DNA of 64,000 nt from Thermotogota bacterium (lineage in GTDB: Bacteria; Thermotogota; Thermotogae; MWEM01): the NCBI GenBank assembly GCA_035391225.1, contig DAOPKN010000001.1, positions 32,808 through 96,807 of the forward strand. The letters run 5' to 3'. Below the pieces are notes generated by a model that had not been told where the DNA came from, ran no database searches, and saw only the letters and a program-made list of their open reading frames with translations. Made by a program: the position numbers and the translations under genes. Positions 1 through 64,000 of this stretch are shown here, in pieces. How positions within the stretch are numbered: position 1 is the stretch's first letter; every line of letters begins with the position of its first letter.

Positions 1-2861
1 TGGTCGAAGAGAGGAACGCCCTGAGGAACAACGCCCTTTTTTTCCAGCGCTTCTTGGATGAGGAACAACGAACGCTGGACTTTGATTTTCTCTGCGAGGA
101 ACTCAAGCAGATTTGTGGTGCCAAGTACGTTGCCTTCAACCTTTTTGAACCCGATGCCAAACATTTTCGTACCCTGGGGCTGGCGGGACTCCCAGAGCAC
201 ATCGAAAAAGCGGCTTCTTTCCTTGGTTTCGAGTTACGTGGGAAACGTTGGGACCCTGACCAGGTTCGAGAGGAAAAAACCGCGGGAAGAATCATCACCC
301 TCTTTCCTCGTTTGCACGAACTTTCGGGCCAAACGCTCTCACCTACGCTGGTAAAAATGATGGAAATGGTTTTCAGCGTGGGGCAAACAGCGGTGATTCG
401 TATTGAACGTGATGGAGAAATCCTGGGAGATTTTACCGCCATCATGGCTGGAGGCAAACCGCTGGAAAACCCCGAGATGGTGGAGATCTTTGCTCGCCAG
501 GTGGGACTGTTGCTTTCCCGCCGGTTGGCAGAAATGGCGCAGTTCGAAAGCGAGAGCAAGTTTCGGCACTTGTTCGATGCGAACCCCGCCCTTCTGGCGC
601 TCTCCGATTTGCCTTTCGGCGTTTTCCAGGACGTGAACCGGGCTTTCTTAGACAAGCTGGGTTTTTCCAGGGAAGAGGTTATTGGGATGACCCCCCACCA
701 ACTTGGGATACTGGTGGACCCGGAAGCAGTCAGCTTGGCAGAAAACCATTTGCTGCGTTTCGGGAAGCTCAACGGAACCGAGTTGCAAGTGCGCACGAAG
801 GAAGGTGAGGTGCTGACCGGGCTTTTCTCCGGGGAAAAGATCGACACCGTTGGCGAACCCTGCTACCTCACCCTGCTCACCGATATCACACCGTTGAAGA
901 AAGCAGAAAGGGCAGCTCGAAAAGCGAGCCTGGCAAAATCGGAGTTCCTTGCGGCGATGTCCCACGAGATCCGAACCCCGCTGAGCGGAGTGATCGGTTT
1001 TTGCGAGTTGATGATGTCGTCCTCGCTGGATGGTATGCAAAAGCGCTACATGGAGAATATCCAGGTTTCTGCTCACGCGCTGATGGAACTCATCAACGAT
1101 ATCCTTGATTTTTCCAAGATCGAGGCGGGAAAGCTGGAACTGGAAATCCGCCGGGTGAACTTGCACGAATTGCTTTCGCACTGCATGGACGTAGTGAAGC
1201 TGGGAGCAAGGGAAAAGGGGTTGGAATTGCTGCTGGATATTCCTCCCGACGTTCCGGAAACGGTTATGGTGGATGGGACACGTTTGCGCCAGGTGCTGAC
1301 CAACTTGCTTGGGAATGCCGTGAAGTTCACCGATTCCGGGGAGATTTCGTTGTCCGTATCCTTCGATCCCACCCCGAGGCGAGGGGGAATGCGGAGGTTT
1401 TCCTTTTTCGTGCAGGATACCGGAATTGGGATATCAGAGGAAAAGCGCAAGATGTTGTTCCAGGCATTCTCGCAGGGTGATCCATCGATTGCCCGTTCGC
1501 ACGGTGGAACGGGGCTTGGGCTGGTTATTTCCAACCAGCTGTTGCAGATGATGCGAAGTTCGTTGCAACTGGAGAGCCTTCAGGGAGCCGGTAGCACCTT
1601 TTCGTTCTCGCTGGAACTGGATACCCCCTCCCAACAGCCAAGTTTCCCCCGGTTCCCGGAGCTGTTTAAGGCCATGGTGGTGGACGATAGCCAGAAAAAT
1701 CGGGGAATAATGGAAAAGTTGCTCCGCGCCATGCGGATAGAAACTGTGGTAGCGGCGAATGCTTCGGAGGGATTGCGGATCCTTTCGCACGAGCCGGATG
1801 TGCGTGTTCTATTTTTGGACTTGTCTCTGCCTGGAGAGAATGCTCGGGAAACGTTGCGTAAGTTGAGTGGGGAAAGCCCATTCCTGGAAAGCGGCGGGGT
1901 CCTTGTTTTGATGGGGAACCCTGGGGATATGATTCCGCGGGTTTCTTTCCCCGATACGGGTGTTTCCCCAGTTTTCCTCGAGAAACCCGTGCACCGGGAA
2001 AACCTGCTCCGCACTCTACAGGGGTTGGTTTACAAAGGAAGTGAAACAAAAGCACCGCAACCAGGTCTCGCGAGCGGTGAGCCTCTTGCGGAGGTTTCTG
2101 GCACTATCCAAGTGGTGGAGGACCATCCGGTGAACCGGATGTTGATCCGCGAGCTCCTGGTAAAAACCCTTCCCGGGGTGGAAGTCGTGGAATCCATGGA
2201 TGGGGAAGTAGCGCTTTCGCATTTCCAAAAGTACAACCCCGACCTCGTTTTCATGGATATCCAGCTTCCCGTAAAAGACGGGTACCAGGTTTGCCGGGAG
2301 ATACGCCAAAGCGAAAAAGGCCGTGGGAAACATGTACCCATCATTGCCCTGACTGCCAGTGCCATCCAGGGCGAGGAAAAGCGATGCAGGGAGGCAGGGA
2401 TGGACGGTTTCCTTTCCAAGCCACTCCTGCAGCATCCGCTGGCGGAGGTGTTGACAACGTTTTTCCCGATTCGGCCGCCCAGACCCGCGCCCTCGCGGGA
2501 ATCCCTTCGGGGAAACCCGAAACGCCACTTCGATCCCCTGACCCTTTCTGAGCGCATGGGTTTTTCCGGTGAAGAGATGGTTCGGCTGGTCACCGAGGTG
2601 CAAGAACACCTGGAAAAGCACAAGAACAAGCTGGCTCTTTCCGTTGGGAAAAAGGACTGGCAAGGATTTCGAAAAGACGTGCACTCCTTGAAAGGTCTTG
2701 GTCTTGCCATGTGCTTCCAAGAACTTGTGGGAATCACGTTGGACATTGAAAAACAGCAGGAACTCCCACCCCCAGGCAAATTGGATTCCTTTTTCCTGCA
2801 AATCACACGGGAGATCCAGGAACTTTCCGTGGAGTTGCAACGATTCTTGGAAACGAGTTGA
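1..2861 (+). CDS. Hybrid sensor histidine kinase, 5'-partial (PAS - HisKA - HATPase_c - two receiver domains - C-terminal Hpt)
   Basis: The reading frame is open to position 1 with no in-frame stop upstream of the TTG at 54, so the gene probably continues beyond the window edge. H-box 'MSHEIRTPLSGVIGF', G-boxes 'DTGIGI' and 'GGTGLGL', a receiver with 'VFMDIQLPVKDG', and an Hpt-like 'HSLKGLGLAMCFQEL'. Confidence 0.85.
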   Translation, partial: VEERNALRNNALFFQRFLDEEQRTLDFDFLCEELKQICGAKYVAFNLFEPDAKHFRTLGLAGLPEHIEKAASFLGFELRGKRWDPDQVREEKTAGRIITLFPRLHELSGQTLSPTLVKMMEMVFSVGQTAVIRIERDGEILGDFTAIMAGGKPLENPEMVEIFARQVGLLLSRRLAEMAQFESESKFRHLFDANPALLALSDLPFGVFQDVNRAFLDKLGFSREEVIGMTPHQLGILVDPEAVSLAENHLLRFGKLNGTELQVRTKEGEVLTGLFSGEKIDTVGEPCYLTLLTDITPLKKAERAARKASLAKSEFLAAMSHEIRTPLSGVIGFCELMMSSSLDGMQKRYMENIQVSAHALMELINDILDFSKIEAGKLELEIRRVNLHELLSHCMDVVKLGAREKGLELLLDIPPDVPETVMVDGTRLRQVLTNLLGNAVKFTDSGEISLSVSFDPTPRRGGMRRFSFFVQDTGIGISEEKRKMLFQAFSQGDPSIARSHGGTGLGLVISNQLLQMMRSSLQLESLQGAGSTFSFSLELDTPSQQPSFPRFPELFKAMVVDDSQKNRGIMEKLLRAMRIETVVAANASEGLRILSHEPDVRVLFLDLSLPGENARETLRKLSGESPFLESGGVLVLMGNPGDMIPRVSFPDTGVSPVFLEKPVHRENLLRTLQGLVYKGSETKAPQPGLASGEPLAEVSGTIQVVEDHPVNRMLIRELLVKTLPGVEVVESMDGEVALSHFQKYNPDLVFMDIQLPVKDGYQVCREIRQSEKGRGKHVPIIALTASAIQGEEKRCREAGMDGFLSKPLLQHPLAEVLTTFFPIRPPRPAPSRESLRGNPKRHFDPLTLSERMGFSGEEMVRLVTEVQEHLEKHKNKLALSVGKKDWQGFRKDVHSLKGLGLAMCFQELVGITLDIEKQQELPPPGKLDSFFLQITREIQELSVELQRFLETS

Positions 2862-2871
2862 GATTTCCCCT

Positions 2872-3375
2872 TCAACAATTTTCCAGGAAACGCGCCAAGA
2901 CATCGAAGGAAACGGTGTTTTGGATGCGTTCCACGAACGGGATGTTTTCGGGAGTACCGCTGGCCAGCGCGCCCCGGAGAATGATGGGGAAGAATCCCAG
3001 GTCCGTGGCAGCCATGATGCTTGCCAACACGCAATGTTCCGCGCTGAAACCAGTGATGATCAAGGTGTCGACTTCTCGCTGGTGAAGGATTTGGGCAAGC
3101 GGGGTCTCCAGGAACATGCTCCCGGTTTTCTTGACGATCCGAACGTCTTCGGGGAGGGTTTGGAAAAAATTCGGCAATGCAAAACCCCGTGTTTCTTCCT
3201 CGGATTCGTTTTCGCGGATCTCGTGTTGCACCCAGAACACCGGTAGGCCCCTATTTCGAAACAACTGGAGTGCTCCTTGGATATAGGGAACCGCCGCTTC
3301 CAAGGATTTCCGCGTGGTTTCCCCCATTTCAAAAAAACGATTTTGCACATCCAAAACGAATAGTCCAGGTTTCAC
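2872..3375 (-). CDS. Isochorismatase-family (cysteine) hydrolase
   Basis: 'KPGLFVLDVQNRFF...' N-terminus typical of the isochorismatase/nicotinamidase fold. Start moved to the GTG at 3375 because an AAGGAGG ribosome-binding site sits 7 nt upstream. The ORF track's 3405 start has no such site. Confidence 0.65.
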   Translation of the reverse strand: MKPGLFVLDVQNRFFEMGETTRKSLEAAVPYIQGALQLFRNRGLPVFWVQHEIRENESEEETRGFALPNFFQTLPEDVRIVKKTGSMFLETPLAQILHQREVDTLIITGFSAEHCVLASIMAATDLGFFPIILRGALASGTPENIPFVERIQNTVSFDVLARFLENC

Positions 3376-3401
3376 GCTTTCTCCTCCTTTTTTCGGGTCA
3401 T

Positions 3402-5645
3402 TCAAAAATGGAACTGGTCCAGGTTTTCCTTGAGCAAGCGGGAGAGCTCCAAGAGTTTTCGAGTGGTGGGATCCAGTTCTTTCACGCTTTGCGCGTTGTT
3501 CTCCACCTCGCTTGATAACTCCGCGATCTTTGCCTGCAGGGAATGGAACTGGGAGCCCATGCGATCGGAGTTTCCCGATAGCATTTCCACTAACCGTGAT
3601 TGCTCCTGGAAATCTTCCAGCACTTCTTTCACGGATTGGTTTACCTGTTCAAACGAAAGACTGATCTTCTGCATGGTTCCGGGGATCTTGTCGATCTGTT
3701 CCACCACTTGGTTCAGCTTGCCCAGGCTCATCCCCGAATCTTGCAACACCTCTTCCACGAGACCCGATACCACCCCCAGGTTTTGGAACGCCTCATGTGC
3801 CGTCCTGGCGGATTCGTCGGCTAACTTCCGGATTTCATCGCTTACCACCGCGAACCCCTTCCCTGCCTGGCCAGCGCGAGCGGCTTCAATAGCTGCATTA
3901 AGCGCTAATAGGTTGGTTTGTTCTGCTATGGACTGGATCTGTTGGATGAAGGCGTTGGTTTCCTCGGTAAAGCGGGTGAAGCTCTCTACCCTTTGGATGC
4001 TTTGCCCCACCATTTTCCCGATTTTGGCCAGTTTCTGGGTAGTTTCCCGGATGCTTTCCCCTTCGCCCTCCACTAACAAAAGGGTTTTCTCCGATTCCGA
4101 AACCGAGTCAAGTACCTGGGATGCCACTTGCGCGTTGTGATTCGCGAGGTTCGCCAACTGGTCGTGCGTTTGTTGCAATCCCTCAGCAGCCTGGGAAAGC
4201 TGTTGCTGGATGCCCCCCATTTCCCGGGAAACGGTTTGGGAACTTTTCCCCGTAAAATCGATGGATTTCCGGATCTCGCTCGATTCGACGTTCATGACGG
4301 AGGCTGCCTGGTTCGTGTTTTGCAGGGTGTTTCGAATTTTCGCTAACACTTGGTCCAGTATGCTTTCCACCCGGGAGATTTCATCTCCCCTTCCCTTTTT
4401 TCGGCGAAACTGAACACCAAGGTCCAAGTTTCCGAGTTTCCGGGTGTTTTCGATCAGGCGTAGCAGGGGGCGACGAATCGAAGTACGGACGATGATCCAA
4501 ACCCCGAGGCTTCCCAACAACGTCATCAACAAGAAAAGCGAGATTTGCCAACGGGAGCTTCCCAACCGGGAAGTGATTTCGCTGGACTTGGACACGGATC
4601 GGTCGAAAACTTCTCGGAAATCTCTTTCCGCGGAAGACAATGCGGGGTCAAGGATTCCGTACAGGCTGGAAACCGTGTTCTTGATGTCCTGGTTGATCAG
4701 ATGGAAGGCCTGCTGGCGAAGTTCTTCCCTTTTGGCAATGTAGTCATCGATCGTTTCGTTGGCAGTGACAACGTCAAGGTTGCGGCTCTCGATGTCCATC
4801 ATGGCGAGCAGCATCTGGGAAACGTGGGATTGGTACACGCTGAGGCTTTCCGAAAGCAGTGCCACTTCGTTTTCGGAAAAAGCCGCATCCGATTGGATTT
4901 GCTTGATCAATGCCCTGGCAATGGTCCGAACCTGCCTTTTCACGCTGAGTCCCAATTCGGGGTTCGCGAGCAACGACCGGGAAAGGAACTGGAGTTGCAG
5001 GAAGGAAGGGTTGGATGCAATGGCGGGAAAGATCTCCTGGTCCCATAGCCGCTCCAGCTCATAAAGAGAGAGCTCGCCGATGGAAAGGTTCTCGATCGCC
5101 TCTCCCTGTATGAAGGCGGAAAGCTTCTGTTGGACTCGGGATTCATCCATATCTTGGAAGGAGAGAAGGTTGTCTCGAAGCTGCTGGATTTCCTGGTTTT
5201 TTTGGTCCACGATGTTCTCCCGGTAGTCGGAAACCATCTGGTCGTGGTACAATTCATTGGCTTTCAGATCAAACACCTGGTTCACCGTTTTTTCCAAGGA
5301 TGCCAGTTGACTGTCCAACGCTTCTTTCTGCGCCAGTTCGGGAACTTGCGTTTTCGCTTGCTGGAAAAGAGTTTGGAAGTTTTTCCGCGTGGTCTCCATC
5401 TCGGAGGAGGTTCCTACGTATCCCAGTAGTAGAACGTCCTGGAGCATTTCCGAAAGGTGGTTCTTGAACGCACTCACGTGCTGGTACCCGTCGAAGCTTG
5501 TGGCGGAAACACCCAGGTTGGAACGGATTTGGCCGCCGAACGATTCCAACTGGGAAAAGGAAGAGTTGGCAAGGAAAAACACGACCGCAAGGAACAGGAA
5601 GATCAAGACAAACCCGGAAAATACCTTCGTGGTGATTTTCACCAT
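3402..5645 (-). CDS. Methyl-accepting chemotaxis protein (N-terminal TM, large sensing region, HAMP, MA signalling domain)
   Basis: Highly conserved MCP signalling hairpin 'NLLALNAAIEAARAGQAGKGFAVVSDEIRKLA'. Start chosen at ATG 5645 (GGGGGA 5 nt upstream), giving 'MVKITTKVFSGFVLIFLFL' (basic residues then a TM helix). The alternative GTG at 5678 is possible. Confidence 0.85.
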   Translation of the reverse strand: MVKITTKVFSGFVLIFLFLAVVFFLANSSFSQLESFGGQIRSNLGVSATSFDGYQHVSAFKNHLSEMLQDVLLLGYVGTSSEMETTRKNFQTLFQQAKTQVPELAQKEALDSQLASLEKTVNQVFDLKANELYHDQMVSDYRENIVDQKNQEIQQLRDNLLSFQDMDESRVQQKLSAFIQGEAIENLSIGELSLYELERLWDQEIFPAIASNPSFLQLQFLSRSLLANPELGLSVKRQVRTIARALIKQIQSDAAFSENEVALLSESLSVYQSHVSQMLLAMMDIESRNLDVVTANETIDDYIAKREELRQQAFHLINQDIKNTVSSLYGILDPALSSAERDFREVFDRSVSKSSEITSRLGSSRWQISLFLLMTLLGSLGVWIIVRTSIRRPLLRLIENTRKLGNLDLGVQFRRKKGRGDEISRVESILDQVLAKIRNTLQNTNQAASVMNVESSEIRKSIDFTGKSSQTVSREMGGIQQQLSQAAEGLQQTHDQLANLANHNAQVASQVLDSVSESEKTLLLVEGEGESIRETTQKLAKIGKMVGQSIQRVESFTRFTEETNAFIQQIQSIAEQTNLLALNAAIEAARAGQAGKGFAVVSDEIRKLADESARTAHEAFQNLGVVSGLVEEVLQDSGMSLGKLNQVVEQIDKIPGTMQKISLSFEQVNQSVKEVLEDFQEQSRLVEMLSGNSDRMGSQFHSLQAKIAELSSEVENNAQSVKELDPTTRKLLELSRLLKENLDQFHF

Positions 5646-5778
5646 GTATTCCCCCGTTTCTGGTTTGGGATACTTCACTTTAACAAATTTCTTGGCGGAT
5701 TTCCAGTTTCGCCAGGTTTCTTTTCTATTTCTTGAGGAAAAATTTTTTTACCGGTAAATCCCAAAGGAGGTTTTTTCA

Positions 5779-6147
5779 TTGCACTTCTTCATTCGAGAGG
5801 ATTCCAAAAGCAAGTTCTTGGAAACGGACCCTACTTCCGGATGGCAGGTGGGGATCGAGGAACTGTTGGACCTCATGGTTTTGCACGGAGATCGAAACCT
5901 GGATTTCCTGGTGTTTCACCCGGAAAACCTGGATAGTGGTTTCTTCGACCTGAAAACAGGAATCGCGGGGGAATTCTTGCAAAAAATGATCAATTACAGG
6001 GTCCCAGGGGTGTTCCTGGTTCCTTTGGAAAAGATGCGAGGGAAATTCCTACAAATGGCGAGTGAAGCCAACAGTTCCAAGCATTTCCGTTTCCTTCCAA
6101 AGGAGGAGAACACACCCCTTTCCACAGGCTTCTCCCCCTTCGAGTGA
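5779..6147 (+). CDS. Small DUF4180-like protein (hypothetical)
   Basis: TTG start with a perfect AAAGGAGG site 8 nt upstream. The motif 'FFDLKTGIAGEFLQKMINYRV' resembles the conserved core of DUF4180 proteins, recalled from memory only. Confidence 0.45.
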   Translation: MHFFIREDSKSKFLETDPTSGWQVGIEELLDLMVLHGDRNLDFLVFHPENLDSGFFDLKTGIAGEFLQKMINYRVPGVFLVPLEKMRGKFLQMASEANSSKHFRFLPKEENTPLSTGFSPFE

Positions 6148-6170
6148 ACCCAGGGGGAAATGACCCGGAG

Positions 6171-8555
6171 CTATTCTTTTCCCCGCGGTTGCTCTCGGGG
6201 GGGGAAAGGGGATACGGGGAAGAGGCTTTCCAGGATTTCGAACAACTCCAAAGGCTCCACCGGCTTGGCGATGTACGCGTCCATTCCTGCGCTTAGCGCG
6301 CGCTCCCTGTCACTCCTAAGGGCGTAAGCCGTCACCGCGATGATGGGAAGGTGTGTTTTGCTTCCCGTAGCTTTTTCGCGTTCTCGGATCTTTTCTGCGG
6401 CCTGGAAGCCATCCATGCGTGGCATTTGGCAATCCATGAAAACCACGTCCACGTTTTTTTGCTGCAAGATCTCCAGGGCTTCTTTCCCGTTTTCGGCGAT
6501 GAAGCACTCGAACCCACGCGTTTGGAGGAGCGTTTGAAGGAAGCGGGCACTCACTACATCGTCCTCCACGATGAGTCCCCGGATAACTCCCGGTTCACCT
6601 GGAATGCGTGCAAACCGAAACCCGGCTTCGAAAGAAGCAAGGTTTCGTTGTTGCGGGTTTTCTTCATCCCACACGGAAAAAGGAAGGTCAAAGAAAAAGC
6701 GGCTTCCCTTGCCCTCCTCGCTTTCTACGTGAAGTTTTCCCCCCATCAACCGGACCAATTTCTCCGCGATGGCCAAACCCAGTCCCGATCCCCCGTATTT
6801 TCGCGTCAGGTTGTCGTCAACCTGAACGAAGGGCTGGAAAATGGCCTCTTGCATTTCACTTGGAATTCCGATTCCAGTGTCCGATACCTCGAAACGAAGC
6901 CATTGTTTCCGTGAAGGTGGATCCAAAAGGCTGGGGGTTCCCAATGGTTGAACACCAAGAACCACCGTTCCAGATGGGGAAAACTTCAGGGCGTTGGAAA
7001 GCAGGTTTCCCAGAACCTGTTGGATCTTGGAGGGGTCCCCCAGTAAGGCGGGGGGAATCCACTCTTCCATCTGCATGTGCAGCTGGAGTTTTTTGCTCTG
7101 CGCCTGCTGTTGAAAGGAATTCAAACACTGGCGCCCCAACTCCAAGGGATGAAAGGGGAGGTTTTCCAGTTCCATTTTGCCCGCCTCGATCCGAGAGATA
7201 TCCAACAAACGATCGATTAATTCCAGCAGCGTCCGGGCGGAAAAGCGGATCGACGACAGGAATTCCTTCTGTTCCGGAGTCACGGGGGTGCTCTCCAACA
7301 GGCTCAAGTAGCCGAAAACACCGTTCATGGGCGTGCGAAGCTCGTGGGACATGTTTGCCAGGAAAGCTGTTTTGGCTCGGCTCGCAGACTCGGCTTCTTC
7401 CAGGGCTTCTTTCAGTTCCCTTTCCATTTTCCTTGCCTTGCTGACATCACGGAAGAAGTTCACGCTTACCTCTGGAGAAAGACGAACACTTTCGAAATCG
7501 AACAGCTTGGTTTGGCCATCCTTGCTGGAAAACGAGACCTCTCCCCTGCAATTGCCCTTTTCGGCGTACTCCATCATCAAGTCGCGCATCGTGGAGAGCG
7601 ATTCTGGGCCCACGAGTTCCAGGAAGTTTCGCTGCAATACCTCTTCCTGCGTGTATCCAGTGAGGAAACAACCAGCTGGGTTGATGTCGAGAACCGTTCC
7701 TTCTTCGTTCGTGACGGCGATGCCGAAAGGGGCCTTTTCCAGGTAGAAATGTAGTTTCTTTTGCGTGTCCTGTGCTTCTTCCAGCGCAGACAGCGATTCC
7801 GTCCTGTCTAGAACGTAACCCCTGATGTGAAGGGGGGTGCCGGAAAGATCCCGTTCCACGATCGCCTTGATCAACACGTGACGCACTTGCTTGTTGGGCC
7901 GGATGATGCGGAGCGTGACTTCTTTCTCGAGGGAGTCACAGTGTAGGGATGCTACGAGATGATCCCAGCGATCCCGATCTTGCGGGTGGACTAAGGTTCG
8001 GAAAAAACCGTAAGCGACCGAATCGCCTGTCACGGGAAGACCACAGATCCGGAACAACTCTTCCGACCAAGAAACTTGCCGTGTCTGCAAGTCGGCATCC
8101 CAGGTCCCCAGGTGGGCAAGTTGCTGGATCTTGGAGAATTCCATCCAAGATTTTTGCCGTTCGGGATTCGTGAGCCAAGGAGACAGCTTTTGGGCGGTGA
8201 TGTCCTGGTACACCGTGGTGAAAAAGCCATCCCCGCTGGAGATGACCCTTGTGGAAAACCACTTCTGCAGCCTGGGGGAAAAGGCCTCGCTTGCCTCTTC
8301 ACCCCCATTCCGAGCGACTTTTCCAAAGAGTGTGATCCATTCCTTCTCCCTTGGATGGGGGTGCGGGACCAGTTGGGAAAACCTCGTTCCCACGATTTGC
8401 TCCGGGGGTTTTCCCAGCATTTCTGCGAAGGCCGGGTTCACATCCAGGTACTCGAAATCCTCTGGTTCCCCGCTTGCATCAAGCAGAATGCGATGCAATG
8501 CAACTGCGCAGGGGACCTTTTTCCATATGTTGGAAGTATCCGGGGTTTTGGCCAT
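6171..8555 (-). CDS. Hybrid sensor histidine kinase (multiple PAS/PAC - HisKA - HATPase_c - C-terminal receiver)
   Basis: H-box 'MSHELRTPMNGVFGY', 'DTGIGIP', 'GGSGLGL', C-terminal receiver 'VVFMDCQMPRMDG'. Start set at ATG 8555 (AAGGAG 9 nt upstream) rather than the ORF-track start at 8633. Confidence 0.85.
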   Translation of the reverse strand: MAKTPDTSNIWKKVPCAVALHRILLDASGEPEDFEYLDVNPAFAEMLGKPPEQIVGTRFSQLVPHPHPREKEWITLFGKVARNGGEEASEAFSPRLQKWFSTRVISSGDGFFTTVYQDITAQKLSPWLTNPERQKSWMEFSKIQQLAHLGTWDADLQTRQVSWSEELFRICGLPVTGDSVAYGFFRTLVHPQDRDRWDHLVASLHCDSLEKEVTLRIIRPNKQVRHVLIKAIVERDLSGTPLHIRGYVLDRTESLSALEEAQDTQKKLHFYLEKAPFGIAVTNEEGTVLDINPAGCFLTGYTQEEVLQRNFLELVGPESLSTMRDLMMEYAEKGNCRGEVSFSSKDGQTKLFDFESVRLSPEVSVNFFRDVSKARKMERELKEALEEAESASRAKTAFLANMSHELRTPMNGVFGYLSLLESTPVTPEQKEFLSSIRFSARTLLELIDRLLDISRIEAGKMELENLPFHPLELGRQCLNSFQQQAQSKKLQLHMQMEEWIPPALLGDPSKIQQVLGNLLSNALKFSPSGTVVLGVQPLGTPSLLDPPSRKQWLRFEVSDTGIGIPSEMQEAIFQPFVQVDDNLTRKYGGSGLGLAIAEKLVRLMGGKLHVESEEGKGSRFFFDLPFSVWDEENPQQRNLASFEAGFRFARIPGEPGVIRGLIVEDDVVSARFLQTLLQTRGFECFIAENGKEALEILQQKNVDVVFMDCQMPRMDGFQAAEKIREREKATGSKTHLPIIAVTAYALRSDRERALSAGMDAYIAKPVEPLELFEILESLFPVSPFPPREQPRGKE

Positions 8556-8710
8556 TTTACTGCTCCTTCCACTCGTTTGCGCGCGAAACGAAGGGGGCAA
8601 ATGTTCGTGGGATTCGTGCTGGAACTTGTTCATTTAAGCAAATTTCAGGTATAATTGTCAAGGGAAATCCCAGGTTTGCCATTTTTTCTGGGTGTGGAAG
8701 GGGGAAATTT

Positions 8711-11700
8711 GTGGAAGAGAAGCCGGCGTTTTTACTCCAGGAGCTACGTTCCAAGCTACTTGATGTCGTTTCCATTCCGGTGATGCTCTTTTTCGGAGTG
8801 TTCCTTTTTCCCGAAATCCTGCGGAGTTTTTCCCAGGGGTTTTCGTGGCTTCCCATGGGCTACGCGGTTCTCTACGCATGTTTCATCGTTTCCTGGTTCT
8901 ATCGGAGACATCTTTCCTTTCGGTTTCGCGCCCTGCTGTTTTCCGGCATTTTCTTGCTTGCTGGGGTTGCTGCTCTCTTTTCCCAGGGTTTAAACGGGGG
9001 AGGGCAGGCTTTCCTTTTTGGTTTCGTCTTCTTTTCCTTCGTTTTTTGGGGGGAATGGCCCGGGGTGTTGTCTTCCCTTTTCTCCTTGGGGCTCTTGGCA
9101 CTCGCTGGTGGTTTAATGGCTTCCGGTGTTTGGGTGGTTCCCCCAAATGTTCTGTCAAACTCGGGGCAATGGACTTCCTGGGTGTCCGCCATGGGCTTGT
9201 TTTCCCTTCTCTGCGTAGCTTCCGGAACAAGCTTTTTCTTCGTGGGCCATCGGCTTCTCAAGTCCTTGGAAGAAGAACGGAAAAGAGGCCAGGAAATCTA
9301 TGGAAGCTGGGAAAACCTCAAGATTACCCTGGATTCCATCAGCGACGGGGTGATCGTAACCGATACCCAGGGTTTCGTGATCCGGATGAACCGAGTGGCC
9401 GAGCAGATGACCGGATGGACGATGCTGGAAGCAAGGGGAAAGGAATTGCAGCAGGTTTTCCACATTTTCGATTCCAAAACCGGCAAGGTACCAGGAAGCG
9501 TGGTTGCCAAGGTGATAGAATCGGGACAGGTTGTGGGGTTTGCCAACCACACGATTCTCCAATCAAGGGAGGGCAGGAGTTTCCACGTAGCAGATTCCGC
9601 CTCGCCTTTGAAGGACGCAGATGGCAACCTCAGCGGTGTGGTGGTCGTTTTCCGTGATGTGACCGAGGATTACCTTGCCCAAGAGAACCTGTTGGAAAGC
9701 GAGGCAAAGTACCGGGGGCTTTTCGAATCCATCAGCAGTTGCGTTGCGATTTACCGGGCGGTGGATGGTGGAAAGGATTTCGAAATCGTGGACTTCAATC
9801 CAGCCGCGGAAAAGAACGAAAACCTTCCCCGCCACCAGGTTGTTGGAAAACGATTACTGCAAGTTTTTCCCGGGGTAAAAGAGTTCGGGTTATTTGATAT
9901 CTTGCTGCGGGTTTGGAAAACGGGGGAGCCGGAGCATTTTCCCCTCGGCTTCTACAAAGATGAGCGTGTGCAGGGATGGAAAGAGAACTTCGTGCTACGC
10001 TTGCCTTCCGGTGAAGTGGTGGCGGTGTACGATGACGTTTCCGAAAGGGTACGAGGGCAGCAAGACCTCCAAAACGAAAGGGACTTGCTGCAGGGTTTGT
10101 TGGATAACCTTTTCCTTGGAGTAACCGTTTGGGATAAGGATGGGGCCTTGTCCCAGGTAAATGCGGGTTTCACCGCGCTCACGGGGTACAACCTGGAGGA
10201 TGTGCCAGATTTGGATTCGTGGTTTGCAAAAGCCTACCCCGACCCAGAGTACCGGGGAAAAGTGATGGCGGACTGGGAAGTGGCCCAGGGTCAGGGAAAA
10301 AGCGTGCGGGAATTCCGTATCCACTGCAAGGATGGCCAACAAAAAGACATTGAGTTCCGTGGAAGCTTCTTGACCAGCCAAAAGGCAATCGTAACCCTTG
10401 CCGATATTTCCGCGAGGAAAGAATCGGAAAAGAGAATGGCCTTGTTGTCACAGAGGTTGTCGCTTGCGGTGGAATCCGCGGGGATTGGCGTCTGGGAGCT
10501 GGATTTTTCCGATAACCACCTTTCCTGGGATTTCGACATGTATTCGCTCTACGGGATAGAACCCAAGGATTTCGGAGGCCAGTTCGAGGATTGGAGAAAA
10601 GGGGTGCATCCCCAAGACTTGGAAAGGGCCGAAAGAGAAGTCCAGCAAGCCGTGGAAGGGAAAAGGAAATTCAACACGCAGTTCCGGGTGGTGCATCCGG
10701 ATGGTTCGATCCGCCACCTGCGTGCTTTTGGAAAGGTTTTGCGCGATGCTCAGGACCGCCCAACGAAAATGCTGGGGGTGAACTACGATATCACCCCGTT
10801 GGTTCTTGCAGAAGAGTCGCTGCGCAGCAGCGAGCGCCGGTTCCGCTCGCTGATCGAAAGCGTGGAAGGAATTTCCATCTACGGTTACGACCAGGAGATG
10901 CGTGTTTTCTTCTGGAACAGGGCCGCAGAAAAGCTCTACGGATTTTCCTTCTCGGAGGTACAGGGGAAGTGTCTTTCCAACCTGATTTTCCCGGAATCCG
11001 CGGGCGGCAAACTGGAAGCCCTGCACCGCGAGTGGAAAGAACGGGGAAAGATGATCCCCGCGGGCGAAACGGTGATGCAAAAGAAGGACAAAAGCCCCGT
11101 GTTCGTTTTTGCTTCACGGGTTCTGTATGAAACGCCGACCGAGAAGGAATGGTTCTGCTTCGACGTGGACCTGACCCCCATCCACCAAGTCCAAGACGAA
11201 TTGATCAAGGCCAAGGAAAAGGCGGAGGAAGGGAATCGCCTCAAATCTGCGTTCCTTGCCAACATGAGCCACGAAATCCGAACCCCCATGAACGGTATCT
11301 TGGGGTTCTCAAGGCTTTTGCAACAACCCGATCTTTCGGGGGAGCAAAGGGTAGAGTTCATCGAGTTGATCCAGCAAAGTGGAAAGAGAATGTTGAACCT
11401 GATCAACGACTTGATCGATATCTCCAAGATCGAATCGGGCCAGATGGAAGTCACCATTTCCCCCACCGATGTCAAGGAAATGTGCTCCAAGGTGCTCCGC
11501 TTTTTCCAACCGGAAGCGCGGCAAAAAGGTTTGCAGTTCTCCTGTGAGAACGATTTGGGTGGTGCGCCCTTACTCGTGGATACCGATGGTGAAAAGGTGT
11601 ATGCCGTGCTGGTGAACCTCGTGAAAAACGCTTTGAAGTACACCGAATCGGGTTCCATCCACTTCGGGTACGGCGTACGGGAAGAACAACTGGAAGTTTT

Positions 11701-11932
11701 CGTGAGCGACACGGGCAAGGGAATTCCCGCTGGCCAGTTGAAAGCGGTGTTCGAGCGTTTCGTGAAGGTGGAGCTTTCTCCTTTCACCCCGTGCGAGGGT
11801 GCAGGTTTGGGACTTGCCATCTCCAAGGCGTACGTGGAGATGCTCGGGGGAGTGATGCAGGTGGAATCCCGCGAGGCTAAGGGGTCACGATTTTCTTTCA
11901 TCATTCCCCTTGAGTTTTCTATTCCTAAATGA
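8711..11932 (+). CDS. Membrane-anchored multi-PAS/PAC sensor histidine kinase
   Basis: ORF-track start 8351 overlaps the divergent kinase gene, so the start is set at GTG 8711 (GGGGGA site 6 nt upstream), with ATG 8783 as an alternative. Hydrophobic N-terminus, at least four PAS/PAC units, H-box 'MSHEIRTPMNGILGFS', HATPase 'DTGKGIP...GAGLGLAI'. Confidence 0.8.
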   Translation: MEEKPAFLLQELRSKLLDVVSIPVMLFFGVFLFPEILRSFSQGFSWLPMGYAVLYACFIVSWFYRRHLSFRFRALLFSGIFLLAGVAALFSQGLNGGGQAFLFGFVFFSFVFWGEWPGVLSSLFSLGLLALAGGLMASGVWVVPPNVLSNSGQWTSWVSAMGLFSLLCVASGTSFFFVGHRLLKSLEEERKRGQEIYGSWENLKITLDSISDGVIVTDTQGFVIRMNRVAEQMTGWTMLEARGKELQQVFHIFDSKTGKVPGSVVAKVIESGQVVGFANHTILQSREGRSFHVADSASPLKDADGNLSGVVVVFRDVTEDYLAQENLLESEAKYRGLFESISSCVAIYRAVDGGKDFEIVDFNPAAEKNENLPRHQVVGKRLLQVFPGVKEFGLFDILLRVWKTGEPEHFPLGFYKDERVQGWKENFVLRLPSGEVVAVYDDVSERVRGQQDLQNERDLLQGLLDNLFLGVTVWDKDGALSQVNAGFTALTGYNLEDVPDLDSWFAKAYPDPEYRGKVMADWEVAQGQGKSVREFRIHCKDGQQKDIEFRGSFLTSQKAIVTLADISARKESEKRMALLSQRLSLAVESAGIGVWELDFSDNHLSWDFDMYSLYGIEPKDFGGQFEDWRKGVHPQDLERAEREVQQAVEGKRKFNTQFRVVHPDGSIRHLRAFGKVLRDAQDRPTKMLGVNYDITPLVLAEESLRSSERRFRSLIESVEGISIYGYDQEMRVFFWNRAAEKLYGFSFSEVQGKCLSNLIFPESAGGKLEALHREWKERGKMIPAGETVMQKKDKSPVFVFASRVLYETPTEKEWFCFDVDLTPIHQVQDELIKAKEKAEEGNRLKSAFLANMSHEIRTPMNGILGFSRLLQQPDLSGEQRVEFIELIQQSGKRMLNLINDLIDISKIESGQMEVTISPTDVKEMCSKVLRFFQPEARQKGLQFSCENDLGGAPLLVDTDGEKVYAVLVNLVKNALKYTESGSIHFGYGVREEQLEVFVSDTGKGIPAGQLKAVFERFVKVELSPFTPCEGAGLGLAISKAYVEMLGGVMQVESREAKGSRFSFIIPLEFSIPK

Positions 11933-12222
11933 TTTAATGTTCTTCTTTTTATGCTTTCTTTTCCCGCAGCTTTTTTACTTGTTTTTTTTCATTCCATTAC
12001 CTTTACTCGTTGCTTCCCGCAATGCTTTGCGGTATACTTGTTTACTGCCTTTTGGGAAGCCGATGTTCCAATGCAATGCGGACCAAGGGAAAGAACACGG
12101 AAAGGACCACCCTTTCCATACCCAGGTGTGGTACCGTGCCGACGTGCTTTGTTGCCGGGGAATGGGTTTGGGCTTGGGGATTTCACGAAAGGGGTGCCCG
12201 TTACGGGAAGGGAGGAAAACAC

Positions 12223-14700
12223 GTGCGGATGTTTTTCAAAGGATTTTTCCAGGCGCCAAATGTTGCAACCGACGGAGAAAAGGCTTACCGTGCCGGTTTG
12301 TTGCACGTCATTTCCCTTGCCGTGCTCACGTTTTCCGTGGTTGCTTTTCCCGTGTTGTTTTTCACCGGGGATAGCCGGGGAATCTTTTTTATAGTAGACG
12401 TGCTTTTTTGCATCCTCGGACTGGGGATCCGGTACCTGCTGTATCGCGGGGAAACTACCTCGGCCAGCGTGTTCCTGATCGCCGTGAGCCTTTTGCTTTT
12501 CACCGCAACGGTAGCCGCGCTGGGGAGTATACGATCCCCCAGCACATCCCTGTTTTTCCTCGTGGTTCTGTTTGGTGGATTGCTGTTTCGTTTCCGGGGA
12601 GTGGTGACCACCGTTATGATAAGCTCGTGCGCGCTGCTCTCTGTCGCCTGGATGGAAACAAGTGGTTTGCTCCAGCAACCGGATCTTCAGGTGGGGGTGC
12701 TGCAATGGGCGATGCTTTCTGCCATGCTCGTGGTGGTTTCCTCGGTGGCTTTCTTTTCCCAGCAAACCCTGCACAAGGCATTCCGAACGCTTTCGCTGGA
12801 ATCGGAGAAGAGGAAGAATCTTCTCGAACGGGCACAGATGCTTTCGCAAATGGTAGACATCGCTCCCAACTCCATCATCGTGCATGATGCATCCGGCCAG
12901 ATGCTGTATGCAAACCAGAAAACCTTTGACATGCACGGCTACTCCCGGGAAGAATTCATGGTGCTCAACCTGCACCAGCTGGACGTGCCGGAAAGCGAGG
13001 AAAAGATTGCGCAACGCATGGATACCATTCGGCGGGAGGGCGAAGCTTCCTTCGAGGTCTTGCACTTCCGCAAGGATGGTACGCGCTTCCCTTTGCAACT
13101 TTTCGTGAAACAGGCTACGTGGGAAGGCAAACCAGCGTTGCTGAGCATTGGTACGGATACCTCCGAGCGGGTGAACGCCAGGGAAGACTTAATGGCGAAG
13201 AACTCGTTCATCACTTCGCTATTGGAAGCCACCCCGATTCCCATTTTCTTCAAGGATAAACAGGGACGGTACATGGGGTGCAACCGCGCGTTCACCGAGA
13301 TCATGGGGGTGTCTTCCGCGGAGTTGGAAGGAAAAACCGCACACCAACTCTGGCCCGGAGAGATAGCGGACGTGTACGACCAGGAAAACCTGGAGCTTTT
13401 GGCCAGCGAGGTGCACCAGGAATACGAGTTCGTGGTGCGCGACAAGGATGGGCAATCCAGGGAGGTGATTTTTGCCAAGGATGTATTCCGTGATGCCAAG
13501 GGAAACGTGGATGGATTGGTGGGGGCTTTCCTGGATATCAGCCAGAGGAAGCGTGTCGAAAGGGAATTGCAGCAAAGTGAGAAGAAGTTTCACACCCTTT
13601 TTGATGCCATGATGGAAATGGTGGTACTCCACGAGCTGGTGTTCGACGATGGCGGAAATCCAGTGGATTATCGCATAGTAGATGCCAATCCGGCTTTCAC
13701 GGGAATCACGGGGATTCTTCGGGAAGAGTCGATCGGGAAACTGGCTTCCGAGGTGTACCAGCTTTCTCCCCCACCCTACTTTGACCAGTACGTGCAAGTG
13801 GCTTCCTCCGGTGAACCCCTCGAGTTGACGGAATACTTTGAACCCCTCGACAAGCACTTCATGATTTCCGTTGTTTCTCCCCGAAAAAACCAATTTGCCA
13901 CCATCACCAGCGACATTTCGCCGTTGCACCAGTTCCAGCAGATGTTGCAGGAAAAGAACAAGGAGCTGGAAAACTACCTGTACGTGGCTTCCCATGACCT
14001 ACGCTCCCCACTGGTGAACATCCAGGGGTTCAGCCAGAGGTTGCAGAAGCAAACCTCGTCGATCTCCGAAGAGATGGAAGAGTGCGAGTTGCCCCCCGAG
14101 ACCCGTCAGAAAATCAGCGACGTCCTGGAGAAACAAATCCCGCGCACGCTGGATTTCATCTTTACCAACGTTTCCAAGATGGATGCGCTCATCAAGGGGC
14201 TGCTGCAAATTTCCCGCACCGGTCGTGGGAAGATGGCGATTTGCAAGGTGGACATGGACGAGCTCCTTGGAAGGGTTTTGCAATCCTTTTCCTTTGAGTT
14301 GGAGCAGCTGGAAGCGAAGGTGGAGGTGCAACCACTTCCTCCCTGTTACGGGGACCAGGCCTTACTAAACCAGTTGTTTTCCAACCTTGTTTCCAACGCC
14401 ATCAAGTACCGGGATCCGCCAAGAAGGTTGGAGCTTTGGGTATACGGGGAAAAGATATATAATAAGGTGATTTACCGGGTTCAGGACAACGGTATAGGGA
14501 TCAACCCCCGTCACCTGGAGAAGATCTGGGACGTTTTTTTCCGGGTGGATGCCCATTCGCCCCAAGCAGGTGAGGGGATCGGCTTGAGCATCGTGAATCG
14601 GATCGTTTCCAAGCACAAGGGTAGAATATCCGTGCGTTCCCAGGAAGGATTGGGGACAACTTTTTCGATCGAATTGCCAGCGGTTCCGTTCGAAGAATGA
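12223..14700 (+). CDS. Membrane-anchored PAS sensor histidine kinase
   Basis: Start set at GTG 12223 (GGAGG 9 nt upstream). The ORF-track start 12010 lies in a T-rich intergenic stretch. N-terminal TM helices, three PAS units, H-box 'YVASHDLRSPLVNIQGF', HATPase 'DNGIGI...GEGIGLSIV'. Confidence 0.8.
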   Translation: MRMFFKGFFQAPNVATDGEKAYRAGLLHVISLAVLTFSVVAFPVLFFTGDSRGIFFIVDVLFCILGLGIRYLLYRGETTSASVFLIAVSLLLFTATVAALGSIRSPSTSLFFLVVLFGGLLFRFRGVVTTVMISSCALLSVAWMETSGLLQQPDLQVGVLQWAMLSAMLVVVSSVAFFSQQTLHKAFRTLSLESEKRKNLLERAQMLSQMVDIAPNSIIVHDASGQMLYANQKTFDMHGYSREEFMVLNLHQLDVPESEEKIAQRMDTIRREGEASFEVLHFRKDGTRFPLQLFVKQATWEGKPALLSIGTDTSERVNAREDLMAKNSFITSLLEATPIPIFFKDKQGRYMGCNRAFTEIMGVSSAELEGKTAHQLWPGEIADVYDQENLELLASEVHQEYEFVVRDKDGQSREVIFAKDVFRDAKGNVDGLVGAFLDISQRKRVERELQQSEKKFHTLFDAMMEMVVLHELVFDDGGNPVDYRIVDANPAFTGITGILREESIGKLASEVYQLSPPPYFDQYVQVASSGEPLELTEYFEPLDKHFMISVVSPRKNQFATITSDISPLHQFQQMLQEKNKELENYLYVASHDLRSPLVNIQGFSQRLQKQTSSISEEMEECELPPETRQKISDVLEKQIPRTLDFIFTNVSKMDALIKGLLQISRTGRGKMAICKVDMDELLGRVLQSFSFELEQLEAKVEVQPLPPCYGDQALLNQLFSNLVSNAIKYRDPPRRLELWVYGEKIYNKVIYRVQDNGIGINPRHLEKIWDVFFRVDAHSPQAGEGIGLSIVNRIVSKHKGRISVRSQEGLGTTFSIELPAVPFEE

Positions 14701-14719
14701 GTGGAAAGGGGAAAGAAAG

Positions 14720-15151
14720 ATGGAGGGATATCGACAGATGACCATTTTGATCGCGGAAGACGATGATGGGCACGCGGATTTGATCGAGGAAGGGTTGCGC
14801 GAGTCCGGGTTGTGTAACCCGTTTCTGCGCTTCTCGGATGGACAAGAAACCTGGGATTTCTTGTCGGGCGATCCGGCCGACGGAGGCCGTGACCCGCAAA
14901 AAGCGTACCTTCTGTTGCTGGATATCAACATGCCTCGAATGGACGGTGTCGAAGTCCTGCGGAGAATGAAGGAGAAGACGGAGTTGAGGGAGATTCCCGT
15001 CATGATGCTTACCACCACCGATGATCCGCGTGAGGTCGAGCAATGTTACCGGCTGGGCTGCAGCGTGTACATCACCAAGCCGGTGGACTTTTCGGTCTTC
15101 GCGGAAACACTGAAACGGTTGGGCTTGTTCTTGCAAGTCGTAAAAGTGTAA
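14720..15151 (+). CDS. Single-domain response regulator (CheY-like receiver)
   Basis: 'ILIAEDDDGH...LLLDINMPRMDGVEVL...MLTTT' matches the acidic pocket, phospho-acceptor Asp and T/K positions of a receiver domain. Lies 20 nt after the upstream kinase. Confidence 0.85.
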   Translation: MEGYRQMTILIAEDDDGHADLIEEGLRESGLCNPFLRFSDGQETWDFLSGDPADGGRDPQKAYLLLLDINMPRMDGVEVLRRMKEKTELREIPVMMLTTTDDPREVEQCYRLGCSVYITKPVDFSVFAETLKRLGLFLQVVKV

Positions 15152-15169
15152 AGGAAGCGTGGATGCATC

Positions 15170-16699
15170 ATGGGGACAATGCACGTTCTTCTCGTGGAAG
15201 ACGACCCGGGGATCCGCGAGCTTCTCCAGGAAAGCTTGGAAGAAATGGGGCTTCCCTTGCAACAGGTTTCCTCCGGAAAGGAAGCGCTGGAACTCTTGGA
15301 GGGAAACGTCTCTCCCCTGGTGATCCTGGATTTCGCTCTTCCGGACATGGATGGAAGGAGCTTTATCCACGAGCTTGGAAAGATGCGCTCCCCGGTTCCC
15401 CCTTTCATCGTTTCCACCGGCCAAGGAGACGAGCAGGTCGCGGTGGAAATGATGAAGCTGGGAGCCCGGGATTACCTGGTGAAAGACAGTCGGTTCCTGC
15501 AACGTTTCCCGGAGGTGGTGCTACGGGTGATCCGGGAAGTGGAAAACGAGCGCGAGCTCCAATGGACCCAGAACCAGCTTCGGCAGAACGAACAAATGTA
15601 CCGGTTGCTGGCGGACAATTCCGTGGATACCATCTGGTTGATGACAATGGAGGGCAAGTTCGAGTACCATAGCCCCGCGGTGTTCTTGCTTCGAGGTTTT
15701 TCTCCCGAGGAGGCCAATGCCATCCCCATGGAAAAAAGTTTCTCGCCTTCCTCCCAAAAACGAATCCAGCAGGTTTTCCAACAAGAGGCCGCGAAGCCCA
15801 TGTCAAAACAATGGAACCAGCGATCCATGGAGCTGGAACTACTAAAAAAAGATGGCTCCGCCGTTTGGGTAGAGGTGCGAGCCAACGCCATTCGCGACGC
15901 ACAAGGTAACGTGGTGAAACTCCAGGGGAGCACACGGGATATTTCCGGGCGGAAGAAAGCGGAAAGGGAACTCATCCAAGCAAAGGAGAAGGCAGAGGAA
16001 AGCAGCCGGCTCAAATCGTATTTCCTTGCCAATATCAGCCACGAGATCCGAACCCCCATGAACGGAATACTTGGTTTTTCGCGGTTGCTGCAAGACCCGG
16101 AGTTGCCCGGAGAAAAGAGGGACGAGTACTTCCAATCGCTACAGCAAAGCGGCAGGCGGTTACTCAACACCATGAACGACTTGGTGGAACTCTCGGAGTT
16201 GGAAACCGGTCAATCCCAGCTTTCGCTTTCCATGGTTTCCCTCAAACCCTTACTGGAAGAGATGTACAACTTCTTTTTGCCCGAAGCAGAAAAGAAAGGG
16301 GTAGCCCTAATTCTTTCGATGGGGAAAAATGGACACGATCGCATGCGAACAGATGGAAAAAAGCTGCAAGCCGTTTTTCGGCACTTGCTGAAGAATGCTT
16401 TCAAGTTTACCCCGCACGGTTCCGTGGAATTCGGGTACGAGCATACAGAGGGAAGTTGGCGTTTTTTCGTCAAGGATACAGGGATCGGGATCCCGGAAAA
16501 CCAGCAAAGCGTGATCTTCGAGCGTTTCGTGCAGGGAGAGGATTCACCACTCAAACCCTGTGAAGGAGCAGGAATCGGCCTTTCGATCACGAAGGAATAC
16601 GTGCGTTTACTCGGGGGGGAACTGTCCCTTTTCTCCGCTCCAGGGAAGGGATCGCTTTTTTCCTTCCGGTTTCCCGGTCGAATTCACGAAGAGGAGTGA
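15170..16699 (+). CDS. Response-regulator/histidine-kinase hybrid (N-terminal receiver - PAS - HisKA - HATPase_c)
   Basis: 'HVLLVEDDPGIREL...VILDFALPDMDG' receiver, H-box 'ISHEIRTPMNGILGFSRLL', 'DTGIGIPE', 'GAGIGLSI'. Confidence 0.85.
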   Translation: MGTMHVLLVEDDPGIRELLQESLEEMGLPLQQVSSGKEALELLEGNVSPLVILDFALPDMDGRSFIHELGKMRSPVPPFIVSTGQGDEQVAVEMMKLGARDYLVKDSRFLQRFPEVVLRVIREVENERELQWTQNQLRQNEQMYRLLADNSVDTIWLMTMEGKFEYHSPAVFLLRGFSPEEANAIPMEKSFSPSSQKRIQQVFQQEAAKPMSKQWNQRSMELELLKKDGSAVWVEVRANAIRDAQGNVVKLQGSTRDISGRKKAERELIQAKEKAEESSRLKSYFLANISHEIRTPMNGILGFSRLLQDPELPGEKRDEYFQSLQQSGRRLLNTMNDLVELSELETGQSQLSLSMVSLKPLLEEMYNFFLPEAEKKGVALILSMGKNGHDRMRTDGKKLQAVFRHLLKNAFKFTPHGSVEFGYEHTEGSWRFFVKDTGIGIPENQQSVIFERFVQGEDSPLKPCEGAGIGLSITKEYVRLLGGELSLFSAPGKGSLFSFRFPGRIHEEE

Positions 16700-16702
16700 T
16701 TT

Positions 16703-17938
16703 TTGTTGATGTCGTTTGATGCGAACCTGCAACCCATGGCCCGTTTGCTGTTGGAAGTAGCCATCAACTTGCAACCAGGACAAGATTTGCTGTTGGAAGC
16801 GCCGGTACATGCCCTTCCCCTGGCACGCACCATCGTCAAGCAGGCCTACGAAATGGGGGCTGGACTCGTTGCCACGGTGTTCCTGGATGGGGAGCTCGAT
16901 CGGAGTGCCCTCGAACTCGGTGGGGAACGTTCGTATGCCCACTTCCCTCCCTGGACCATTGCCCAGCACATGGGGATCTTCGAGTCGGGAGGCGCTTCAC
17001 TGTTCATTGTAGGGGATGATCCCGACCTACTGGCGGGAATCGACCCCAGCAAGATTTCCAAGCGAAACCGGCACAAAATGCAGACGAACAAGGCAATCTT
17101 TGATTGGATGGAGAAGAACGAAAACCAGTGGGCCCTTGCTGCATACCCCCAAGAGAAATGGGCACGAAAGGTTTTCCCCGACCAGAATCCTGCCAAGGCC
17201 ATGGAATTGCTGGGGGATGCCATCTTGCAGGCTGTGCGTATGGATACACCCGACCCCGTTCAAGCCTGGAAAGAGCACGTGAAAGCCTCGGGGGCGCGCA
17301 AGGAGTTTCTCAACCAAACGCGTTTCGACACGCTGTACTACTCCGGGCCTGGGACGGACCTAAAAGTCGGGCTGCCGGAAGGACACATTTGGATGGGTGT
17401 GGAAAGCATTACCAAGAGCGGAGTCCAATTTATCCCCAACATGCCCACCGAGGAACTCTTCACGCTACCCCACAGGGAAAAGGTAGAAGGAACGGTGCGC
17501 AGTACCCGCCCATTGAGTTACAGCGGCAATCGCATCGATGACTTCACGTTGGAATTTCAGAAAGGACGAATCGTGCGCGTATCTGCCAAAACGAACGAAG
17601 CCATCTTGAAAGACCTCGTAGACACGGATGAGGGTTCCCATTTCCTGGGTGAAGTGGCGCTCGTTTCGGAAGATTCCCCGCTTGCCCAGATGCACTTGCT
17701 GTTCCACGAAACGCTTTTCGACGAGAACGCTTCCTGTCATTTCGCGCTGGGACGGGCATACAGCCAGTGCCTGGAAGGATGGGAAAAGTTGGATGCCCAG
17801 GGGTTTCAACGAGCTGGTGGGAACCAGAGCATCGTACACGTGGACTTCATGGTGGGATCTGACCAGCTGAACGTGGAGGGGAAAACCACTTCAGGGGAAA
17901 GGATGGTGCTGCTGGAGAAAGGACGCTGGAGGGTATAG
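16703..17938 (+). CDS. Aminopeptidase, M29 (AmpS/PepS thermophilic metalloprotease) family
   Basis: 411-aa protein with the overall M29 architecture ('...LLEAPVHALPLARTIVKQAYEMGAGLV...'). The start could be TTG 16703 or ATG 16709, both downstream of a GAGGAG site. Confidence 0.55.
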   Translation: MLMSFDANLQPMARLLLEVAINLQPGQDLLLEAPVHALPLARTIVKQAYEMGAGLVATVFLDGELDRSALELGGERSYAHFPPWTIAQHMGIFESGGASLFIVGDDPDLLAGIDPSKISKRNRHKMQTNKAIFDWMEKNENQWALAAYPQEKWARKVFPDQNPAKAMELLGDAILQAVRMDTPDPVQAWKEHVKASGARKEFLNQTRFDTLYYSGPGTDLKVGLPEGHIWMGVESITKSGVQFIPNMPTEELFTLPHREKVEGTVRSTRPLSYSGNRIDDFTLEFQKGRIVRVSAKTNEAILKDLVDTDEGSHFLGEVALVSEDSPLAQMHLLFHETLFDENASCHFALGRAYSQCLEGWEKLDAQGFQRAGGNQSIVHVDFMVGSDQLNVEGKTTSGERMVLLEKGRWRV

Positions 17939-17955
17939 CTTCTCTCGCCTCCTTT

Positions 17956-20472
17956 TCATTCCACTTTCAGCCAGCGCTGAATGTCTTCCCGTGATTGGGG
18001 ATCAAGGGGAAGGCGGAGAATGTGGTCGGTACCTCGGGTGCTTTCCCCCATTGTGTCCGCTTCCCCGATCCCCAGGACGTTTAGCTTGTTGCCGTTCTCG
18101 TGCTTCTTGCGGAACTTCTCCACCCAAGATTGGAGGCTGGGGTTGGGAAGTTGGACAAGAAGAAGCTGGGCTTTCCCGTTTTGCACCCATGCCTTGGTTT
18201 GGGCAAGCGTCGTAGGGAAATGGCTTTCCACGTTGAATTGCAGCAAGAGGCCCGAAAGGATTTTTCGGACCAGCGTGTCCTCGTGCACGATGAGTGCACT
18301 TCGATGCGTTGTGGACCGGGTCGAAACGGATGTAGTGGCCACACCCGGAAGGGTTTCCTGGAGGAACAAGGCGAATTTCCGTGGGGTGAAGGGGCGAAGG
18401 AGGAAGTTTTGGAGTTGCAACCCGTGAAGGGGGGGGCGGGAAATTCCCATGGGGGGGAAAAGCCCGCACAACACCCCTGGGCTCTGCTTGGCCAACCATT
18501 CCAGGGTTTTGGCGTCTTCCGGCCGGCCACTTTCGTACAGGAAGCGATCTTCCAGAAGTACCAGGGGTTTCCCGGAAAAAGGGGTTTGCACGGAGGAAAG
18601 TTTGGTTTCCAGTTTTGCCGGGCTTGCGCAAAAGAAAACATTCCCATTCCAGTACGTGATCCAGTGCGAAAGAAGCGCGTTTTCCCAGGGATTGGAGTTC
18701 ACGATGAAAAATGGTTGGCCTTGCAAATCCAGCGGGACTTCTGACCTTGGTTCTGCAACTTCAAAGCGGGTTGTGAACCAAAATTCCGAACCCTTTCCCA
18801 CCTTGCTGCGCACTCCAATGCTCCCGGACATGTGCTCCACGATTTGCTTGCAAATTGCCAGCCCAAGCCCGGTTCCACCGTACTTCCGTGTGTGTGACGC
18901 GTCTTCCTGCGAAAAAGGCTGGAACAACCGGGGAAGGGTCGCGTTTTTGATTCCGATTCCGGTATCGCGCAAGGTAAAACGAAGGAAGCAATGTTTTGCC
19001 TGTTGTTCGAGTAACTTCACGGAAAGCTGGATCTCCCCCTTTTCCGTGAAACGCGTGGCATTGCCCAGAAGGTTGAGCAGCACCTGCCGCAAGCGGTTGG
19101 GGTCCCCGAGAATTTTGGCAGGGATTTGCGGATCGAAATTCAGCGAAAACACCACGGAGGGAGAAGAGGTTCGCGGAACGAAAAGAGAAAGGCTTTCTTC
19201 GACCAGTTGCTCCAGGTCGAACACCTCTGAGTGGAATTCCATCTTCCCCGCCTCGATGCGCGAAAAGTCCAGGATCTTGTCGATCACCGAGAGAAGGGCT
19301 TTCCCACTGGATTGGATCATTGACAGGTACTCCTTTTGTTCCTCCACCAGTGGGGTTTTTGCCAGAAGGTTCGCCATACCGATCACCCCGTTCAAGGGTG
19401 TCCGGATTTCATGGCTCATGTTCGCCAGGAATTGGCTCTTGGCTTCGCTGGCTCTTTGGGCTTTCCGCGCCATTTCCTGCGCGAACTGGTTGGTTTCCTT
19501 CAGGGCCTCGTACGATCCTTGGAGTTCCTCCTCTGCCCTCTTCCTTTCCGTGATATCCTGCACGAAAGCAAGGTAGCGGCTTTCGTTCAGCCGAACACCC
19601 TTGACCTGCCAGAAGCGCACCGAGCCGTTCTTGGCCACGAAACGGGTTTCCACGAGGGCTTCTCCCTTTTCGTGCAGTGCTTGGAAATGCTCTTTTGCCA
19701 GGGCATGATCATCTGGTAGCACAAGGCCAAAGAACGGCATTCCCAGAAGCTCCTCGCGGGAATACCCGGTGATCCTTTCTGCCTGGGGATTGACATCGAT
19801 GTATTGGCCTCGCTGATCCACCACGAAAATGCCGTAGGGTGCCATGTCCACGTAGTTTCGAAACCGGGCTTCGCTTTGTTGCAGTGCCTCCTGTGTCTTT
19901 TGGGTACTGAAGCGCCGCGTCATGATGAAGCCCAAAAGGGCAGTTGCAATGGGGTACACCACGATGACCGAAAGGCCCATGGAAGAATAGAAACTGGCGG
20001 GATCGGGGAGTGCCAGCATGCACAGAAGCATGTCGACGTGAACGACCAGGCCGAAAAGGTACAGCTTCCACAAGGACAGGCTGCCCACCTCGCGACGGTA
20101 GAAGTAGCGAAATCCCAAGCCGATAGCCCCGGAGGTAAGGATGGTCAACACTCCTGGTAACGTTCCTCCTCCCCCGTTCACGAGCCGGAGAATGGCCGTG
20201 AACAGCATGGCAATAGCCGTGGGAATGGCCCCGAAAAACAACCCGCTTATGCTCAACAGAACCGAGCGGGTGTCGAAGACAACCCCGGTTTGAAAGGAAA
20301 CGGGGTTTAGCATCACGCCCAGGCCGATTCCTCCCAGCACGATGCCGAAAAGGAGTTGCCTTCCCACTGTTCGCGTGTGCCAACGTGGAAGGATGGTGAT
20401 CTCGTACAAGATTCCCATGGATAAAAGGAGGCCAGCGTTGTTCACCAACCCCACCAGGATGGAAAAATCCAT
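17956..20472 (-). CDS. Sensor histidine kinase with a 5TMR-LytS-type membrane domain, PAS, HisKA, HATPase_c and a C-terminal degenerate receiver-like extension
   Basis: Start set at ATG 20472 (GGAGGTG site immediately upstream), giving 'MDFSILVGLVNNAGLL...', typical of 5TM LytS/YhcK-type receptors. H-box 'MSHEIRTPLNGVIGMA', 'DTGIGI', 'GGTGLGLAI'. The ~280 C-terminal residues look receiver-like but lack an obvious phospho-acceptor Asp. Confidence 0.8.
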   Translation of the reverse strand: MDFSILVGLVNNAGLLLSMGILYEITILPRWHTRTVGRQLLFGIVLGGIGLGVMLNPVSFQTGVVFDTRSVLLSISGLFFGAIPTAIAMLFTAILRLVNGGGGTLPGVLTILTSGAIGLGFRYFYRREVGSLSLWKLYLFGLVVHVDMLLCMLALPDPASFYSSMGLSVIVVYPIATALLGFIMTRRFSTQKTQEALQQSEARFRNYVDMAPYGIFVVDQRGQYIDVNPQAERITGYSREELLGMPFFGLVLPDDHALAKEHFQALHEKGEALVETRFVAKNGSVRFWQVKGVRLNESRYLAFVQDITERKRAEEELQGSYEALKETNQFAQEMARKAQRASEAKSQFLANMSHEIRTPLNGVIGMANLLAKTPLVEEQKEYLSMIQSSGKALLSVIDKILDFSRIEAGKMEFHSEVFDLEQLVEESLSLFVPRTSSPSVVFSLNFDPQIPAKILGDPNRLRQVLLNLLGNATRFTEKGEIQLSVKLLEQQAKHCFLRFTLRDTGIGIKNATLPRLFQPFSQEDASHTRKYGGTGLGLAICKQIVEHMSGSIGVRSKVGKGSEFWFTTRFEVAEPRSEVPLDLQGQPFFIVNSNPWENALLSHWITYWNGNVFFCASPAKLETKLSSVQTPFSGKPLVLLEDRFLYESGRPEDAKTLEWLAKQSPGVLCGLFPPMGISRPPLHGLQLQNFLLRPFTPRKFALFLQETLPGVATTSVSTRSTTHRSALIVHEDTLVRKILSGLLLQFNVESHFPTTLAQTKAWVQNGKAQLLLVQLPNPSLQSWVEKFRKKHENGNKLNVLGIGEADTMGESTRGTDHILRLPLDPQSREDIQRWLKVE

Positions 20473-20556
20473 GCGCACCTCCAAAAAAATAGCTACCGTG
20501 AAAGTATAACATATACCCGAAACCCGGAGGTACTTTTCCATTTCTACCGTCTTGAA

Positions 20557-20566
20557 TGGTATAATC
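20557..20566 (+). promoter_or_regulatory. Candidate extended -10 promoter element (TGGTATAAT) for the CARF gene
   Basis: 'aaTGgTATAATc' lies about 35 nt upstream of the TTG start at 20600, giving a perfect TATAAT with a TGn extension. The -35 region is weak ('TTTCCA'). Confidence 0.3.
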
Positions 20567-20599
20567 TTTTCGCACATCCATCACGGGGAGGGGAACGAA

Positions 20600-21040
20600 T
20601 TGACGGAACGTCTACTGATTACTCCGCTGGGAACGTCTCCCGGGGTGTTGTATACCCTGGTAAAGGTTTTGCAGCCCGATCGCATCTTCGTGGTTTCTTC
20701 CGCAAAGGCACTGGGGAGTTTGCCCGAAATTGCCCAAAGGTCGGGTTTTGACCTGAAAGGCATCGTTTCTTTTTTCTTCCAAGACCCTTTCAGTGGTTTC
20801 GAGGAAATGCCGGGCTTCTTGGAAGCACTCAAGAAGAACTGGCCCGACGCTGTCATGCCCGAAGTGATCGTGAACCTGGCGGGGGGAACTTCCTTCTTGC
20901 AATACGCGGTGGGAAAGGCTTCGGATTTTTGCGAACAAAAGAAAATCCCGGTGAAAAAGGTGTTTGCCGTTGACCGCCGGGAGTTCTCCCAACAGCGAGA
21001 AGAACCTTACGTTGTGGGAGAAGTGATTCCAGTTCCGTGA
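20600..21040 (+). CDS. Stand-alone CARF-domain protein (Crn1-like candidate ring nuclease or cyclic-oligoadenylate sensor)
   Basis: Start set at TTG 20600 (GGGGAGGGG site 7 nt upstream). The ORF track's 20552 start lies in the promoter region. 'LLITPLGTSPGVLYT' matches the CARF strand-1/Gly-Thr-Ser loop (compare 'LGTSPG' of Crn1). 'VIVNLAGGTSFLQYAVG' matches the second CARF ligand-binding motif (h-h-N/D-h-T/A-GG-T/F-K/S). Confidence 0.55.
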   Translation: MTERLLITPLGTSPGVLYTLVKVLQPDRIFVVSSAKALGSLPEIAQRSGFDLKGIVSFFFQDPFSGFEEMPGFLEALKKNWPDAVMPEVIVNLAGGTSFLQYAVGKASDFCEQKKIPVKKVFAVDRREFSQQREEPYVVGEVIPVP

Positions 21041-21049
21041 GGTGATACA

Positions 21050-22096
21050 ATGGGGAAACGAAAAAGAATTTTCACCAACGTGGGAAACACGTTTTGGAGA
21101 AGCACCTTTGGTGGGGAGGATAGGCAGTTCGATTCTTCCCGGCTGGTGCAAGAAGCAGCGAAAATGACCCTGGAGGACTTGGAATGCAGGTCCCCGGAAG
21201 TGAACAGCCTGAGCCAGTTTGGCTTGGATGGAAGCGAAGAGCTGCTTTTCTTCTGCACCAACACACCGGATTCGCTGGCGTGCGGGGAGGCGTTGGTTTC
21301 CTTGTACCGGCAGGGAGAGTACCAGGTTTCGCTGGAAACCTTGGAACACTTCCACGATTCCGGTTCGTCCGATTCCTTCCGAAAAGGCGTCGCAGAGTAC
21401 GTGAGCAAAATGATTTCGTACCTGGATAAGCCCGATTCCCGGTACGGCTTGGATACCTTCATCAACGTGACATCGGGTTTCCGATCCCTCGTGCCGTATG
21501 CAACCATCCTGGGCACGGTATTTCACGCCAGCGTTTTCTACCTCTACGAACGGCAGTCGAAGGTCCACGTGCTACCGCCGCTGCCCATTTCCTTCGATGA
21601 TGGTGTTTTCCAGCAGAACGACCTGTTTTTCTTCCGGCTTTCCAACGACATGCTTCCGCGGAAAGAAGTGCAGGATGTCATCGGGTACCAAAAAATGATG
21701 GAGATGATGCCCGATTACCTGGTGGAAGAAGATGGGTTGGTGTATTTCTCGGAGTTGGGGCGCATCCTTTGGGGGAAGTTCAACGCCGAGAACCCCGTTC
21801 TGTTCCTTTCCGACGAAGCGAAGAAAAGGCTCAAGAAAACCCCGGAGCTAAAGGAGCTGGTGGTGAAAGCCCTCAAGGGGGAGGGGCAGCCCGAGCATTC
21901 GTTGCACGAGTACAAGGGGAAGCTGCAGTGCTACAAGTTTGACCGGAAGTCCGTCCGGTTTTTCTACGAGACGCGCAACGGCTACCTGTACATCGCGAAG
22001 ATCCTGGACCACGACGAGTACGAGCGTTACATTTCCCAGGCAAAACCCAACGAGGAATTCCGTTGGAACCGCGAACGGATTCCCATGGAAGGGTAA
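21050..22096 (+). CDS. CARF-RelE fusion protein (Cami1-like cyclic-oligoadenylate-activated mRNA interferase candidate)
   Basis: Lies 9 nt after the stand-alone CARF gene, so the two are probably co-transcribed. N-terminal CARF motifs 'RIFTNVGNTFW' and 'FINVTSGFRSLVPYATILG'. C-terminus 'YKGKLQCYKFDRKSVRFFYETRNGYLYIAKILDHDEYERY' fits the RelE/ParE toxin core pattern (G/K...Y..R..Y......h-Y-I-h-.I-h-.H-.-e-Y). Confidence 0.55.
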   Translation: MGKRKRIFTNVGNTFWRSTFGGEDRQFDSSRLVQEAAKMTLEDLECRSPEVNSLSQFGLDGSEELLFFCTNTPDSLACGEALVSLYRQGEYQVSLETLEHFHDSGSSDSFRKGVAEYVSKMISYLDKPDSRYGLDTFINVTSGFRSLVPYATILGTVFHASVFYLYERQSKVHVLPPLPISFDDGVFQQNDLFFFRLSNDMLPRKEVQDVIGYQKMMEMMPDYLVEEDGLVYFSELGRILWGKFNAENPVLFLSDEAKKRLKKTPELKELVVKALKGEGQPEHSLHEYKGKLQCYKFDRKSVRFFYETRNGYLYIAKILDHDEYERYISQAKPNEEFRWNRERIPMEG

Positions 22097-22100
22097 GGCT

Positions 22101-22673
22101 TCATTCCCGGGGATGCTTTTTCAACGAAACGATGAGCATTTGGATCCTTGCAATCCCGTACGCGATAAACGCATCAGCGGCTGCGATGAATCCTACCAGC
22201 AAGAGAAACAGGGTGGAGTGATCCGTCTGTTCGAGGAAAAAAGGGAAAAAAGTAGTTAGCCACAAGAGCGAAGGAAGGATTGCCAACACGAGGGTTCGTC
22301 GCAAGCGGATGAATTTTTCCATCTTTGAGCGGTTGTCCGAGAAGATATCCGGGGTTTGGGAATTGGTTTGTTGCGTGCGGAAGCAGTGCCAGTTGGCGAA
22401 AGAATCGATGTATTCCCATCCCCCATCTGAGAAGAGGGCGGTGTATTCGGGGAAATCCTTCCCTCCCTGTACCCGGTAATCGAAGCAATAGGTGAAGTCT
22501 CCAGGGGTTCCCTTCACGAAACGGTACGTTCCAAACCCGAACTGGCTAAGGTGCCACCCTTCTTTGGACATTTTTTTTAACCATCGGGTTTCCCTTTGCT
22601 CATTCCAAGCGGTGAAAAAGCGGTGCACTGTTTTGCTGCTTTTGGATGTGTTCATGGGCATTTCCCCTTTCAT
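22101..22673 (-). CDS. DUF2812 domain membrane protein (PadR-associated)
   Basis: 'GWHLSQFGFGTYRFVKG' matches the DUF2812 signature, and the C-terminus has two TM helices. The start ATG overlaps the upstream PadR stop in an ATGA overlap, and DUF2812 is a classic PadR-operon partner. Confidence 0.65.
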   Translation of the reverse strand: MKGEMPMNTSKSSKTVHRFFTAWNEQRETRWLKKMSKEGWHLSQFGFGTYRFVKGTPGDFTYCFDYRVQGGKDFPEYTALFSDGGWEYIDSFANWHCFRTQQTNSQTPDIFSDNRSKMEKFIRLRRTLVLAILPSLLWLTTFFPFFLEQTDHSTLFLLLVGFIAAADAFIAYGIARIQMLIVSLKKHPRE

Positions 22674-23011
22674 TCTTGTTCCTCCCTTTCCAGGATTCCG
22701 GTTGCAACACTTGCCATCTGGGCGATGCGACGCGTCTCGATTTGAAGGATTTGTTTGCCTTCCTCAGATACTTGGTACACCTTCCGCCGGGGGTTTTCCG
22801 GATCTTCCCCCTGGAATGTGATGGCTCCAAGCTTCTCCAACTTGGACAGTGCACCGTACAGTGTTCCCGGTCCAAGGTTTACGCGCCCATCGCTCATCTC
22901 GGAGACCTTTTGCATGATACCGTACCCATGCAGTGGTTCCGTCAGGGCAAGGAGGATGAAGAAGGTGGTTTCGGTCAAGGGACAAAGGGATTGCAGTGCA
23001 CGTTTTCCCAT
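22670..23011 (-). CDS. PadR-family transcriptional regulator
   Basis: 'FFILLALTEPLHGYGIMQKV...GPGTLYGALSKLEKLGAI' is the PadR winged-HTH signature. Start set at ATG 23011 (AAGGAGG 8 nt upstream). The ORF track's TTG at 23017 is the alternative. Confidence 0.85.
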   Translation of the reverse strand: MGKRALQSLCPLTETTFFILLALTEPLHGYGIMQKVSEMSDGRVNLGPGTLYGALSKLEKLGAITFQGEDPENPRRKVYQVSEEGKQILQIETRRIAQMASVATGILEREEQE

Positions 23012-23030
23012 ACGCAAACCTCCTTGATGT

Positions 23031-23082
23031 ATATATCGACATTCAATGCATCAGTGTGCGTTATATCGATATGCGATATAAT
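23031..23082. promoter_or_regulatory. Candidate PadR operator/promoter: two ATATCGA(C/T)AT-type palindromic boxes, the second abutting a perfect TATAAT -10 element
   Basis: 'ATATATCGACAT' at 23031-23042 and the perfect palindrome 'ATATCGATAT' at 23063-23072 are followed by 'gcgaTATAAT' at 23077-23082. They sit in the 116-nt divergent intergenic region between padR and the PfkB kinase gene. Confidence 0.35.
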
Positions 23083-23127
23083 ACCAGTTTTTTTTCCATC
23101 TGTCAAGCAGTGGAGAGAGGAGAAAAT

Positions 23128-24036
23128 ATGCTCGTTTGCCTGGGAGATTCGATGGTGGACCAGTTGGTATTCGTGAAGCATTTCCCGGAAGAAGGTGGGG
23201 AAGCAACAGCGCGCGGAGAAGTGCACGCGGGGGGGTCGGCCGCAAACACGGCCATGGTTCTTGCCAAGCTGCAGACCCATGTGGGGTTGATCTCGTCGTT
23301 GGGAAATGACCTGGAGGGGGATTTCTTGAAGGAGGTGTTCCAAAGAGTGGGTGTGGATACCCGCTTGCTGGAAACCACGCACATGAACACGGGCAAGATG
23401 GTGATCGTGGTTTCGCCGGGTGGTCAGCGTACGATGTTTAGCCTCCGCCCCCCGCGAAGCGTTCCCTTTGAGCAGCTCGAAAGCGTATGGCAGTCGATCA
23501 AGGGCAAGGCACATCTCCACGTATCCGGGTACGTGTTCCTTCGCGAAAAGGAAGCGGCATTTGCCCGGGAACTCGTGAAAAGGTGTAGCACAGAGGGTGG
23601 CCGCGTGAGCCTGGACCCGGGGGTAAGCCCGGTGAAAATGGTGCCGGGGAGGTTACGGGAGGTTTTGCCCTTCGTGGACTATTTCTTCCCCAACGAAACG
23701 GAACTCCACCAGTTGGTTCCCGGCGAATCGAATGCGCCACGTGCTGCGCGTTTGCTGTTGCGGAAGGAAACGGGCACCATCGTTCTCAAAAGGGGAGAAA
23801 GAGGATGCAGTGTCTTTTCCCGGGACGGTGCGCAGGATTTCCCCCCGTCGCGCAGTGTGGTAGCAGAGAACACCACGGGGTGTGGCGATGCGTTTAACGC
23901 GGGGTTCTTGGCCGGGCTCGAGAAAGGTTTTTCCGTGGAAAATGCAGCGGAGCTGGCGAACCAATGCGGGGAGAAAGTCGCTTCTTCCAAGGTGTCCATC
24001 GATTTGCAGGATTTTTCTGCGCTCATTGCGGGGTGA
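23128..24036 (+). CDS. PfkB-family carbohydrate kinase (ribokinase-like)
   Basis: Start set at ATG 23128 (GGAGAGAGGAG site upstream). The ORF track's 22996 start lies in the intergenic region. 'MLVCLGDSMVDQ...GGSAANTA' is the N-terminal sugar-binding motif and the C-terminal 'TTGCGDAFNAGF' the anion-hole/DTxGAGD-like motif of PfkB kinases. Confidence 0.8.
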   Translation: MLVCLGDSMVDQLVFVKHFPEEGGEATARGEVHAGGSAANTAMVLAKLQTHVGLISSLGNDLEGDFLKEVFQRVGVDTRLLETTHMNTGKMVIVVSPGGQRTMFSLRPPRSVPFEQLESVWQSIKGKAHLHVSGYVFLREKEAAFARELVKRCSTEGGRVSLDPGVSPVKMVPGRLREVLPFVDYFFPNETELHQLVPGESNAPRAARLLLRKETGTIVLKRGERGCSVFSRDGAQDFPPSRSVVAENTTGCGDAFNAGFLAGLEKGFSVENAAELANQCGEKVASSKVSIDLQDFSALIAG

Positions 24037-24982
24037 GAGGCCCCACGTTCTCCAATCCCGCACACTTTCCTTCTTGATCGAACATCGTTCTCCCGTTTTG
24101 CAAGAAATGCACATGAATGGTGGATGCCAATGATTCGTTGATGCGTCCTTGCATGCTGCCACGCACCGGGGAAAGCAATTCGCTCCCGGGCTGCTTTTTG
24201 GCATGGATGCGTAATTGCGTTTTTGCTTTCTGGATTTGCACCTGGACCTCTTCTTCGCTTGGGAAAGAAACCGACAACGATGCACCGGTGTACGTGGCAA
24301 AGCGATGTAGCTTTCCGTCCAGCAGAAAACCACACAAGAATCCCGTGAACCGGAACCCGATCCAAGGAATGGTGGCAATCGAAAGGAAAAGGGAGGTTCG
24401 CGGAAGGTCGAAGGAATTCGATTGCATCCAAACCCATGCTTTGGGAAAGGAACGTCCCCAATCCTTTTCGATGTATCCCCTTCCTCCCGTGAAATCGTAC
24501 GTCTTCCCGTTGATGTCCACTTCACCGGATAGCTCATGGTCCATGCTCACAACCCCGTGATTGCATTCCAGGAACGGGACGAAGGAAAAGGGCCCCATGA
24601 CACCAGGAGAATACCAGGGTTGTGGCCACCCAAACAGGGGGCCAAAAGAAATTTTCCCGCGGATATGGTTGTATTGGCTTTGCAGATTGACTTCCAAGCC
24701 GTTTTCGTGGAAGTGGTTGGGCCCCACGAACACCGAAAAAACGCGGGGATCCGAGCGAAACATGGACATGTCAAAGGGAAAGAAATGGGAAGATTCCTGT
24801 TCGCCGGAAAGGAACTGCACGAAAGCCCGTGGGGTTTCTCCCCTTTTTCCAAGGGACACCCCGGGAATGAAGGCAAAAGCATTCTGGTGTTGCTTGTCCA
24901 CGATCTTGAAATACCATCCCTCGAAGAAATTGTGGTGTTTCCCCTTTCCGTGGTACAAGACGGTGTGGAAAAGCGGTGTCAC
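24023..24982 (-). CDS. Tocopherol-cyclase-like (VTE1 family) protein
   Basis: 'LYHGKGKHHNFFEGWYFKIV' matches the conserved N-terminal motif of tocopherol cyclases and their bacterial homologues. Start set at GTG 24982 (AGGAGG 9 nt upstream), which overlaps the upstream amylase stop in a GTGA overlap. The longer ORF-track frame up to 25309 lies inside the amylase gene. Confidence 0.5.
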   Translation of the reverse strand: MTPLFHTVLYHGKGKHHNFFEGWYFKIVDKQHQNAFAFIPGVSLGKRGETPRAFVQFLSGEQESSHFFPFDMSMFRSDPRVFSVFVGPNHFHENGLEVNLQSQYNHIRGKISFGPLFGWPQPWYSPGVMGPFSFVPFLECNHGVVSMDHELSGEVDINGKTYDFTGGRGYIEKDWGRSFPKAWVWMQSNSFDLPRTSLFLSIATIPWIGFRFTGFLCGFLLDGKLHRFATYTGASLSVSFPSEEEVQVQIQKAKTQLRIHAKKQPGSELLSPVRGSMQGRINESLASTIHVHFLQNGRTMFDQEGKCAGLENVGPLTPQ

Positions 24983-26985
24983 TGTTCTTCGCCTCCTACG
25001 GGTTCCAAAACCAAAGTCGTGTTGCCAGGCAGAGAGGAAAGGGTGTCCATGGTTTCCCCGGAGAAAATATCGCGCATTTCTTCCCCCAGGGTTACACCCA
25101 GAGGAACCTGCCGCGATCCAGTGTTCACGGCAACTACGATCCTCTCTTCTGCGGTTTTCCGCTCGAAAACAAGCGCTTGACGAGAGGTTTGGAGTACCGA
25201 GTACTCCCCGGTTTTCAGTGCCTCCGAGCGCTTCCGGAGGGCAAGAAGCGCTTGGTACAGCCGGGAGGTTGGTTCGTGTGTAGGCTGCGAGCCGAAAGGC
25301 TGGCGGCAAAAGGGGTCGGTGGCCCCCGTCATGCCGAGTTCATCCCCGTAGTAAATCACCGGGCATCCAGGCATGGTCATTTGCAGGCTCACGGCCGCCT
25401 TGAGCGCTTGGTCGTTTTCGCCGAGGGCAGTGCGGATACGCGGTGTATCGTGGGAGCCGAGCATGTTCCATAGGCTGTCCAAAACCTGGGGAGGGTAGGT
25501 GTTTCGCATGTCTTGGATCTCGTTGACGAAAGAGGAGGCGCGCCCCCCCTGGCAGTAGGCGAGAATGGCATCGCGAAAACGGTAGTTCATCACCGCGTCG
25601 AAGGCCGGATCTTGGAAGTAGACAGAGGCATCGCGCCAGTATTCTCCCACCAGCAGTGCATCTGGAACCACGTTCTTGAGTTGGGGGTAGAAGGTTTCGG
25701 TCCAGAAGGAAAGGGGCGGTTGGTCGGCTGCATCCAGCCTCCAGCCATCGATTCCCTTGGCCAACCAAAAAAAGGCAACGTGCAACAAGTAGGCCTTGAG
25801 CTGTGGGTTTTGGTGGTGAAACTGGGGAAGGGAGGGGTAGTTGAACCAACAGCGGTAGCTCTCTGCGGAGAAGGTGATCGGGAACCGAAGGATGTGGAAC
25901 CAGTCCAAGAAACGCGATTTTTGCTGCAGGTCGAAGTTTTCGCGCATCGCGAAAAAGGAAGTGCCACTGTGGTTGAAAACCCCATCGAGCACCAATCGAA
26001 TATTGTTCGTTTGCAGGGAATGCACCAGTGCTTCGAAAGCCGCCATGTTGCCGAATCCTTCGTCGATCTTCTCGTAGTCGGAGGTATCGTACTTGTGGGT
26101 GGAAGGGGCCTGGAAGATGGGGTTGAGGTAGAGCGCTCCGATTCCCAGCTCTTTGAAGTAGGAGAGGCTTTTTCGGATCCCGTCCAGGTCTCCGCCGAAA
26201 AAGGAGTTGGCAAGAATATCCTGGGTCATGGTTGCCCCTGGCTCCATCCGCGGGTATGGATCGTTTGAGGAATCGCCGTTGACGAAGCGCTCGGGGAAAA
26301 CCTGGTAATACGTGATGCCCCTGGACCATTCCGGGGGAAGCAAGTAGCCCACCGGGGGATTGCGGAAATCGAAGTGGAACAACTCCTCGGGGCTTTCCGG
26401 GAAGTACACGGGCTGGCCATCCTCCAGCAAAAAGGCGTAGTACAGTTTTGGAGCTTCACTGCGCACGTGGAAACGTGTCCAAGTTTTGGCATCCTGTGAA
26501 AAAACTTCTTCTTGGAGAACGGTGCCATTTACCAGAAGTTGTATCCCATCGGCATCATTCTCCGAAAACGCGGCGCTCAGGAAAATCTCCCCTGGCTGCA
26601 CCGGGTTCACGAAGGGGCGTTCATGGGCAAAGGTGAAGGAGGCTGCCTGGCCATCACCTTTTTGCGGGATTCCCCTTTGCGCTACCACGCGCACGTTTAC
26701 CAACATGTCCTGGAAACGCACCAGCGAGACGTTCTTGGGGTCAAGGGTAGCTTTGCCATCTTGCAGGAAGAAATAGCGGTAGGTGCCCGGCTCCAGCTCC
26801 AGCGAATATTTCCACAGCCCCCCCGCTGCTTGTGCCATGGCCACGGGGTGAAAGGAAGTGAAGTCGGCGGAAATGTCCACCGTGGTGGCGGTGCTCTGGA
26901 AGAGAAACGTGATGGGAGTGCCGAAGAGAGAAGGAAAAAGTGTGAGGAAAAAAGCCAGATGGAGAAAACGCACTTTCCTATCCAT
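24979..26985 (-). CDS. Secreted GH13 alpha-amylase-family glycoside hydrolase with an N-terminal beta-sandwich (CBM/E-set-like) domain
   Basis: GH13 regions 'VLDGVFNHSG', 'GWRLDAADQ', 'EYW' and 'LGSHDTPR'. Start set at ATG 26985 (GGGAGGA site upstream), giving the signal peptide 'MDRKVRFLHLAFFLTLFPSLFG'. Confidence 0.85.
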   Translation of the reverse strand: MDRKVRFLHLAFFLTLFPSLFGTPITFLFQSTATTVDISADFTSFHPVAMAQAAGGLWKYSLELEPGTYRYFFLQDGKATLDPKNVSLVRFQDMLVNVRVVAQRGIPQKGDGQAASFTFAHERPFVNPVQPGEIFLSAAFSENDADGIQLLVNGTVLQEEVFSQDAKTWTRFHVRSEAPKLYYAFLLEDGQPVYFPESPEELFHFDFRNPPVGYLLPPEWSRGITYYQVFPERFVNGDSSNDPYPRMEPGATMTQDILANSFFGGDLDGIRKSLSYFKELGIGALYLNPIFQAPSTHKYDTSDYEKIDEGFGNMAAFEALVHSLQTNNIRLVLDGVFNHSGTSFFAMRENFDLQQKSRFLDWFHILRFPITFSAESYRCWFNYPSLPQFHHQNPQLKAYLLHVAFFWLAKGIDGWRLDAADQPPLSFWTETFYPQLKNVVPDALLVGEYWRDASVYFQDPAFDAVMNYRFRDAILAYCQGGRASSFVNEIQDMRNTYPPQVLDSLWNMLGSHDTPRIRTALGENDQALKAAVSLQMTMPGCPVIYYGDELGMTGATDPFCRQPFGSQPTHEPTSRLYQALLALRKRSEALKTGEYSVLQTSRQALVFERKTAEERIVVAVNTGSRQVPLGVTLGEEMRDIFSGETMDTLSSLPGNTTLVLEPVGGEEQ

Positions 26986-27000
26986 GCAAAATCCTCCCAA

Positions 27001-27029
27001 AAAAAATAATGCGGACAGGTCCTGTCCGC
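27001..27029 (-). terminator. Rho-independent terminator downstream of serS (minus strand)
   Basis: 'GCGGACAGGTCCTGTCCGC' inverted repeat at 27011-27029, followed on the minus strand by a U-tract (plus-strand 'aaaaaataat', 27001-27010). Confidence 0.55.
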
Positions 27030-27102
27030 TTTCAATGTGAGGGGTTCATTCTCTTTACAACAGTTAGACCACGCGCGAAGAGAAAAGTTCAAACCCCGAT
27101 AG

Positions 27103-28380
27103 TTAAAAAATCCTATCAATCCCGTTAAGATACGGTACCAATACCGGGGGCACCTGGATGGAACCATCGGGCAACTGGTAATTCTCCAAAAGGGCTACCA
27201 GGGTTCTGCCCACAGCAAGGCCCGAACCGTTTAAGGTATGTGGAAACTGCAGGTGATTCTCCCGGTTTCGGAAGCGGGTATTTCCGCGCCGCGCTTGGAA
27301 ATCGGTATCGTTGCTGCACGAGGAGATTTCCTTGTAAGCGGCGTAGGAGGGAAGCCAGACTTCCAGGTCGTGGGTGAAGGCAGCACCAAAGCCCGTGTCG
27401 CCTGAACAAAGGTTTACCACGCGGTAGGGAAGCTCGAGTAGTTGCAGCACCTTTTCCGCGTCGTTGGTGAGGGCTTCCAGTTCTTCAAAGGAAGATTCGG
27501 GGGTGGTGAACTTGAAGAGCTCGACTTTCTCGAACTGGTGAACGCGAATCATCCCGCGCACGTCTTTTCCGTAAGAACCCGCCTCGCGGCGGAAGCAGGA
27601 GGAGTAGGCGACGTACTTCAGGGGGAGTTGCTTTTCCTCCAGGATTTCCCCGGAATGCAACGACGCCAGGAACACTTCCGCGGTGGGAACCAGGAACATA
27701 TCGTCGGGCGTGGTTTTGTAGGCTTCTTCTTCGAACTTGGGAAGCTGCCCCGATGTGAGCATGGTTTCCCGTTTGACGAGGTGCGGAATGTTGATTTCCA
27801 CGTACCCGTGTTGCATGGTGTGGAGGTCGAGCATGAATTGCACCAGCGCCCGGTTGAGTCGCGCCAGCTTGGCGGTGAGGATCACGAAGCGGGATCCACT
27901 CAACTTGGAGGCGCGCTCGAAATCCATCATTTCCAGGCCGGTTCCCAGTTCCCAGTGGGGTTTTGGCTCGAAGTCGAATGTTCGTGGAGTGCCCCATGTG
28001 CGGATTTCCACGTTCTGCGTTTCGTCCTCTCCCACGGGGGTGCGGGAGTCGGGCAGGTTGGGCAGGGCAAGCAGAAGGCTTTCTTGCGCGCTTTCCACGG
28101 ATTTGAGCTGCTCGTCCAAAGCCTTGATTTCTTCTCCCGTCTGCTTGGAAAGAGCGATCTTGGGGCTTGCTTCCTCCTTCTTCTTTTGCGCCATCAGGGC
28201 GGCGATTTCCTTGGAGAGGTTGTTTCGCAAGGCCTTGCGTTCATCGCTGGTTCGGATGAGTTCGCGGCGCTGTTCGTCCAGTTCCAGGATGGCGTCAACC
28301 TGGGCCGGGTCTTCGTTCTTGTTGCGTAAGGCTTCTTTCACCGCGCCGGGGTCTTGGCGGATTTGTTTGATATCCAGCAT
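27103..28380 (-). CDS. serS: Seryl-tRNA synthetase
   Basis: 'MLDIKQIRQDPGAVKEALRNK...' N-terminal coiled-coil arm followed by a class II catalytic core. Start set at ATG 28380 (GGGAGG site upstream), since the ORF-track N-terminal extension is not SerRS-like. Confidence 0.9.
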   Translation of the reverse strand: MLDIKQIRQDPGAVKEALRNKNEDPAQVDAILELDEQRRELIRTSDERKALRNNLSKEIAALMAQKKKEEASPKIALSKQTGEEIKALDEQLKSVESAQESLLLALPNLPDSRTPVGEDETQNVEIRTWGTPRTFDFEPKPHWELGTGLEMMDFERASKLSGSRFVILTAKLARLNRALVQFMLDLHTMQHGYVEINIPHLVKRETMLTSGQLPKFEEEAYKTTPDDMFLVPTAEVFLASLHSGEILEEKQLPLKYVAYSSCFRREAGSYGKDVRGMIRVHQFEKVELFKFTTPESSFEELEALTNDAEKVLQLLELPYRVVNLCSGDTGFGAAFTHDLEVWLPSYAAYKEISSCSNDTDFQARRGNTRFRNRENHLQFPHTLNGSGLAVGRTLVALLENYQLPDGSIQVPPVLVPYLNGIDRIF

Positions 28381-28400
28381 GCATGGTGCCTCCCTTTTGT

Positions 28401-30221
28401 CTATTGTTTTGTGATGAGTGTCATTGTGGCATTCACCGCTTCCAGTGAATCGTCTTTCAAGTGTATTTTCACGTTTTCCCCTTGGAGTTCCCGGCGATTC
28501 TTGGGATCCAGAACCCAAACGTTCCCGACCAATTCGATCACTTCGCTGTTGCCATCGTAGAAGAATCGATCGCTCTTTGCTTCCAATTCTCCTTTTCGGA
28601 GCGAGAGTCGATCGCTTCCCTCGGAAAATCCCTGGTACTCCTTGTTTTGGGCGTCCACCAGAAGCTGGTCACAGAGGATGTTCACGGTTTCGGTGGACGT
28701 TCCCGTCTGGATCTGTGCGTTCACGTCATGGGTCAACGTGCCGGTTTCGGTTTCCAGGTCGAAGGTGATGGTATTGGAGGTGGCACTTCCCGATTCAAAG
28801 GCAATGAATGCTCCGTCGGTGGCTTGGAGTGTTCGCTCCTTCCCACCTTCCCGGAGCACCTCGAACCGGTCGGAAACGAACTGCGTTTTTCCTTTCGTCA
28901 GGCGGGAAGTGTCGTAGAATTGGATGGAGTCGTCCAGGATCTCGAAGTCCTTTGTCTGGATCTGGATGGGGTTGCCCGTTTCCGAGGAAAGCTGGATGGA
29001 AGAATTCTTGGCCTGTAGGGTGTTGTCTTTCAAGAAGATCTTCACGTACTCTCCCTGGCGAATGAACTTGTCTTCTTCCAGCTCCACGTACACCTGGTCT
29101 TCCAGGATGACTTCTTCCTGGTCCCCGAGGAACACGAAGGAACCAGCGTTCCCGTAAAAATCCGTACGCTGGATTTCGATGCGTGGGGATTCTTCCGAAC
29201 CTTCCCCCTCGTAACGGCGCGACGGGGTGTCGATGTGGAGTTGTTCGCAGTTGACCAACACGGTATCGGTGGATTCCCCGGATTGGATCTTGGCCTGCAC
29301 GGCTTCTGACAGTACACCGGTTTGGGATTCCAGGTCGTAGTCCAGGTGGTTCGCGGTGGCCTCACCGCTTTCAAACTCGATGAACACCGGTGCCCTGGTT
29401 TGAAGGGTTTTTTCCACCCCGCCTTCTCGCAGCACGAAGAAGGAGCGGGAGCGAAGCAAAAGGTCGCCTTTTTGCAGCGTGGAAGGTCCAAGGAAGTCGA
29501 TGCGGGATTCCGAAAAGTCCATGCTCGTCGTGGTTGCCACGAGGGTCTTGCCAGGATCGCTTGACGCGTCGTCCACGCGCAAGAACGCCTCGGAGGCCGT
29601 GAAACCATCCGTTTGGAGATCCAGTTGAACCTGTGATGCCTGGATGGAACGCTTGTTCTCCGGGTCGTTGATGTCCACGTTGCGTTCCAGCAAAAGGGAT
29701 TCGCTGCGTCCATCGTATTGGAACTGGTTGCAGAAAGCTTCGAGAGACCCCTTGTTGATTTGTACCCGGTCGGGTACGGCAGAATCCCCATCGTACGATT
29801 CGTCGCGCGTGGAGAAGCCCAGTCGCTGACACAGGATATCGATGGTTTGCGTGCCCTCGGAGGTCTGGGAGAGGATCTGGGAGACCACATCGCCCGTGAG
29901 AGTGCCCTTTTCGCTCTCGAAATCGTAATCCAGCGTCAAGGCCGTTGCCTGCCCGCTCTCGAAGGAAACGAAGATCCCCTGCGTGGCAACCGCTGTTTCC
30001 TCCTTGCCGTCTTGCAACGTGATGTAGAAGCGGTCCCCGATGAGTTGGAACTGGTTCTTTCGAATTTCGGTATACCCCAGGAAATCAAAACGGTCGTCCG
30101 AGGAGCGGAAACGCTCGGACTGGATGTGCAGTGTTTCCTCCTCGGCCAGTAGCGTGGAGGAGAACACCAAGAACAACAATGTCGACAAGAGTACAAGGAT
30201 CGGTACCGGTCTTTTGTTCAC
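28401..30221 (-). CDS. Secreted protein with three tandem ~190-aa repeats (possible OstA/LptA-like beta-jellyroll repeats)
   Basis: Signal peptide 'MNKRPVPILVLLSTLLFLVFSSTLLA'. A module is repeated three times: 'F(V/I)xFESG(E/Q/S)AT...(L/I)(D/T)(Y/F)D(L/F)E(S/T)xTGTLTxDVxAQIQ...'. Confidence 0.5.
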   Translation of the reverse strand: MNKRPVPILVLLSTLLFLVFSSTLLAEEETLHIQSERFRSSDDRFDFLGYTEIRKNQFQLIGDRFYITLQDGKEETAVATQGIFVSFESGQATALTLDYDFESEKGTLTGDVVSQILSQTSEGTQTIDILCQRLGFSTRDESYDGDSAVPDRVQINKGSLEAFCNQFQYDGRSESLLLERNVDINDPENKRSIQASQVQLDLQTDGFTASEAFLRVDDASSDPGKTLVATTTSMDFSESRIDFLGPSTLQKGDLLLRSRSFFVLREGGVEKTLQTRAPVFIEFESGEATANHLDYDLESQTGVLSEAVQAKIQSGESTDTVLVNCEQLHIDTPSRRYEGEGSEESPRIEIQRTDFYGNAGSFVFLGDQEEVILEDQVYVELEEDKFIRQGEYVKIFLKDNTLQAKNSSIQLSSETGNPIQIQTKDFEILDDSIQFYDTSRLTKGKTQFVSDRFEVLREGGKERTLQATDGAFIAFESGSATSNTITFDLETETGTLTHDVNAQIQTGTSTETVNILCDQLLVDAQNKEYQGFSEGSDRLSLRKGELEAKSDRFFYDGNSEVIELVGNVWVLDPKNRRELQGENVKIHLKDDSLEAVNATMTLITKQ

Positions 30222-30234
30222 GTCGAACTCCTTT

Positions 30235-31761
30235 CTATTTCAAGAAGCGGATCACGTCGAAGTAGGAGATGTAAAACAACAGTGCCAGCAGCAGGAAAAA
30301 ACCGATGGTGTGAATGTATCCTTCCACCACGGGGTTGATTTTCTTGCGGGAAACCATTTCCACCAGGTTGAAAACGATGCGCCCCCCGTCCAACGCGGGA
30401 AGGGGGAGAAGGTTGAACAACCCCAGGTTCAGCGTGAAGAAGGCCATGAGGAAAACCATGGTTTCCAGTCCCCCGCGGGATGCGATCCCCACCATTTTCA
30501 CCAACCCGATCGGACCCGCAAAGTCTTTTACCGTGGTTCCCCCCGTGAAAAGCTGACCGAGGATTTGCCCCATGCGGGCCAGCGTGCGGTTGGCGAAAAC
30601 CACTCCCAGGCCGAAGGCGCGAAGAGGCCCGGAAGGGTACCAGTTGGGGTTTGCGGGTTGGAAATACGCTTCGGAAATGGATTGCAGCAGGGCCGAAACG
30701 GGGGCTTGGAGCGTGATTTCGCTGCCATTGCGTCGCACGGTAACGGTTGCCAACGTTTGGGAGGGGAGTGCCAGTTGGTCGGTCACCATGTTCTGACGGA
30801 TCTCCACGAAGGTGTACACCATTCCCTTTTGCGCGGGAAGTTGCAAAAGGCTTACGATCGCGTAAAAATCCGAGCCCCGCTGCACCGGAGTGCCGTTTAT
30901 GGCCAAGATGGTATCGCCGTCTTGCAATGGAGAAGTAGCACTGCGCACCGTGGTAGACAGGTTGGCGTAGGCAATCCCGATCGCGCGGCGCGGGTCGTAG
31001 GTTTGGAAGGCTTCCAGGGTTGCCGTGCTCTCTCTTCCGTCTTCCATCTGGAAGGAAAGCTGCTTGTTGAGCATCTCGTCCGGTGTAAGCTGGGTTGGGT
31101 CCTTGCCATTTACCGACGCGACGCTTTGCCCCGCCATCTGCGGAAGAGGTTGGTCGCTTTTCAAGAAAAGGTAGTGCTGGGTGGGAAGCATCGTGGGGTA
31201 CACGGTGGTTTGCAGCGGCTGCCCGTCCCGCAGCAGGGTCAACTGCACCTCGTCTTGCCGTTTTACGGCGGTGGAGAGCTCGTCGGTGCTGAAGACGCGC
31301 TTACCATCCACGCGCTGGATGATGTCCCCGTTTTGGATGCCTGCTTCGAAGGCGGGAGAAAAGGGATCCACGCGATCGATACCCACCGTGGGAATACCCC
31401 ATACACCTGCACTCAAGGCAAACAAAAGGTAGCCGAAAAGGATGGAAAACAGGGGCCCGGAAAAAGAAACCAGGAAGCGCTGCCACGCGGGACGCGCGTA
31501 CAGCAGGTGTTTCTTTTCCTCTTCGGGTAACTGGTCGATTTGCGTGGGATCCTCGCCTTCCATCCGAACGTACCCTCCAAGCGGAAAGATGTTGATCCGG
31601 AAGTTCGCTCCGTTCTTCATCTTCCAGCGAAAGAGTGCAGGGCCGAATCCGATGGCGAAATCCGCCACCCCGATTTTTAGGAGCCTCGCGAAAAGGTAAT
31701 GGCCGAGTTCATGGGCTAACACCACCAGGGTAAACATGAGCAGGAAATAGACAACGGTCAA
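30235..31761 (-). CDS. rseP: RIP zinc metalloprotease RseP (site-2 protease, M50 family, with PDZ domains)
   Basis: 'LAHELGHYLFAR' HExxH motif in TM1, 'PLGGYVRM', tandem PDZ-like regions and a C-terminal 'LNLLPLPALDGG' LDG motif. Confidence 0.85.
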   Translation of the reverse strand: MTVVYFLLMFTLVVLAHELGHYLFARLLKIGVADFAIGFGPALFRWKMKNGANFRINIFPLGGYVRMEGEDPTQIDQLPEEEKKHLLYARPAWQRFLVSFSGPLFSILFGYLLFALSAGVWGIPTVGIDRVDPFSPAFEAGIQNGDIIQRVDGKRVFSTDELSTAVKRQDEVQLTLLRDGQPLQTTVYPTMLPTQHYLFLKSDQPLPQMAGQSVASVNGKDPTQLTPDEMLNKQLSFQMEDGRESTATLEAFQTYDPRRAIGIAYANLSTTVRSATSPLQDGDTILAINGTPVQRGSDFYAIVSLLQLPAQKGMVYTFVEIRQNMVTDQLALPSQTLATVTVRRNGSEITLQAPVSALLQSISEAYFQPANPNWYPSGPLRAFGLGVVFANRTLARMGQILGQLFTGGTTVKDFAGPIGLVKMVGIASRGGLETMVFLMAFFTLNLGLFNLLPLPALDGGRIVFNLVEMVSRKKINPVVEGYIHTIGFFLLLALLFYISYFDVIRFLK

Positions 31762-31768
31762 AAAGAAA

Positions 31769-33211
31769 TCACTCCTTATCGTTTTCGAGGGAAGAAGAAT
31801 CCCCAGGTTGGGGTTTTTCCCAGGGGTAGGGAATGTGTACTTGGAGCTTGGTTCCGGGAAGCAAGTACATGGGAATCACGTCTGGGTTGTAGGCGAGGAT
31901 GGTGTCTACATCCACGCCCAGCCGTCGCGCGATTTCTCCCAGGGTATCTCCGCTTCGCACCGTGTAGGTGGTGTAGTAGGGCTGGGTGACAACTCTCCAA
32001 GAAGGTAGGACGGAGGGAGAACCTGCCTTGAGGGACCAGAAGAAATCGTACATGGGATGGATCCCCGAGGGCTGAAAGGAAGGAAAATGGCGCTTGATTT
32101 GTGCGGACGGGCCCACCAATGTGATCTTTTGGGGCTCGGGGAATGTTTTCATAATCAGCCGGCTTCCCACTTCCCGGGATACGTCCAGGTAATAGGGTTC
32201 CCCCCAGAGGGAAAGGAAGGGGAACGAATTGTCCACTTTCACCTGGAACCCGTCATAGGAAAGGGTAGAACCGGTTCTTTCCATCCACTTTCGCAAGATG
32301 GTATTTTCCAGGTAAAGGGTTCCCGCGCTGTACGACTGGAAGAAATCAAAGGCTTGGGCCGGGGTCAGCGTTTTGGGAAGCGGCTCGTGGAAGAAAAGTG
32401 CCAAATCCGATTGGTGGTCACGGGCAAGAAGTTGCCCGGAAAAGTGGAAAAAGGGAATCTGCACGAAACGCGAAACACCCAGCGGGTCCAGTTGGAAAGT
32501 TGTCTTCTTCCAATCCCCGAAGCGCTGCAGCATCTGTTCCAAAGCGGTGTTCGCGGATGCTTGTCCCGGAATGTTCAGCTCGGTGAGAAGCAACCCCACG
32601 GAGAGATCCACGTTGTAAATCGCGGTTTTGCGTGGCAACACCACGCTCTTGAACCGCCAACTTTGGGGAACTTGCCGGATATCCGGGGTATCCATGACCA
32701 CGAACCAAAGGTCCGCGTTGTTCACCGAAAAGCCTTCGGGCAGGTTCGTGTACCATCCCGCACTGGGAGTGGTCAGGTTGAGAACACCCACTCTCTTGTT
32801 ACCAACCGCTTGCACGTACCAATGGGCATGGGAAGAGGGAACCCCCGGGGTACTGTCAATAACCGGGAGATTTCCCAAGAGGCTCTTTTCGCCGGGTCTT
32901 GCAATCTGCTGGTTTTCCGCCGCGGTGAGTGCCAGGCAATCCACACCGGCTGCACCCAGGATGGAGTGGAAGGGAAGCTGCTCGCGGTCAAAAACGTGGG
33001 CAAAAAGCAGGAACAGTTCGGGATCGAAAAATCCCCCCGTTGCGATGGTAAAGCGATCAACAGGCATCGAAAGGGATTGGAAGTACTTTTCGATGCGTGC
33101 GGCATTTTGTACGACAGAGGAGTCTCCCTGGAATGTCACCAGCAAAAAGGAATTGGCAAACAGGCAGCCCCCCAAAACGATGAGAACCAAAATCGACCAT
33201 GTGAAACGCAA
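31769..33211 (-). CDS. Secreted LysM domain-containing protein
   Basis: N-terminal signal/anchor, and a C-terminal LysM domain 'YTVRSGDTLGEIARRLGVDVDTILAYNPDV'. The remainder could not be assigned. Confidence 0.55.
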   Translation of the reverse strand: MRFTWSILVLIVLGGCLFANSFLLVTFQGDSSVVQNAARIEKYFQSLSMPVDRFTIATGGFFDPELFLLFAHVFDREQLPFHSILGAAGVDCLALTAAENQQIARPGEKSLLGNLPVIDSTPGVPSSHAHWYVQAVGNKRVGVLNLTTPSAGWYTNLPEGFSVNNADLWFVVMDTPDIRQVPQSWRFKSVVLPRKTAIYNVDLSVGLLLTELNIPGQASANTALEQMLQRFGDWKKTTFQLDPLGVSRFVQIPFFHFSGQLLARDHQSDLALFFHEPLPKTLTPAQAFDFFQSYSAGTLYLENTILRKWMERTGSTLSYDGFQVKVDNSFPFLSLWGEPYYLDVSREVGSRLIMKTFPEPQKITLVGPSAQIKRHFPSFQPSGIHPMYDFFWSLKAGSPSVLPSWRVVTQPYYTTYTVRSGDTLGEIARRLGVDVDTILAYNPDVIPMYLLPGTKLQVHIPYPWEKPQPGDSSSLENDKE

Positions 33212-33285
33212 AAAATCCCCCCCTTTGGATGGGCAGGTCTTGATCTCGACTGATTATACCAATTATAACGCATAGAACCATTTTT

Positions 33286-33312
33286 TTGTTCTCTTTTCTG
33301 GTACAATATAAT
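33286..33312 (+). promoter_or_regulatory. Candidate sigma70-type promoter for pnp (TTGTTC - 15 nt - TATAAT)
   Basis: 'TTGTTCtcttttctggtacaaTATAAT' lies 35 nt upstream of the pnp ATG. The spacer is slightly short. Confidence 0.3.
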
Positions 33313-33346
33313 AAAGTGTATCCATGGAAAAAGGAGTGAAAGTTGA

Positions 33347-35584
33347 ATGGAATTCAGACAATGGAAGCGCCGTATGTTTGACCGCGAGTTCGTGGTGGAG
33401 CACGGCAAGGTGGCCAGGCAGTCGGCCGGATCCGCGTACATTCGAGCGGGAGACACGGTGATACTGGTTGTTGCAAATGCAGCGAACGAACCCCGCGGGG
33501 GAGATTTTTTACCCCTTACCGTGGAGTTCCAGGAGAAATTCTACTCCGCGGGCAAGATCCCCGGAGGCTTTTTGAAACGGGAAGGAAGACCCGGCGAATC
33601 TTCCATCCTTGCGGCACGCCAAATCGATCGCCCCATCCGGCCCCTTTTCGGGGAGGGTTTTTCCAACGAAGTGCAGGTAATTGCCACGGTTTTCTCCATG
33701 GACCCGGACAATCCCGCGGACGTGCTGGCGATCATGGGAGCATCGCTGGCGTTGAACTTGTCCAACATCCCCTTCGAGGGAATCGTTGCCGGAGTGAAGA
33801 TGGGTTTCGTGGATGGCCAACCCGTGGTTTTCCCCAGCGAGGAGCAGTTGAAAAACAGCCTGCTGGATTTGACCGTTGCCGGAACCAAGGAAGCCATCGT
33901 AATGGTGGAAGGGGAAGGCAAGGAAGTCGACGAAGAGCTGATGATCCAGGCACTCGAGGCGGCACACAAGGCCATCGTGGAGCTGGTTACGTTGCAGGAA
34001 GAAATCATCGCCGAGCTGGGAATCCCCGAAAAAATGGAGTACGAAGTTCCCACGCTCTCGGAGGCAAACCGGCAAACCTTGGAGGAATTGATTGATATTC
34101 CGCTGCTGGAAGAGCGGATTTTCACCCAGGGCAAGAAGGCCAGGGACGTTGCGGTTGGAGAGTACAAGAAGCAAGTCATGGAGGTCTTCGAGGAGAAGTT
34201 GCGGAACCTTGAACTCGAAGAAGATGTGTTTGCCCAGCAATTTTCCCTGGCAAAGGCACACTTCGAAGACGTGATGAAAAAACGCATGCGCCGCAACATC
34301 TTGGAGAAGAACCGCCGTGCCGATTCGCGCCCCACTACCGGGATCCGAAACATCGAGTGTGAAATTGGCGTGCTACCGCGCACCCACGGTTCCGCGCTCT
34401 TTACGCGCGGTGAAACCCAAAGCCTGGGGATCGTCACGCTCGGCGACGGTTCGGATACCCAGCTCATCGACACGATTTACCAGAGCGATGAAAAGGCGTT
34501 CATGCTCCACTACAACTTCCCTCCTTTTTCGGTGGGGGAAGTCAAACCCATGCGTGGGGTGAGCCGCAGGGAAGTAGGCCATGGGCACTTGGCCGAACGC
34601 TCCGTGAAGTTCGTGCTTCCCAACGAGGAAGCGTTCCCCTACACCATTCGCGTGGTTTCGGAAATCCTGGAATCCAACGGTTCTTCCTCCATGGCAACCA
34701 TCTGTTCCGCTTCGTTGTCTCTCATGGATGCGGGTGTGCCGATTTCCAAGCACGTAGCCGGTGTGGCAATGGGATTGATCAAGGAAGAGGACGGCGTGGC
34801 GGTCTTAACCGATATCCTGGGGCTGGAAGATCACCTGGGGGACATGGATTTCAAGGTGGCAGGCACGCGCGACGGCATCACCGGTTTCCAGATGGACATC
34901 AAGGTGAGCGGAATTAGCAGCGACATCATGAAACAGGCTTTGCTGCAGGCAAAGGAAGCGCGCTTGCACATCTTGGATCTGATGTATTCCGCCATTCCTT
35001 CCCACCGCGAGGAGCTTTCTCCCTATGCGCCGGCGATCGTGCAGATCCAGATCCCTTACGAATCCATCGGGGAGCTCATTGGCCCTGGCGGAAAGACCAT
35101 CAAGCGCATCACCAAGGATTTCGAGGTCAATGTCAACGTGGAGGATGATTCGGGTAAGGTGAGCATTTCGGGAACGGACCGCGAAAAGGTTCGTGCCGCA
35201 CTCAAGTTCGTGGAAACGTTGACGCGCCCCATCCAGGCCGGGGAGGAATTCGAGGGAAAGATTACCCGCGTGGAGAAGTACGGCGTCTTCGTGGAAATGG
35301 CTCCTGGAAAGGTTGGATTGCTGCACGCTTCCAACATGGGGCGCCGGGTTCCGGATGCGACCAAGGAATTCAAGATCGGTGACACCATGAAGGTGTACGT
35401 GGCAAGCGTGGACGAAAATGGCAAGTACGACCTCAAGAAAATCTTGACCGAAGAGGAAAAGAAGCAAGCCGAAAAGGAGAAAAGCGAGCGGGGTTCCGCG
35501 CGGCCTAACTCCAATCGCCCTCCCCGTCCGCAAAATCGCCGCCCAAGGGGAAAGGGTGACCAATCCAGAAATGAAAACCATTGA
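33347..35584 (+). CDS. pnp: Polynucleotide phosphorylase
   Basis: Two RNase PH-like domains followed by KH ('IGPGGKTIKRI') and S1 ('GKITRVEKYGVFVEM') domains, with a basic C-terminal tail. AAGGAG site upstream. Confidence 0.9.
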   Translation: MEFRQWKRRMFDREFVVEHGKVARQSAGSAYIRAGDTVILVVANAANEPRGGDFLPLTVEFQEKFYSAGKIPGGFLKREGRPGESSILAARQIDRPIRPLFGEGFSNEVQVIATVFSMDPDNPADVLAIMGASLALNLSNIPFEGIVAGVKMGFVDGQPVVFPSEEQLKNSLLDLTVAGTKEAIVMVEGEGKEVDEELMIQALEAAHKAIVELVTLQEEIIAELGIPEKMEYEVPTLSEANRQTLEELIDIPLLEERIFTQGKKARDVAVGEYKKQVMEVFEEKLRNLELEEDVFAQQFSLAKAHFEDVMKKRMRRNILEKNRRADSRPTTGIRNIECEIGVLPRTHGSALFTRGETQSLGIVTLGDGSDTQLIDTIYQSDEKAFMLHYNFPPFSVGEVKPMRGVSRREVGHGHLAERSVKFVLPNEEAFPYTIRVVSEILESNGSSSMATICSASLSLMDAGVPISKHVAGVAMGLIKEEDGVAVLTDILGLEDHLGDMDFKVAGTRDGITGFQMDIKVSGISSDIMKQALLQAKEARLHILDLMYSAIPSHREELSPYAPAIVQIQIPYESIGELIGPGGKTIKRITKDFEVNVNVEDDSGKVSISGTDREKVRAALKFVETLTRPIQAGEEFEGKITRVEKYGVFVEMAPGKVGLLHASNMGRRVPDATKEFKIGDTMKVYVASVDENGKYDLKKILTEEEKKQAEKEKSERGSARPNSNRPPRPQNRRPRGKGDQSRNENH

Positions 35585-36851
35585 CCACCCAGGACTAAGC
35601 TACCAAGAATTGCCAAATGGGGCCCAGGTGTACTTCCAAAAGATGCCTGGGCTGCGTTCGGTGTGTATCGGGGTTGCGGTTCGTGCGGGTTCCTCGCACG
35701 AACCCGCGGACCTTGGGGGTATCGCGCACTTCACCGAGCACATGGTTTTCAAGGGAACTACCAAGCGGGACGCCTTTTCCTTGAAAGAACCCATCGAGAA
35801 GGTGGGAGGAACGTTGAATGCCTTCACCGGGAAGGAAACCACGGTTTACTTCGCGCGGGTTCCCGATTTCCAGGCAAAGGTGGCGTTGGAAATCTTGCTC
35901 GATATTGGGCAGAACGCCGTTTTTCCCGAAGAGGAGTTTAGCCTGGAAAAAGAAGTGGTGATCGAGGAGATCTGGTCTTCCGAGGATGATCCCGTGGACC
36001 AGGTGTACGAGAACCTTTTCCAGCTGGCCTGGAACGGCGGTGCCTATGGCCGGCCAGTGCTCGGGAATTTCGAAAGCGTTTCCCGCACGGAGCGAAAGGA
36101 CCTGGTGGATTTCTACCGCTCCCAGTACCACTCCAAGAACCTCATCGTTTCCGTGGCTGGTGACGTTGCCCAGGATTTCTTCAACCCCTTGGAGGCGTTT
36201 CCGACCGGTAACGCGGACCTCTCTCCCGCGGTTTTGGAGTATGCGCCGAAGGAACAGGTGGTTTTCGAGGAGAAGGAAGATTTGCAGCAAGTGCACCTTT
36301 TGCTGGGTCTCCGCGCTCCGGGCCGTAAAGACCCCCATTTCGATGCCTTCCAGGTGTTGAACGTCATCTTGAGCGGAGGCATGAGTTCCCGGCTGTTTCA
36401 CCGTGTGCGGGAGAAACTGGGTCTGGTGTACGCCATCGACTCTGGGTTGATTTCCTACCCCTCCAACGGGATTTTTTACATTTACGCCGCCACTTCGGCA
36501 GAGAAAGTGGGGCGCTTGGTGGAAGAGTTGCGCGGACAGGTTTCCGACCTTTTGCAGCACGGTGTGCGCGAGGAGGAGCTGGAGTATGGAAAGGCAAGGT
36601 TCCGGGGGAAATTGCTCCTTTCCACGGAAAGCACCTACTCTTCGATGATGCGGAACCTGGATAGCGGGCTGTCCTTGGGGCGTCCAGAGACCGTGGAAAA
36701 GATGGTGGAGCGAATTTTGCACATCGATTCTGAAAAACTCCAAGAGGTAATCCGGGAGTACCTGTCGCACCCCTGGCTCATGAGCACGGTTGTCCCCACG
36801 CGTTCCGTGGACCTTCTGAAAGCGAGTAAAATCCTTGAAAAGGGGTTTTGA
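35571..36851 (+). CDS. M16-family zinc peptidase (insulinase/pitrilysin-like, possibly an inactive partner)
   Basis: 'GIAHFTEHMVFKGT' HxxEH inverted zinc motif. The start may be ATG 35571 or GTG 35556, both overlapping the pnp 3' end. Confidence 0.75.
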   Translation: MKTIDHPGLSYQELPNGAQVYFQKMPGLRSVCIGVAVRAGSSHEPADLGGIAHFTEHMVFKGTTKRDAFSLKEPIEKVGGTLNAFTGKETTVYFARVPDFQAKVALEILLDIGQNAVFPEEEFSLEKEVVIEEIWSSEDDPVDQVYENLFQLAWNGGAYGRPVLGNFESVSRTERKDLVDFYRSQYHSKNLIVSVAGDVAQDFFNPLEAFPTGNADLSPAVLEYAPKEQVVFEEKEDLQQVHLLLGLRAPGRKDPHFDAFQVLNVILSGGMSSRLFHRVREKLGLVYAIDSGLISYPSNGIFYIYAATSAEKVGRLVEELRGQVSDLLQHGVREEELEYGKARFRGKLLLSTESTYSSMMRNLDSGLSLGRPETVEKMVERILHIDSEKLQEVIREYLSHPWLMSTVVPTRSVDLLKASKILEKGF

Positions 36852-36853
36852 TC

Positions 36854-37990
36854 ATGAAAATTTCCTGGCAACCCATCGACGAAATCAAAACCGGATCGGT
36901 TTGTGGGGACGATATTTTTGATCCCAATAGCTTCGTGCTGTTGACCCATCGCGGGAATGTCTTGAATTCCCAAACGCTGGCTTTCCTGAAAAGGCACAAC
37001 GTGACCTGGATCCCCGTGGGGGTGGAGGAAGCCAATGCCCCTCGCCCCGATGACACGCTCCCCCTTTCGTTGGAAAAGGAAACGATGGCCCAGGCGGAAA
37101 AAGCCCTTGCCCCTGATCTTCCCTTAGCGCTTTCCGACGAGAAGTACCATTCGGCACTGAATCGCTTCCAGAATTTTGCCCAGGTTTTGTTGGAGAAGGG
37201 GACGGTGAATCCTGCCGAGATCACCAACCTGTCCAACGACATCGTGAGCGAGGTGATCAAGACGGAGCCGGGGGTTTTGAACTTCCTCACGGAGATCAGC
37301 GGGGGCTTCATCGTGAAGCACGGTATCAACGTTGCGATCCTTGCGGCATCCTTGGCGCACCATCTCAAGCAACCCTGGCATTACCTCGTGCAATTGGTGA
37401 AGGTGGCACTGCTGCATGATGTGGGGTTGATATGGGTTTCCCCCAAGCGGTCGCTGCAATTCGTGGAAGATATCCAGAAGGAGTTCGAGTACGGGCCGAT
37501 GGACCGCATCAAGATGCACCCCATTTTGGCGGTGAAGATAATCCAGAAGGTCGATCCTGGTTTCTTGGAAAAGGACGTGGAAACGGGAATCCTCGAGCAC
37601 CACGAACGCTTCGATGGCAGGGGTTTCCCCTTCCACCGGGTGGGGAAGGGCATCCATTTTTTTGCCCGGGTTCTTGCTGTTGCCGATACGTACGATACCT
37701 TGATTACTTCCATCGGCGGAAAGGCCCGGATGGATCCCCATGCGGCTTTACGCTGGATCATTTCCAAGGTGGATTCCGTTTTCGACCCGGACATGGTGCG
37801 GGCATTCATTCAGATTGCCGGCATTTATCCCACCGGTACGCTGGTGAAGCTGAACGATGGGAGCATGGGAAAGGTGATTTCCCGGGGAGAAAGGGCTTTG
37901 GGGCGTCCCATATTGCTTTCCGAAGGTCGTGAAATCGAGTTGGAAAAGAACCCGGATCTGTTTATCCTTGAGGTGAAGGGAATTGGTTAA
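36854..37990 (+). CDS. HD-GYP domain protein (c-di-GMP phosphodiesterase family) with an N-terminal sensor region
   Basis: 'LLHDVGLIWV' HD motif and 'HHERFDGRGFPF' GYP-region motif. Confidence 0.8.
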   Translation: MKISWQPIDEIKTGSVCGDDIFDPNSFVLLTHRGNVLNSQTLAFLKRHNVTWIPVGVEEANAPRPDDTLPLSLEKETMAQAEKALAPDLPLALSDEKYHSALNRFQNFAQVLLEKGTVNPAEITNLSNDIVSEVIKTEPGVLNFLTEISGGFIVKHGINVAILAASLAHHLKQPWHYLVQLVKVALLHDVGLIWVSPKRSLQFVEDIQKEFEYGPMDRIKMHPILAVKIIQKVDPGFLEKDVETGILEHHERFDGRGFPFHRVGKGIHFFARVLAVADTYDTLITSIGGKARMDPHAALRWIISKVDSVFDPDMVRAFIQIAGIYPTGTLVKLNDGSMGKVISRGERALGRPILLSEGREIELEKNPDLFILEVKGIG

Positions 37991-39062
37991 ATGGAAACCA
38001 CTCGAACAACTCCAGGAAGGCGATGTGATCGCGGAGAACATCCTTGGGAGTAATTCCCAAGATCTGATCGTCCACACGGGGCAACTGGTTTCCAAAGCCT
38101 TGATCCAAAAGTTGCATAGCCGAGGGATTTCGTGGATCTCGGTTTTCGAGGATGTTCGTAAGGCAGTGCAGATCCACTCCGCCCCGTTTTCCCAGGAAAA
38201 GCTCGATGAAATGGAAGAGGAGATCTCCCAGGTCTTCGAAAAGATCCTCAAAGAGGAGCGGGTGGAAGTCGCACGGGTGGAGACGCTGGGAAGGGAAATT
38301 TCCCATGCCATCATTTCCACCTACGGGGAGTACCTGGTTCCCTCGCTTTCCAAGTTGCGCGAACTGGATGACTACACCTTCAACCACCAGGTGAACGTTT
38401 CGATCATTGCCACTTCCATTGCGGCCGAGATGTTTCCCCACGACATTGGCATGGTGGAACGGATTGCAACGGGGGGGCTTTTGCACGACATGGGGAAGTT
38501 GTGGATCCCCTTGGAGATCTTGAACAGCAAGAAGCGCCTTGCGGACATGGAATTTGATATCATCAAGAAACACCCCAAGTATGGCCACGGGATTGCCCTT
38601 ATGTCTGGGATCGAAGACCAGGTAGTTTTGGACTGTATTCTTTTTCACCACGAACGCGTGGATGGCACGGGGTATTGCACGGGTTTGAAGGGCGAAGAGA
38701 TTCCCTTCGCTGGCCGGTTGATGATGGTCGCGGATGTGTTTGATGCCCTGACATCGGTGCGCCCCTACAAGAAAGGCTGGTCTCCGTACGATGCCGTGAG
38801 TTTCATCATCAAGGAAACCGGCAAAATGTTCGACCAGAAGATCGTGAATCCTTTTATCAAGGCTTTTGGCATTTACCCCGTGGGCACGGAGGTGCTTCTC
38901 TCCGATGGCTTGAAGGGGACGGTGGTGGGGAATCGGAAGGGGACCATTTCCCGACCGCTGATCAGCTTTGAGAGAAATGGTGAGTCGAAGTTGGTCGACT
39001 TGTTCGAGAGAAAAGACTTGCGCGTGGTGGAGGTACTGCGGGGTGCCCTGGCAACCGGGTGA
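37983..39062 (+). CDS. HD-GYP domain protein (tandem paralogue)
   Basis: 'LLHDMGKLWIP' and 'HHERVDGTGY'. Overlaps the upstream paralogue by 8 nt. Confidence 0.8.
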   Translation: MVKWKPLEQLQEGDVIAENILGSNSQDLIVHTGQLVSKALIQKLHSRGISWISVFEDVRKAVQIHSAPFSQEKLDEMEEEISQVFEKILKEERVEVARVETLGREISHAIISTYGEYLVPSLSKLRELDDYTFNHQVNVSIIATSIAAEMFPHDIGMVERIATGGLLHDMGKLWIPLEILNSKKRLADMEFDIIKKHPKYGHGIALMSGIEDQVVLDCILFHHERVDGTGYCTGLKGEEIPFAGRLMMVADVFDALTSVRPYKKGWSPYDAVSFIIKETGKMFDQKIVNPFIKAFGIYPVGTEVLLSDGLKGTVVGNRKGTISRPLISFERNGESKLVDLFERKDLRVVEVLRGALATG

Positions 39063-40287
39063 GCCCGCGCTTCGCGCGCTGGGTGATGGCTTGTTTTTGC
39101 CCGATTACGGCAACCGCTCGCTGGTGGGTTTTTCCAACTTCCTGTTGCAGCATTTTGGAGAGACACCGTTGCACGAGCCTTTTCACGTAGGTGATTCCTT
39201 CGCTTGGGTGGGAAAACGCAAAAAAGTGGTGGTTTTCCTGTTGGACTCCCTGGGTTTCTCCAATCTTCAACGAATCTGTGCGTGCTCTCCCTATGCTGCG
39301 CAGCTTGTGGAAAAAGCGGTGTGCTGGAAGCTCTCCACGGTGTTTCCCTCCACGACAACCGCCGCACTAACCAGCTTTTTCACCGGGCGCTATCCTTGTG
39401 AGCACGGCATGTTGGGGTACATACTGTTCCTCAAGAAATTCTCCTCCTACGTGAACATGATCGATTTCTCTCCACCCGGATTGCCGCGTGACATTCTTTT
39501 GGGAACGGGATTGAATCCCACGCGTTTCTTGCCGGTTCCCACGCTTTTCGAGATACTGGGGAAAAAGGGGGTCAAGTGCTGGTCGGTGACCTCGAACCTT
39601 TTCAAGCAATCCGGGTTGAGCTTGATGCATCACAAGGGTTCGGCCATTCGTGGCTACTCGGACATGACGGAAATGGCTTTTTGCGTGCAACGACTTTTGC
39701 AAAGGGAGAAAGGACCCCTTTTCGTCACCGTGTACTGGGGGCTTCTCGATTCGCTTGCGCACCATTATGGCCCCGATTCCGAAGAGTTTGCCAAGGAAGG
39801 CGAGCTGCTTTTTCGTCTTTTCCACGAGGTGTTGTTTTCCAACAAGGAGATTCCCCAACCTGAAGATACGTTGTTTTTCATCACCGCGGACCATGGACAG
39901 ATTGCCACGAGCTGGAAGGACGAAAGTTGGTTCGTGTACCAGGATCCACTCATTTCGGAGCACCTGGAGGGACTTCCTTCCGGTGAGCCCCGTGCGGTAT
40001 ACCTTTCTCCCCGGGATGCAGAGGCTTTCCAAAGGGATTTTTCCGCACAGGTTGGCAACCGGTTTCGTTGGCTTTCCCGCACGCAAGCCCTGCAGCATGG
40101 TTTGTTCGGGGCTGCAGAAAGCGCGAGCCCTCTTTTTTTCGAACGGGTTCCCCCGCTCGTGGGACTGGCAAAGGGAAACTACTCGTTTAACTTTAAGTAC
40201 TCGGGCAACGAGCGATCTCTCAAAGGGAAACACGGAAGCGTAACCACGGGGGAGTTGGAAATCCCATTGTTGATGATTGCTCCTTGA
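39043..40287 (+). CDS. Alkaline-phosphatase-superfamily phosphodiesterase / nucleotide pyrophosphatase-like enzyme
   Basis: 'VVVFLLDSLGF' (metal-binding Asp-Ser/Gly) and 'FITADHGQ' (DHG motif) as in type I phosphodiesterases. Start uncertain: GTG 39043 (GGAGGT 7 nt upstream) is preferred over ATG 38968, which would overlap the upstream gene by 95 nt. Confidence 0.55.
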   Translation: MPWQPGEPALRALGDGLFLPDYGNRSLVGFSNFLLQHFGETPLHEPFHVGDSFAWVGKRKKVVVFLLDSLGFSNLQRICACSPYAAQLVEKAVCWKLSTVFPSTTTAALTSFFTGRYPCEHGMLGYILFLKKFSSYVNMIDFSPPGLPRDILLGTGLNPTRFLPVPTLFEILGKKGVKCWSVTSNLFKQSGLSLMHHKGSAIRGYSDMTEMAFCVQRLLQREKGPLFVTVYWGLLDSLAHHYGPDSEEFAKEGELLFRLFHEVLFSNKEIPQPEDTLFFITADHGQIATSWKDESWFVYQDPLISEHLEGLPSGEPRAVYLSPRDAEAFQRDFSAQVGNRFRWLSRTQALQHGLFGAAESASPLFFERVPPLVGLAKGNYSFNFKYSGNERSLKGKHGSVTTGELEIPLLMIAP

Positions 40288-40320
40288 GCATGTTGCTTTC
40301 GAGGAAAAAGGGGTTTTTTT

Positions 40321-41097
40321 ATGTCTTCTCACGTTTCCATATACCTTTTGAAAGATTTTCCCGTACTGGGAAAAAAGGGCAATGTGGTCAGGGTTCCCCG
40401 GAAGTACGCCAATCACTTCCTGGTGCCGCGCAAGATTGCCCGGAAGATAGAGCCTGGAAACACCCCTCCTCCGCCGCTTCCACAGGAACTTCCAGCTGGG
40501 CGAACCCCACAGCAAGTGCTCCCCTCCCGCAAGAAAAGCCGCGATGTTTCCGCCTCCTTCCCCACCCAGCTTCCGCCGGTATCGTTTCCCGTTTCTTTCC
40601 GCCATGGGGGCGAAAAGGAGTGGGTTCGCTGGGAATGGTACCCCGCGCACCGTCTCGCATACCTCCCTGGAGGCGGGCGATTCGTGTTGATTCGCTTCCG
40701 CAAGAAGACGTATTTCGCCACTTTTTCCTACCTGCAAGCGTTGGTTCGCCGGAAGATCCGTGCCCCACTAATCGTGGATGGCAGTAACACGGGTTGGGTC
40801 AACGGGTTTCCTTCCTTGGACCCGATCTTTTTGGTGTACGATTACATTGCACGGGATTCGGAGCAATTCTTCTTCCCGCTGGTTTGGGTCTTCGATACCT
40901 CTTTCCGCCGGAAACTATGTCCAAGTGAGCGGAACACGTTGGATGAATTCTCCCGCTGGTGGGGGGTGCGGGTAGTGGGTTACGCCGATCGGATGATTTT
41001 CCAGATGGCCCGGGAGTATGGTACCCGTTTCCTTTTTTCCGACGATCGATTCCAGGAATTTTTTACGGAAGACTACACGCGTATCAGTTTTCGGTGA
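40321..41097 (+). CDS. Fusion of a ribosomal-protein-L9 N-terminal-like domain, a Pro-rich linker and an NYN/PIN-like nuclease domain
   Basis: N-terminus 'VSIYLLKDFPVLGKKGNVVRVPRKYANHFLVPRKIAR' aligns with L9-N ('[35 protein letters not shown]'). The C-terminal 'IRAPLIVDGSNTGW...' is the NYN-domain hallmark. Confidence 0.5.
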   Translation: MSSHVSIYLLKDFPVLGKKGNVVRVPRKYANHFLVPRKIARKIEPGNTPPPPLPQELPAGRTPQQVLPSRKKSRDVSASFPTQLPPVSFPVSFRHGGEKEWVRWEWYPAHRLAYLPGGGRFVLIRFRKKTYFATFSYLQALVRRKIRAPLIVDGSNTGWVNGFPSLDPIFLVYDYIARDSEQFFFPLVWVFDTSFRRKLCPSERNTLDEFSRWWGVRVVGYADRMIFQMAREYGTRFLFSDDRFQEFFTEDYTRISFR

Positions 41098-41124
41098 ATC
41101 TTTCGTGAGGAGTGGTAAAATAGG

Positions 41125-41478
41125 ATGAATGGAACGCAGACCATGGCAAAGATCCACGAACTCACCACGGCTCTTTTGAAAGCGGTGGAGGAAGAAAAGT
41201 TCCCCCTCTTTCCGAGTCTCTTGGAGCAAAGGGCCCATTTCGTGGAGAGCTTCGTCGCTCTTCCCGACGAGCAAAAAGGGAACAAGGAAGTGCTTTCCAA
41301 GATGTTGGGGCAAATCCAGGAACTGGAAAAACAGATCTTGGATTGCATCCAACGGAATAGGGAGAAGTACGGTCTCCAAGGGAAAAAACTCCAAAAAGGG
41401 GAGCAAGCCATGAAGGGTGGGTACATGAAGTTGATCGAGGAGATGCGTTCCAAGCGCAGGTTTTCTGGGAGGGGATAG
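41125..41478 (+). CDS. Small alpha-helical hypothetical protein (FlgN/FliT-like coiled-coil, unassigned)
   Basis: 117-aa ORF with regular coding periodicity and a GAGGAG site 12 nt upstream. No recognisable motif. Confidence 0.4.
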   Translation: MNGTQTMAKIHELTTALLKAVEEEKFPLFPSLLEQRAHFVESFVALPDEQKGNKEVLSKMLGQIQELEKQILDCIQRNREKYGLQGKKLQKGEQAMKGGYMKLIEEMRSKRRFSGRG

Positions 41479-41482
41479 GGTC

Positions 41483-42769
41483 ATGCAAAGTACGCTGGTG
41501 CGGGGAGTGCAGGTTTTTGACGGAGAGAGATGGATACCCGAAGGGTACGTTGTGGTGCGGGGAAACCGCATCAGCCACATGGGAGAAGGGGCCGCCCCCC
41601 GGGAGTTGGTGGAGGAATGCGGGCGTGACATGGCCTTTTCCCCGGGGGAATACCTGTTGATGCCCGGGCTTGTCAACGCCCACACGCATGTGGGCATGGG
41701 GCTTTTGCGGGGTGTTGCCGACGATGTTCCCTTCGAGAAGTGGTTGTTCGAGGAAATATTGCCCCGCGAGAATCGGATGAACGGAGACGACGTGTACTTT
41801 TCCGGGCTTCTTTCCCAGATGGAAATGGCGCGGAAGGGGATTACCCTGTTCCTGGACATGTACATGTTCCCCCAACGCGTGGCCCAAGCGGTCCATGAAT
41901 TCGGCATGCGGGCGGCCATCACCCGGGGCTTGGTGGACGAGGAAGTAGAGCGATTTGGGGAAACCACCCGGTTGCAGGAAAACATAGAGCTGTTCGAGAA
42001 GTGGAACGGTGCGGATGGTGGGAGAATCACGGTTGGTTTTGGCCCGCATTCGCCCTATGCCTGCTCCTTCGAGTTGCTCGAAACGGTTGCACGAGTCGTT
42101 CGGGATTTCGGAAGCTTCGTGAATATCCATATCCGTGAATCTGCACGGGAACGGCAACAGTACGAAATTTCCCGGGTTGCCCAGAGTGGGATTTTCGATG
42201 TGCCTTGCTTTGCAGCCCATTGCGTGCACCTTTCCGAGGAAGACATGAAGCTGATGGCCGAAAAGGGAGTTTGGATTGTACACAACCCTTCCTCAAACCT
42301 CAAGCTTGCCAACGGGATTGCCCCAGTTGCGCGCATGCTGGAAAACGGGTGCAAGGTGTTGCTGGGCACCGATAGCGTGGCGAGTAACAACTCGTTGGAT
42401 ATTTGGCGGGAAATGTTGTTGACAGCGTTGGTGCAAAAGGGTTTTTTCCACGATCCCACGCTGCTCCCCGCTTCCCGGGTTTTGCAGATGGCGGGACCGG
42501 ATGCCTACCAGGCGATGGGCTTCCCGGATGGGGGAATACTCAAACCGGGGAATCTCGCGGACATGGTTTTGCTGGAGCTGCATCCCATCGATTTCTTTCC
42601 GCCCGAGCAGTTGCTTTCCCACCTCGTGTACAGCGGGGGGAGCGCGCATGTGTTCGCGACCATGGTGGATGGAAAATGGGTGTACTACGAAGGCGCGTTT
42701 CCCACTATCGACGCCGACGAGGTGTTTTCCTACCTTGGTCCGCGCAACGAGGCTCTCCGCGAAAAATGA
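41483..42769 (+). CDS. Amidohydrolase of the MtaD/chlorohydrolase family (5-methylthioadenosine/S-adenosylhomocysteine deaminase-like)
   Basis: 'LLMPGLVNAHTHVGMGLLRGVADD' HxH metal-binding motif of TIM-barrel amidohydrolases. Overall length and C-terminal 'GTDS' and 'HP' motifs are typical. Confidence 0.75.
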   Translation: MQSTLVRGVQVFDGERWIPEGYVVVRGNRISHMGEGAAPRELVEECGRDMAFSPGEYLLMPGLVNAHTHVGMGLLRGVADDVPFEKWLFEEILPRENRMNGDDVYFSGLLSQMEMARKGITLFLDMYMFPQRVAQAVHEFGMRAAITRGLVDEEVERFGETTRLQENIELFEKWNGADGGRITVGFGPHSPYACSFELLETVARVVRDFGSFVNIHIRESARERQQYEISRVAQSGIFDVPCFAAHCVHLSEEDMKLMAEKGVWIVHNPSSNLKLANGIAPVARMLENGCKVLLGTDSVASNNSLDIWREMLLTALVQKGFFHDPTLLPASRVLQMAGPDAYQAMGFPDGGILKPGNLADMVLLELHPIDFFPPEQLLSHLVYSGGSAHVFATMVDGKWVYYEGAFPTIDADEVFSYLGPRNEALREK

Positions 42770-43482
42770 CCGGTTTCCCGGACTTGTTCGTGCAATCTCT
42801 ACCCCTGCTGTTTGACCACGAATGGGAAAGGTTTCTTCGACTGGTGCTGGTGCGCACCCCTTCGGTGATATTCGCACTGGCGTTCCACGAATGGGCACAT
42901 GCCTGGGTGGCTTGCAGGGTGGGCGATCCCAGCCCACGCCTCTTGGGGCGGAAAACGCTCAACCCCTTGCGGCACATTGATCCTGTGGGGCTGGGGGTCT
43001 TTTTGGTGTTCGGGTACGGGTGGTCCAGACCCATTCCCATCAACCCGTTGAAATTGAAGAGGAAGACGCGCGACATCTTCCTGATCACGATTTCTGGTCC
43101 CGTTTTCAACCTTGGCCTCGCCTTTTTCGCGGGTTTCTTGTTTTACGGGTTGGGGTTGCACAAGTTCAGCTTTTTTTTCAATCCGGGTGCGGTGGATGCC
43201 CATTTCCTCGTGATGTACCTTGCGGACTTGTTGGGATATTTCGTGGTTGCCAATTTCGTGTTGTTCGTGTTCAACGTTCTTCCGGTCATGCCGTTGGATG
43301 GTTCTCGGTTCCTGCTGATTTTTTCCACCTCTCGCTACATGAAGGTAGTGTTGAAGTACCAGGTGTACGGCATCATCGTGTTGCTTTTCTTGATTATCAC
43401 TGGGATTGCCAACTGGTTCATGGCGCCCATCGTGGAATTGTTCCAGGGTATGATCATTCGCCTGTCCCAGTATTTTGGATGA
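42766..43482 (+). CDS. M50-family membrane zinc metalloprotease (SpoIVFB/site-2 protease-like)
   Basis: 'HEWAHAWVA' HExxH within a TM helix, a later 'NLLPVMPLDGSRFL' LDG motif, and multiple TM segments. Its ATG overlaps the upstream stop in an ATGA overlap. Confidence 0.75.
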   Translation: MTGFPDLFVQSLPLLFDHEWERFLRLVLVRTPSVIFALAFHEWAHAWVACRVGDPSPRLLGRKTLNPLRHIDPVGLGVFLVFGYGWSRPIPINPLKLKRKTRDIFLITISGPVFNLGLAFFAGFLFYGLGLHKFSFFFNPGAVDAHFLVMYLADLLGYFVVANFVLFVFNVLPVMPLDGSRFLLIFSTSRYMKVVLKYQVYGIIVLLFLIITGIANWFMAPIVELFQGMIIRLSQYFG

Positions 43483-43502
43483 GGTGGCAAAAGGGGGTAT
43501 TT

Positions 43503-44402
43503 ATGAACCACAACAGGGAGTTTCCATTTATCCAGGTGAAAGATACCGAGCTGAAGGAAAGGATCGTGGGCTTCGTGAAGGAGTACCTGGAATTCATGAC
43601 GTTGCCGCCTCAGGTTTTCGTGTACGACCAGGAATCCGTTCTTCCGTCGGACGTGGAAGGATCCGTGTTGTATTTCTTGGGCTCCCGGGTGGAAGGGTAC
43701 TGCGCGGGGGAAAAAGTGTTCGCCTTCGAGGACTCCCGTAATCCGCGTTTTTTTTCCATGGCGTTGACCTGGCTCTTGGAAAGCAACACGGGCAAACCGG
43801 AACACCTTTGTTCGGCCCAATCCGTTCGCAAGCGGTTGATTTCGGTTCTCGAACCCTTCATCGTGCTGATGGAGGTGGAAGACGAGCGGGGGTACAGCCA
43901 TTCGCAGCGCGTGTCGAATCTTTTCGTGCAGTTTTCCCGCTACCTGGGTCTTCCCAAGGAAGATGAGAAGATGTTTCTCCACTATTCCATGTTGCACGAT
44001 GTGGGAAGGATCGGGTTGGAGCAGTTGATGTTGTATTCTCCCACGCGACTGCGCAACTTCGAGGAAACCGGGCAGGACCACACGATTACCGGGTCGATTT
44101 ACCTTTCTACCCTGGAAGTGCTGGACGATTTCATTCCTTTCGTGCGCAGTCACCATGAGCGGTTCGATGGAAGGGGTTTCCCGGACCGCTTGAAAGCGAA
44201 AGAGATCCCCTACTGGGTGCGGGTGTTTTCCATCGTGAACTGGTACGATAATGCCTTGAATACCGTGGATTCGGAGTTTTCCACGGGGGTCATGAGTTCC
44301 ACCCAAGCCCTTTCGATTATCCGGGAAGATGGCGGCAAGATGTTTGATCCGCACCTCGCATCCGAGTTCGTGCATTTCATGTTGCTCGAGCGAGACGCAT
44401 GA
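43503..44402 (+). CDS. HD-GYP domain protein (third copy in the window)
   Basis: 'MLHDVGRIG' and 'HHERFDGRGFP'. Start set at ATG 43503 (AAAGGGGG site upstream). The ORF-track start 43020 lies inside the M50 gene. Confidence 0.75.
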   Translation: MNHNREFPFIQVKDTELKERIVGFVKEYLEFMTLPPQVFVYDQESVLPSDVEGSVLYFLGSRVEGYCAGEKVFAFEDSRNPRFFSMALTWLLESNTGKPEHLCSAQSVRKRLISVLEPFIVLMEVEDERGYSHSQRVSNLFVQFSRYLGLPKEDEKMFLHYSMLHDVGRIGLEQLMLYSPTRLRNFEETGQDHTITGSIYLSTLEVLDDFIPFVRSHHERFDGRGFPDRLKAKEIPYWVRVFSIVNWYDNALNTVDSEFSTGVMSSTQALSIIREDGGKMFDPHLASEFVHFMLLERDA

Positions 44403-44956
44403 GCTTTCACCCCGTCATTGCGGCCATCTGGGATCCACGCGCGATTGCTCCTTCCCTGGAGCAAAGCGTTTGTTCCCACGTTTTTTTGCTGCGCTCGGAC
44501 ATCGTGGGGCTGCAGGGGCAGTTGAAGCAAATCCGCCGCGCGGGGAAAAAGGTGTTCGTGGACGTGGATTTCGTGGATGGCCTTGGCAGCGACGAGTATG
44601 CACTGCGGTACGTGCATCTCAGTGGGGCGGATGGTATCATTACCGTGCGCTCTCGCATGGTGGAGTTTGCCAAGAAGGTAGCTTTCCCGGTGGTGTTGCG
44701 CTCTTTTGCACTGGATTCCAGCGCGTTGGAACGCATGGCCGAAACCATCCGTGGTTGCTCCCCGGATTTCTTGGAAATTTTGCCGGGGTTGGCGCTTGGA
44801 AAAGCAAGGCAGTTCCTTTTGGAGCGGGAGCTTTTGCTTCCTCCATTAATTGCCGCGGGCTTGGTGGATACACGTGAGGAAATGGACACTCTGCTATCCC
44901 AGGGAGCTATTGCCGTTTCCACGAGTTGCCAGGACCTGTGGAAACCCTGGCCCTAA
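44399..44956 (+). CDS. GlpP-like protein (glycerol-3-phosphate-responsive antiterminator family, PF04309)
   Basis: 'MSFHPVIAAIWDP...' and C-terminal '...PLIAAGLVDTREEMDTLLSQGAIAVSTSCQDLWK' parallel Bacillus GlpP ('...PVIAGGLIRTEED...AGATAITTSDKQLWK'). Confidence 0.5.
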   Translation: MSFHPVIAAIWDPRAIAPSLEQSVCSHVFLLRSDIVGLQGQLKQIRRAGKKVFVDVDFVDGLGSDEYALRYVHLSGADGIITVRSRMVEFAKKVAFPVVLRSFALDSSALERMAETIRGCSPDFLEILPGLALGKARQFLLERELLLPPLIAAGLVDTREEMDTLLSQGAIAVSTSCQDLWKPWP

Positions 44957-44983
44957 GGGCCTTCTTTTTCGGAGGTGCATGCA

Positions 44984-46264
44984 ATGCCGACACGCAACAG
45001 GTTCTTTTTGCTTCTCTTGGGTATCCTCTTGCTGTTTTGGGGTAGTGCACTCGCGGACGATTTCATCGTGTACCCCGACGGGATTGCGCTAATGGGGCAG
45101 ACGGTGATCCCGCTTTCCCACCACGTGGAAGTTCCCCTGTACCCCGGGGTGCTGAGCAGTAGCTTGTTCTTCGACCGTTGGCCCCAAAAGTTCTGGGTGG
45201 AACCGGGAGTTTCGCCCGAACCCTCGTCGCAGCTGGAAAACCACGTGGGAAAAACCATTGGTTGGATGTTTCCGGATGGTAGTACCGAGAAGTACGAGCT
45301 GGTCAACGCCGAGCCCGTGTTGTTGCGGGGTCCACTGGGGATTTTCCAACCCCCAAATGGGGTTCCGGTTCTCCCGGAAATGGAAACCCCCAGCGCCAGT
45401 CCCGTTTTGCACGCGCTGTACAACGAGATCTCTTCCCCCTTTCGCCTCACCTACCAGATGAAGGGGATCGACTGGGATATCGGGTACCGGGTTTCGCTGG
45501 CCCCCACGGTGGTGGATATCCAGGGGGTGCTTTCGTTGTCCAACGCCCTTTCGGTTCCGGTGCACATCGATTTTCTGGTGTTGTTTTCCGGAACCATCTA
45601 CCGCACCACTCCCCAGGACCAGGGGGTGCTGTACATGACGTCGCGCAACCTGTCCATGGAGTCCATGGCGGGCGCAGATTCCCCGGTGCAGGTTTCGGAT
45701 TACGACCTGTACGAAATGGGGGGGCCTTTCGCGCTTCCGGCTGCAAGGAGGGTGGATTTTCCCTTTTTCCACCAGCAAGAAAGTTACCGAAAACTGTACG
45801 GGTTGGAGTTTTCCTCCTATAACCCGCAGGCGCAGTGGGTTCCCTTTGAGCAGATGATCGAGATTGCCGAATTGAGCCGGCCACTTCCCGCTGGGAACGT
45901 TTCCATGTACGAGCAATGGAATGGCAAAGAGGTGTTGCTGGGAGAGCAGCACGTGGAAAACCACGCCAAGGGAGACCGTCTGCAGCTCTACTTCGGGCAA
46001 ACGGACATGTTGTTGGGCAAGATGGAACTGGTGAGTTCCACGCGCCTGACCGACAGCATGGAGCAAACGCTGCGCGTGGTGGGGAAGAACCTTTCCTCCG
46101 AGATGAAAACGGTTTCTGTGCGCATACGAATCCCCCAGGATGCACGGCTACAGGTGAAGGGGGGAGGATACGAACGGGAACGCGCAGACTTGTTGCGATT
46201 GACGTTCATGATTCCGGGACAGGGAGAAACGGAGCTGCAGCTTGTGCTACAATACAGTCGCTGA
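44984..46264 (+). CDS. Secreted hypothetical protein
   Basis: Start set at ATG 44984 (GGAGG 8 nt upstream), giving the signal peptide 'MPTRNRFFLLLLGILLLFWGSALA'. No confident family assignment. Confidence 0.45.
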   Translation: MPTRNRFFLLLLGILLLFWGSALADDFIVYPDGIALMGQTVIPLSHHVEVPLYPGVLSSSLFFDRWPQKFWVEPGVSPEPSSQLENHVGKTIGWMFPDGSTEKYELVNAEPVLLRGPLGIFQPPNGVPVLPEMETPSASPVLHALYNEISSPFRLTYQMKGIDWDIGYRVSLAPTVVDIQGVLSLSNALSVPVHIDFLVLFSGTIYRTTPQDQGVLYMTSRNLSMESMAGADSPVQVSDYDLYEMGGPFALPAARRVDFPFFHQQESYRKLYGLEFSSYNPQAQWVPFEQMIEIAELSRPLPAGNVSMYEQWNGKEVLLGEQHVENHAKGDRLQLYFGQTDMLLGKMELVSSTRLTDSMEQTLRVVGKNLSSEMKTVSVRIRIPQDARLQVKGGGYERERADLLRLTFMIPGQGETELQLVLQYSR

Positions 46265-46844
46265 ACACCTTCGGAAGTTGTTGCAAGAGAATGTGGGTCG
46301 CAAGCGCCTTCGCCACGTGGAAGGCGCTTTACATTGTGCCCAGGAGATCTGCGCGGCGCATCGCCTGGATTTCCAACCCGTGCGCATCGCAGTGCTCGCC
46401 CACGATCTTTTCCGCCATCATCCACAAGAATGGCTTCTGCAACAGGCAAAAGCGTACGCGTACCAGCCCAACGAAGTGGAGAGGCAAAACCCCAAGCTCT
46501 TGCATGGTCCGATCGCTGCGTTGTTCTTGGAAAGCCGATTTGGGAATATGCCCCACTTGCAGGAGATCTGTGAGGCCGTGCGGTACCACACCTCGGGGTG
46601 GGATTTTACGTCCTACGTGGGCAAGGTACTGTTCGTAGCGGATGGAATCGAGATGGGGCGAGAGTACCCCGAGGTCGAACGGCTCCGCGAGCTGGCACGC
46701 GTAGACTTGGACCACTGCTTTTTGGAAACGGTGAAACAACAGATCCACTTCGCCACGCGAAAGCACTATTTCCTGCTTCCGGGATCGGTGTATGCATGGA
46801 ACGGTGCCCTGCGCGTATGGATGCAAAAGGAGGAAAAAAAATGA
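46242..46844 (+). CDS. HD-domain phosphohydrolase (YqeK-like)
   Basis: 'HVEGALHCAQEI...RIAVLAHDLFRH' His...HD motif arrangement typical of small HD hydrolases of the YqeK type. Confidence 0.5.
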   Translation: MCYNTVAEHLRKLLQENVGRKRLRHVEGALHCAQEICAAHRLDFQPVRIAVLAHDLFRHHPQEWLLQQAKAYAYQPNEVERQNPKLLHGPIAALFLESRFGNMPHLQEICEAVRYHTSGWDFTSYVGKVLFVADGIEMGREYPEVERLRELARVDLDHCFLETVKQQIHFATRKHYFLLPGSVYAWNGALRVWMQKEEKK

Positions 46845-46849
46845 ACGTC

Positions 46850-47860
46850 CTTGATTTTACCCCGGACCGTCTGCGACAGAAGTTCGAGGAACTTGGGTGG
46901 AAGAAGTTTCGCGCCGACCAGTTGTGCGATTGGGTGTACGACAAGAGGGTAATGGATGTGCAAGCCATGACCAACTTGTCCAAGCCCTTTCGGGAAGAGC
47001 TTGCCGCTTCTTTTGAAATTGGATTGCCCGCGCTGGTGGAGCGGCAAGAATCAAAACGGGATGGTACGAAGAAGTACCTTTTCGAGCTGTCGGATGGACA
47101 ACGTATCGAATCGGTGTTGCTCTCCCATCCCAATCGCCGCACCGCGTGCATTTCCACGCAGGTTGGCTGCCCCCTGAAGTGCACCTTTTGTGCAACGGGC
47201 CAGTCGGGTTACGCGCGCAACCTGGAACTGGGAGAAATCCATGGCCAGGTGCTGGCCATTCGGGTCCTGGAAAATGTCCGTGTCTCCAACATCGTGTTCA
47301 TGGGAATGGGGGAACCCTTGCTCAACTTGGAAAATGTTTTGCAAGCGGTTTCGATTTTGCACGAACCGCGGTTGTATAATATCGGAAAGCGGCATATCAC
47401 GATTTCCACGGCGGGCATCGTTCCCGGTATCGACCGGCTGGCGGATTTACGCTGGGGGGGAAGGTTATCCGTTTCGTTGCATGCTCCCAACAACGCGGTG
47501 CGTGACCGGTTGATGCCGATCAACCACCAGTACCCGGTGGAAGAAGTGTTGCAAGCGATTGGGCGCTACTCCGAGCTGACTTCGGACAGGGTGACCATCG
47601 AGTACGCGTTGATCCGCGAGGTCAACGATTCCATGGAGAACGCCGGGGAGCTGTTGCAGCGCTTGAAAGGTATGAAGGTCAACGTGAACCTGATTCCGGT
47701 GAACCCAGTGGAGGGTTCGTATGAAAGGTCTTCGCTCTCGCAGGTGGAGGCCTTCCAAAAAATCCTTGCCGATGGTGGCGTGGAAACCGTGGTTCGCGTG
47801 GAAAAGGGAATCGATATCGATGCTGCGTGCGGGCAGCTACGAAAAAGGGGAGGGAAATAG
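46850..47860 (+). CDS. rlmN: 23S rRNA (adenine2503-C2)/tRNA methyltransferase RlmN (radical SAM)
   Basis: 'ACISTQVGCPLKCTFCATG' CxxxCxxC radical-SAM motif with the RlmN-specific context. Start set at ATG 46850. Confidence 0.85.
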   Translation, partial: LDFTPDRLRQKFEELGWKKFRADQLCDWVYDKRVMDVQAMTNLSKPFREELAASFEIGLPALVERQESKRDGTKKYLFELSDGQRIESVLLSHPNRRTACISTQVGCPLKCTFCATGQSGYARNLELGEIHGQVLAIRVLENVRVSNIVFMGMGEPLLNLENVLQAVSILHEPRLYNIGKRHITISTAGIVPGIDRLADLRWGGRLSVSLHAPNNAVRDRLMPINHQYPVEEVLQAIGRYSELTSDRVTIEYALIREVNDSMENAGELLQRLKGMKVNVNLIPVNPVEGSYERSSLSQVEAFQKILADGGVETVVRVEKGIDIDAACGQLRKRGGK

Positions 47861-47861
47861 G

Positions 47862-48770
47862 GTGCAGCACAAAAAAAGATGGATCTGGTGGGTTGTTCTG
47901 GTAGCGGGAATCGTGGGGGCCTTTTTCTTCTTGCGTGCCAATTTTCGCAACGACATGTTCGTTCACCCCGTGCTCTTTTCCGTGGGACCGTTCCAGATCC
48001 ACTGGTACGGTGTGATCATCGCCACGGGTATCATCATCTCGTACCTCATCGGTAGGAGGTATGCCATCGCGGAAGGAATCGAAGACGAGCACATTGCCGA
48101 AGGCATCATCATCGGGGTGTTTTCCGGAATCGTGGGAGCACGGCTTTGGTACGTTTTCTCGCGCTGGGAGGTATACTCCGGCAACCTTTCGGAGATCTTC
48201 ATGACCTGGCATGGGGGAATGGCCATTCACGGTGGTGTTTTGGGAGGGATGCTGGGGGTTTTCCTGTACACCCGGCTACGCAAGAAATGCTCCTTCGGGT
48301 ACCTGCAGGCTTTCGATATCGCGAGCATGATGTTCCCCCTGGCGCAAGGCATTGGCAGGTGGGGGAATTTCTTCAACCACGAGGCGTACGGAGGCCCAAC
48401 GGATCTTCCCTGGAAGATGTATGTTCCTCCTTTGTACCGCATGCCGGGTTTCGAGGGCGTGGAGTATTTCCATCCCACCTTCCTGTACGAGTCTATCTGG
48501 AACTTCTGCGTGTTCGCTTTCTTGTTGTGGTACTACAAGACCAAGAGGAAGAACTTCGGGGAAGTGCTGGGACTGTACCTGGTTCTGTACTCCCTTGCGC
48601 GCTTCTTCATCGAAGGATTGCGGTTGGATAGCCTGTGGTGGGGACCACTCCGCGCGGCGCAGGTTACGAGCGTTATCCTGATCGCGATTGGCATTGCGTT
48701 GTTCGTGTGGGCTCGCAAGAAGGGGAAAAAGGCGCCTTCGGTTTCTGTTGGCAATGGAAACGGGAAGTAG
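47862..48770 (+). CDS. lgt: Prolipoprotein diacylglyceryl transferase
   Basis: 'GPFQIHWYGV', 'GARLWYVF', 'GNFFNHEAYG' Lgt signature regions. GTG start at 47862 with a GGGGAGGG site upstream. Confidence 0.8.
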   Translation: MQHKKRWIWWVVLVAGIVGAFFFLRANFRNDMFVHPVLFSVGPFQIHWYGVIIATGIIISYLIGRRYAIAEGIEDEHIAEGIIIGVFSGIVGARLWYVFSRWEVYSGNLSEIFMTWHGGMAIHGGVLGGMLGVFLYTRLRKKCSFGYLQAFDIASMMFPLAQGIGRWGNFFNHEAYGGPTDLPWKMYVPPLYRMPGFEGVEYFHPTFLYESIWNFCVFAFLLWYYKTKRKNFGEVLGLYLVLYSLARFFIEGLRLDSLWWGPLRAAQVTSVILIAIGIALFVWARKKGKKAPSVSVGNGNGK

Positions 48771-48771
48771 A

Positions 48772-50163
48772 ATGGCCGAACCCTCTACCCCCGCGAAAAT
48801 CCCCCCCCATGACCTCGAAGCCGAGAAGGCTGTTCTCGGCTCGATGCTCATGGATACCGAGGTGGTGGGAGATGTCATGGAGATCTTGCGGCACCAGGAC
48901 TTCTTTTCTCCGGGCCACCAGCGGGTGTTTCGTGCGATGGAGCTATTGTTCGAAATGGGTGACGGCATCGACGTGTTGACCGTTTCGGATGTTCTCAAGA
49001 AAAGGGCGGAAATCGACCAGGCTGGCGGAGAGCTGGGAATTGCACGGTTGGCAGATGTCGTGCCCACTTCGGCACATGCGGTGCAGTATGCCCGGGTGGT
49101 GCGGGAAAAATCCATCCTGCGGAACCTGATTCACGCGGGAAGCCGTATCGTGGAAAATGCCCACAGCCAAAAGGAAGTCGACGATATCCTGGACGAAGCG
49201 GAACGATTGATCTTGCGCATCGGGGAACGGACATTGGACCGATCCTATTTCCCCTTGGACAAGGTGGTACATCGGGCCTTCGATAAGTTGGAGCAAATCA
49301 AGGTACGGCACAACGCCCCCGAGGGGAAACTATTGGTCACGGGTCTTGCCACCGGATACCCCGACTTGGACGAAATCACAACTGGTTTTCACCCCTCGGA
49401 CATGGTGATCGTGGCGGCACGACCCTCCATGGGGAAATCCGCACTCGCACTGCACCTTGCTCGCAACATGGCGGTGGATTTCCACTACAAGGTGGGGATC
49501 TTTAGCTTGGAAATGTCCGCAGAGCAGATCGCATTGCGCCTTTTGAGCCTGGAATCCCGCGTTCCCTTCGAGAAGATTCGGCGTGCGGACATCTCCAACG
49601 ATGATTGGAACCGCTTGACGCATGCTGCGACCACGTTGATGCACACGCCCATGGTGATCGACGACGATTCGATGCTCGATCCACGTGTACTTCGTACCAA
49701 GGCACGAAGGATCAAGAAAGAGTACGGGCTCGACGTGATCGTGCTCGATTACTTGCAGCTCATGAACAGCGGGCGCAACCGGGAAAACCGCCAGCAGGAG
49801 ATCTCCGAGATCTCCCGCTCCTTGAAGGTGCTGGCACGGGAAATGGATGTGGTGATGATTGCCGCTTCGCAGTTGTCCCGGTCCGTGGAGCAGCGGGAAG
49901 ACAAGCGGCCCCGCCTTTCGGACCTGCGTGAATCCGGGGCGATCGAGCAGGATGCCGACACGGTGCTTTTCATTCACCGGGAAGCATACTACCAACGCGC
50001 GAAAGAGTCGTCGGAAGATAGCGGCGTGCGCGTGATCAACGAACCGCACGAGGCGGAGATCATCATCGGCAAGCAGAGAAACGGTCCCGTGGGCAGCATC
50101 AGCCTGACGTTTCACCCGAGTTTCGTGGGGTTCTTCCCCCGGAGTTTCCGGAATGAAGCGTAA
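48772..50163 (+). CDS. dnaB: Replicative DNA helicase DnaB
   Basis: 'PPHDLEAEKAVLGSML' N-terminal motif, Walker A 'ARPSMGKSALAL', and 'LDVIVLDYLQLM...QLSR' helicase motifs. Confidence 0.9.
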   Translation: MAEPSTPAKIPPHDLEAEKAVLGSMLMDTEVVGDVMEILRHQDFFSPGHQRVFRAMELLFEMGDGIDVLTVSDVLKKRAEIDQAGGELGIARLADVVPTSAHAVQYARVVREKSILRNLIHAGSRIVENAHSQKEVDDILDEAERLILRIGERTLDRSYFPLDKVVHRAFDKLEQIKVRHNAPEGKLLVTGLATGYPDLDEITTGFHPSDMVIVAARPSMGKSALALHLARNMAVDFHYKVGIFSLEMSAEQIALRLLSLESRVPFEKIRRADISNDDWNRLTHAATTLMHTPMVIDDDSMLDPRVLRTKARRIKKEYGLDVIVLDYLQLMNSGRNRENRQQEISEISRSLKVLAREMDVVMIAASQLSRSVEQREDKRPRLSDLRESGAIEQDADTVLFIHREAYYQRAKESSEDSGVRVINEPHEAEIIIGKQRNGPVGSISLTFHPSFVGFFPRSFRNEA

Positions 50164-50953
50164 GAACAGGATCCTTTTGGGGGGCTTTGTGTTCGTTTTT
50201 CTTCTGGGAGCGTACGGGATGCTGGTGGAACCGAATTTTCTGCAAACACGGGAATTGTCTCCAAGCGTAACCGGGGTTCCAAAACCGCAAGGCGTTCGCG
50301 TGGTTTTTTTTGCGGATTTGCATATGGGCAAATGGAGGGGCTTTCACGAACGGTTGCTCCAACGCATCGCGGATGTGAAACCTTCCTTGATTCTTTTCGG
50401 GGGAGATGCGCTTTCGCGCTTCACCGACGTATCCGACCTGAAACGTTTTTTTTCCGCACTCTCCGAGATCTGCCCGGTGTACGCCATCTTCGGGAACTGG
50501 GAGGAATACGCACCGGTGCATATGCGCAAGCGGTACGAGGAATTGGACGTGAACCTTTTGGAGATGGAGTCCACGGTGGTACACGTCGATGGAATGCGCA
50601 TCGGTCTCACGGGGCTGGAATCCCACCAGTTTTTTCCCCGCACCACTTTCCTTTCGCCGGATGTGCCCACGGACTACCGCATCTTGCTGGTGCACGCTCC
50701 CAACCACTTGGAGCAATACCCGGAAGTACTGGATGGGTTTGACCTTGTTTTGAGCGGGCACACCCACGGTGGTCAGCTTTTCTTCCCCGGGCTATCTCGC
50801 TGGATTTCCGAGACCGCGCAGGGGACTTCCTACACCTTTTTCCGGGGTGCGTACCGCTTGGGGCACACCGGAATCTTCGTCACCAAAGGCGTCGGGCAGT
50901 GGTTTCCCTTCCGCCTCTTTTCCGCCCCCGAATTGTGCTGGTTCACGTTATAA
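50153..50953 (+). CDS. Calcineurin-like metallophosphoesterase (YkuE-like, membrane-anchored)
   Basis: 'VVFFADLHMG', 'GGDAL', 'GNWEE' and 'GHTHGGQ' metallophosphatase motifs. Confidence 0.75.
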   Translation: MKRKNRILLGGFVFVFLLGAYGMLVEPNFLQTRELSPSVTGVPKPQGVRVVFFADLHMGKWRGFHERLLQRIADVKPSLILFGGDALSRFTDVSDLKRFFSALSEICPVYAIFGNWEEYAPVHMRKRYEELDVNLLEMESTVVHVDGMRIGLTGLESHQFFPRTTFLSPDVPTDYRILLVHAPNHLEQYPEVLDGFDLVLSGHTHGGQLFFPGLSRWISETAQGTSYTFFRGAYRLGHTGIFVTKGVGQWFPFRLFSAPELCWFTL

Positions 50954-50986
50954 AAAAAAGCCCCCGTTAGGGGGCTTTCTTTTTTC
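50952..50986. terminator. Bidirectional rho-independent terminator between convergent genes
   Basis: 'aaaaaaaaGCCCCCgttaGGGGGCtttctttttt' is a GC hairpin flanked by an A-tract and a T-tract. It lies between the metallophosphoesterase stop at 50953 (+) and the MCP stop at 51003 (-). Confidence 0.7.
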
Positions 50987-51002
50987 ACTGTTTTCCCTTC
51001 AC

Positions 51003-53051
51003 TCAAAAATCAGCGGTGTCATCGTCCAATGGGATAACATCCTCCGGGTTCACCACGCGGGTGGTTCCGGTGGGTTTCCTCTTGGGTACGATGTTCTGGT
51101 TCTTCTGCCCGCCGGCAAGTCCCTTGGGTTTGTTGCCCCCGGTGGGGTGTTGCAGGTGTGGGGGGTTCGCGTGCTGGGCGGGTTTCTTCGCCGGAGCCTT
51201 GTGAGCCCTTCCCGTGGGCGCGAGGGATTCGATGCCCTCTTTTCCCGTCACCAGCTTGTTGAGCTGTCCCACGATTTCCCGCATGCTTTCGGCTTGTGCG
51301 CTGAGCTCCTCGGATGCGGAGGCGCTTTCTTCCGCGTTGGCGGCGTTGCCCTGCGTGACTTCTTCCATCTGTCCCACCGCGACGTTGATCTGGTTGATAC
51401 CCTGCGCCTGCTCGTTGCTGGCTGCGTTGATTTCGTCGATCAGCGAGTTGACCTTGGTGGCGTGCTCGTTGATTTCCACCAACGCAGTGCCAACCTTTTC
51501 GGCCACGGAAACCCCTGTCTGGGAGAGCTGGATGTTCTTCTCGATGATGCTCGCGGTATCCTTCGCTGCCTGGGCGCTTCGCTGCGCAAGGTTGCGCACT
51601 TCTTCCGCAACCACTGCAAATCCTGCTCCCGCTTCCCCTGCCCTGGCAGCCTCCACGGCAGCGTTGAGTGACAGGATGTTGGTTTGGAAGGCGATGTCGT
51701 CGATGACCTTGATGATCTTGGAAATCTCGTCGCTGGATTTCTTGATTTCTTGCATGGAATTCATCATTTCCTGCATCTGGGAATTTCCCGTTGCGGCGGA
51801 TTCCTTGGTTTTCTTGGCAAGGATGGAAGCCTGGTTGGTGTTCTCCGTGGTTTGTTGGATCATGGACGTGGACTCGTTGAGTGTTGCGGAGGTTTCCTCC
51901 AGTGCCGAGGCCTGCTCGGAGCTTCCTTCCGCGAGCTGCTGGCTGGCAGAGGAGAGTTGGTCGGAAGCGGAGGCCACCTGGTCAGACCCCTGGTTCAGGT
52001 CGTTGACGATGCGGCTGATGGGCTTGGTGATGCCACGAATAACCACTACAGCCAGTACGGTTCCCACGATCACGGCAATGATCAGGCCGATGATGACCAC
52101 CATCGTGGAGCTGGCAAGCGCACTCACAGCGCTGTTGGCCACGTCACTCGTTTGGGTGATACCACCCTCCGCAACCTTTTGCGCGGCTTCCAGAACCTTG
52201 TTCGCCGCGTCGTTCCGTTGGGTGTTCAGCGAGTTCAAGTCTTTCCAGTTGGTTGCAAACTGACGAATGGCCGTTTCGTACTGGCCAAGAGCCACAAGGA
52301 TCTGGTCGAGTTGGCGGATGTTAACATCCACCTTTGTCACGGCGCGGATCTGCTTTTCCACCAGCTTCATCGCGTCGAAGTTGTTGAGCACTTGCTCCAA
52401 CATCGTGATATTCGATGTTGCCTGCGCCTTGAAGTTGGTCACGCGGAGCTCGTTGCCCATGTCGATGATGTCGTTGATCCAGGTGATCTTCTGCAACCGG
52501 TCCTCGAGTTCAGCAGTCGTGGCGCCGGCTTCGATCTGCTCTTTCATCTTGTCGTTCTGGGAGGTGAGGTAGGCCCCGGTTTCCTGGACGAACAGCGCCG
52601 CTGCCTGGTCCATTTGGGTACGCAGCGTTTTCATGGCATTGATTTCGTTCTGCGTCTGCGTTACGAGAGAGTTGTAGGTGGTGACCTGGGACTTGGCTTG
52701 CCCGATGTTGTTTGCCAGCGCGGTCAACTGGGGAAAGTCTTCGACGTGTTTTTCCGCGACTGCAATCTCTTCGTCCACGAGCTTCAAGTAACCTCGGCCT
52801 TGGGTAAGGAAGGTCTCGTCTTCGCTGTAGCTGTAGCCCCGAATGGCGAACATGGTAAGCAGTGAATTGCGTTCCAACTCGTTGGCCATTTCTACTTCCG
52901 GAACATACGCTTCGGCGAGCTCGGTGGACTGTGCCTGGATGTTCATCATGTTGAATACCGCGATCAAACCGATGACGCCCGCAATCGCCAGGATGACGAT
53001 GAATCCCAGCGCGATCTTGAAACTAAGCTTCATGTTTGAAAACATCTTCAT
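51003..53051 (-). CDS. Methyl-accepting chemotaxis protein
   Basis: N-terminal TM helix, HAMP, and the MCP signalling core '...[35 protein letters not shown]...'. Confidence 0.9.
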
Positions 53052-53524
53052 TCCCCCTTAATCTGCGCAAGCGCAGCAAGTTCTTGTGCGTTGAGCACTT
53101 TTTCGATGTTCAGGAGCATCACGACCTTTTCCTTCACCTTTGCCATACCCATGATGAAGTCGGTGTCCACCGATGTACCGTACTGTGGGGGAGGTTCGAT
53201 GCTGCCTTCCTGGATGTTCACAACCTCGGCCACGGTGTCCACCACCACGGCCATCAACCGCTTCTCCTCGTTCACCTGGATTTCGAGCACGATGATCACG
53301 GTGCGTTCGTTGTACTCCTTCTCTTCCAGTCCGAACTTCAGTCTCAAGTCCATGATCGGAATGATTTTTCCCCGAAGGTTGATCACACCCTTGATGAATT
53401 CGGGCGTGCGGGGTACTTCGGTGATTTCGATCATGCCAATGATGTCCTTGATCTTCAGGACCGGGATTCCGTAAAACTCCTTTCCGAGCGTGAAAGTGAG
53501 GTAAATCCCGGAATTGCTTTCCAT
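53048..53524 (-). CDS. cheW: Chemotaxis coupling protein CheW
   Basis: '[21 protein letters not shown]...[15 protein letters not shown]' CheW domain. Start set at ATG 53524 (AAGGAGAG site upstream). Confidence 0.85.
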
Positions 53525-53547
53525 ACAATCTCTCCTTTCGTGGGGGG

Positions 53548-55898
<2,351 letters not shown>

Positions 55899-55909
55899 TT
55901 TTCGCCTTC

Positions 55910-57985
55910 CTACGTGGTCGAGTGGGCTTTCTTTTTCTGCACGAGCGCGTTGATGTCCAAGATCATGGCGATGGAGCCATCTCCCAGGAGTGTGGCCCCG
56001 GAAATGAATTCCACCTTTTGGAAGTTTTCCTCCAGCGACTTGATCACCACCTGGTACTTGCCCACAATTTCATCCACTTGCAACCCAAGGAACTGGTTGG
56101 AAGATTGCACCACCGTGAGCATGGTAGCCGGGGTTTTCTGGAAGCCGAAAAGTTCTCCCAGGTGTACCACGGGGATGAATTTTTCGCGGAAGGGCAGGGC
56201 TTTTCCAGCCCCCTTCACGTCAATGAGCGCTTCTTGGTCCAGGGTAAGGAATTCGGTGACAGAATGGATGGGAATCACGAAGAAATTGGAGCCCACCCGG
56301 ATCAGGATACCGTCGATGATCGCCAGGGTCAGGGGGATGGCGATGCGGAAAGCGGTGCCCTTTCCCGGTTCGCTTTGAATGTGGATGCTTCCACGGATAG
56401 AGGCCAGGTTGGATTGCACCACGTCCATCCCCACCCCACGTCCGGAAATGTCGGTGATGCGTTCCGCGGTGGAAAAACCAGGTTGCAGGATGAAACGAAA
56501 AATCTCCGAATCGGTGATTTCCTGGGTAGATTCCACCAGTCCCCTTTCTATAGCTTTTTGGAGGATCCGATCCCGGTCGAGCCCGCGCCCGTCGTCGAGA
56601 ACTTCGATGACAACCTCTCCCCCTTCGTGGTAAGCTTTTAGGGTTAGGCGAGCGGGTGAGGGTTTCCCCAGCCTTTGCCGCTCTGCGGGGGATTCGATCC
56701 CATGGTCGATGGAATTTCGAACCATGTGTTTCAACGGGTCTTTGAGCTTTTCGATCACATTCTTGTCGAGTTCGGTGTCCTCCCCCACGATTTCGAACTC
56801 CACTTCCTTTTGTTGCTGGTGGCTGAGATCACGCACCATGCGCCGGAACTGTACGAACGTTTCCTTCACCGGCACCATGCGTGTTTTCATCACCGTGGTC
56901 TGCAGCATCTCCACGTAGCGATCCAATTCCACGAGCAGTGCCTCTTCTTCCAGCTCCAGCCAGCCTTTTCGCTCCATCATCGAACGAATGCGGGACTTCG
57001 CCACCACCACTTCTCCCACGGTATCGATGAGTTCGTCCAGTTTTCCCGTGTCGATGCGAACTGTACTCAGGCGTGCCATGGTACGGACCTTCTGCTGTTC
57101 CGACACGGCCTGGTCTACGATTTTGCGTGTGACTGCACCTTGGCGAATGAGGTCTTTTCCGATGGGGTTGTGCTGCTCCATGGCCTTTTCGATTTCTTCT
57201 TCCCCCACGAACCCCTTCTGTACCAGGATTTCTCCCAAGCGTTCCTGGGTGATGGACAATTCATCCGGACGGATAGGCTCGATCGTGATCTTGTTGTCCA
57301 CGGAAACGAACAGGAAGATCGTGTCCAGTTCCTCCCTTCCGGATGTTCCGGAAATCACGATCTGCCAGTTGAGGTAGTTCTTGAAGGGGTCGAGGTTTTC
57401 GATGGGGGGGATCTTCTTCACGATCAGGCTGGAACTCACGATATGGAAGGACTGGGAAAGGTCCTCGAGGATCATCAACGGATCGGTGCCCGTTTCAAAC
57501 AGTCCCTCGTTGAATTCCAGCAGTAGGCGGAAATGGTTCAACTTCTGCGTATGCTTCGGTTCATCATGGTGGGTGCTTTCGTGGGGTTTTTCCTCCCCAT
57601 GGGTCCACTTGTGCATCCGCTCCTCGATGGCGTCCGTTCTTTCCCGATTTGCGAACGTTTTCCCGGAAAGCCTGCATTGCACCATATCCGAAAGAACATC
57701 CCGGGACTCCAGAAGCAATTGCAGGATTTCCTCGTTGACAGCAAGCGTATGGTTTCGAAGCAGGTCAAGAAGGTTTTCCGCGTGATGGGAAAAGGATTCG
57801 ACCTCCCGGTACCCCGCAAATCCCGCGCTTCCCTTCAGGGTGTGCGCCGCGCGGAAGATCTTGTTGATGATTTCCGGGTCGTTGGGGTTGGTTTCCAGGT
57901 TCAGCAGCTCTTCTTCGAAAACCCCCAATTGCTCGGATGCATCCGCTAAAAAAGCTTGCTCCAGTTCGGAAAATTCTTGGGCCAT
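55910..57985 (-). CDS. cheA: Chemotaxis histidine kinase CheA
   Basis: Hpt 'FRAAHTLKGSAGFAGY', dimerisation, HATPase ('DDGRGLD', 'GRGVGMDVV') and C-terminal CheW-like domains. Confidence 0.9.
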   Translation of the reverse strand: MAQEFSELEQAFLADASEQLGVFEEELLNLETNPNDPEIINKIFRAAHTLKGSAGFAGYREVESFSHHAENLLDLLRNHTLAVNEEILQLLLESRDVLSDMVQCRLSGKTFANRERTDAIEERMHKWTHGEEKPHESTHHDEPKHTQKLNHFRLLLEFNEGLFETGTDPLMILEDLSQSFHIVSSSLIVKKIPPIENLDPFKNYLNWQIVISGTSGREELDTIFLFVSVDNKITIEPIRPDELSITQERLGEILVQKGFVGEEEIEKAMEQHNPIGKDLIRQGAVTRKIVDQAVSEQQKVRTMARLSTVRIDTGKLDELIDTVGEVVVAKSRIRSMMERKGWLELEEEALLVELDRYVEMLQTTVMKTRMVPVKETFVQFRRMVRDLSHQQQKEVEFEIVGEDTELDKNVIEKLKDPLKHMVRNSIDHGIESPAERQRLGKPSPARLTLKAYHEGGEVVIEVLDDGRGLDRDRILQKAIERGLVESTQEITDSEIFRFILQPGFSTAERITDISGRGVGMDVVQSNLASIRGSIHIQSEPGKGTAFRIAIPLTLAIIDGILIRVGSNFFVIPIHSVTEFLTLDQEALIDVKGAGKALPFREKFIPVVHLGELFGFQKTPATMLTVVQSSNQFLGLQVDEIVGKYQVVIKSLEENFQKVEFISGATLLGDGSIAMILDINALVQKKKAHSTT

Positions 57986-57998
57986 GGGTATTCCCCCT

Positions 57999-58379
57999 TT
58001 ATCGGATCAGCTTCTTGATGATTTCGACGAGTTGGGTGGGTTGGAAGGGCTTGACGAGCCATCCCGTTGCCCCGGCTTGCTTTCCCTTGAGCTTCATCGA
58101 TTCCTGTGATTCGGTGGTGAGTACCAGGATGGGAGTAAATTTGTACGCCATATTCTTGCGCAATTCGGTGATGAAGGTGATGCCATCCATCTGGGGCATG
58201 TTCACGTCGGAAATGATCAGGTTTACACGCTTCCCGGACTTGGAAAGGCTCTCCAGCTTCTGCAAAGCGTCTTTACCGTTGCTTCCCTCTTGCACTTCGT
58301 ACCCTTCCTTGGTCAAAGTGGCCTTCACCGCAACCCGCACGGTGATGGAATCGTCCACGATCATGATGACCTTACTCAC
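57999..58379 (-). CDS. cheY: Chemotaxis response regulator CheY
   Basis: Start set at GTG 58379, giving '(M)SKVIMIVDDSITVR...LIISDVNMPQMDG...LVLTTESQ...KP'. The ORF-track N-terminal extension is not receiver-like. Confidence 0.85.
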   Translation of the reverse strand: MSKVIMIVDDSITVRVAVKATLTKEGYEVQEGSNGKDALQKLESLSKSGKRVNLIISDVNMPQMDGITFITELRKNMAYKFTPILVLTTESQESMKLKGKQAGATGWLVKPFQPTQLVEIIKKLIR

Positions 58380-58650
58380 CGTCCTGCACCTCCAGGTCAA
58401 GCACGTTGGTGACTCCGTACATCTGGAGACGCGGCTCCATGGACTTGGAGAAAAGGAAGCGACAGGGTTTTTCCAAGCGATCACGGGTTTTCTGGATGGA
58501 GACAAGCATCTGGAGAGCGGAACCGTCGAATTCCTTCACGCCGGTCAGGTCAAGGATCAGCTCCGCTTCATCCTGTACCAGCGGAAGGATTTCATCGAAA
58601 AGGGGTTTCAAGGTAAAGATGGTTACTTCTTCGGGGAGTTGGATTTTCAT
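58372..58650 (-). CDS. STAS-domain protein (anti-sigma-factor-antagonist-like) within the che operon
   Basis: Start set at ATG 58650 (AGAGGTGG site upstream). 92 aa, 'MKIQLPEEVTIFTLKPLFDEILPLV...LILDLTGVKEFDGSALQMLVSI' has the SpoIIAA/STAS layout. The 3' end overlaps the cheY start by 8 nt. Confidence 0.55.
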   Translation of the reverse strand: MKIQLPEEVTIFTLKPLFDEILPLVQDEAELILDLTGVKEFDGSALQMLVSIQKTRDRLEKPCRFLFSKSMEPRLQMYGVTNVLDLEVQDGE

Positions 58651-58675
58651 CAAGACCACCTCTTGGGTTTCAAAA

Positions 58676-60412
58676 TCAAAACAGGGTGAATTCCCCACCC
58701 TCGGATCCAACGTCCTCAATTTCCATGTGTTTTTGGGCAACGATGCGCTCGCGGTACGTTGTCATTCGTTCCACGAGGTTTTTCATGGCGGGATCCGTTC
58801 GGAAATCGAAATCGCTCTCGGGAATTGTTTTTTGCATGCGAAGCAAGAATTGTCCGGTTGCTTCTTCCAGGGATTCCAAGCTTCGGATTTGAACCACGAA
58901 CTTGCTTTCCAACAATTGCACCTTATCGGTCCGCTCGTCTACCACGTCCAGCAGAGCTCCATACTCGAGTTGCATGGTTTTCACCAATTTTTGCAACGCG
59001 TCGAACACTTGCTTGAGCTCCTCCTTGGAAATCACCCTTTCGGAGAGTTCCTCGTACCGATCAAAATCGTCTTGGTTCCTCGTGTACAATTCTCCCAGGG
59101 AATGCACCACCGAATGTAGGTTCTTGGTTTTTTCTTGCACGTGGGAAAGAATGGCCTCGAATTGCTCCTGGTTGTCACTGGCCTTTTTCCCCAGAAGGTG
59201 TGTCAAGCGAGACAGTTCGGCTTTGAGCAGTATTTTCATCGTCTGGAAACGCTTGATAACCCCTTTGGAATTCTGCACGTGCTCCTCCAGTAGTTGGATC
59301 TTCTGCTCGAAATTGGAAAGAAAGTTCTTGAGATTGGCAAGGTTTTCCATCACGTCTTGCATGAAAATGGTGTTTTGCACGGTGATGATCATGATTTCAT
59401 GCACCACGCGGTCCAGGGATTCCACGTTTTCCGGATCGAAAAATTGCCCGAACGTAGCGAGCTGTTCTTGCATTTGCCCGGTGCAATTTTGGGTGAGTTC
59501 TTTCATCTGCTGTTGCACGCCTTGGAAGGATTCCATGAACTGCTGCGCACCGTTGTCAAAGATTTCCCGCGAAATCTGGATCACGAAGTGCAGGAAACCT
59601 TGGTCTTCGAGATTCTTGCTCTCCCGCAACCGGGTAGTGGCTTCGTCGAGGAATTCGATGATGTGCTCCAATTCTTGGCGGAAAATATCTTGGTCTACCA
59701 GGTGCGCCAACAATTCTGGCACTTTTTGGCCACTTTCTTGCACAGAAGCCTGAAGCTGCTGTTGGAACCCGAAAAACCCCTGCTCCATGGCTTTGAACTG
59801 CTCCATAAGTTGGGAAAAGGAGGCTTGGAGCTTTTCCAGCTGCTTGAAACGTGTGATGTGTTCCCGGAGGGTATCCAGCGCGGGGAAATTTTGCTCGATG
59901 ATGGTATGAATCTGGGAAAAATGCTGGCTCAACCGGGAAGATTCCCTTTGGATTTCGCGGGAAAGAATGGAAAAAGCTCCCCCTGCCTCACCCAGTTGGG
60001 AGGCGGTGATCGAGGAATTCGTGGCTGCCATGGAAAGCTCTTCCAGGATAAGGTCGATTTCCTTCGTTGCGTGAATGATCTGGGCAATCACGGAGTTGCC
60101 CCGACTGCTCCCGAAAATTTCCCGGAAAATGGTTTCGGAAAGTTGCACCACTTGGAGCAGGGCATTCAGGGAATTTTCGATGGTCATCCGGATTTCCGAT
60201 AGTCTCTCCACGAAGCCGCTCCCATCACGGCTGTCGGAGAAAAACATGGACAAAAAGGACTGGATCTCTCCCAGCAAAAACGACAAATCCCCCTCGAACG
60301 AAGAGAGGATGTTATACACCTCAAGGCCCAGCTGTTCAGAGGAACCCATGGATTGGGTCACATACTTGCGAATGCGCTCAAGCTCGTCGGAAAAATCGAT
60401 GATTAGGGGCAA
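58676..60412 (-). CDS. Large all-alpha coiled-coil protein of unknown function at the head of the che operon region
   Basis: 578-aa ORF with strong coding periodicity. Its composition is heptad-rich and Glu/Leu/Gln-rich, and no catalytic motif is recognisable. Confidence 0.45.
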   Translation of the reverse strand: MPLIIDFSDELERIRKYVTQSMGSSEQLGLEVYNILSSFEGDLSFLLGEIQSFLSMFFSDSRDGSGFVERLSEIRMTIENSLNALLQVVQLSETIFREIFGSSRGNSVIAQIIHATKEIDLILEELSMAATNSSITASQLGEAGGAFSILSREIQRESSRLSQHFSQIHTIIEQNFPALDTLREHITRFKQLEKLQASFSQLMEQFKAMEQGFFGFQQQLQASVQESGQKVPELLAHLVDQDIFRQELEHIIEFLDEATTRLRESKNLEDQGFLHFVIQISREIFDNGAQQFMESFQGVQQQMKELTQNCTGQMQEQLATFGQFFDPENVESLDRVVHEIMIITVQNTIFMQDVMENLANLKNFLSNFEQKIQLLEEHVQNSKGVIKRFQTMKILLKAELSRLTHLLGKKASDNQEQFEAILSHVQEKTKNLHSVVHSLGELYTRNQDDFDRYEELSERVISKEELKQVFDALQKLVKTMQLEYGALLDVVDERTDKVQLLESKFVVQIRSLESLEEATGQFLLRMQKTIPESDFDFRTDPAMKNLVERMTTYRERIVAQKHMEIEDVGSEGGEFTLF

Positions 60413-60426
60413 AAAATCACTTCCCG

Positions 60427-60858
60427 TTAGGATTCGGGGGAGAGCTCTGTTGCCGGGGTATGGAGCACTTGGTCCAGCAATTCATCCAGCTTATTTTTCA
60501 AGATGGGTTTCACAAGGTACCCATCGCATTGGTTCTGGAAGGACTGGTACACGTTCTCAAAATCATCCAGCGCGGTTGTCATGATGATCTTTTGGCGCGC
60601 CTGTTTCGGAATATTCTGCTGTTCCTCCTGGTTGCGGATTTCCGCGAGCAATTTCTGGCCATCTTTTACCGGCATCATGATGTCCAGGAAAATCAGCGCA
60701 AACGGCATACCTTCCCTATGGGCTTTTTCCAACATGGCAGAAGCGCTCATTCCATTTTCGGCCATTTCGATGGAGAAAGGGCGGTCTTTGAGCAAAAGTA
60801 GTAGTAAACGCGCAGAGATGGGGTCATCTTCCACGATCAAAACCCGGATACCTATCAT
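60427..60858 (-). CDS. Single-domain response regulator (receiver)
   Basis: Start set at ATG 60858 (GGAAAGAGGAG site upstream). 'IRVLIVEDDPISAR...LIFLDIMMPVKDG...IIMTTA...KP' is a receiver domain. Confidence 0.8.
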   Translation of the reverse strand: MIGIRVLIVEDDPISARLLLLLLKDRPFSIEMAENGMSASAMLEKAHREGMPFALIFLDIMMPVKDGQKLLAEIRNQEEQQNIPKQARQKIIMTTALDDFENVYQSFQNQCDGYLVKPILKNKLDELLDQVLHTPATELSPES

Positions 60859-61062
60859 CTCCTCTTTCCTCGCGGGATGTATGAGGTAGTATACCATACT
60901 CCCCGAGTAGCAGGAAAGAAAACTTCTTCTTCGGAAAGAATGGGGTCAACAATTCTTGGTAAGGCGGGCCATCAAGAGAAGCGGCACGAATTTTATGAAC
61001 AGAAAGTATTTGAGATTTCTTTTGACGTGCAAGACTGTTTTGAAAAAAGGAAGATTGGCAGT

Positions 61063-61095
61063 GTAAAAAACAAAAAGCACACAAACACGTGTGCC
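61063..61095 (-). terminator. Rho-independent terminator downstream of the minus-strand tRNA cluster
   Basis: 'GCACACaaacacGTGTGC' hairpin at 61077-61095, followed on the minus strand by a U-rich tract (plus-strand 'aaaaaacaaaaa', 61065-61076). Confidence 0.5.
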
Positions 61096-61099
61096 TTCT

Positions 61100-61176
61100 T
61101 GGTGGCGGCGGTCAGATTCGAACTGACGACTCTACGGGTATGAACCGTATGCTCTAGCCAACTGAGCTACACCGCC
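61100..61176 (-). tRNA. tRNA-Met (CAU), elongator type (could also be tRNA-Ile2 if lysidinylated)
   Basis: 77-nt cloverleaf 'GGCGGUGUAGCUCAGUUGGCUAGAGCAUACGGUUCAUACCCGUAGAGUCGUCAGUUCGAAUCUGACCGCCGCCACCA'. Anticodon loop UUCAUAC, encoded CCA. The anticodon stem lacks the three G-C pairs of initiator tRNA. Confidence 0.85.
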
Positions 61177-61184
61177 AAGGAATA

Positions 61185-61261
<77 letters not shown>

Positions 61262-61281
61262 ACGAGTAAGGTTCCGTTACC

Positions 61282-61370
61282 TGGTGCCGAGGGCGGGACT
61301 TGAACCCGCACGAAGCTTACGCTTCAACGGATTTTAAGTCCGTTGCGTCTGCCAGTTCCGCCACCTCGGC
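61282..61370 (-). tRNA. tRNA-Leu (UAA)
   Basis: 89-nt class II tRNA with a long variable arm 'GCCGAGGUGGCGGAACUGGCAGACGCAACGGACUUAAAAUCCGUUG...GGUUCAAGUCCCGCCCUCGGCACCA'. Anticodon loop CUUAAAA. Confidence 0.85.
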
Positions 61371-61406
61371 CAGCAACGGATACTATACCACAAAGGGTTT
61401 TGGATG

Positions 61407-63152
61407 TCAACCCACCAGTTCGTCGAGCATGCGGGCGATGAAGTCGAAACCTTTTTGCCAGAATCCCGGGTCTTGCAAGTCGATTCCCAGCTTCGCCAGT
61501 AACCGCTCGGGTTTGTCTTTCCCACCGCTTTGTAGCAGTTCCAGGTAGAGGGGCTTGAACGATGCGCCCTCCTCGAGGTATTTCTCGTACAGCGAAATCA
61601 CCAGAAGGTTGGCGAAGTTGTAGGCGTACACGTAGAAAGGTACACCGAAGAAGTGGGGAACCGATGCCCACTCGTTGCGGAAATGTTCCGGAAGGATGAC
61701 CCCGGAGGGGAACATACCTTTCAATTCGGTCTCGTAGAGGGTGCACAGGTCGTCGTAAGAACAAAAACCTTCCTTGGAGATGGCGTCGTGGGAGGAAACC
61801 TCGAACCGGGCAAACATGTTCTGGCGGAATGTTGTGGCAAAGGTGTCTTCCAGCATGGAGGCCACGAGCATTTCGCGGTCTTCGCCTTGTAACCCTTTCT
61901 TGAGTTGATCAAACACCAGGAATTCGCCGAAAACGGAGGCGACTTCGGCCATGGTAAGCGGTGTATGGTAGTTCAGGAACGTTTGCTGGGAAGAAAGCGT
62001 GCCGTGCAGACCGTGGCCGAGCTCGTGGGCCAGCGTCATCACGTCACGCGCGGATTGGCTGTAGTTGACCAGCACGAAGGGCTTGTAGTTGGGGGTATAG
62101 TACGAGCAGAAGGCGCCTCCCCGTTTTCCACTCGCGATGTCGGAGTCGATGCGTCTCTCTTCGAAAAAGGACTCCACGATTTTGCCCGCTTGTTCGTCGA
62201 AATGCGTATAGCTCTCCACCACGATTTTCCGCGCTTGCTCGAAGGAGAACTCGGTTTTCACGGGCTTCAGTGGCGCGTACACATCGGCAAGCGAGATTTC
62301 GATGCCCATCTTCTTGCCTTTCCACACGTAGTACTTGGAAACCAGGTGGGTGTTGGCAGAGGTAACCTCGATGAGGTTTTGGACCACGTTGTCGGATACT
62401 TCGTTGTCCATGTTCTGCATGGAGATGGGGCGTGGGTACTTCCGTAACCGGGCTTCGGTGTCAAAGTCTTTCTCGATCACGTTGTACAGCCCTTCGATGA
62501 TGGTAGCGTCAGCGCGGTAGGGTTTGAAGTACGATTCCATGGCCATTTTCCGTGTAGCCTGGTCGGGATGGTACCGCAAGTTGCGCACCTGGTCACCGGT
62601 AAGGATCTTGGTTTCTCCTTCCACTTCGAGCGTATACTCGTAGGCGGAAACCACTTTTTCGTACAAGTCGTAAAGGGGTTCCCGACCCGAAACTTCCTTG
62701 GCCGCCAACACTTGTTCGGTTTCCACCGAGAAGCGGTGGCACTTTTCCTCGATGATCTTTTCCAGAACGTGTGCGTACGCGGGAATGGCTTCTCGAAGCT
62801 GTTGCAACTTTTGCTGGCTCTGAGCACCCAGCGAGGGTTCGATAAACGCGAGGTGTTGCTTGATTTCTCCCTCCATGCTCTGCAGCCATCCCATCTTTTT
62901 TTGGGCCACCGGATTCTTCGTGTTCTGCGAAAACAGAAGACCGACGTACTGCCCGGCGTTTCCACCTGCTTGGAAAACCGCCTCCTGTCGCTGGAAGAGT
63001 TCTTCCACCGTCTGTGGCGAAAGGTCAGGGTTGGTCAACAGCGGAGCATAGGTTTCTTCCAACTGCCTGGCGAGGCGCAGCGCTTCCTCCATGTCTTGCG
63101 CGAGTTTGGGGTCTTCCGGGGAAGTGTAAAAAAACTCCAGGTTCCACTTCAT
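61407..63152 (-). CDS. pepF: Oligoendopeptidase F (M3B family)
   Basis: 'LAHELGHGLHGTL' HExxH zinc motif in an M3 context. Start set at ATG 63152 (GGAGGA 7 nt upstream), giving a 582-aa protein. The ORF-track extension to 63806 lacks PepF similarity. Confidence 0.85.
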   Translation of the reverse strand: MKWNLEFFYTSPEDPKLAQDMEEALRLARQLEETYAPLLTNPDLSPQTVEELFQRQEAVFQAGGNAGQYVGLLFSQNTKNPVAQKKMGWLQSMEGEIKQHLAFIEPSLGAQSQQKLQQLREAIPAYAHVLEKIIEEKCHRFSVETEQVLAAKEVSGREPLYDLYEKVVSAYEYTLEVEGETKILTGDQVRNLRYHPDQATRKMAMESYFKPYRADATIIEGLYNVIEKDFDTEARLRKYPRPISMQNMDNEVSDNVVQNLIEVTSANTHLVSKYYVWKGKKMGIEISLADVYAPLKPVKTEFSFEQARKIVVESYTHFDEQAGKIVESFFEERRIDSDIASGKRGGAFCSYYTPNYKPFVLVNYSQSARDVMTLAHELGHGLHGTLSSQQTFLNYHTPLTMAEVASVFGEFLVFDQLKKGLQGEDREMLVASMLEDTFATTFRQNMFARFEVSSHDAISKEGFCSYDDLCTLYETELKGMFPSGVILPEHFRNEWASVPHFFGVPFYVYAYNFANLLVISLYEKYLEEGASFKPLYLELLQSGGKDKPERLLAKLGIDLQDPGFWQKGFDFIARMLDELVG

Positions 63153-63316
63153 GGTGTCCTCCTTGTTCCATTCTTCAACGAATAGGTTTTTTGGGCGATG
63201 CGTGGTGTATACTTGCTGCAAGACTCCACCAACCATCGTGGCGGGTTGGGGTCTTTCGTGAGCATTATATAGCAAACGATCGGAAAAGTAAAACCATACC
63301 GTGCAGGAGGGAAAGG

Positions 63317-64000
63317 ATGGAAACCTGGAAACCCAACGGGCCCATCGTGGATGGGCACTATGATTTCTTGATGGATGTTGCGCCCAGAAGGGAAAAGGGA
63401 GAACAAAGAGTGATGCAACGCGTCTTCCTGGAGCAAATCCGCGCAGGGGGATTTGGATTCGTGGGGTCTTCGCTGTTCCTGGAGAACGAGTTTTTACCCG
63501 AAATGGCCCTTCGCAAGACACTGGCCATGATTGGGGGACTATACGAAGAGATCGACGAAAGCCCCGGGGAAATGATGGTTTGTACGAAAGCGTCGGACTT
63601 CGACAGCTGCATGCAGCAGGGAAAGGTCGGTTTTGTGCTCGCCTTCGAGGGGGTAGAAGCCTTGATGGGAGACCGCTCGCTTCTCCGCGTTTTCCACCAG
63701 CTGGGAGTGCGGATGGTGGGGATAACCTGGAGCAGGCGCAACGATGCCGGTGACGGATGCACCTTCCGGAGCAGCGAACCCCAGAGTCCCGCGGGATTAA
63801 CCCCATTTGGGTTCTGGTTGGTGGAGGAGTGCCAGCGCCTGGGGATGGTCCTGGATATCAGCCACTTGAACGACGCGGGTATGGAGGATGTTCTGCGCAC
63901 CAGCCGCGCACCCGTGGTGGCTTCGCACTCGAATGCCCGGGCACTCGTGGATTCCCCCCGGAACCTCACCGATGAACAGATCTTCAAGATAGCCCAGGGG
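63317..64000 (+). CDS. Membrane dipeptidase (M19, renal-dipeptidase family), 3'-partial at the window edge
   Basis: This frame, translated by hand, is open from ATG 63317 to the window end and is absent from the ORF track because it has no stop. GGAGGGAAAGG site upstream. 'IVDGHYDFL', 'GVRMVGITWSRRND' and 'VVASHSNARAL' are M19 signature regions. Confidence 0.75.
   Translation, partial: METWKPNGPIVDGHYDFLMDVAPRREKGEQRVMQRVFLEQIRAGGFGFVGSSLFLENEFLPEMALRKTLAMIGGLYEEIDESPGEMMVCTKASDFDSCMQQGKVGFVLAFEGVEALMGDRSLLRVFHQLGVRMVGITWSRRNDAGDGCTFRSSEPQSPAGLTPFGFWLVEECQRLGMVLDISHLNDAGMEDVLRTSRAPVVASHSNARALVDSPRNLTDEQIFKIAQG

Follow-up and report, generated by a model that had tools for sequence, protein, structure and literature searches.

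A stand-alone CARF protein encoded beside a Cami1-like CARF-RelE gene in a Thermotogota bacterium: a detached effector domain and candidate cyclic oligoadenylate off-switch

At the locus considered here, within a 64-kb stretch of Thermotogota DNA (the window, i.e., the whole of the sequence that was analysed), a small gene whose product consists of a CARF domain and nothing further is found directly upstream of, and on the same strand as, a gene for a CARF-RelE protein. An earlier note, made from the sequence alone, had described the small gene's product as 147 aa long. The open reading frame itself is borne out, on the plus strand, but not its length, as that count had included the stop codon, i.e., the protein consists instead of 146 aa. 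Both of the strings which had been quoted from it as CARF hallmarks, LLITPLGTSPGVLYT and VIVNLAGGTSFLQYAVG, do occur verbatim in the small protein, and the distance from the small gene to the ATG of its neighbour is indeed 9 nt. The features of the locus, in the order in which they are encountered, are as follows:

20557 to 20565, plus strand: extended -10-like element TGGTATAAT, 34 nt 5' of the small-gene start; candidate promoter of a putative two-gene operon.
20585 to 20593, plus strand: Shine-Dalgarno-like GGGGAGGGG, with core GGAGG at 20587-20591, 8 nt 5' of the TTG; read from the sequence.
20600 to 21040, plus strand: stand-alone CARF gene, with start TTG at 20600 and stop TGA at 21038-21040; product of 146 aa.
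21039 to 21045, plus strand: GAGGTGA, the downstream gene's ribosome-binding site, which shares nucleotides with the TGA of the small gene; read from the sequence.
21050 to 22096, plus strand: Cami1-like CARF7-RelE effector gene, with ATG at 21050; product of 348 aa, with motif II INVTSGFRS and with DHDEY, which includes H321.

The small open reading frame is a genuine gene rather than one existing by chance. This follows from its 15 homologues, which at 45-56% identity possess 37 invariant columns, from the 473 cluster representatives which an exhaustive profile search recovers at E<=1e-3, and from the recurrence of the gene pair in at least four more contigs, whose samples and sources differ (L005-L008, with seven carriers read in all). 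A longer frame, starting with TTG 20552, was considered and then rejected as the gene, since the N-termini of homologues align with 20600, since P0001, a public protein of identical sequence, also has 146 aa, and since the GGAGG core has its 8-nt spacing from 20600. Rejected as well was a reading of the small gene as a truncated HD-effector pseudogene, as tblastn shows no remnant upstream and as the gene has a ribosome-binding site and promoter-like element of its own, with naturally split homologues too having their own ribosome-binding sites. The gene's GC content is that of the genomic background. Among same-species contigs it displays zero polymorphic sites, variation there being too low for dN/dS.

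As to transcription, the earlier note had placed an extended -10 within a promoter region shared by the two genes. That element, TGGTATAAT, is present, and its exact copies in the window number two, versus 0.07 expected, with the second found on the minus strand, at 33261-33253, where a start codon of the same strand follows 41 nt further on. No -35 element was found, and the promoter is a candidate one.

The downstream gene is, going by its profile matches, a homologue of Cami1, i.e., it is predicted to encode a CARF7 domain, a linker, and a RelE-fold nuclease with its catalytic histidine. Its product matches the PADLOC profile CARF7--CARF_RelE at 2.5e-38 (residues 34-337), Pfam Cas_APE2256 (PF09651) at 1.7e-18, and PDB Cami1 entry 8phb at 3.6e-16 (over residues 47-333). 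H321, as found in DHDEY, is the conserved histidine which in entry 8phj has been substituted with alanine. Motif II differs, however, reading GGFK in Cami1, with a lysine, versus SGFR here, with an arginine. Polymorphic sites in this gene, as seen among same-species contigs, are all at third codon positions (eight of eight). An operon-like pairing of the small gene with a genuine Cami1-type CARF-RelE gene, as had been proposed, thus holds up in terms of both gene layout and profile matches. Overlap between the small gene's stop and the ribosome-binding site of the CARF-RelE gene implies, moreover, translational coupling of the second gene to that stop, and at related loci it is the two reading frames themselves which overlap, by 13-22 nt.

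That the small protein is a CARF protein is supported by structure prediction, which the earlier note had put forward as a check on this point, with the outcome being a CARF fold rather than a non-CARF one. The AF2 model (pLDDT 92) displays a Rossmann-like, six-stranded CARF core, the protein's sequence profile matches the CARF domain of Can2 (E 1e-5), and its closest structural relatives are Can2 and Card1, with Can2 the best match. In the model the CARF fold forms one domain, residues 4-145, with no additional segment. This last point bears on a further suggestion, that of an antitoxin-like sequestering partner, i.e., a small protein which neutralises the toxin by binding directly to its RelE domain or to its CARF7 dimer, much as seen with type II toxin-antitoxin systems. 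Gene order, that is, small gene and then RelE-domain gene with apparent translational coupling, does recall relBE operons. A single CARF fold, however, supplies neither a DNA-binding nor a RelB-like, toxin-wrapping segment, and no sequence similarity is detectable between the small protein and its CARF-RelE partner, including the partner's CARF7 domain (E 3.8). Conservation in addition is concentrated on the ligand face (as considered next), the domain in most relatives is covalently joined to a different effector, and Cami1 stays inactive until cA4 binds, that is, it is already inactive ahead of that binding. With what is found consisting solely of a ligand-binding fold, this suggestion goes unsupported and is viewed here as extremely unlikely.

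In the small protein, motif I reads PLGTSPG (residues 9-15), and NLAGGTS (residues 92-98) makes up motif II. Family statistics on these motifs, and on conserved residues, are based on the 151 best of the 473 cluster representatives. For motif I, G11 is found in 150 of the 151, serine or threonine at position 13 in 139, and G15 in all, while for motif II both G95 and G96 are found in all. Among CARF proteins this Gly-rich loop, found after strand 4, usually has lysine or arginine at its end. The motif-II basic position, i.e., that of the motif-II lysine, is S98 in the window protein, as placed by HMMER alignment to Can2 along with hhalign to TtCsm6. This position is serine or threonine in 150 representatives, alanine in one, and lysine in none. 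Found after strand 5 are the family-specific DRR (125-127) and Q132..P136-Y-V-x-G140. Family-wide invariants consist of G11, S/T13, G15, S34, N92, G95, G96, T97, T/S98, D125, R127, Q132, and P136, and these are located in or just past the loops which follow strands 1, 2, 4, and 5. G140 likewise counts as a family-invariant residue. Of the 15 columns with conservation of >=90% across the 151 representatives, the window protein keeps 14, and the one which it has lost, T94 to alanine, is a change that is common to the Thermotogota subgroup.

These conserved residues were placed on the pocket using secondary-structure positions together with sequence alignment to TtCsm6, a self-limiting cA4 ring nuclease from Thermus thermophilus. 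Motif I aligns with G58-T59-S60 of TtCsm6, such that T12 and S13 correspond to T59 and S60 (hhalign, verified sequence), residues which are involved in nucleophile and phosphate positioning. S34 corresponds to T81, which is an adenine contact, D125 to D163, and E141 to E179. The predicted ligand face is, that is, strongly conserved, with the Ser/Thr loop and what should be the adenine-contacting serine both present. There nevertheless are differences. K137 of TtCsm6 is Ser98 in the window protein, Y161, a cleavage residue, is Ala123, and N164 is Arg126. In TtCsm6, furthermore, the CARF domain serves a HEPN nuclease as its sensor, whereas the window protein is free.

A likeness to Crn1, which the earlier note had drawn, does not survive these comparisons. 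The small protein matches neither PF09651 nor the CARF7 PADLOC profiles at E<=1, while its neighbour matches both strongly, and its motif-II lysine has been replaced by Ser98. Crn1 proteins (Sso2081/Sis0455 and Sso1393/Sis0811) belong instead to a different CARF lineage (CARF7 / CARF_m13), and strictly conserved among them are S11/K106 in Sis0455 and S12/K169 in Sis0811 (PMC9638899). Both the strict lysine and R105 of the Crn1 GGRK are absent from the small protein, though the motif-I serine is kept (S13), and absent also is the lid which small Crn1 proteins have as a C-terminal insertion. Nor is there a profile match between the small protein and Csx15, Csx16, Csx3, or Csx20, and neither by sequence nor by fold does it belong to Crn2/DUF1874, Crn3/Csx3, Csx15, Csx16, Csx20, or Crn4, with Crn4 identity having been considered specifically and rejected as the fold differs. 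Can2 and Card1 (DUF1887), though nearest in structure, differ in possessing the GGTK lysine and in being sensors which are fused to a PD-(D/E)xK nuclease, and they bind cA4 but do not cleave it.

To what, then, is the small protein related? Its best PADLOC match, at E 4e-36, is to PDLC01839, one of the CARF2--CARF_HEPN_CARF profiles (PDLC01838-01840), and this match involves residues 3-145 versus profile positions 379-517 of 518, i.e., the C-terminal end of the profile only. The reciprocal profile search recovers TM1812-like as well as CYTH-CARF7-HD proteins, with matches at their C-termini. By sequence, the small protein thus is a detached version of the C-terminal CARF domain of TM1812/Csx2-type Csx1 effectors and of Thermotogota CYTH-CARF7-HD effectors (the latter PDLC01929-type with an extra domain). 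The C-terminal CARF domains of these effectors are true homologues, with the family invariants common to both. This family has already been catalogued by PADLOC, while no biochemical data or function for any of its members was found in the searchable literature. The PADLOC label 'CARF2', it may be added, describes the sensor CARF at the scaffold's N-terminus rather than the clade of the small domain, and the small domain's next-best PADLOC matches are to CARF1 families. Searches for viral homologues, which would have hinted at anti-CRISPR use, returned none from IMG/VR and only one weak match from BFVD (E 2e-4, TM 0.49).

Among the 151 representatives, 98 are TM1812-like, three are CYTH-CARF7-HD-like, 19 are stand-alone, and 31 are of intermediate length, these last probably being fragments. 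The domain is thus fused in at least 101 of the 151, and it is found at the extreme C-terminus in 148. From these numbers it might be argued that the domain is an obligate regulatory subunit or second sensor, one which acts in cis when fused, in trans following fission, and which in the window docks on the Cami1-like protein. Such a domain would tune its effector allosterically, by binding either the effector's own ligand or a different one. Consistent with this, split copies directly follow the parent gene, with frames overlapping or abutting, as would be expected of products that still assemble, and with both Csm6-2 and Can1 it is two different CARF domains that jointly form one ligand site. 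The domain, however, is found on two unrelated effector scaffolds, and it lacks an adjacent parent in Marinitoga (L001/L012), at L034, and in the window, with the original HD partner absent from the window as well. Occurrence in Marinitoga and at L034 without the parent effector argues, indeed, for autonomous function. Similarity to the CARF7 domain, as would be needed for pairing, is not detectable by sequence, and the alternative add-ons seen in the same position are autonomous enzymes. An obligate regulatory subunit consequently is seen as unlikely.

The small protein's nearest relatives are fused or split copies of the domain within Thermotogota type III loci. At 20 related loci the CARF domain and the HD effector are encoded either as one fusion protein or as split genes, a Cami1-like gene follows at once, and the context, where the contig extends far enough, is in all cases apparently type III CRISPR, with cas genes or the conserved cassette present. 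The conserved order of this Thermotogota cassette is helicase, CYTH-CARF7-HD-CARF, Cami1-like, and Cas6, and the domain has become detached repeatedly, with its own ribosome-binding site (L004, L028, L002, and L035). Judging from gene order, the window pair is the 3' end of that cassette, with only the last two parts kept and with the ancestral helicase and HD-effector genes missing. The small protein is therefore not the new kind of Cami1 partner which the earlier note had envisaged, but instead a C-terminal domain which has come away from larger type III effectors, with the pairing itself belonging to a conserved cassette. Versus the parent effectors, the window copy stands as an independent gene, preceded by a promoter-like element of its own, and it has neither a parent nor a CRISPR-cas neighbourhood within the window. 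A scan of genome contigs found one locus only.

The 'non-CRISPR context' that had been claimed for the pair stands for the 64-kb window only, within which there are no cas genes, CRISPR array, cyclic oligoadenylate (cOA) synthase, or parent effector, and where the pair's neighbours are housekeeping and signalling genes. Such surroundings, along with loss of the helicase and HD-effector genes, would be expected were the pair in decay and functionless, left behind when a type III CRISPR locus was lost. Both frames, however, are intact, each has a ribosome-binding site, a promoter-like element precedes them, and 14 of the 15 conserved residues have been kept despite only ~50% identity to nearest relatives. 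GC content is that of the background, polymorphisms in the partner gene are exclusively third-position while the small gene has none, the same layout recurs in contigs from different samples, and CARF effectors often are encoded apart from their cyclase. A functionless relic is thus considered to be very unlikely.

Both host effector families, TM1812-type and CYTH-CARF7-HD, already have their own sensor CARF. The CARF-HEPN scaffold is known also with Csx3, Csx16, or Csx20 in its C-terminal slot (CARF_HEPN_CSX3, _CSX16, and _CSX20), all three of which are proven cA4 ring nucleases (PMC12409355), and a Csx1-Crn2 fusion represents published precedent. In these cases, too, a detachable C-terminal add-on is found on a cOA-activated nuclease which has its own sensor, and Crn2, Csx3, Csx16, and Csx20 also exist as stand-alone genes, as does the window protein. 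They differ in being unrelated to, or distant from, the window CARF in fold and sequence, and in that their activity is proven, whereas the window protein is a candidate. Given what this slot on the same Csx1 scaffold otherwise holds, the most plausible reading of the small protein, one in which confidence is about evenly balanced, is that of a putative detachable cOA off-switch, as the earlier note had suggested, co-transcribed with a Cami1-like toxin and acting most likely as a ring nuclease, otherwise as a sponge.

As an off-switch, the small protein would dimerise as other CARF domains do, and the dimer would bind the cyclic oligoadenylate which activates its neighbour, most likely cA4. 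The pocket would consist of the loops after strands 1, 2, 4, and 5 (GTS, S34, GGTS, and DRR). The signal would then be removed, most likely through ring-nuclease cleavage but otherwise through sequestration. In the case of cleavage, the Ser/Thr loop would position the 2'-OH and the scissile phosphate, with Arg126/Arg127 standing in for the missing motif-II lysine. Produced from the same transcript as the CARF-RelE toxin, such a protein would both raise the threshold for and shorten the duration of ribosome-dependent mRNA cleavage. As what survives of a larger cassette, namely its 3' end, the pair presumably would respond to cOA that is made by a cyclase encoded elsewhere. The more specific proposal, that the family consists of new CARF-fold ring nucleases which lack the motif-II lysine and employ instead a D-R-R / Q / N constellation, is offered more tentatively, as something possible though short of an even chance.

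A number of observations speak against an off-switch. The motif-II lysine is missing from all 151 representatives and the equivalent of TtCsm6 Y161 is an alanine. Motif serine plus lysine is insufficient in any case, as both are present in Card1 and Can2, by which cA4 is not cleaved (PMC9638899), and Can2 is the best structural match. Cami1 itself has intrinsic ring-nuclease activity, and an extrinsic ring nuclease is found in only 30% of Cami1 loci (PMC12409355), so a helper is not obviously needed. The prevalence of fusion among representatives would also suit a domain that is integral to the effector, in a structural or allosteric capacity. The 64-kb window encodes no cOA synthase, and viral homologues, as are known for Crn2 and Crn4, are lacking in the databases searched.

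A ligand face that is conserved, yet which is missing both the canonical lysine and the Y161 equivalent, could alternatively be that of a non-catalytic cOA sponge or buffer, i.e., a dimer which binds cOA tightly without cleaving it and which thereby sets the threshold for toxin activation. This is the fallback within the off-switch reading, but it is weighed separately as the biochemistry is different. The closest structural relatives, as noted, bind cA4 without cleavage. Csx15, which likewise is small, CARF-like, and accessory, and is unproven as a ring nuclease, was found to lack that activity, has been proposed to be a sponge, and occurs outside of type III loci in ~25% of genomes (PMC12409355). 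The conserved face of Csx15 is away from the canonical pocket, however, whereas that of the window protein is on the canonical face, and no sequence relationship between the two was detected. Without turnover, moreover, buffering would be limited to one ligand per dimer, while the equivalent C-terminal slot of the same scaffold holds true ring nucleases and the nucleophile-positioning T/S pair has been retained. The role of the lysine in TtCsm6 and Crn1, too, is chiefly one of binding. With TtCsm6, K137A abolishes both binding and cleavage of cA4. With Sis0455, K106G weakens the KD to 4.1 uM versus 19.5 nM for S11G, the latter itself ~10-fold weakened (PMC9638899). Loss of the lysine therefore argues equally against tight binding, and a sponge which does not cleave is, overall, improbable.

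Ring nucleases decide the outcome of type III CRISPR signalling, that is, recovery versus dormancy and death, and new families of them keep appearing, with Csx16 and Csx20 confirmed in 2025 and Crn4 described late in that year. The family considered here is large (473 cluster representatives) and occupies the very slot which, on this effector scaffold, three proven ring nucleases also fill. Were its members indeed lysine-free ring nucleases, then type III CRISPR signalling would have in them, with ~470 cluster representatives, an off-switch which is widespread and so far unrecognised, and a share of those Csx1, Cami1, and HD-effector loci which have been scored as without a ring nuclease would be reclassified. 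The orphan pair would amount to a toxin module which responds to cOA, limits itself, and is self-contained, operating at a distance from any CRISPR locus. Cleavage of cOA without the signature lysine would mean as well that sequence rules for predicting CARF ring nucleases need to change. With binding only, the small protein would be instead a host-encoded cOA sponge. Under either reading, the 146-aa stand-alone form supplies a convenient minimal construct.

The small CARF gene is a real plus-strand reading frame beginning at 20600, as the earlier note proposed, though its product is of 146 rather than 147 aa. This start was preferred to that of a longer frame from 20552 on three grounds: homologues begin at the position of 20600; an identical protein in public databases (P0001, hypothetical, from a Thermotogota MAG) is also of 146 aa; and a GGAGG core precedes it. 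Both of the CARF motif strings that had been quoted are found in the product, and the gap to the next gene, which encodes a Cami1-like CARF7-RelE effector, is indeed 9 nt. The features of this region are as follows.

20557-20565, plus strand: exact TGGTATAAT, 34 nt upstream of the small gene start
8 nt upstream of 20600, plus strand: GGAGG core
20600-21040, plus strand: small CARF gene, TTG 20600 to TGA 21038-21040, 146 aa
Overlapping the small gene stop codon, plus strand: GAGGTGA, as read from the sequence, ribosome-binding site of the Cami1-like gene
21050-22096, plus strand: Cami1-like gene, 348 aa
22067-22046, minus strand: terminator-like hairpin within the 3' end of the Cami1-like gene
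22101-23017, minus strand: PadR-family regulator (115 aa) and DUF2812 protein (190 aa), a convergent two-gene unit
33253-33261, minus strand: second exact TGGTATAAT, with the start (33211) of a gene for a 480-aa LysM-domain protein 41 nt downstream

The PadR/DUF2812 unit ends 4 nt from the Cami1-like stop codon. On the other side lies a divergent 5TMR-LYT/PAS histidine kinase gene which, being of 838 aa in public annotation, leaves about 125 nt between it and the small gene. The extended -10 reported there is present, and a -35 element, looked for upstream of the small gene, was not found. Two copies of TGGTATAAT occur in the window versus 0.07 expected, each followed 34-41 nt downstream by a start codon on its own strand, and the motif is probably a true and strong -10 element of this organism.

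What is this small protein? Pfam returns no match and NCBIfam noise only. PADLOC's 'CARF2--CARF_HEPN_CARF' matches at E 4e-36, though the match is confined to positions 379-517 of the 518 in the profile, with the label 'CARF2' referring to the N-terminal sensor CARF of that scaffold and not to the small C-terminal domain. The domain's next-best PADLOC matches are CARF1 families, e.g., PDLC01794 at 7e-4 (2e-12 for the P0016 copy). An exhaustive profile search gave 473 cluster representatives, and among the best 151 of these the domain sits at the extreme C-terminus in 148. Proteins of 400-699 aa, that is, DxTHG CARF, R-N-x-x-x-H HEPN and then the small domain, make up 98 of the 151 and are named TM1812/Csx2 family by NCBI; 31 are probably partial proteins of 176-399 aa; three, of about 1050 aa, read CYTH (ExExK), CARF7, HD-CE, small CARF; and 19, of 140-175 aa, stand alone. 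The small domain is thus neither a new fold nor a new family, being already catalogued within CARF_HEPN_CARF. Nor does the Crn1-type identity that had been suggested survive, as the protein lies outside all known extrinsic ring-nuclease families by sequence or lineage, these being, as of December 2025, Crn1-4, Csx16 and Csx20, with Csx15 doubtful (PMC12830947). As an aside, the original T. maritima MSB8 annotation split a 548-aa TM1812-family protein into TM1812 (444 aa) and TM_1813 (102 aa), later records show it as a single protein of 548 aa, and the 102-aa record clusters with it; TM_1813 is probably the tail of such a C-terminal CARF domain.

An AF2 model built with 14 homologues (pLDDT 92, pTM 0.88) has six strands in strand-helix alternation. 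In fold comparison it scores highest against Can2 (8q3y, 14.5), followed by TtCsm6 (8jbc, 13.8), Can2 (8bao, 13.6), Card1 (11.9), VC1899 (11.8), EiCsm6 (11.6), Cad1 CARF (11.3), Csa3 (10.5), Crn1 Sso2081 (10.1) and Cami1 (8.7), with generic Rossmann folds below the CARF structures. The Can2 CARF domain is reached by sequence profile as well (E 1e-5). The earlier note named a DUF1887-type fold without the Ser/Thr-Gly loop as grounds against its own proposal. Since DUF1887 denotes the CARF domain of Can2/Card1 and this protein has the loop, those grounds do not arise.

Invariant or nearly so in the best 151 representatives are G11, S/T13, G15, S34, N92, T/A94, G95, G96, T97, T/S98, D125, R/K126, R127, Q132, P136 and G140. 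Most conserved residues fall in or just after the loops following strands 1, 2, 4 and 5 of the model, and Q132-G140 lie in its terminal hairpin; the conserved surface, as modelled, is the canonical CARF ligand face. Alignment by hhalign with the TtCsm6 CARF domain (E 2e-4, 128 columns; TtCsm6 sequence verified against PDB 8jbb) pairs residues as follows.

Small-protein residues and their TtCsm6 counterparts, with roles in TtCsm6 (PMC10897365)
T12/S13, T59/S60: position 2'-OH and scissile phosphate
S34, T81: main adenine contact
S98, K137: both binding and cleavage of cA4 are abolished in K137A
A123, Y161: cleavage driver
D125, D163: aligned by hhalign
R126, N164: cleavage driver
E141, E179: recognises A2 adenine, mobile loop

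This alignment, together with the conservation, indicates that the pocket is homologous and strongly constrained. Beside such a pocket, the possibility that the protein serves instead as a protein antitoxin to its neighbour seems very slight. The predicted pocket is without the canonical lysine and carries instead a family-specific D-R-R motif, which could supply positive charge in its place. Crn1 proteins strictly conserve the Ser and Lys at these positions, and the K106G substitution in Sis0455 lowers affinity for cA4, giving a KD of 4.1 uM (PMC9638899). Card1 has both residues yet does not cleave; the small protein has the Ser only.

Related loci, 35 in number, were fetched and their genes labelled by local BLAST. 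Mesotoga and Kosmotogaceae type III loci share a conserved accessory cassette (L013, L015-L028, L031; e.g., L013:4072-12559). Its members are a DEAD/ResIII helicase (about 1035 aa; PADLOC 'C3a193, possible alternative Cas3', E 1e-204), a four-domain HD effector, CYTH-CARF7-HD-CE(-CARF), of about 1070 aa, the small CARF domain, fused to it or separate, and then a 349-aa Cami1-like gene. Cas6 accompanies it in four loci (L003, L004, L013 and L002, in the last after a DUF2103-type gene), and L002 and L028 have Cmr3-6 upstream. The CARF domain and the HD protein form one fusion in 15 loci; in nine the domain has its own gene, abutting or overlapping, and in 20 the Cami1-like gene comes directly after it. 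In L004 a stop codon, AAGGAGGA ribosome-binding site and ATG fall exactly at the interdomain linker, and in L002 (3526-6385) a separate 198-aa CYTH gene precedes a 712-aa CARF7-HD protein, so that in this one locus the HD effector is spread over three genes, CYTH, CARF7-HD and CARF. Other settings occur: in L035, a Csx1-like CARF-HEPN (419 aa), a split CARF copy (143 aa), then Cas10-Csm2-5-Cas6; in L034, Csm1-5, a 205-aa protein without profile match (possibly Cas6-like, by eye), stand-alone CARF and a CARF7-DUF2103 protein; in two Marinitoga genomes, cas2-cas1-cas2, stand-alone CARF, Ser/Thr kinase, PP2C and FHA, with Cas10 9 kb off. The Marinitoga run (L001:10001-17197, M. aeolica; L012:3383-10879, M. 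litoralis) also includes VWA and FHA-PIN, with a RAMP gene and Cas10 downstream, and could be a phospho-signalling accessory module of the type III locus.

The window pair is, as is new, recognisable as the tail of this Thermotogota cassette, of which only these two members are present. Identity to the cassette counterparts is about 50% for CARF and 41-43% for the Cami1-like protein, so the separation is old. The same arrangement recurs in four or more other contigs, which come from different samples and sources (L005-L008), seven carrying contigs having been read; among them all eight polymorphic sites are third positions of codons in the Cami1-like gene, with none in the small gene. GC of the two genes, 52% and 54%, equals background (54%). 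Both genes have been kept since that separation, and a relic is an improbable description of the pair.

Does it then remove signal? There is, we judge, an even chance that the protein is an off-switch lowering free cyclic oligoadenylate (cOA), and, if so, a ring nuclease, which degrades cOA, is more likely than a sponge, which binds without cleaving. The strongest indirect argument is a shared C-terminal slot. The CARF-HEPN scaffold is catalogued with four alternative add-ons there, Csx3, Csx16, Csx20 and the small CARF, and the first three (Csx3 as Crn3) are proven cA4 ring nucleases, Csx1-Crn2 in turn being a characterised 'fuse to defuse' enzyme (PMC12409355). The protein P0021 matches the Csx3 and Csx16 profiles over their first 370-386 positions, and the Csx20 profile for longer, up to position 486 of 498. 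Autonomous signal removal is favoured over an integral sensor because each of the two host scaffolds has a sensor CARF of its own, because the domain detaches repeatedly, and because it also occurs without a parent effector beside it. An obligate subunit is unlikely. Against an off-switch are the missing motif-II lysine, the closest structural match, Can2, not being a ring nuclease, the intrinsic ring-nuclease activity of Cami1, and the lack of a cyclase nearby in the window. The remaining probability goes to another ligand or role. New also are the pairing of the stand-alone domain with a Cami1-type toxin away from a CRISPR neighbourhood and the family as a lysine-less candidate ring nuclease.

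The Cami1-like protein aligns with Cami1 (8phb) over residues 47-333 (E 3.6e-16) and keeps the His of DHDEY, which is Ala in variant entry 8phj. Its motif II (21461-21487, residues 138-146) reads SGFR. Cami1 (8phb) and DUF2103-type CARF7 proteins have Lys at this site, whereas all five Thermotogota Cami1-like sequences (TSG[FY]RS, alignment A2) have Arg. Because ring nucleases of the Crn1/CARF7 kind strictly conserve the lysine at that site, proteins of this subgroup might differ in their intrinsic turnover of cA4.

The non-CRISPR context earlier claimed holds at the scale of the 64-kb window: no CRISPR array was found there, nor any tblastn match to Cas or other cassette proteins. Remaining large ORFs are housekeeping or signalling (among them histidine kinases, MCPs, CheA/CheB, M29, M16 and M3 peptidases, PfkB, amylase, SerRS, PNPase, HD-GYP-type proteins, DnaB, RlmN), except for three without Pfam match (E<=1e-5).

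39367-40737, minus strand: ORF, 456 aa
44975-46264, plus strand: ORF, 429 aa
58676-60412, minus strand: ORF, 578 aa

Two-component and chemotaxis genes are unusually dense over 54-20577, the first 20 kb holding six large PAS/HisKA/HATPase hybrid kinases and response regulators plus an MCP. There are also three HD_5 (HD-GYP-type) paralogues (36848-39062 and 43020-44402), a CheA/CheB/MCP cluster (51003-57985) and three tandem minus-strand tRNA genes at 61103-61370 (Rfam RF00005, 61-67 bits).

What the first reader, a model, noticed from the sequence alone, without database searches (positions are those of the whole stretch)
21050..22096. Orphan CARF-RelE (Cami1-like) fusion effector with no CRISPR-Cas locus in 64 kb
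The 348-aa protein has two CARF-type ligand-binding motifs in its N-terminal half ('RIFTNVGNTFW' and 'FINVTSGFRSLVPY'). Its C-terminal 40 residues ('YKGKLQCYKFDRKSVRFFYETRNGYLYIAKILDHDEYERY') follow the RelE/ParE mRNA-interferase core pattern. CARF-RelE fusions (Cami1) are described as cA4-activated, ribosome-dependent mRNases that act as ancillary effectors of type III CRISPR-Cas. Here there is no cas10/csm/cmr gene, no CRISPR array and no recognisable nucleotide cyclase (CD-NTase, mCpol, GGDEF) anywhere in the window. The neighbours are histidine kinases and a PadR/DUF2812 module. This could be a cyclic-oligonucleotide-gated toxin repurposed outside CRISPR immunity, or one wired to a distant signal generator.
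Basis: partly seen in the sequence, partly recalled or inferred. Interest (0 to 1): 0.85.

Follow-up and report, generated by a model that had tools for sequence, protein, structure and literature searches.

The report
Detached Cami1-type toxin with small CARF partner

Summary

It encodes a 146-aa stand-alone CARF2-like protein and is translationally coupled to the toxin gene.

All 18 metagenome orthologues (40-45% identity) with upstream sequence, plus L007 and L013, have this same pair. There it is the tail of a block: helicase, CYTH-CARF7-HD, small CARF, CARF-RelE. That block is flanked by cmr/csm genes, cas6 or a CRISPR array.

In this Thermotogota genome only the last two genes remain, between a histidine kinase and a DUF2812/PadR operon. 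About 78 kb around them holds no cas gene, array or cyclase.

The pair is compositionally native, intact in the 5-6 other assemblies, and its SNPs suggest purifying selection (6 synonymous, 2 conservative).

Most likely it is a cA4-gated translation toxin with a cA4-binding off-switch, fed in trans by a type III system elsewhere in the genome. I could not check that.

This subfamily replaces both ring-nuclease motif residues (Ser to Thr, Lys to Arg). Moderately interesting.

The parts
20557..20565 (+). Candidate extended -10 promoter element (TGgTATAAT) for the two-gene operon, in the 125-nt divergent intergenic region shared with the histidine kinase gene
   Evidence: Read directly from the sequence. 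The consensus scan did not flag it because there is no good -35 hexamer. This is an inference, not a demonstration.
20600..21040 (+). Small stand-alone CARF protein (146 aa, CARF2-like) with a TTG start preceded by the Shine-Dalgarno sequence GGGGAGGGG. Candidate cA4-binding regulator (ring nuclease or sponge).
   Evidence: PADLOC CARF2--CARF_HEPN_CARF E 7.4e-37, matching the C-terminal CARF domain of the model, positions 374-517 of 518. No Pfam or NCBIfam hit. The identical protein P0153 is annotated in NCBI MAG GCA_035447145.1. AF2 pLDDT 90.9. Foldseek matches the CARF domains of Can2 and T. thermophilus Csm6 at E 2e-7. The family alignment has invariant TPLGTSPGVLYTL, NLxGGTSFLQY and DRR motifs.
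21038..21049 (+). Translational coupling junction: small-CARF stop codon TGA, a Shine-Dalgarno sequence (GAGGTGA) overlapping it, and a 9-nt gap before the ATG at 21050
   Evidence: Read from the sequence. The same tight adjacency of the two genes is seen in all orthologous loci.
21050..22096 (+). CARF7-wHTH-RelE protein (348 aa), a member of the Cami1 family
21050..21610 (+). CARF7 domain (residues about 1-187), with motif I G12-N13-T14 and motif II T141-S142-G143-F144-R145
   Evidence: Alignments to Cami1 and Sis0811. In the 56-sequence family alignment the motif I position is Ser in 52 and the motif II position is Lys in 53. Thr and Arg occur only in this subfamily.
21833..22096 (+). RelE-like C-terminal domain (residues about 262-348), with K296, R303, H321, Y324 and Y327
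   Evidence: R303, H321 and Y324 are conserved in at least 90% of family members. H321 aligns with the His that is replaced by Ala in the ribosome-bound Cami1 structure 8PHJ. The hhalign register against E. coli RelE is weak: K296 to K52, R303 to R61, H321 to R81.

Best explanation
The locus is a two-gene operon, small CARF followed by CARF-RelE. It is a detached piece of a type III CRISPR accessory block, retained in the chromosome of a Thermotogota bacterium.

Proposed mechanism:
1. The 348-aa protein dimerises through its CARF7 domains and binds cyclic tetra-adenylate (cA4).
2. Binding activates its RelE-like domain, which cleaves mRNA in the ribosomal A site and stops translation. This is what has been shown for Cami1.
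3. The co-translated 146-aa CARF protein binds the same messenger and either degrades or sequesters it. That sets an activation threshold and acts as an off-switch.
4. An extrinsic off-switch would matter more here because this Cami1 subfamily has replaced both residues used for intrinsic ring-nuclease activity (Ser to Thr, Lys to Arg).
5. The cA4 most probably comes in trans from a Cas10 complex encoded elsewhere in the genome.

Shown here: family membership, fold, conservation of the key residues, operon structure, CRISPR embedding of the orthologues, and absence of cas genes within about 78 kb.

Inferred: the identity of the ligand, toxin activity, the role of the small CARF, and the existence of a distant type III locus.
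For: Family and fold:
- PADLOC CARF_RelE models match at E 2.5e-38 and 7.6e-38 across nearly the whole protein.
- The 56-sequence family profile matches Cami1 8PHB at E 7.5e-87 over positions 1-348.

Functional residues:
- E50 and G143 are invariant. R303, H321 and Y324 are each conserved in more than 90% of members and are all present here.
- 8PHJ differs from 8PHB only by S to A in the GTS motif and H to A in DHDEY. I infer that these mark the ring-nuclease and RNase sites.

Literature:
- Cami1 is a dimeric, cA4-activated effector that cleaves A-site mRNA (PMC11229360).
- Cami1 has intrinsic ring-nuclease activity (PMC12830947, PMC12409355).
- The Ser and Lys are key for CARF7 ring nucleases (PMC9638899).

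Partner gene:
- A CARF fold, with closest structures the CARF domains of Can2 and of TtCsm6 bound to cA4 or A2>p.
- The small CARF lies directly upstream of CARF-RelE in 18 of 18 metagenome orthologue loci with upstream sequence, and also in L007 and L013.
- In some contigs it is fused to a CARF7-HD effector. This parallels the known Csx1-Crn2 fusion of an effector with a ring nuclease (PMC7293037).

CRISPR link:
- Orthologous blocks are flanked by Cas10 plus cmr3-6 (L020) or Csm3-type genes (L031), and by cas6 (L007, L013, L032).
- Arrays with one shared repeat family occur in 12 of the 21 metagenome loci, and in L012, which carries a different CARF7 fusion.

Maintained and native:
- The gene is intact in the five assemblies that cover it fully and cut by the contig end in a sixth; all six are 99.7-99.98% identical to the window.
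- Population SNPs are 6 synonymous sites against 2 conservative nonsynonymous sites in CARF-RelE, and none in the small CARF.
- GC, GC3 and codon usage lie within the spread of neighbouring genes.
Against: - No type III locus, Cas10 or other cyclase lies within about 78 kb. The trans source is therefore assumed, not seen.
- The small CARF lacks the motif II lysine (it has Ser at the TtCsm6 K137 position) and the Tyr161 equivalent (it has Ala). In TtCsm6 these are needed for cA4 binding and cleavage respectively (PMC10897365). Its ligand and activity are therefore uncertain.
- In L012 the small CARF sits next to a canonical Ser/Lys CARF7 protein (CARF_DUF2103 type), and it can be fused to the HD effector. 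Its primary partner may therefore be the HD protein rather than RelE. This weakens the idea that it compensates for lost intrinsic ring-nuclease activity.
- Thr and Arg are conservative replacements and might retain catalysis.
- The SNP sample is tiny (8 sites).
- The RelE fold of the C-terminal domain was not shown independently of Cami1.
Confidence: 0.62

Rival explanations
1. A stranded remnant. The pair was cut loose from a type III locus that the lineage has since lost. With no cA4 source it is silent baggage, like V. cholerae VC1899, and has simply not yet decayed.
For: No cas gene, array or cyclase lies within about 78 kb. The helicase and CYTH-CARF7-HD genes that accompany the pair in 16 orthologue loci (16 of the 18 with upstream sequence) are missing here. 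There are precedents for orphan CARF proteins: VC1899, described as 'cast adrift' (PMC7969007), and about 25% of csx15 genes (PMC13148439).
Against: Both ORFs are intact. All conserved ligand-site and RNase-site residues are retained. SNPs are biased toward synonymous changes, 6 to 2, with none in the small CARF. The composition is fully host-like, which implies long residence without decay. The operon signals are intact. VC1899, by contrast, has a degenerate binding site.
Confidence: 0.18
2. A self-contained, CRISPR-independent abortive-infection or stress module. The toxin responds to a cyclic oligonucleotide made by a non-Cas10 source, such as another defence system, a phage, or a host enzyme. 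The small CARF acts as an antitoxin-like buffer, as the upstream antitoxin does in RelBE operons.
For: The gene order (small binder first, toxin second, translationally coupled) resembles type II toxin-antitoxin operons. The motif I and II residues are altered in both proteins, which could mean a changed ligand or changed kinetics. The detached, chromosomally native context is unique among about 25 loci examined. Orphan PfCsx15 works as a cA4 sponge (PMC13148439).
Against: The same residue changes occur in every CRISPR-embedded orthologue, so they are not an adaptation to life outside CRISPR. No alternative cyclase was found in the window by Pfam or PADLOC. No member of the family was found on viral contigs. 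No CARF7-RelE protein is known to respond to anything other than cA4.
Confidence: 0.12
3. Mainly a regulator rather than a toxin. The pair works as a cA4 sink, combining a ring nuclease with a sponge, to damp signalling from a type III system. The RelE domain would be inactive or secondary, as was first seen for Synechocystis SyCsm6 in vitro.
For: SyCsm6 (CARF7-RelE) showed ring-nuclease activity but no RNase activity in vitro (PMC9676260). There are two CARF proteins in one operon.
Against: RelE-type toxins need ribosomes, so the in vitro negative result is uninformative; that paper says so itself, and Cami1 was later shown to be ribosome-dependent (PMC11229360). The RNase-site residues R303, H321 and Y324 are conserved. 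The ring-nuclease residues, not the RNase residues, are the ones substituted in this subfamily.
Confidence: 0.08

Closest known systems
Cami1 (CARF-RelE; PDB 8PHB and 8PHJ; Mogila et al., Science 2023)
   Different: Only about 22% identical to the solved protein. Motif I Ser is replaced by Thr and motif II Lys by Arg; these are the positions tied to ring-nuclease activity. Always paired with a small CARF gene. Here it is not in a type III locus.
Crn1-type CARF7 ring nucleases (Sso2081, SSO1393, Sis0811)
   Different: Those proteins have no RelE domain and keep the catalytic Ser and Lys. The window protein has Thr and Arg (PMC9638899).
T. thermophilus Csm6 CARF domain and PADLOC 'CARF2 CARF_HEPN_CARF' proteins (closest to the small CARF)
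   Same: Same CARF fold (Foldseek E 2e-7, TM-score about 0.70 on the query). Conserved motif I G-T-S. PADLOC E 7.4e-37 to the C-terminal CARF of CARF_HEPN_CARF.
   Different: Stand-alone at 146 aa, with no HEPN or other effector domain. Ser replaces the motif II Lys (K137), Ala replaces Y161, and an invariant DRR motif sits where TtCsm6 has D163-N164-E165 (PMC10897365). It matches no named stand-alone ring-nuclease profile in Pfam or NCBIfam.
Orphan CARF proteins: V. cholerae VC1899 and P. fluorescens Csx15
   Same: CARF-family genes located away from any type III locus (PMC7969007, PMC13148439).
   Different: VC1899 has a degenerate ligand site, whereas this protein keeps the family's conserved residues. 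PfCsx15 is a lone sponge, whereas this locus is a toxin plus a candidate sponge or ring nuclease.
Csx1-Crn2 'fuse to defuse' effector and ring-nuclease fusion
   Same: An effector physically or genetically coupled to a dedicated cA4 off-switch. The small CARF occurs both free and fused to a CARF7-HD effector (PMC7293037).
   Different: Crn2 (DUF1874) is unrelated to CARF, and the activity of the small CARF is untested.

Membership tests
Cami1 / CARF-RelE (CARF7 clade) | N-terminal CARF7 (Cas_APE2256) domain with motif I (G-T-S) and motif II (T-G-G-F-K) | tested here: met
   Pfam PF09651 E 1.7e-18, above the gathering cut-off. Aligned with Cami1 and Sis0811. The motifs are present but with Thr for Ser and Arg for Lys.
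Cami1 / CARF-RelE (CARF7 clade) | Full-length homology and the same domain order as the solved Cami1 structure | tested here: met
Cami1 / CARF-RelE (CARF7 clade) | C-terminal RelE-fold RNase domain with conserved catalytic residues | tested here: inconclusive
   R303, H321 and Y324 are conserved, and H321 aligns with the His mutated in 8PHJ. The isolated domain, however, gave no RelE or ParE hit by HMMER against PDB, only 1 of 25 members matched Pfam ParE_toxin at E 0.055, and hhalign against RelE gave 13.6% probability. The fold is supported only through Cami1.
Cami1 / CARF-RelE (CARF7 clade) | cA4 binding that activates ribosome-dependent mRNA cleavage | not testable with these tools
   Requires biochemistry. 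Inferred from family membership (PMC11229360).
Cami1 / CARF-RelE (CARF7 clade) | [quoted passage not shown] | tested here: not met
   No cas gene, array or cyclase within about 78 kb. Orthologues do meet this feature. This is a matter of context, not of protein family membership.
Cami1 / CARF-RelE (CARF7 clade) | Intrinsic ring-nuclease activity of the CARF domain (Ser and Lys dependent in CARF7 enzymes) | tested here: inconclusive
   Both positions are substituted, to T14 and R145. This is unique to the subfamily among 56 family members and is present in all 17 orthologues. The consequence for activity is unknown.
Stand-alone CARF ring nucleases (Crn1, Csx15, Csx16, Csx20), considered for the small CARF | Match to the family profiles | tested here: not met
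   No Pfam or NCBIfam family at E up to 1. In PADLOC only CARF2 CARF_HEPN_CARF models match strongly; CARF1 and Csx1 models match weakly. Structurally nearest are the Can2 and TtCsm6 CARF domains, not Crn1.
Stand-alone CARF ring nucleases (Crn1, Csx15, Csx16, Csx20), considered for the small CARF | Small CARF-only protein encoded beside cA4-dependent effectors in type III loci | tested here: met
   144-154 aa with a CARF fold at pLDDT 90.9. It lies between a CARF7-HD effector and CARF-RelE in about 20 type III-linked loci.
Stand-alone CARF ring nucleases (Crn1, Csx15, Csx16, Csx20), considered for the small CARF | Catalytic and binding residues: motif I Thr/Ser and motif II Lys | tested here: inconclusive
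   Motif I G-T-S is invariant. The motif II Lys is replaced by an invariant Ser, and there is an invariant DRR motif nearby (PMC10897365).
Type II RelBE toxin-antitoxin system | Small RelB-type antitoxin that binds and neutralises a free-standing RelE of about 90 aa | tested here: not met
   The upstream gene has a CARF fold, not a RelB, Phd or ribbon-helix-helix fold. The RelE-like domain is fused to CARF-wHTH.

The most novel reading that the evidence does not exclude
The pair is an autonomous cyclic-oligoadenylate-sensing abortive-infection module that works in a genome without any type III CRISPR system. It would be triggered by cOA from a non-Cas10 source, such as another defence system or an invading element. 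The small CARF would represent a new family of threshold-setting sponge or ring-nuclease 'antitoxin', using an arginine-based (DRR) ligand site instead of the canonical lysine.
Probability: 0.12. Interest if true: 0.75.

Novelty: new variant of a known kind. Interest (0 to 1): 0.42.

Why it matters
If the mechanism holds, three points follow.

1. A conserved small-CARF plus Cami1 cassette adds a candidate new family of stand-alone cA4 regulators. Its binding-site chemistry differs from Crn1 and TtCsm6: there is no motif II lysine, and there is an invariant DRR motif.

2. A Cami1 subfamily has swapped both ring-nuclease residues and is always accompanied by that small protein. This gives a natural test of how intrinsic and extrinsic off-switches trade off.

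3. A native locus that appears to be under purifying selection, far from any cas gene, is a concrete case for asking whether type III effectors are commonly wired in trans or can be reused outside CRISPR.

None of this overturns current models. Orphan CARF genes and trans-acting accessory genes have already been described.

Tried and rejected
- An exact-sequence lookup of the window protein failed. The window differs by one or two residues from the deposited alleles.
- A genome-contig scan with the CARF-RelE protein found nothing. A scan with the small-CARF alignment found only Kosmotogaceae UBA1373. The source species is therefore not in that collection.
- To test for a type III system elsewhere in the genome, I concatenated Cas10, Cmr2-6 and Cas6 baits into one query for the last word-indexed protein search. 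The candidate list saturated and only the bait's own Cas10 came back. The question stays open.
- Viral contigs hold no relative of either protein.
- Rejected: that the small CARF is a truncated remnant of a CARF-HEPN-CARF gene. It is a conserved 144-154-aa ORF in about 20 loci.
- Rejected: recent horizontal acquisition. The composition is host-like.
- Rejected: a classical RelBE module. The upstream gene has a CARF fold.
- Rejected: that the Cas_APE2256 proteins in L012 and L009 are CARF-RelE. They lack the HDEY motif and match CARF_DUF2103 models.
Full report
**1. Observation**

- Pfam places residues 50-178 in Cas_APE2256 (the CARF7 clade) at E 1.7e-18, above the gathering threshold.
- PADLOC's CARF7--CARF_RelE and CARF_RelE models match nearly the whole protein at E 2.5e-38 and 7.6e-38.
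- An exhaustive HMMER search of 1.84 billion representatives finds 940 relatives. Most are 340-400 aa and aligned end to end, but only three or four are closer than 33% identity.

**2. Identity of the protein**

- The best solved relative is 8PHB/8PHJ, by phmmer at E 3.6e-16 over query residues 47-333.
- A profile of 56 family members matches 8PHB at E 7.5e-87 over its full length.
- An AlphaFold2 model built from that alignment is confident (pLDDT 94.1, pTM 0.90).
- Foldseek ranks 'apo Cami1' and 'cA4-bound Cami1 in complex with 70S ribosome' first, followed by the Crn1-type ring nucleases SSO1393 and Sis0811.

[quoted passage not shown] It also has intrinsic ring-nuclease activity (PMC12830947, PMC12409355).

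The ribosome-bound entry 8PHJ differs from 8PHB at two places only: Ser to Ala in the G-T-S motif, and His to Ala in D-H-D-E-Y. I take these, by inference, to mark the ring-nuclease and RNase sites. The window protein keeps the His (H321) and the near-invariant R303 and Y324.

On its own, the C-terminal domain could not be tied to RelE or ParE by sequence:
- no PDB hit with the domain profile;
- one marginal ParE_toxin hit among 25 members;
- 13.6% hhalign probability against E. coli RelE, although in the expected register.

The RelE label therefore rests on Cami1.

**3.

Nine nucleotides upstream ends another + strand ORF. NCBI's annotation of a near-identical MAG calls it from TTG 20600 (146 aa, P0153, 'Thermotogota bacterium').
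- The start is preceded by GGGGAGGGG and by an extended -10 element, TGgTATAAT (20557-20565).
- Its stop codon overlaps the Shine-Dalgarno sequence of the CARF-RelE gene.
- It has no Pfam or NCBIfam match, but it matches the C-terminal CARF of PADLOC 'CARF2--CARF_HEPN_CARF' models at E 7.4e-37.
- It folds as a plain CARF domain (pLDDT 90.9). The nearest structures are the CARF domains of Can2 and of T. thermophilus Csm6, the latter solved with cA4 and with A2>p.
- The family is small: 13 clusters in 5.8 billion proteins. It is very conserved, with invariant TPLGTSPGVLYTL, NLxGGTSFLQY and DRR motifs.
- Compared with TtCsm6 it keeps motif I (G-T-S). It has Ser where K137 sits and Ala where Y161 sits. 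Those residues are needed for cA4 binding and cleavage in TtCsm6 (PMC10897365). Its chemistry must therefore differ.

**4. Context in this genome**

The window is ordinary chromosome: PAS histidine kinases, M29 peptidase, PadR/DUF2812, PfkB, amylase, SerRS, RseP, PNPase, HD-GYP proteins, L9, DnaB, Lgt, RlmN, a che operon and tRNAs.
- There is no CRISPR-like repeat.
- There is no cas gene or cyclase by Pfam, and no PADLOC hit in the ORFs that lack a Pfam hit.
- tblastn with Cas10, Cmr3-6, Cas6, helicase and HD baits gives nothing better than E 0.03.

The window is 99.7-99.98% identical to six other assemblies, including a 218-kb contig of GCA_035447145.1. Looking up proteins near the window ends extended the view by about 7 kb each way. 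Upstream there are more kinases; downstream there are M19 peptidase, GcvP, SIR2 and hydrolases. So about 78 kb is free of cas genes.

**5. Context in relatives**

Contexts of small-CARF relatives, one GTDB genome (Kosmotogaceae UBA1373) and 21 metagenome loci with CARF-RelE orthologues at 40-45% identity were screened locally.
- In 18 of 18 metagenome loci with upstream sequence, and in L007 and L013, the small CARF gene lies directly upstream of CARF-RelE.
- In 16 of them (16 of the 18 with upstream sequence) the small CARF is preceded by a protein of about 930 aa that PADLOC calls CARF7--CARF_CYTH_HD (E 5e-152).
- In 12 of them that protein is preceded by a helicase that PADLOC calls 'C3a193, possible alternative Cas3' (E 1e-204).
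- L020 has the Cas10 C-terminus and cmr3-6 immediately upstream. L031 has Csm3-type genes. L007, L013 and L032 have cas6 downstream.
- A CRISPR array with the repeat GTTGCGT[GA]AGAACCATAGTGGTATGGAAAC starts 0.4-1.1 kb downstream in 12 metagenome loci. The related locus L012 also has an array.
- That repeat is absent from the window even with three mismatches.

The window is thus the only one of about 25 loci in which the pair stands without the helicase, the HD effector and CRISPR-Cas elements.

**6. Is it alive?**

- The cassette's GC (0.52-0.54), GC3 (0.60-0.74) and codon usage (cosine 0.89-0.92) lie within the spread of 30 neighbouring genes. The relatives have 43-50% GC. It is therefore not a recent import.
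- Across the population, the CARF-RelE gene has variants at six synonymous and two conservative nonsynonymous sites (H102Q, D228E). The small CARF has none.
- This is a small sample, but it is the pattern expected for purifying selection rather than decay.

**7. A subfamily peculiarity**

- In the 56-member family alignment the motif I position is Ser in 52 sequences and the motif II position is Lys in 53.
- The exceptions are the window protein and its three closest relatives: Thr in the window, P0004 and P0005, and Arg in the window, P0003 and P0004. All 17 orthologues from the fetched loci carry G-x-T and T-S-G-Y-R.
- These are the residues shown to matter for cA4 cleavage in CARF7 ring nucleases (PMC9638899).
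- One reading is that this subfamily has weakened its own off-switch and relies on the co-encoded small CARF.
- Against that reading: the small CARF is also found next to a canonical Ser/Lys CARF7 protein of the DUF2103 type in L012. It is also fused in frame to the C-terminus of the CYTH-CARF7-HD protein in P0158, P0159 and P0164. It may therefore serve the whole accessory block.

**8. Mechanism and rivals**

The best-supported account is a cA4-gated ribosome-dependent RNase with a cA4-binding ring nuclease or sponge as threshold and off-switch, supplied in trans by a type III system elsewhere in the genome. Confidence is about 0.6.

I could not verify the trans source. The MAG is not in the searchable genome collection, and a concatenated Cas bait search failed.

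Rivals:
- A stranded remnant, as proposed for V. cholerae VC1899 (PMC7969007).
- An autonomous CRISPR-independent module with the small CARF as an antitoxin-like buffer; compare orphan PfCsx15, which acts as a cA4 sponge (PMC13148439).
- A pure cA4 sink.

**9. Verdict**

- The effector call is right, and the 'orphan within the window' call is right.
- The gene is half of a conserved CARF pair whose relatives, wherever enough flanking sequence is available (L023 and L035 excepted), lie beside type III CRISPR-Cas genes or arrays.
- It is a new variant within a known kind: a Cami1 subfamily with altered ring-nuclease residues, an uncharacterised small CARF partner, and a detached chromosomal location.
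- Orphan CARF genes and trans-acting accessory genes are already documented, so the surprise is moderate.

Noticed in passing
L008:8638-12621 (-), L009:5939-9934 (-), L013:6103-9993 (-), L032:14393-18283 (-): A 1296-1331-aa single polypeptide carries Pfam RNA_pol_Rpb2_6, Rpb1_2 and Rpb1_5 domains, so it looks like a fused beta/beta'-like two-barrel RNA polymerase homologue. It is preceded by a 300-aa protein with no hits and by a sigma54-type AAA+ activator (PADLOC RtcR_PspF2 CARF_AAA_HTH, AAA part only). This group sits between the accessory block or cas6 and Cas10 in Kosmotogaceae-type loci.
   Followed up: partly
P0158, P0159, P0164 (alignment A2): In some contigs the small CARF is fused in frame to the C-terminus of the CYTH-CARF7-HD effector. 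This is a Rosetta-stone link suggesting that it serves that HD effector at least as much as it serves CARF-RelE.
   Followed up: partly
L012:6828-7937, L009:12048-13142: The Cas_APE2256 proteins of 364-369 aa next to the small CARF (L012) or next to Cas10 (L009) are not CARF-RelE. They lack the H-D-E-Y motif and match PADLOC CARF7--CARF_DUF2103 at E 1e-68, with canonical Ser and Lys motifs.
   Followed up: yes
L013:2983-3760 (-) compared with L007:1752-2531 (-): The cas6 gene of the UBA1373 MAG is split across two frames, which is either a frameshift or an assembly error. L007 carries an identical CARF pair and an intact cas6, but different genes beyond it (esterase, acetyltransferases). This points to strain-level rearrangement next to the cassette.
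   Followed up: no
L039:1024-4330: The CRISPR array is broken into several mini-arrays. Each ends in a degenerate repeat (...GGTATGAATTGCT), and they are separated by stretches of about 190-570 nt (start-to-start spacings of 188 to 573 nt).
   Followed up: no
window 36848-39062, 43020-44402, 38968-40287: There are three HD-GYP-type (Pfam HD_5) paralogues and a type I phosphodiesterase/nucleotide pyrophosphatase within 8 kb. None matches a PADLOC model.
   Followed up: partly
window 54-20474, continuing about 7 kb upstream (L014): An unusually dense run of large PAS, HisKA and receiver hybrid histidine kinases: at least eight, up to 1505 aa. It ends at the kinase that is divergently transcribed from the CARF operon.
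   Followed up: no
window 22046-22067 (-) and 22096-22101: A terminator-like hairpin for the convergent DUF2812/PadR operon lies inside the 3' end of the CARF-RelE ORF. The stop codons of the two convergent genes are only 4 nt apart, so there is no room for a separate terminator for the CARF operon.
   Followed up: no
window 58676-60412 (-): A 578-aa protein with no Pfam or PADLOC match is embedded in the chemotaxis operon, between a CheY-like receiver and STAS, CheY and CheA genes. It is conserved in all related contigs.
   Followed up: no
L023:820-3285, L035:5522-6682: In two loci without an adjacent array, the accessory block is flanked by candidate defence genes instead: PADLOC PDC-S27 at E 6e-51 and a Cas4-like nuclease (Aga_Cas4-like_Nuc) at E 2e-17.
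   Followed up: no
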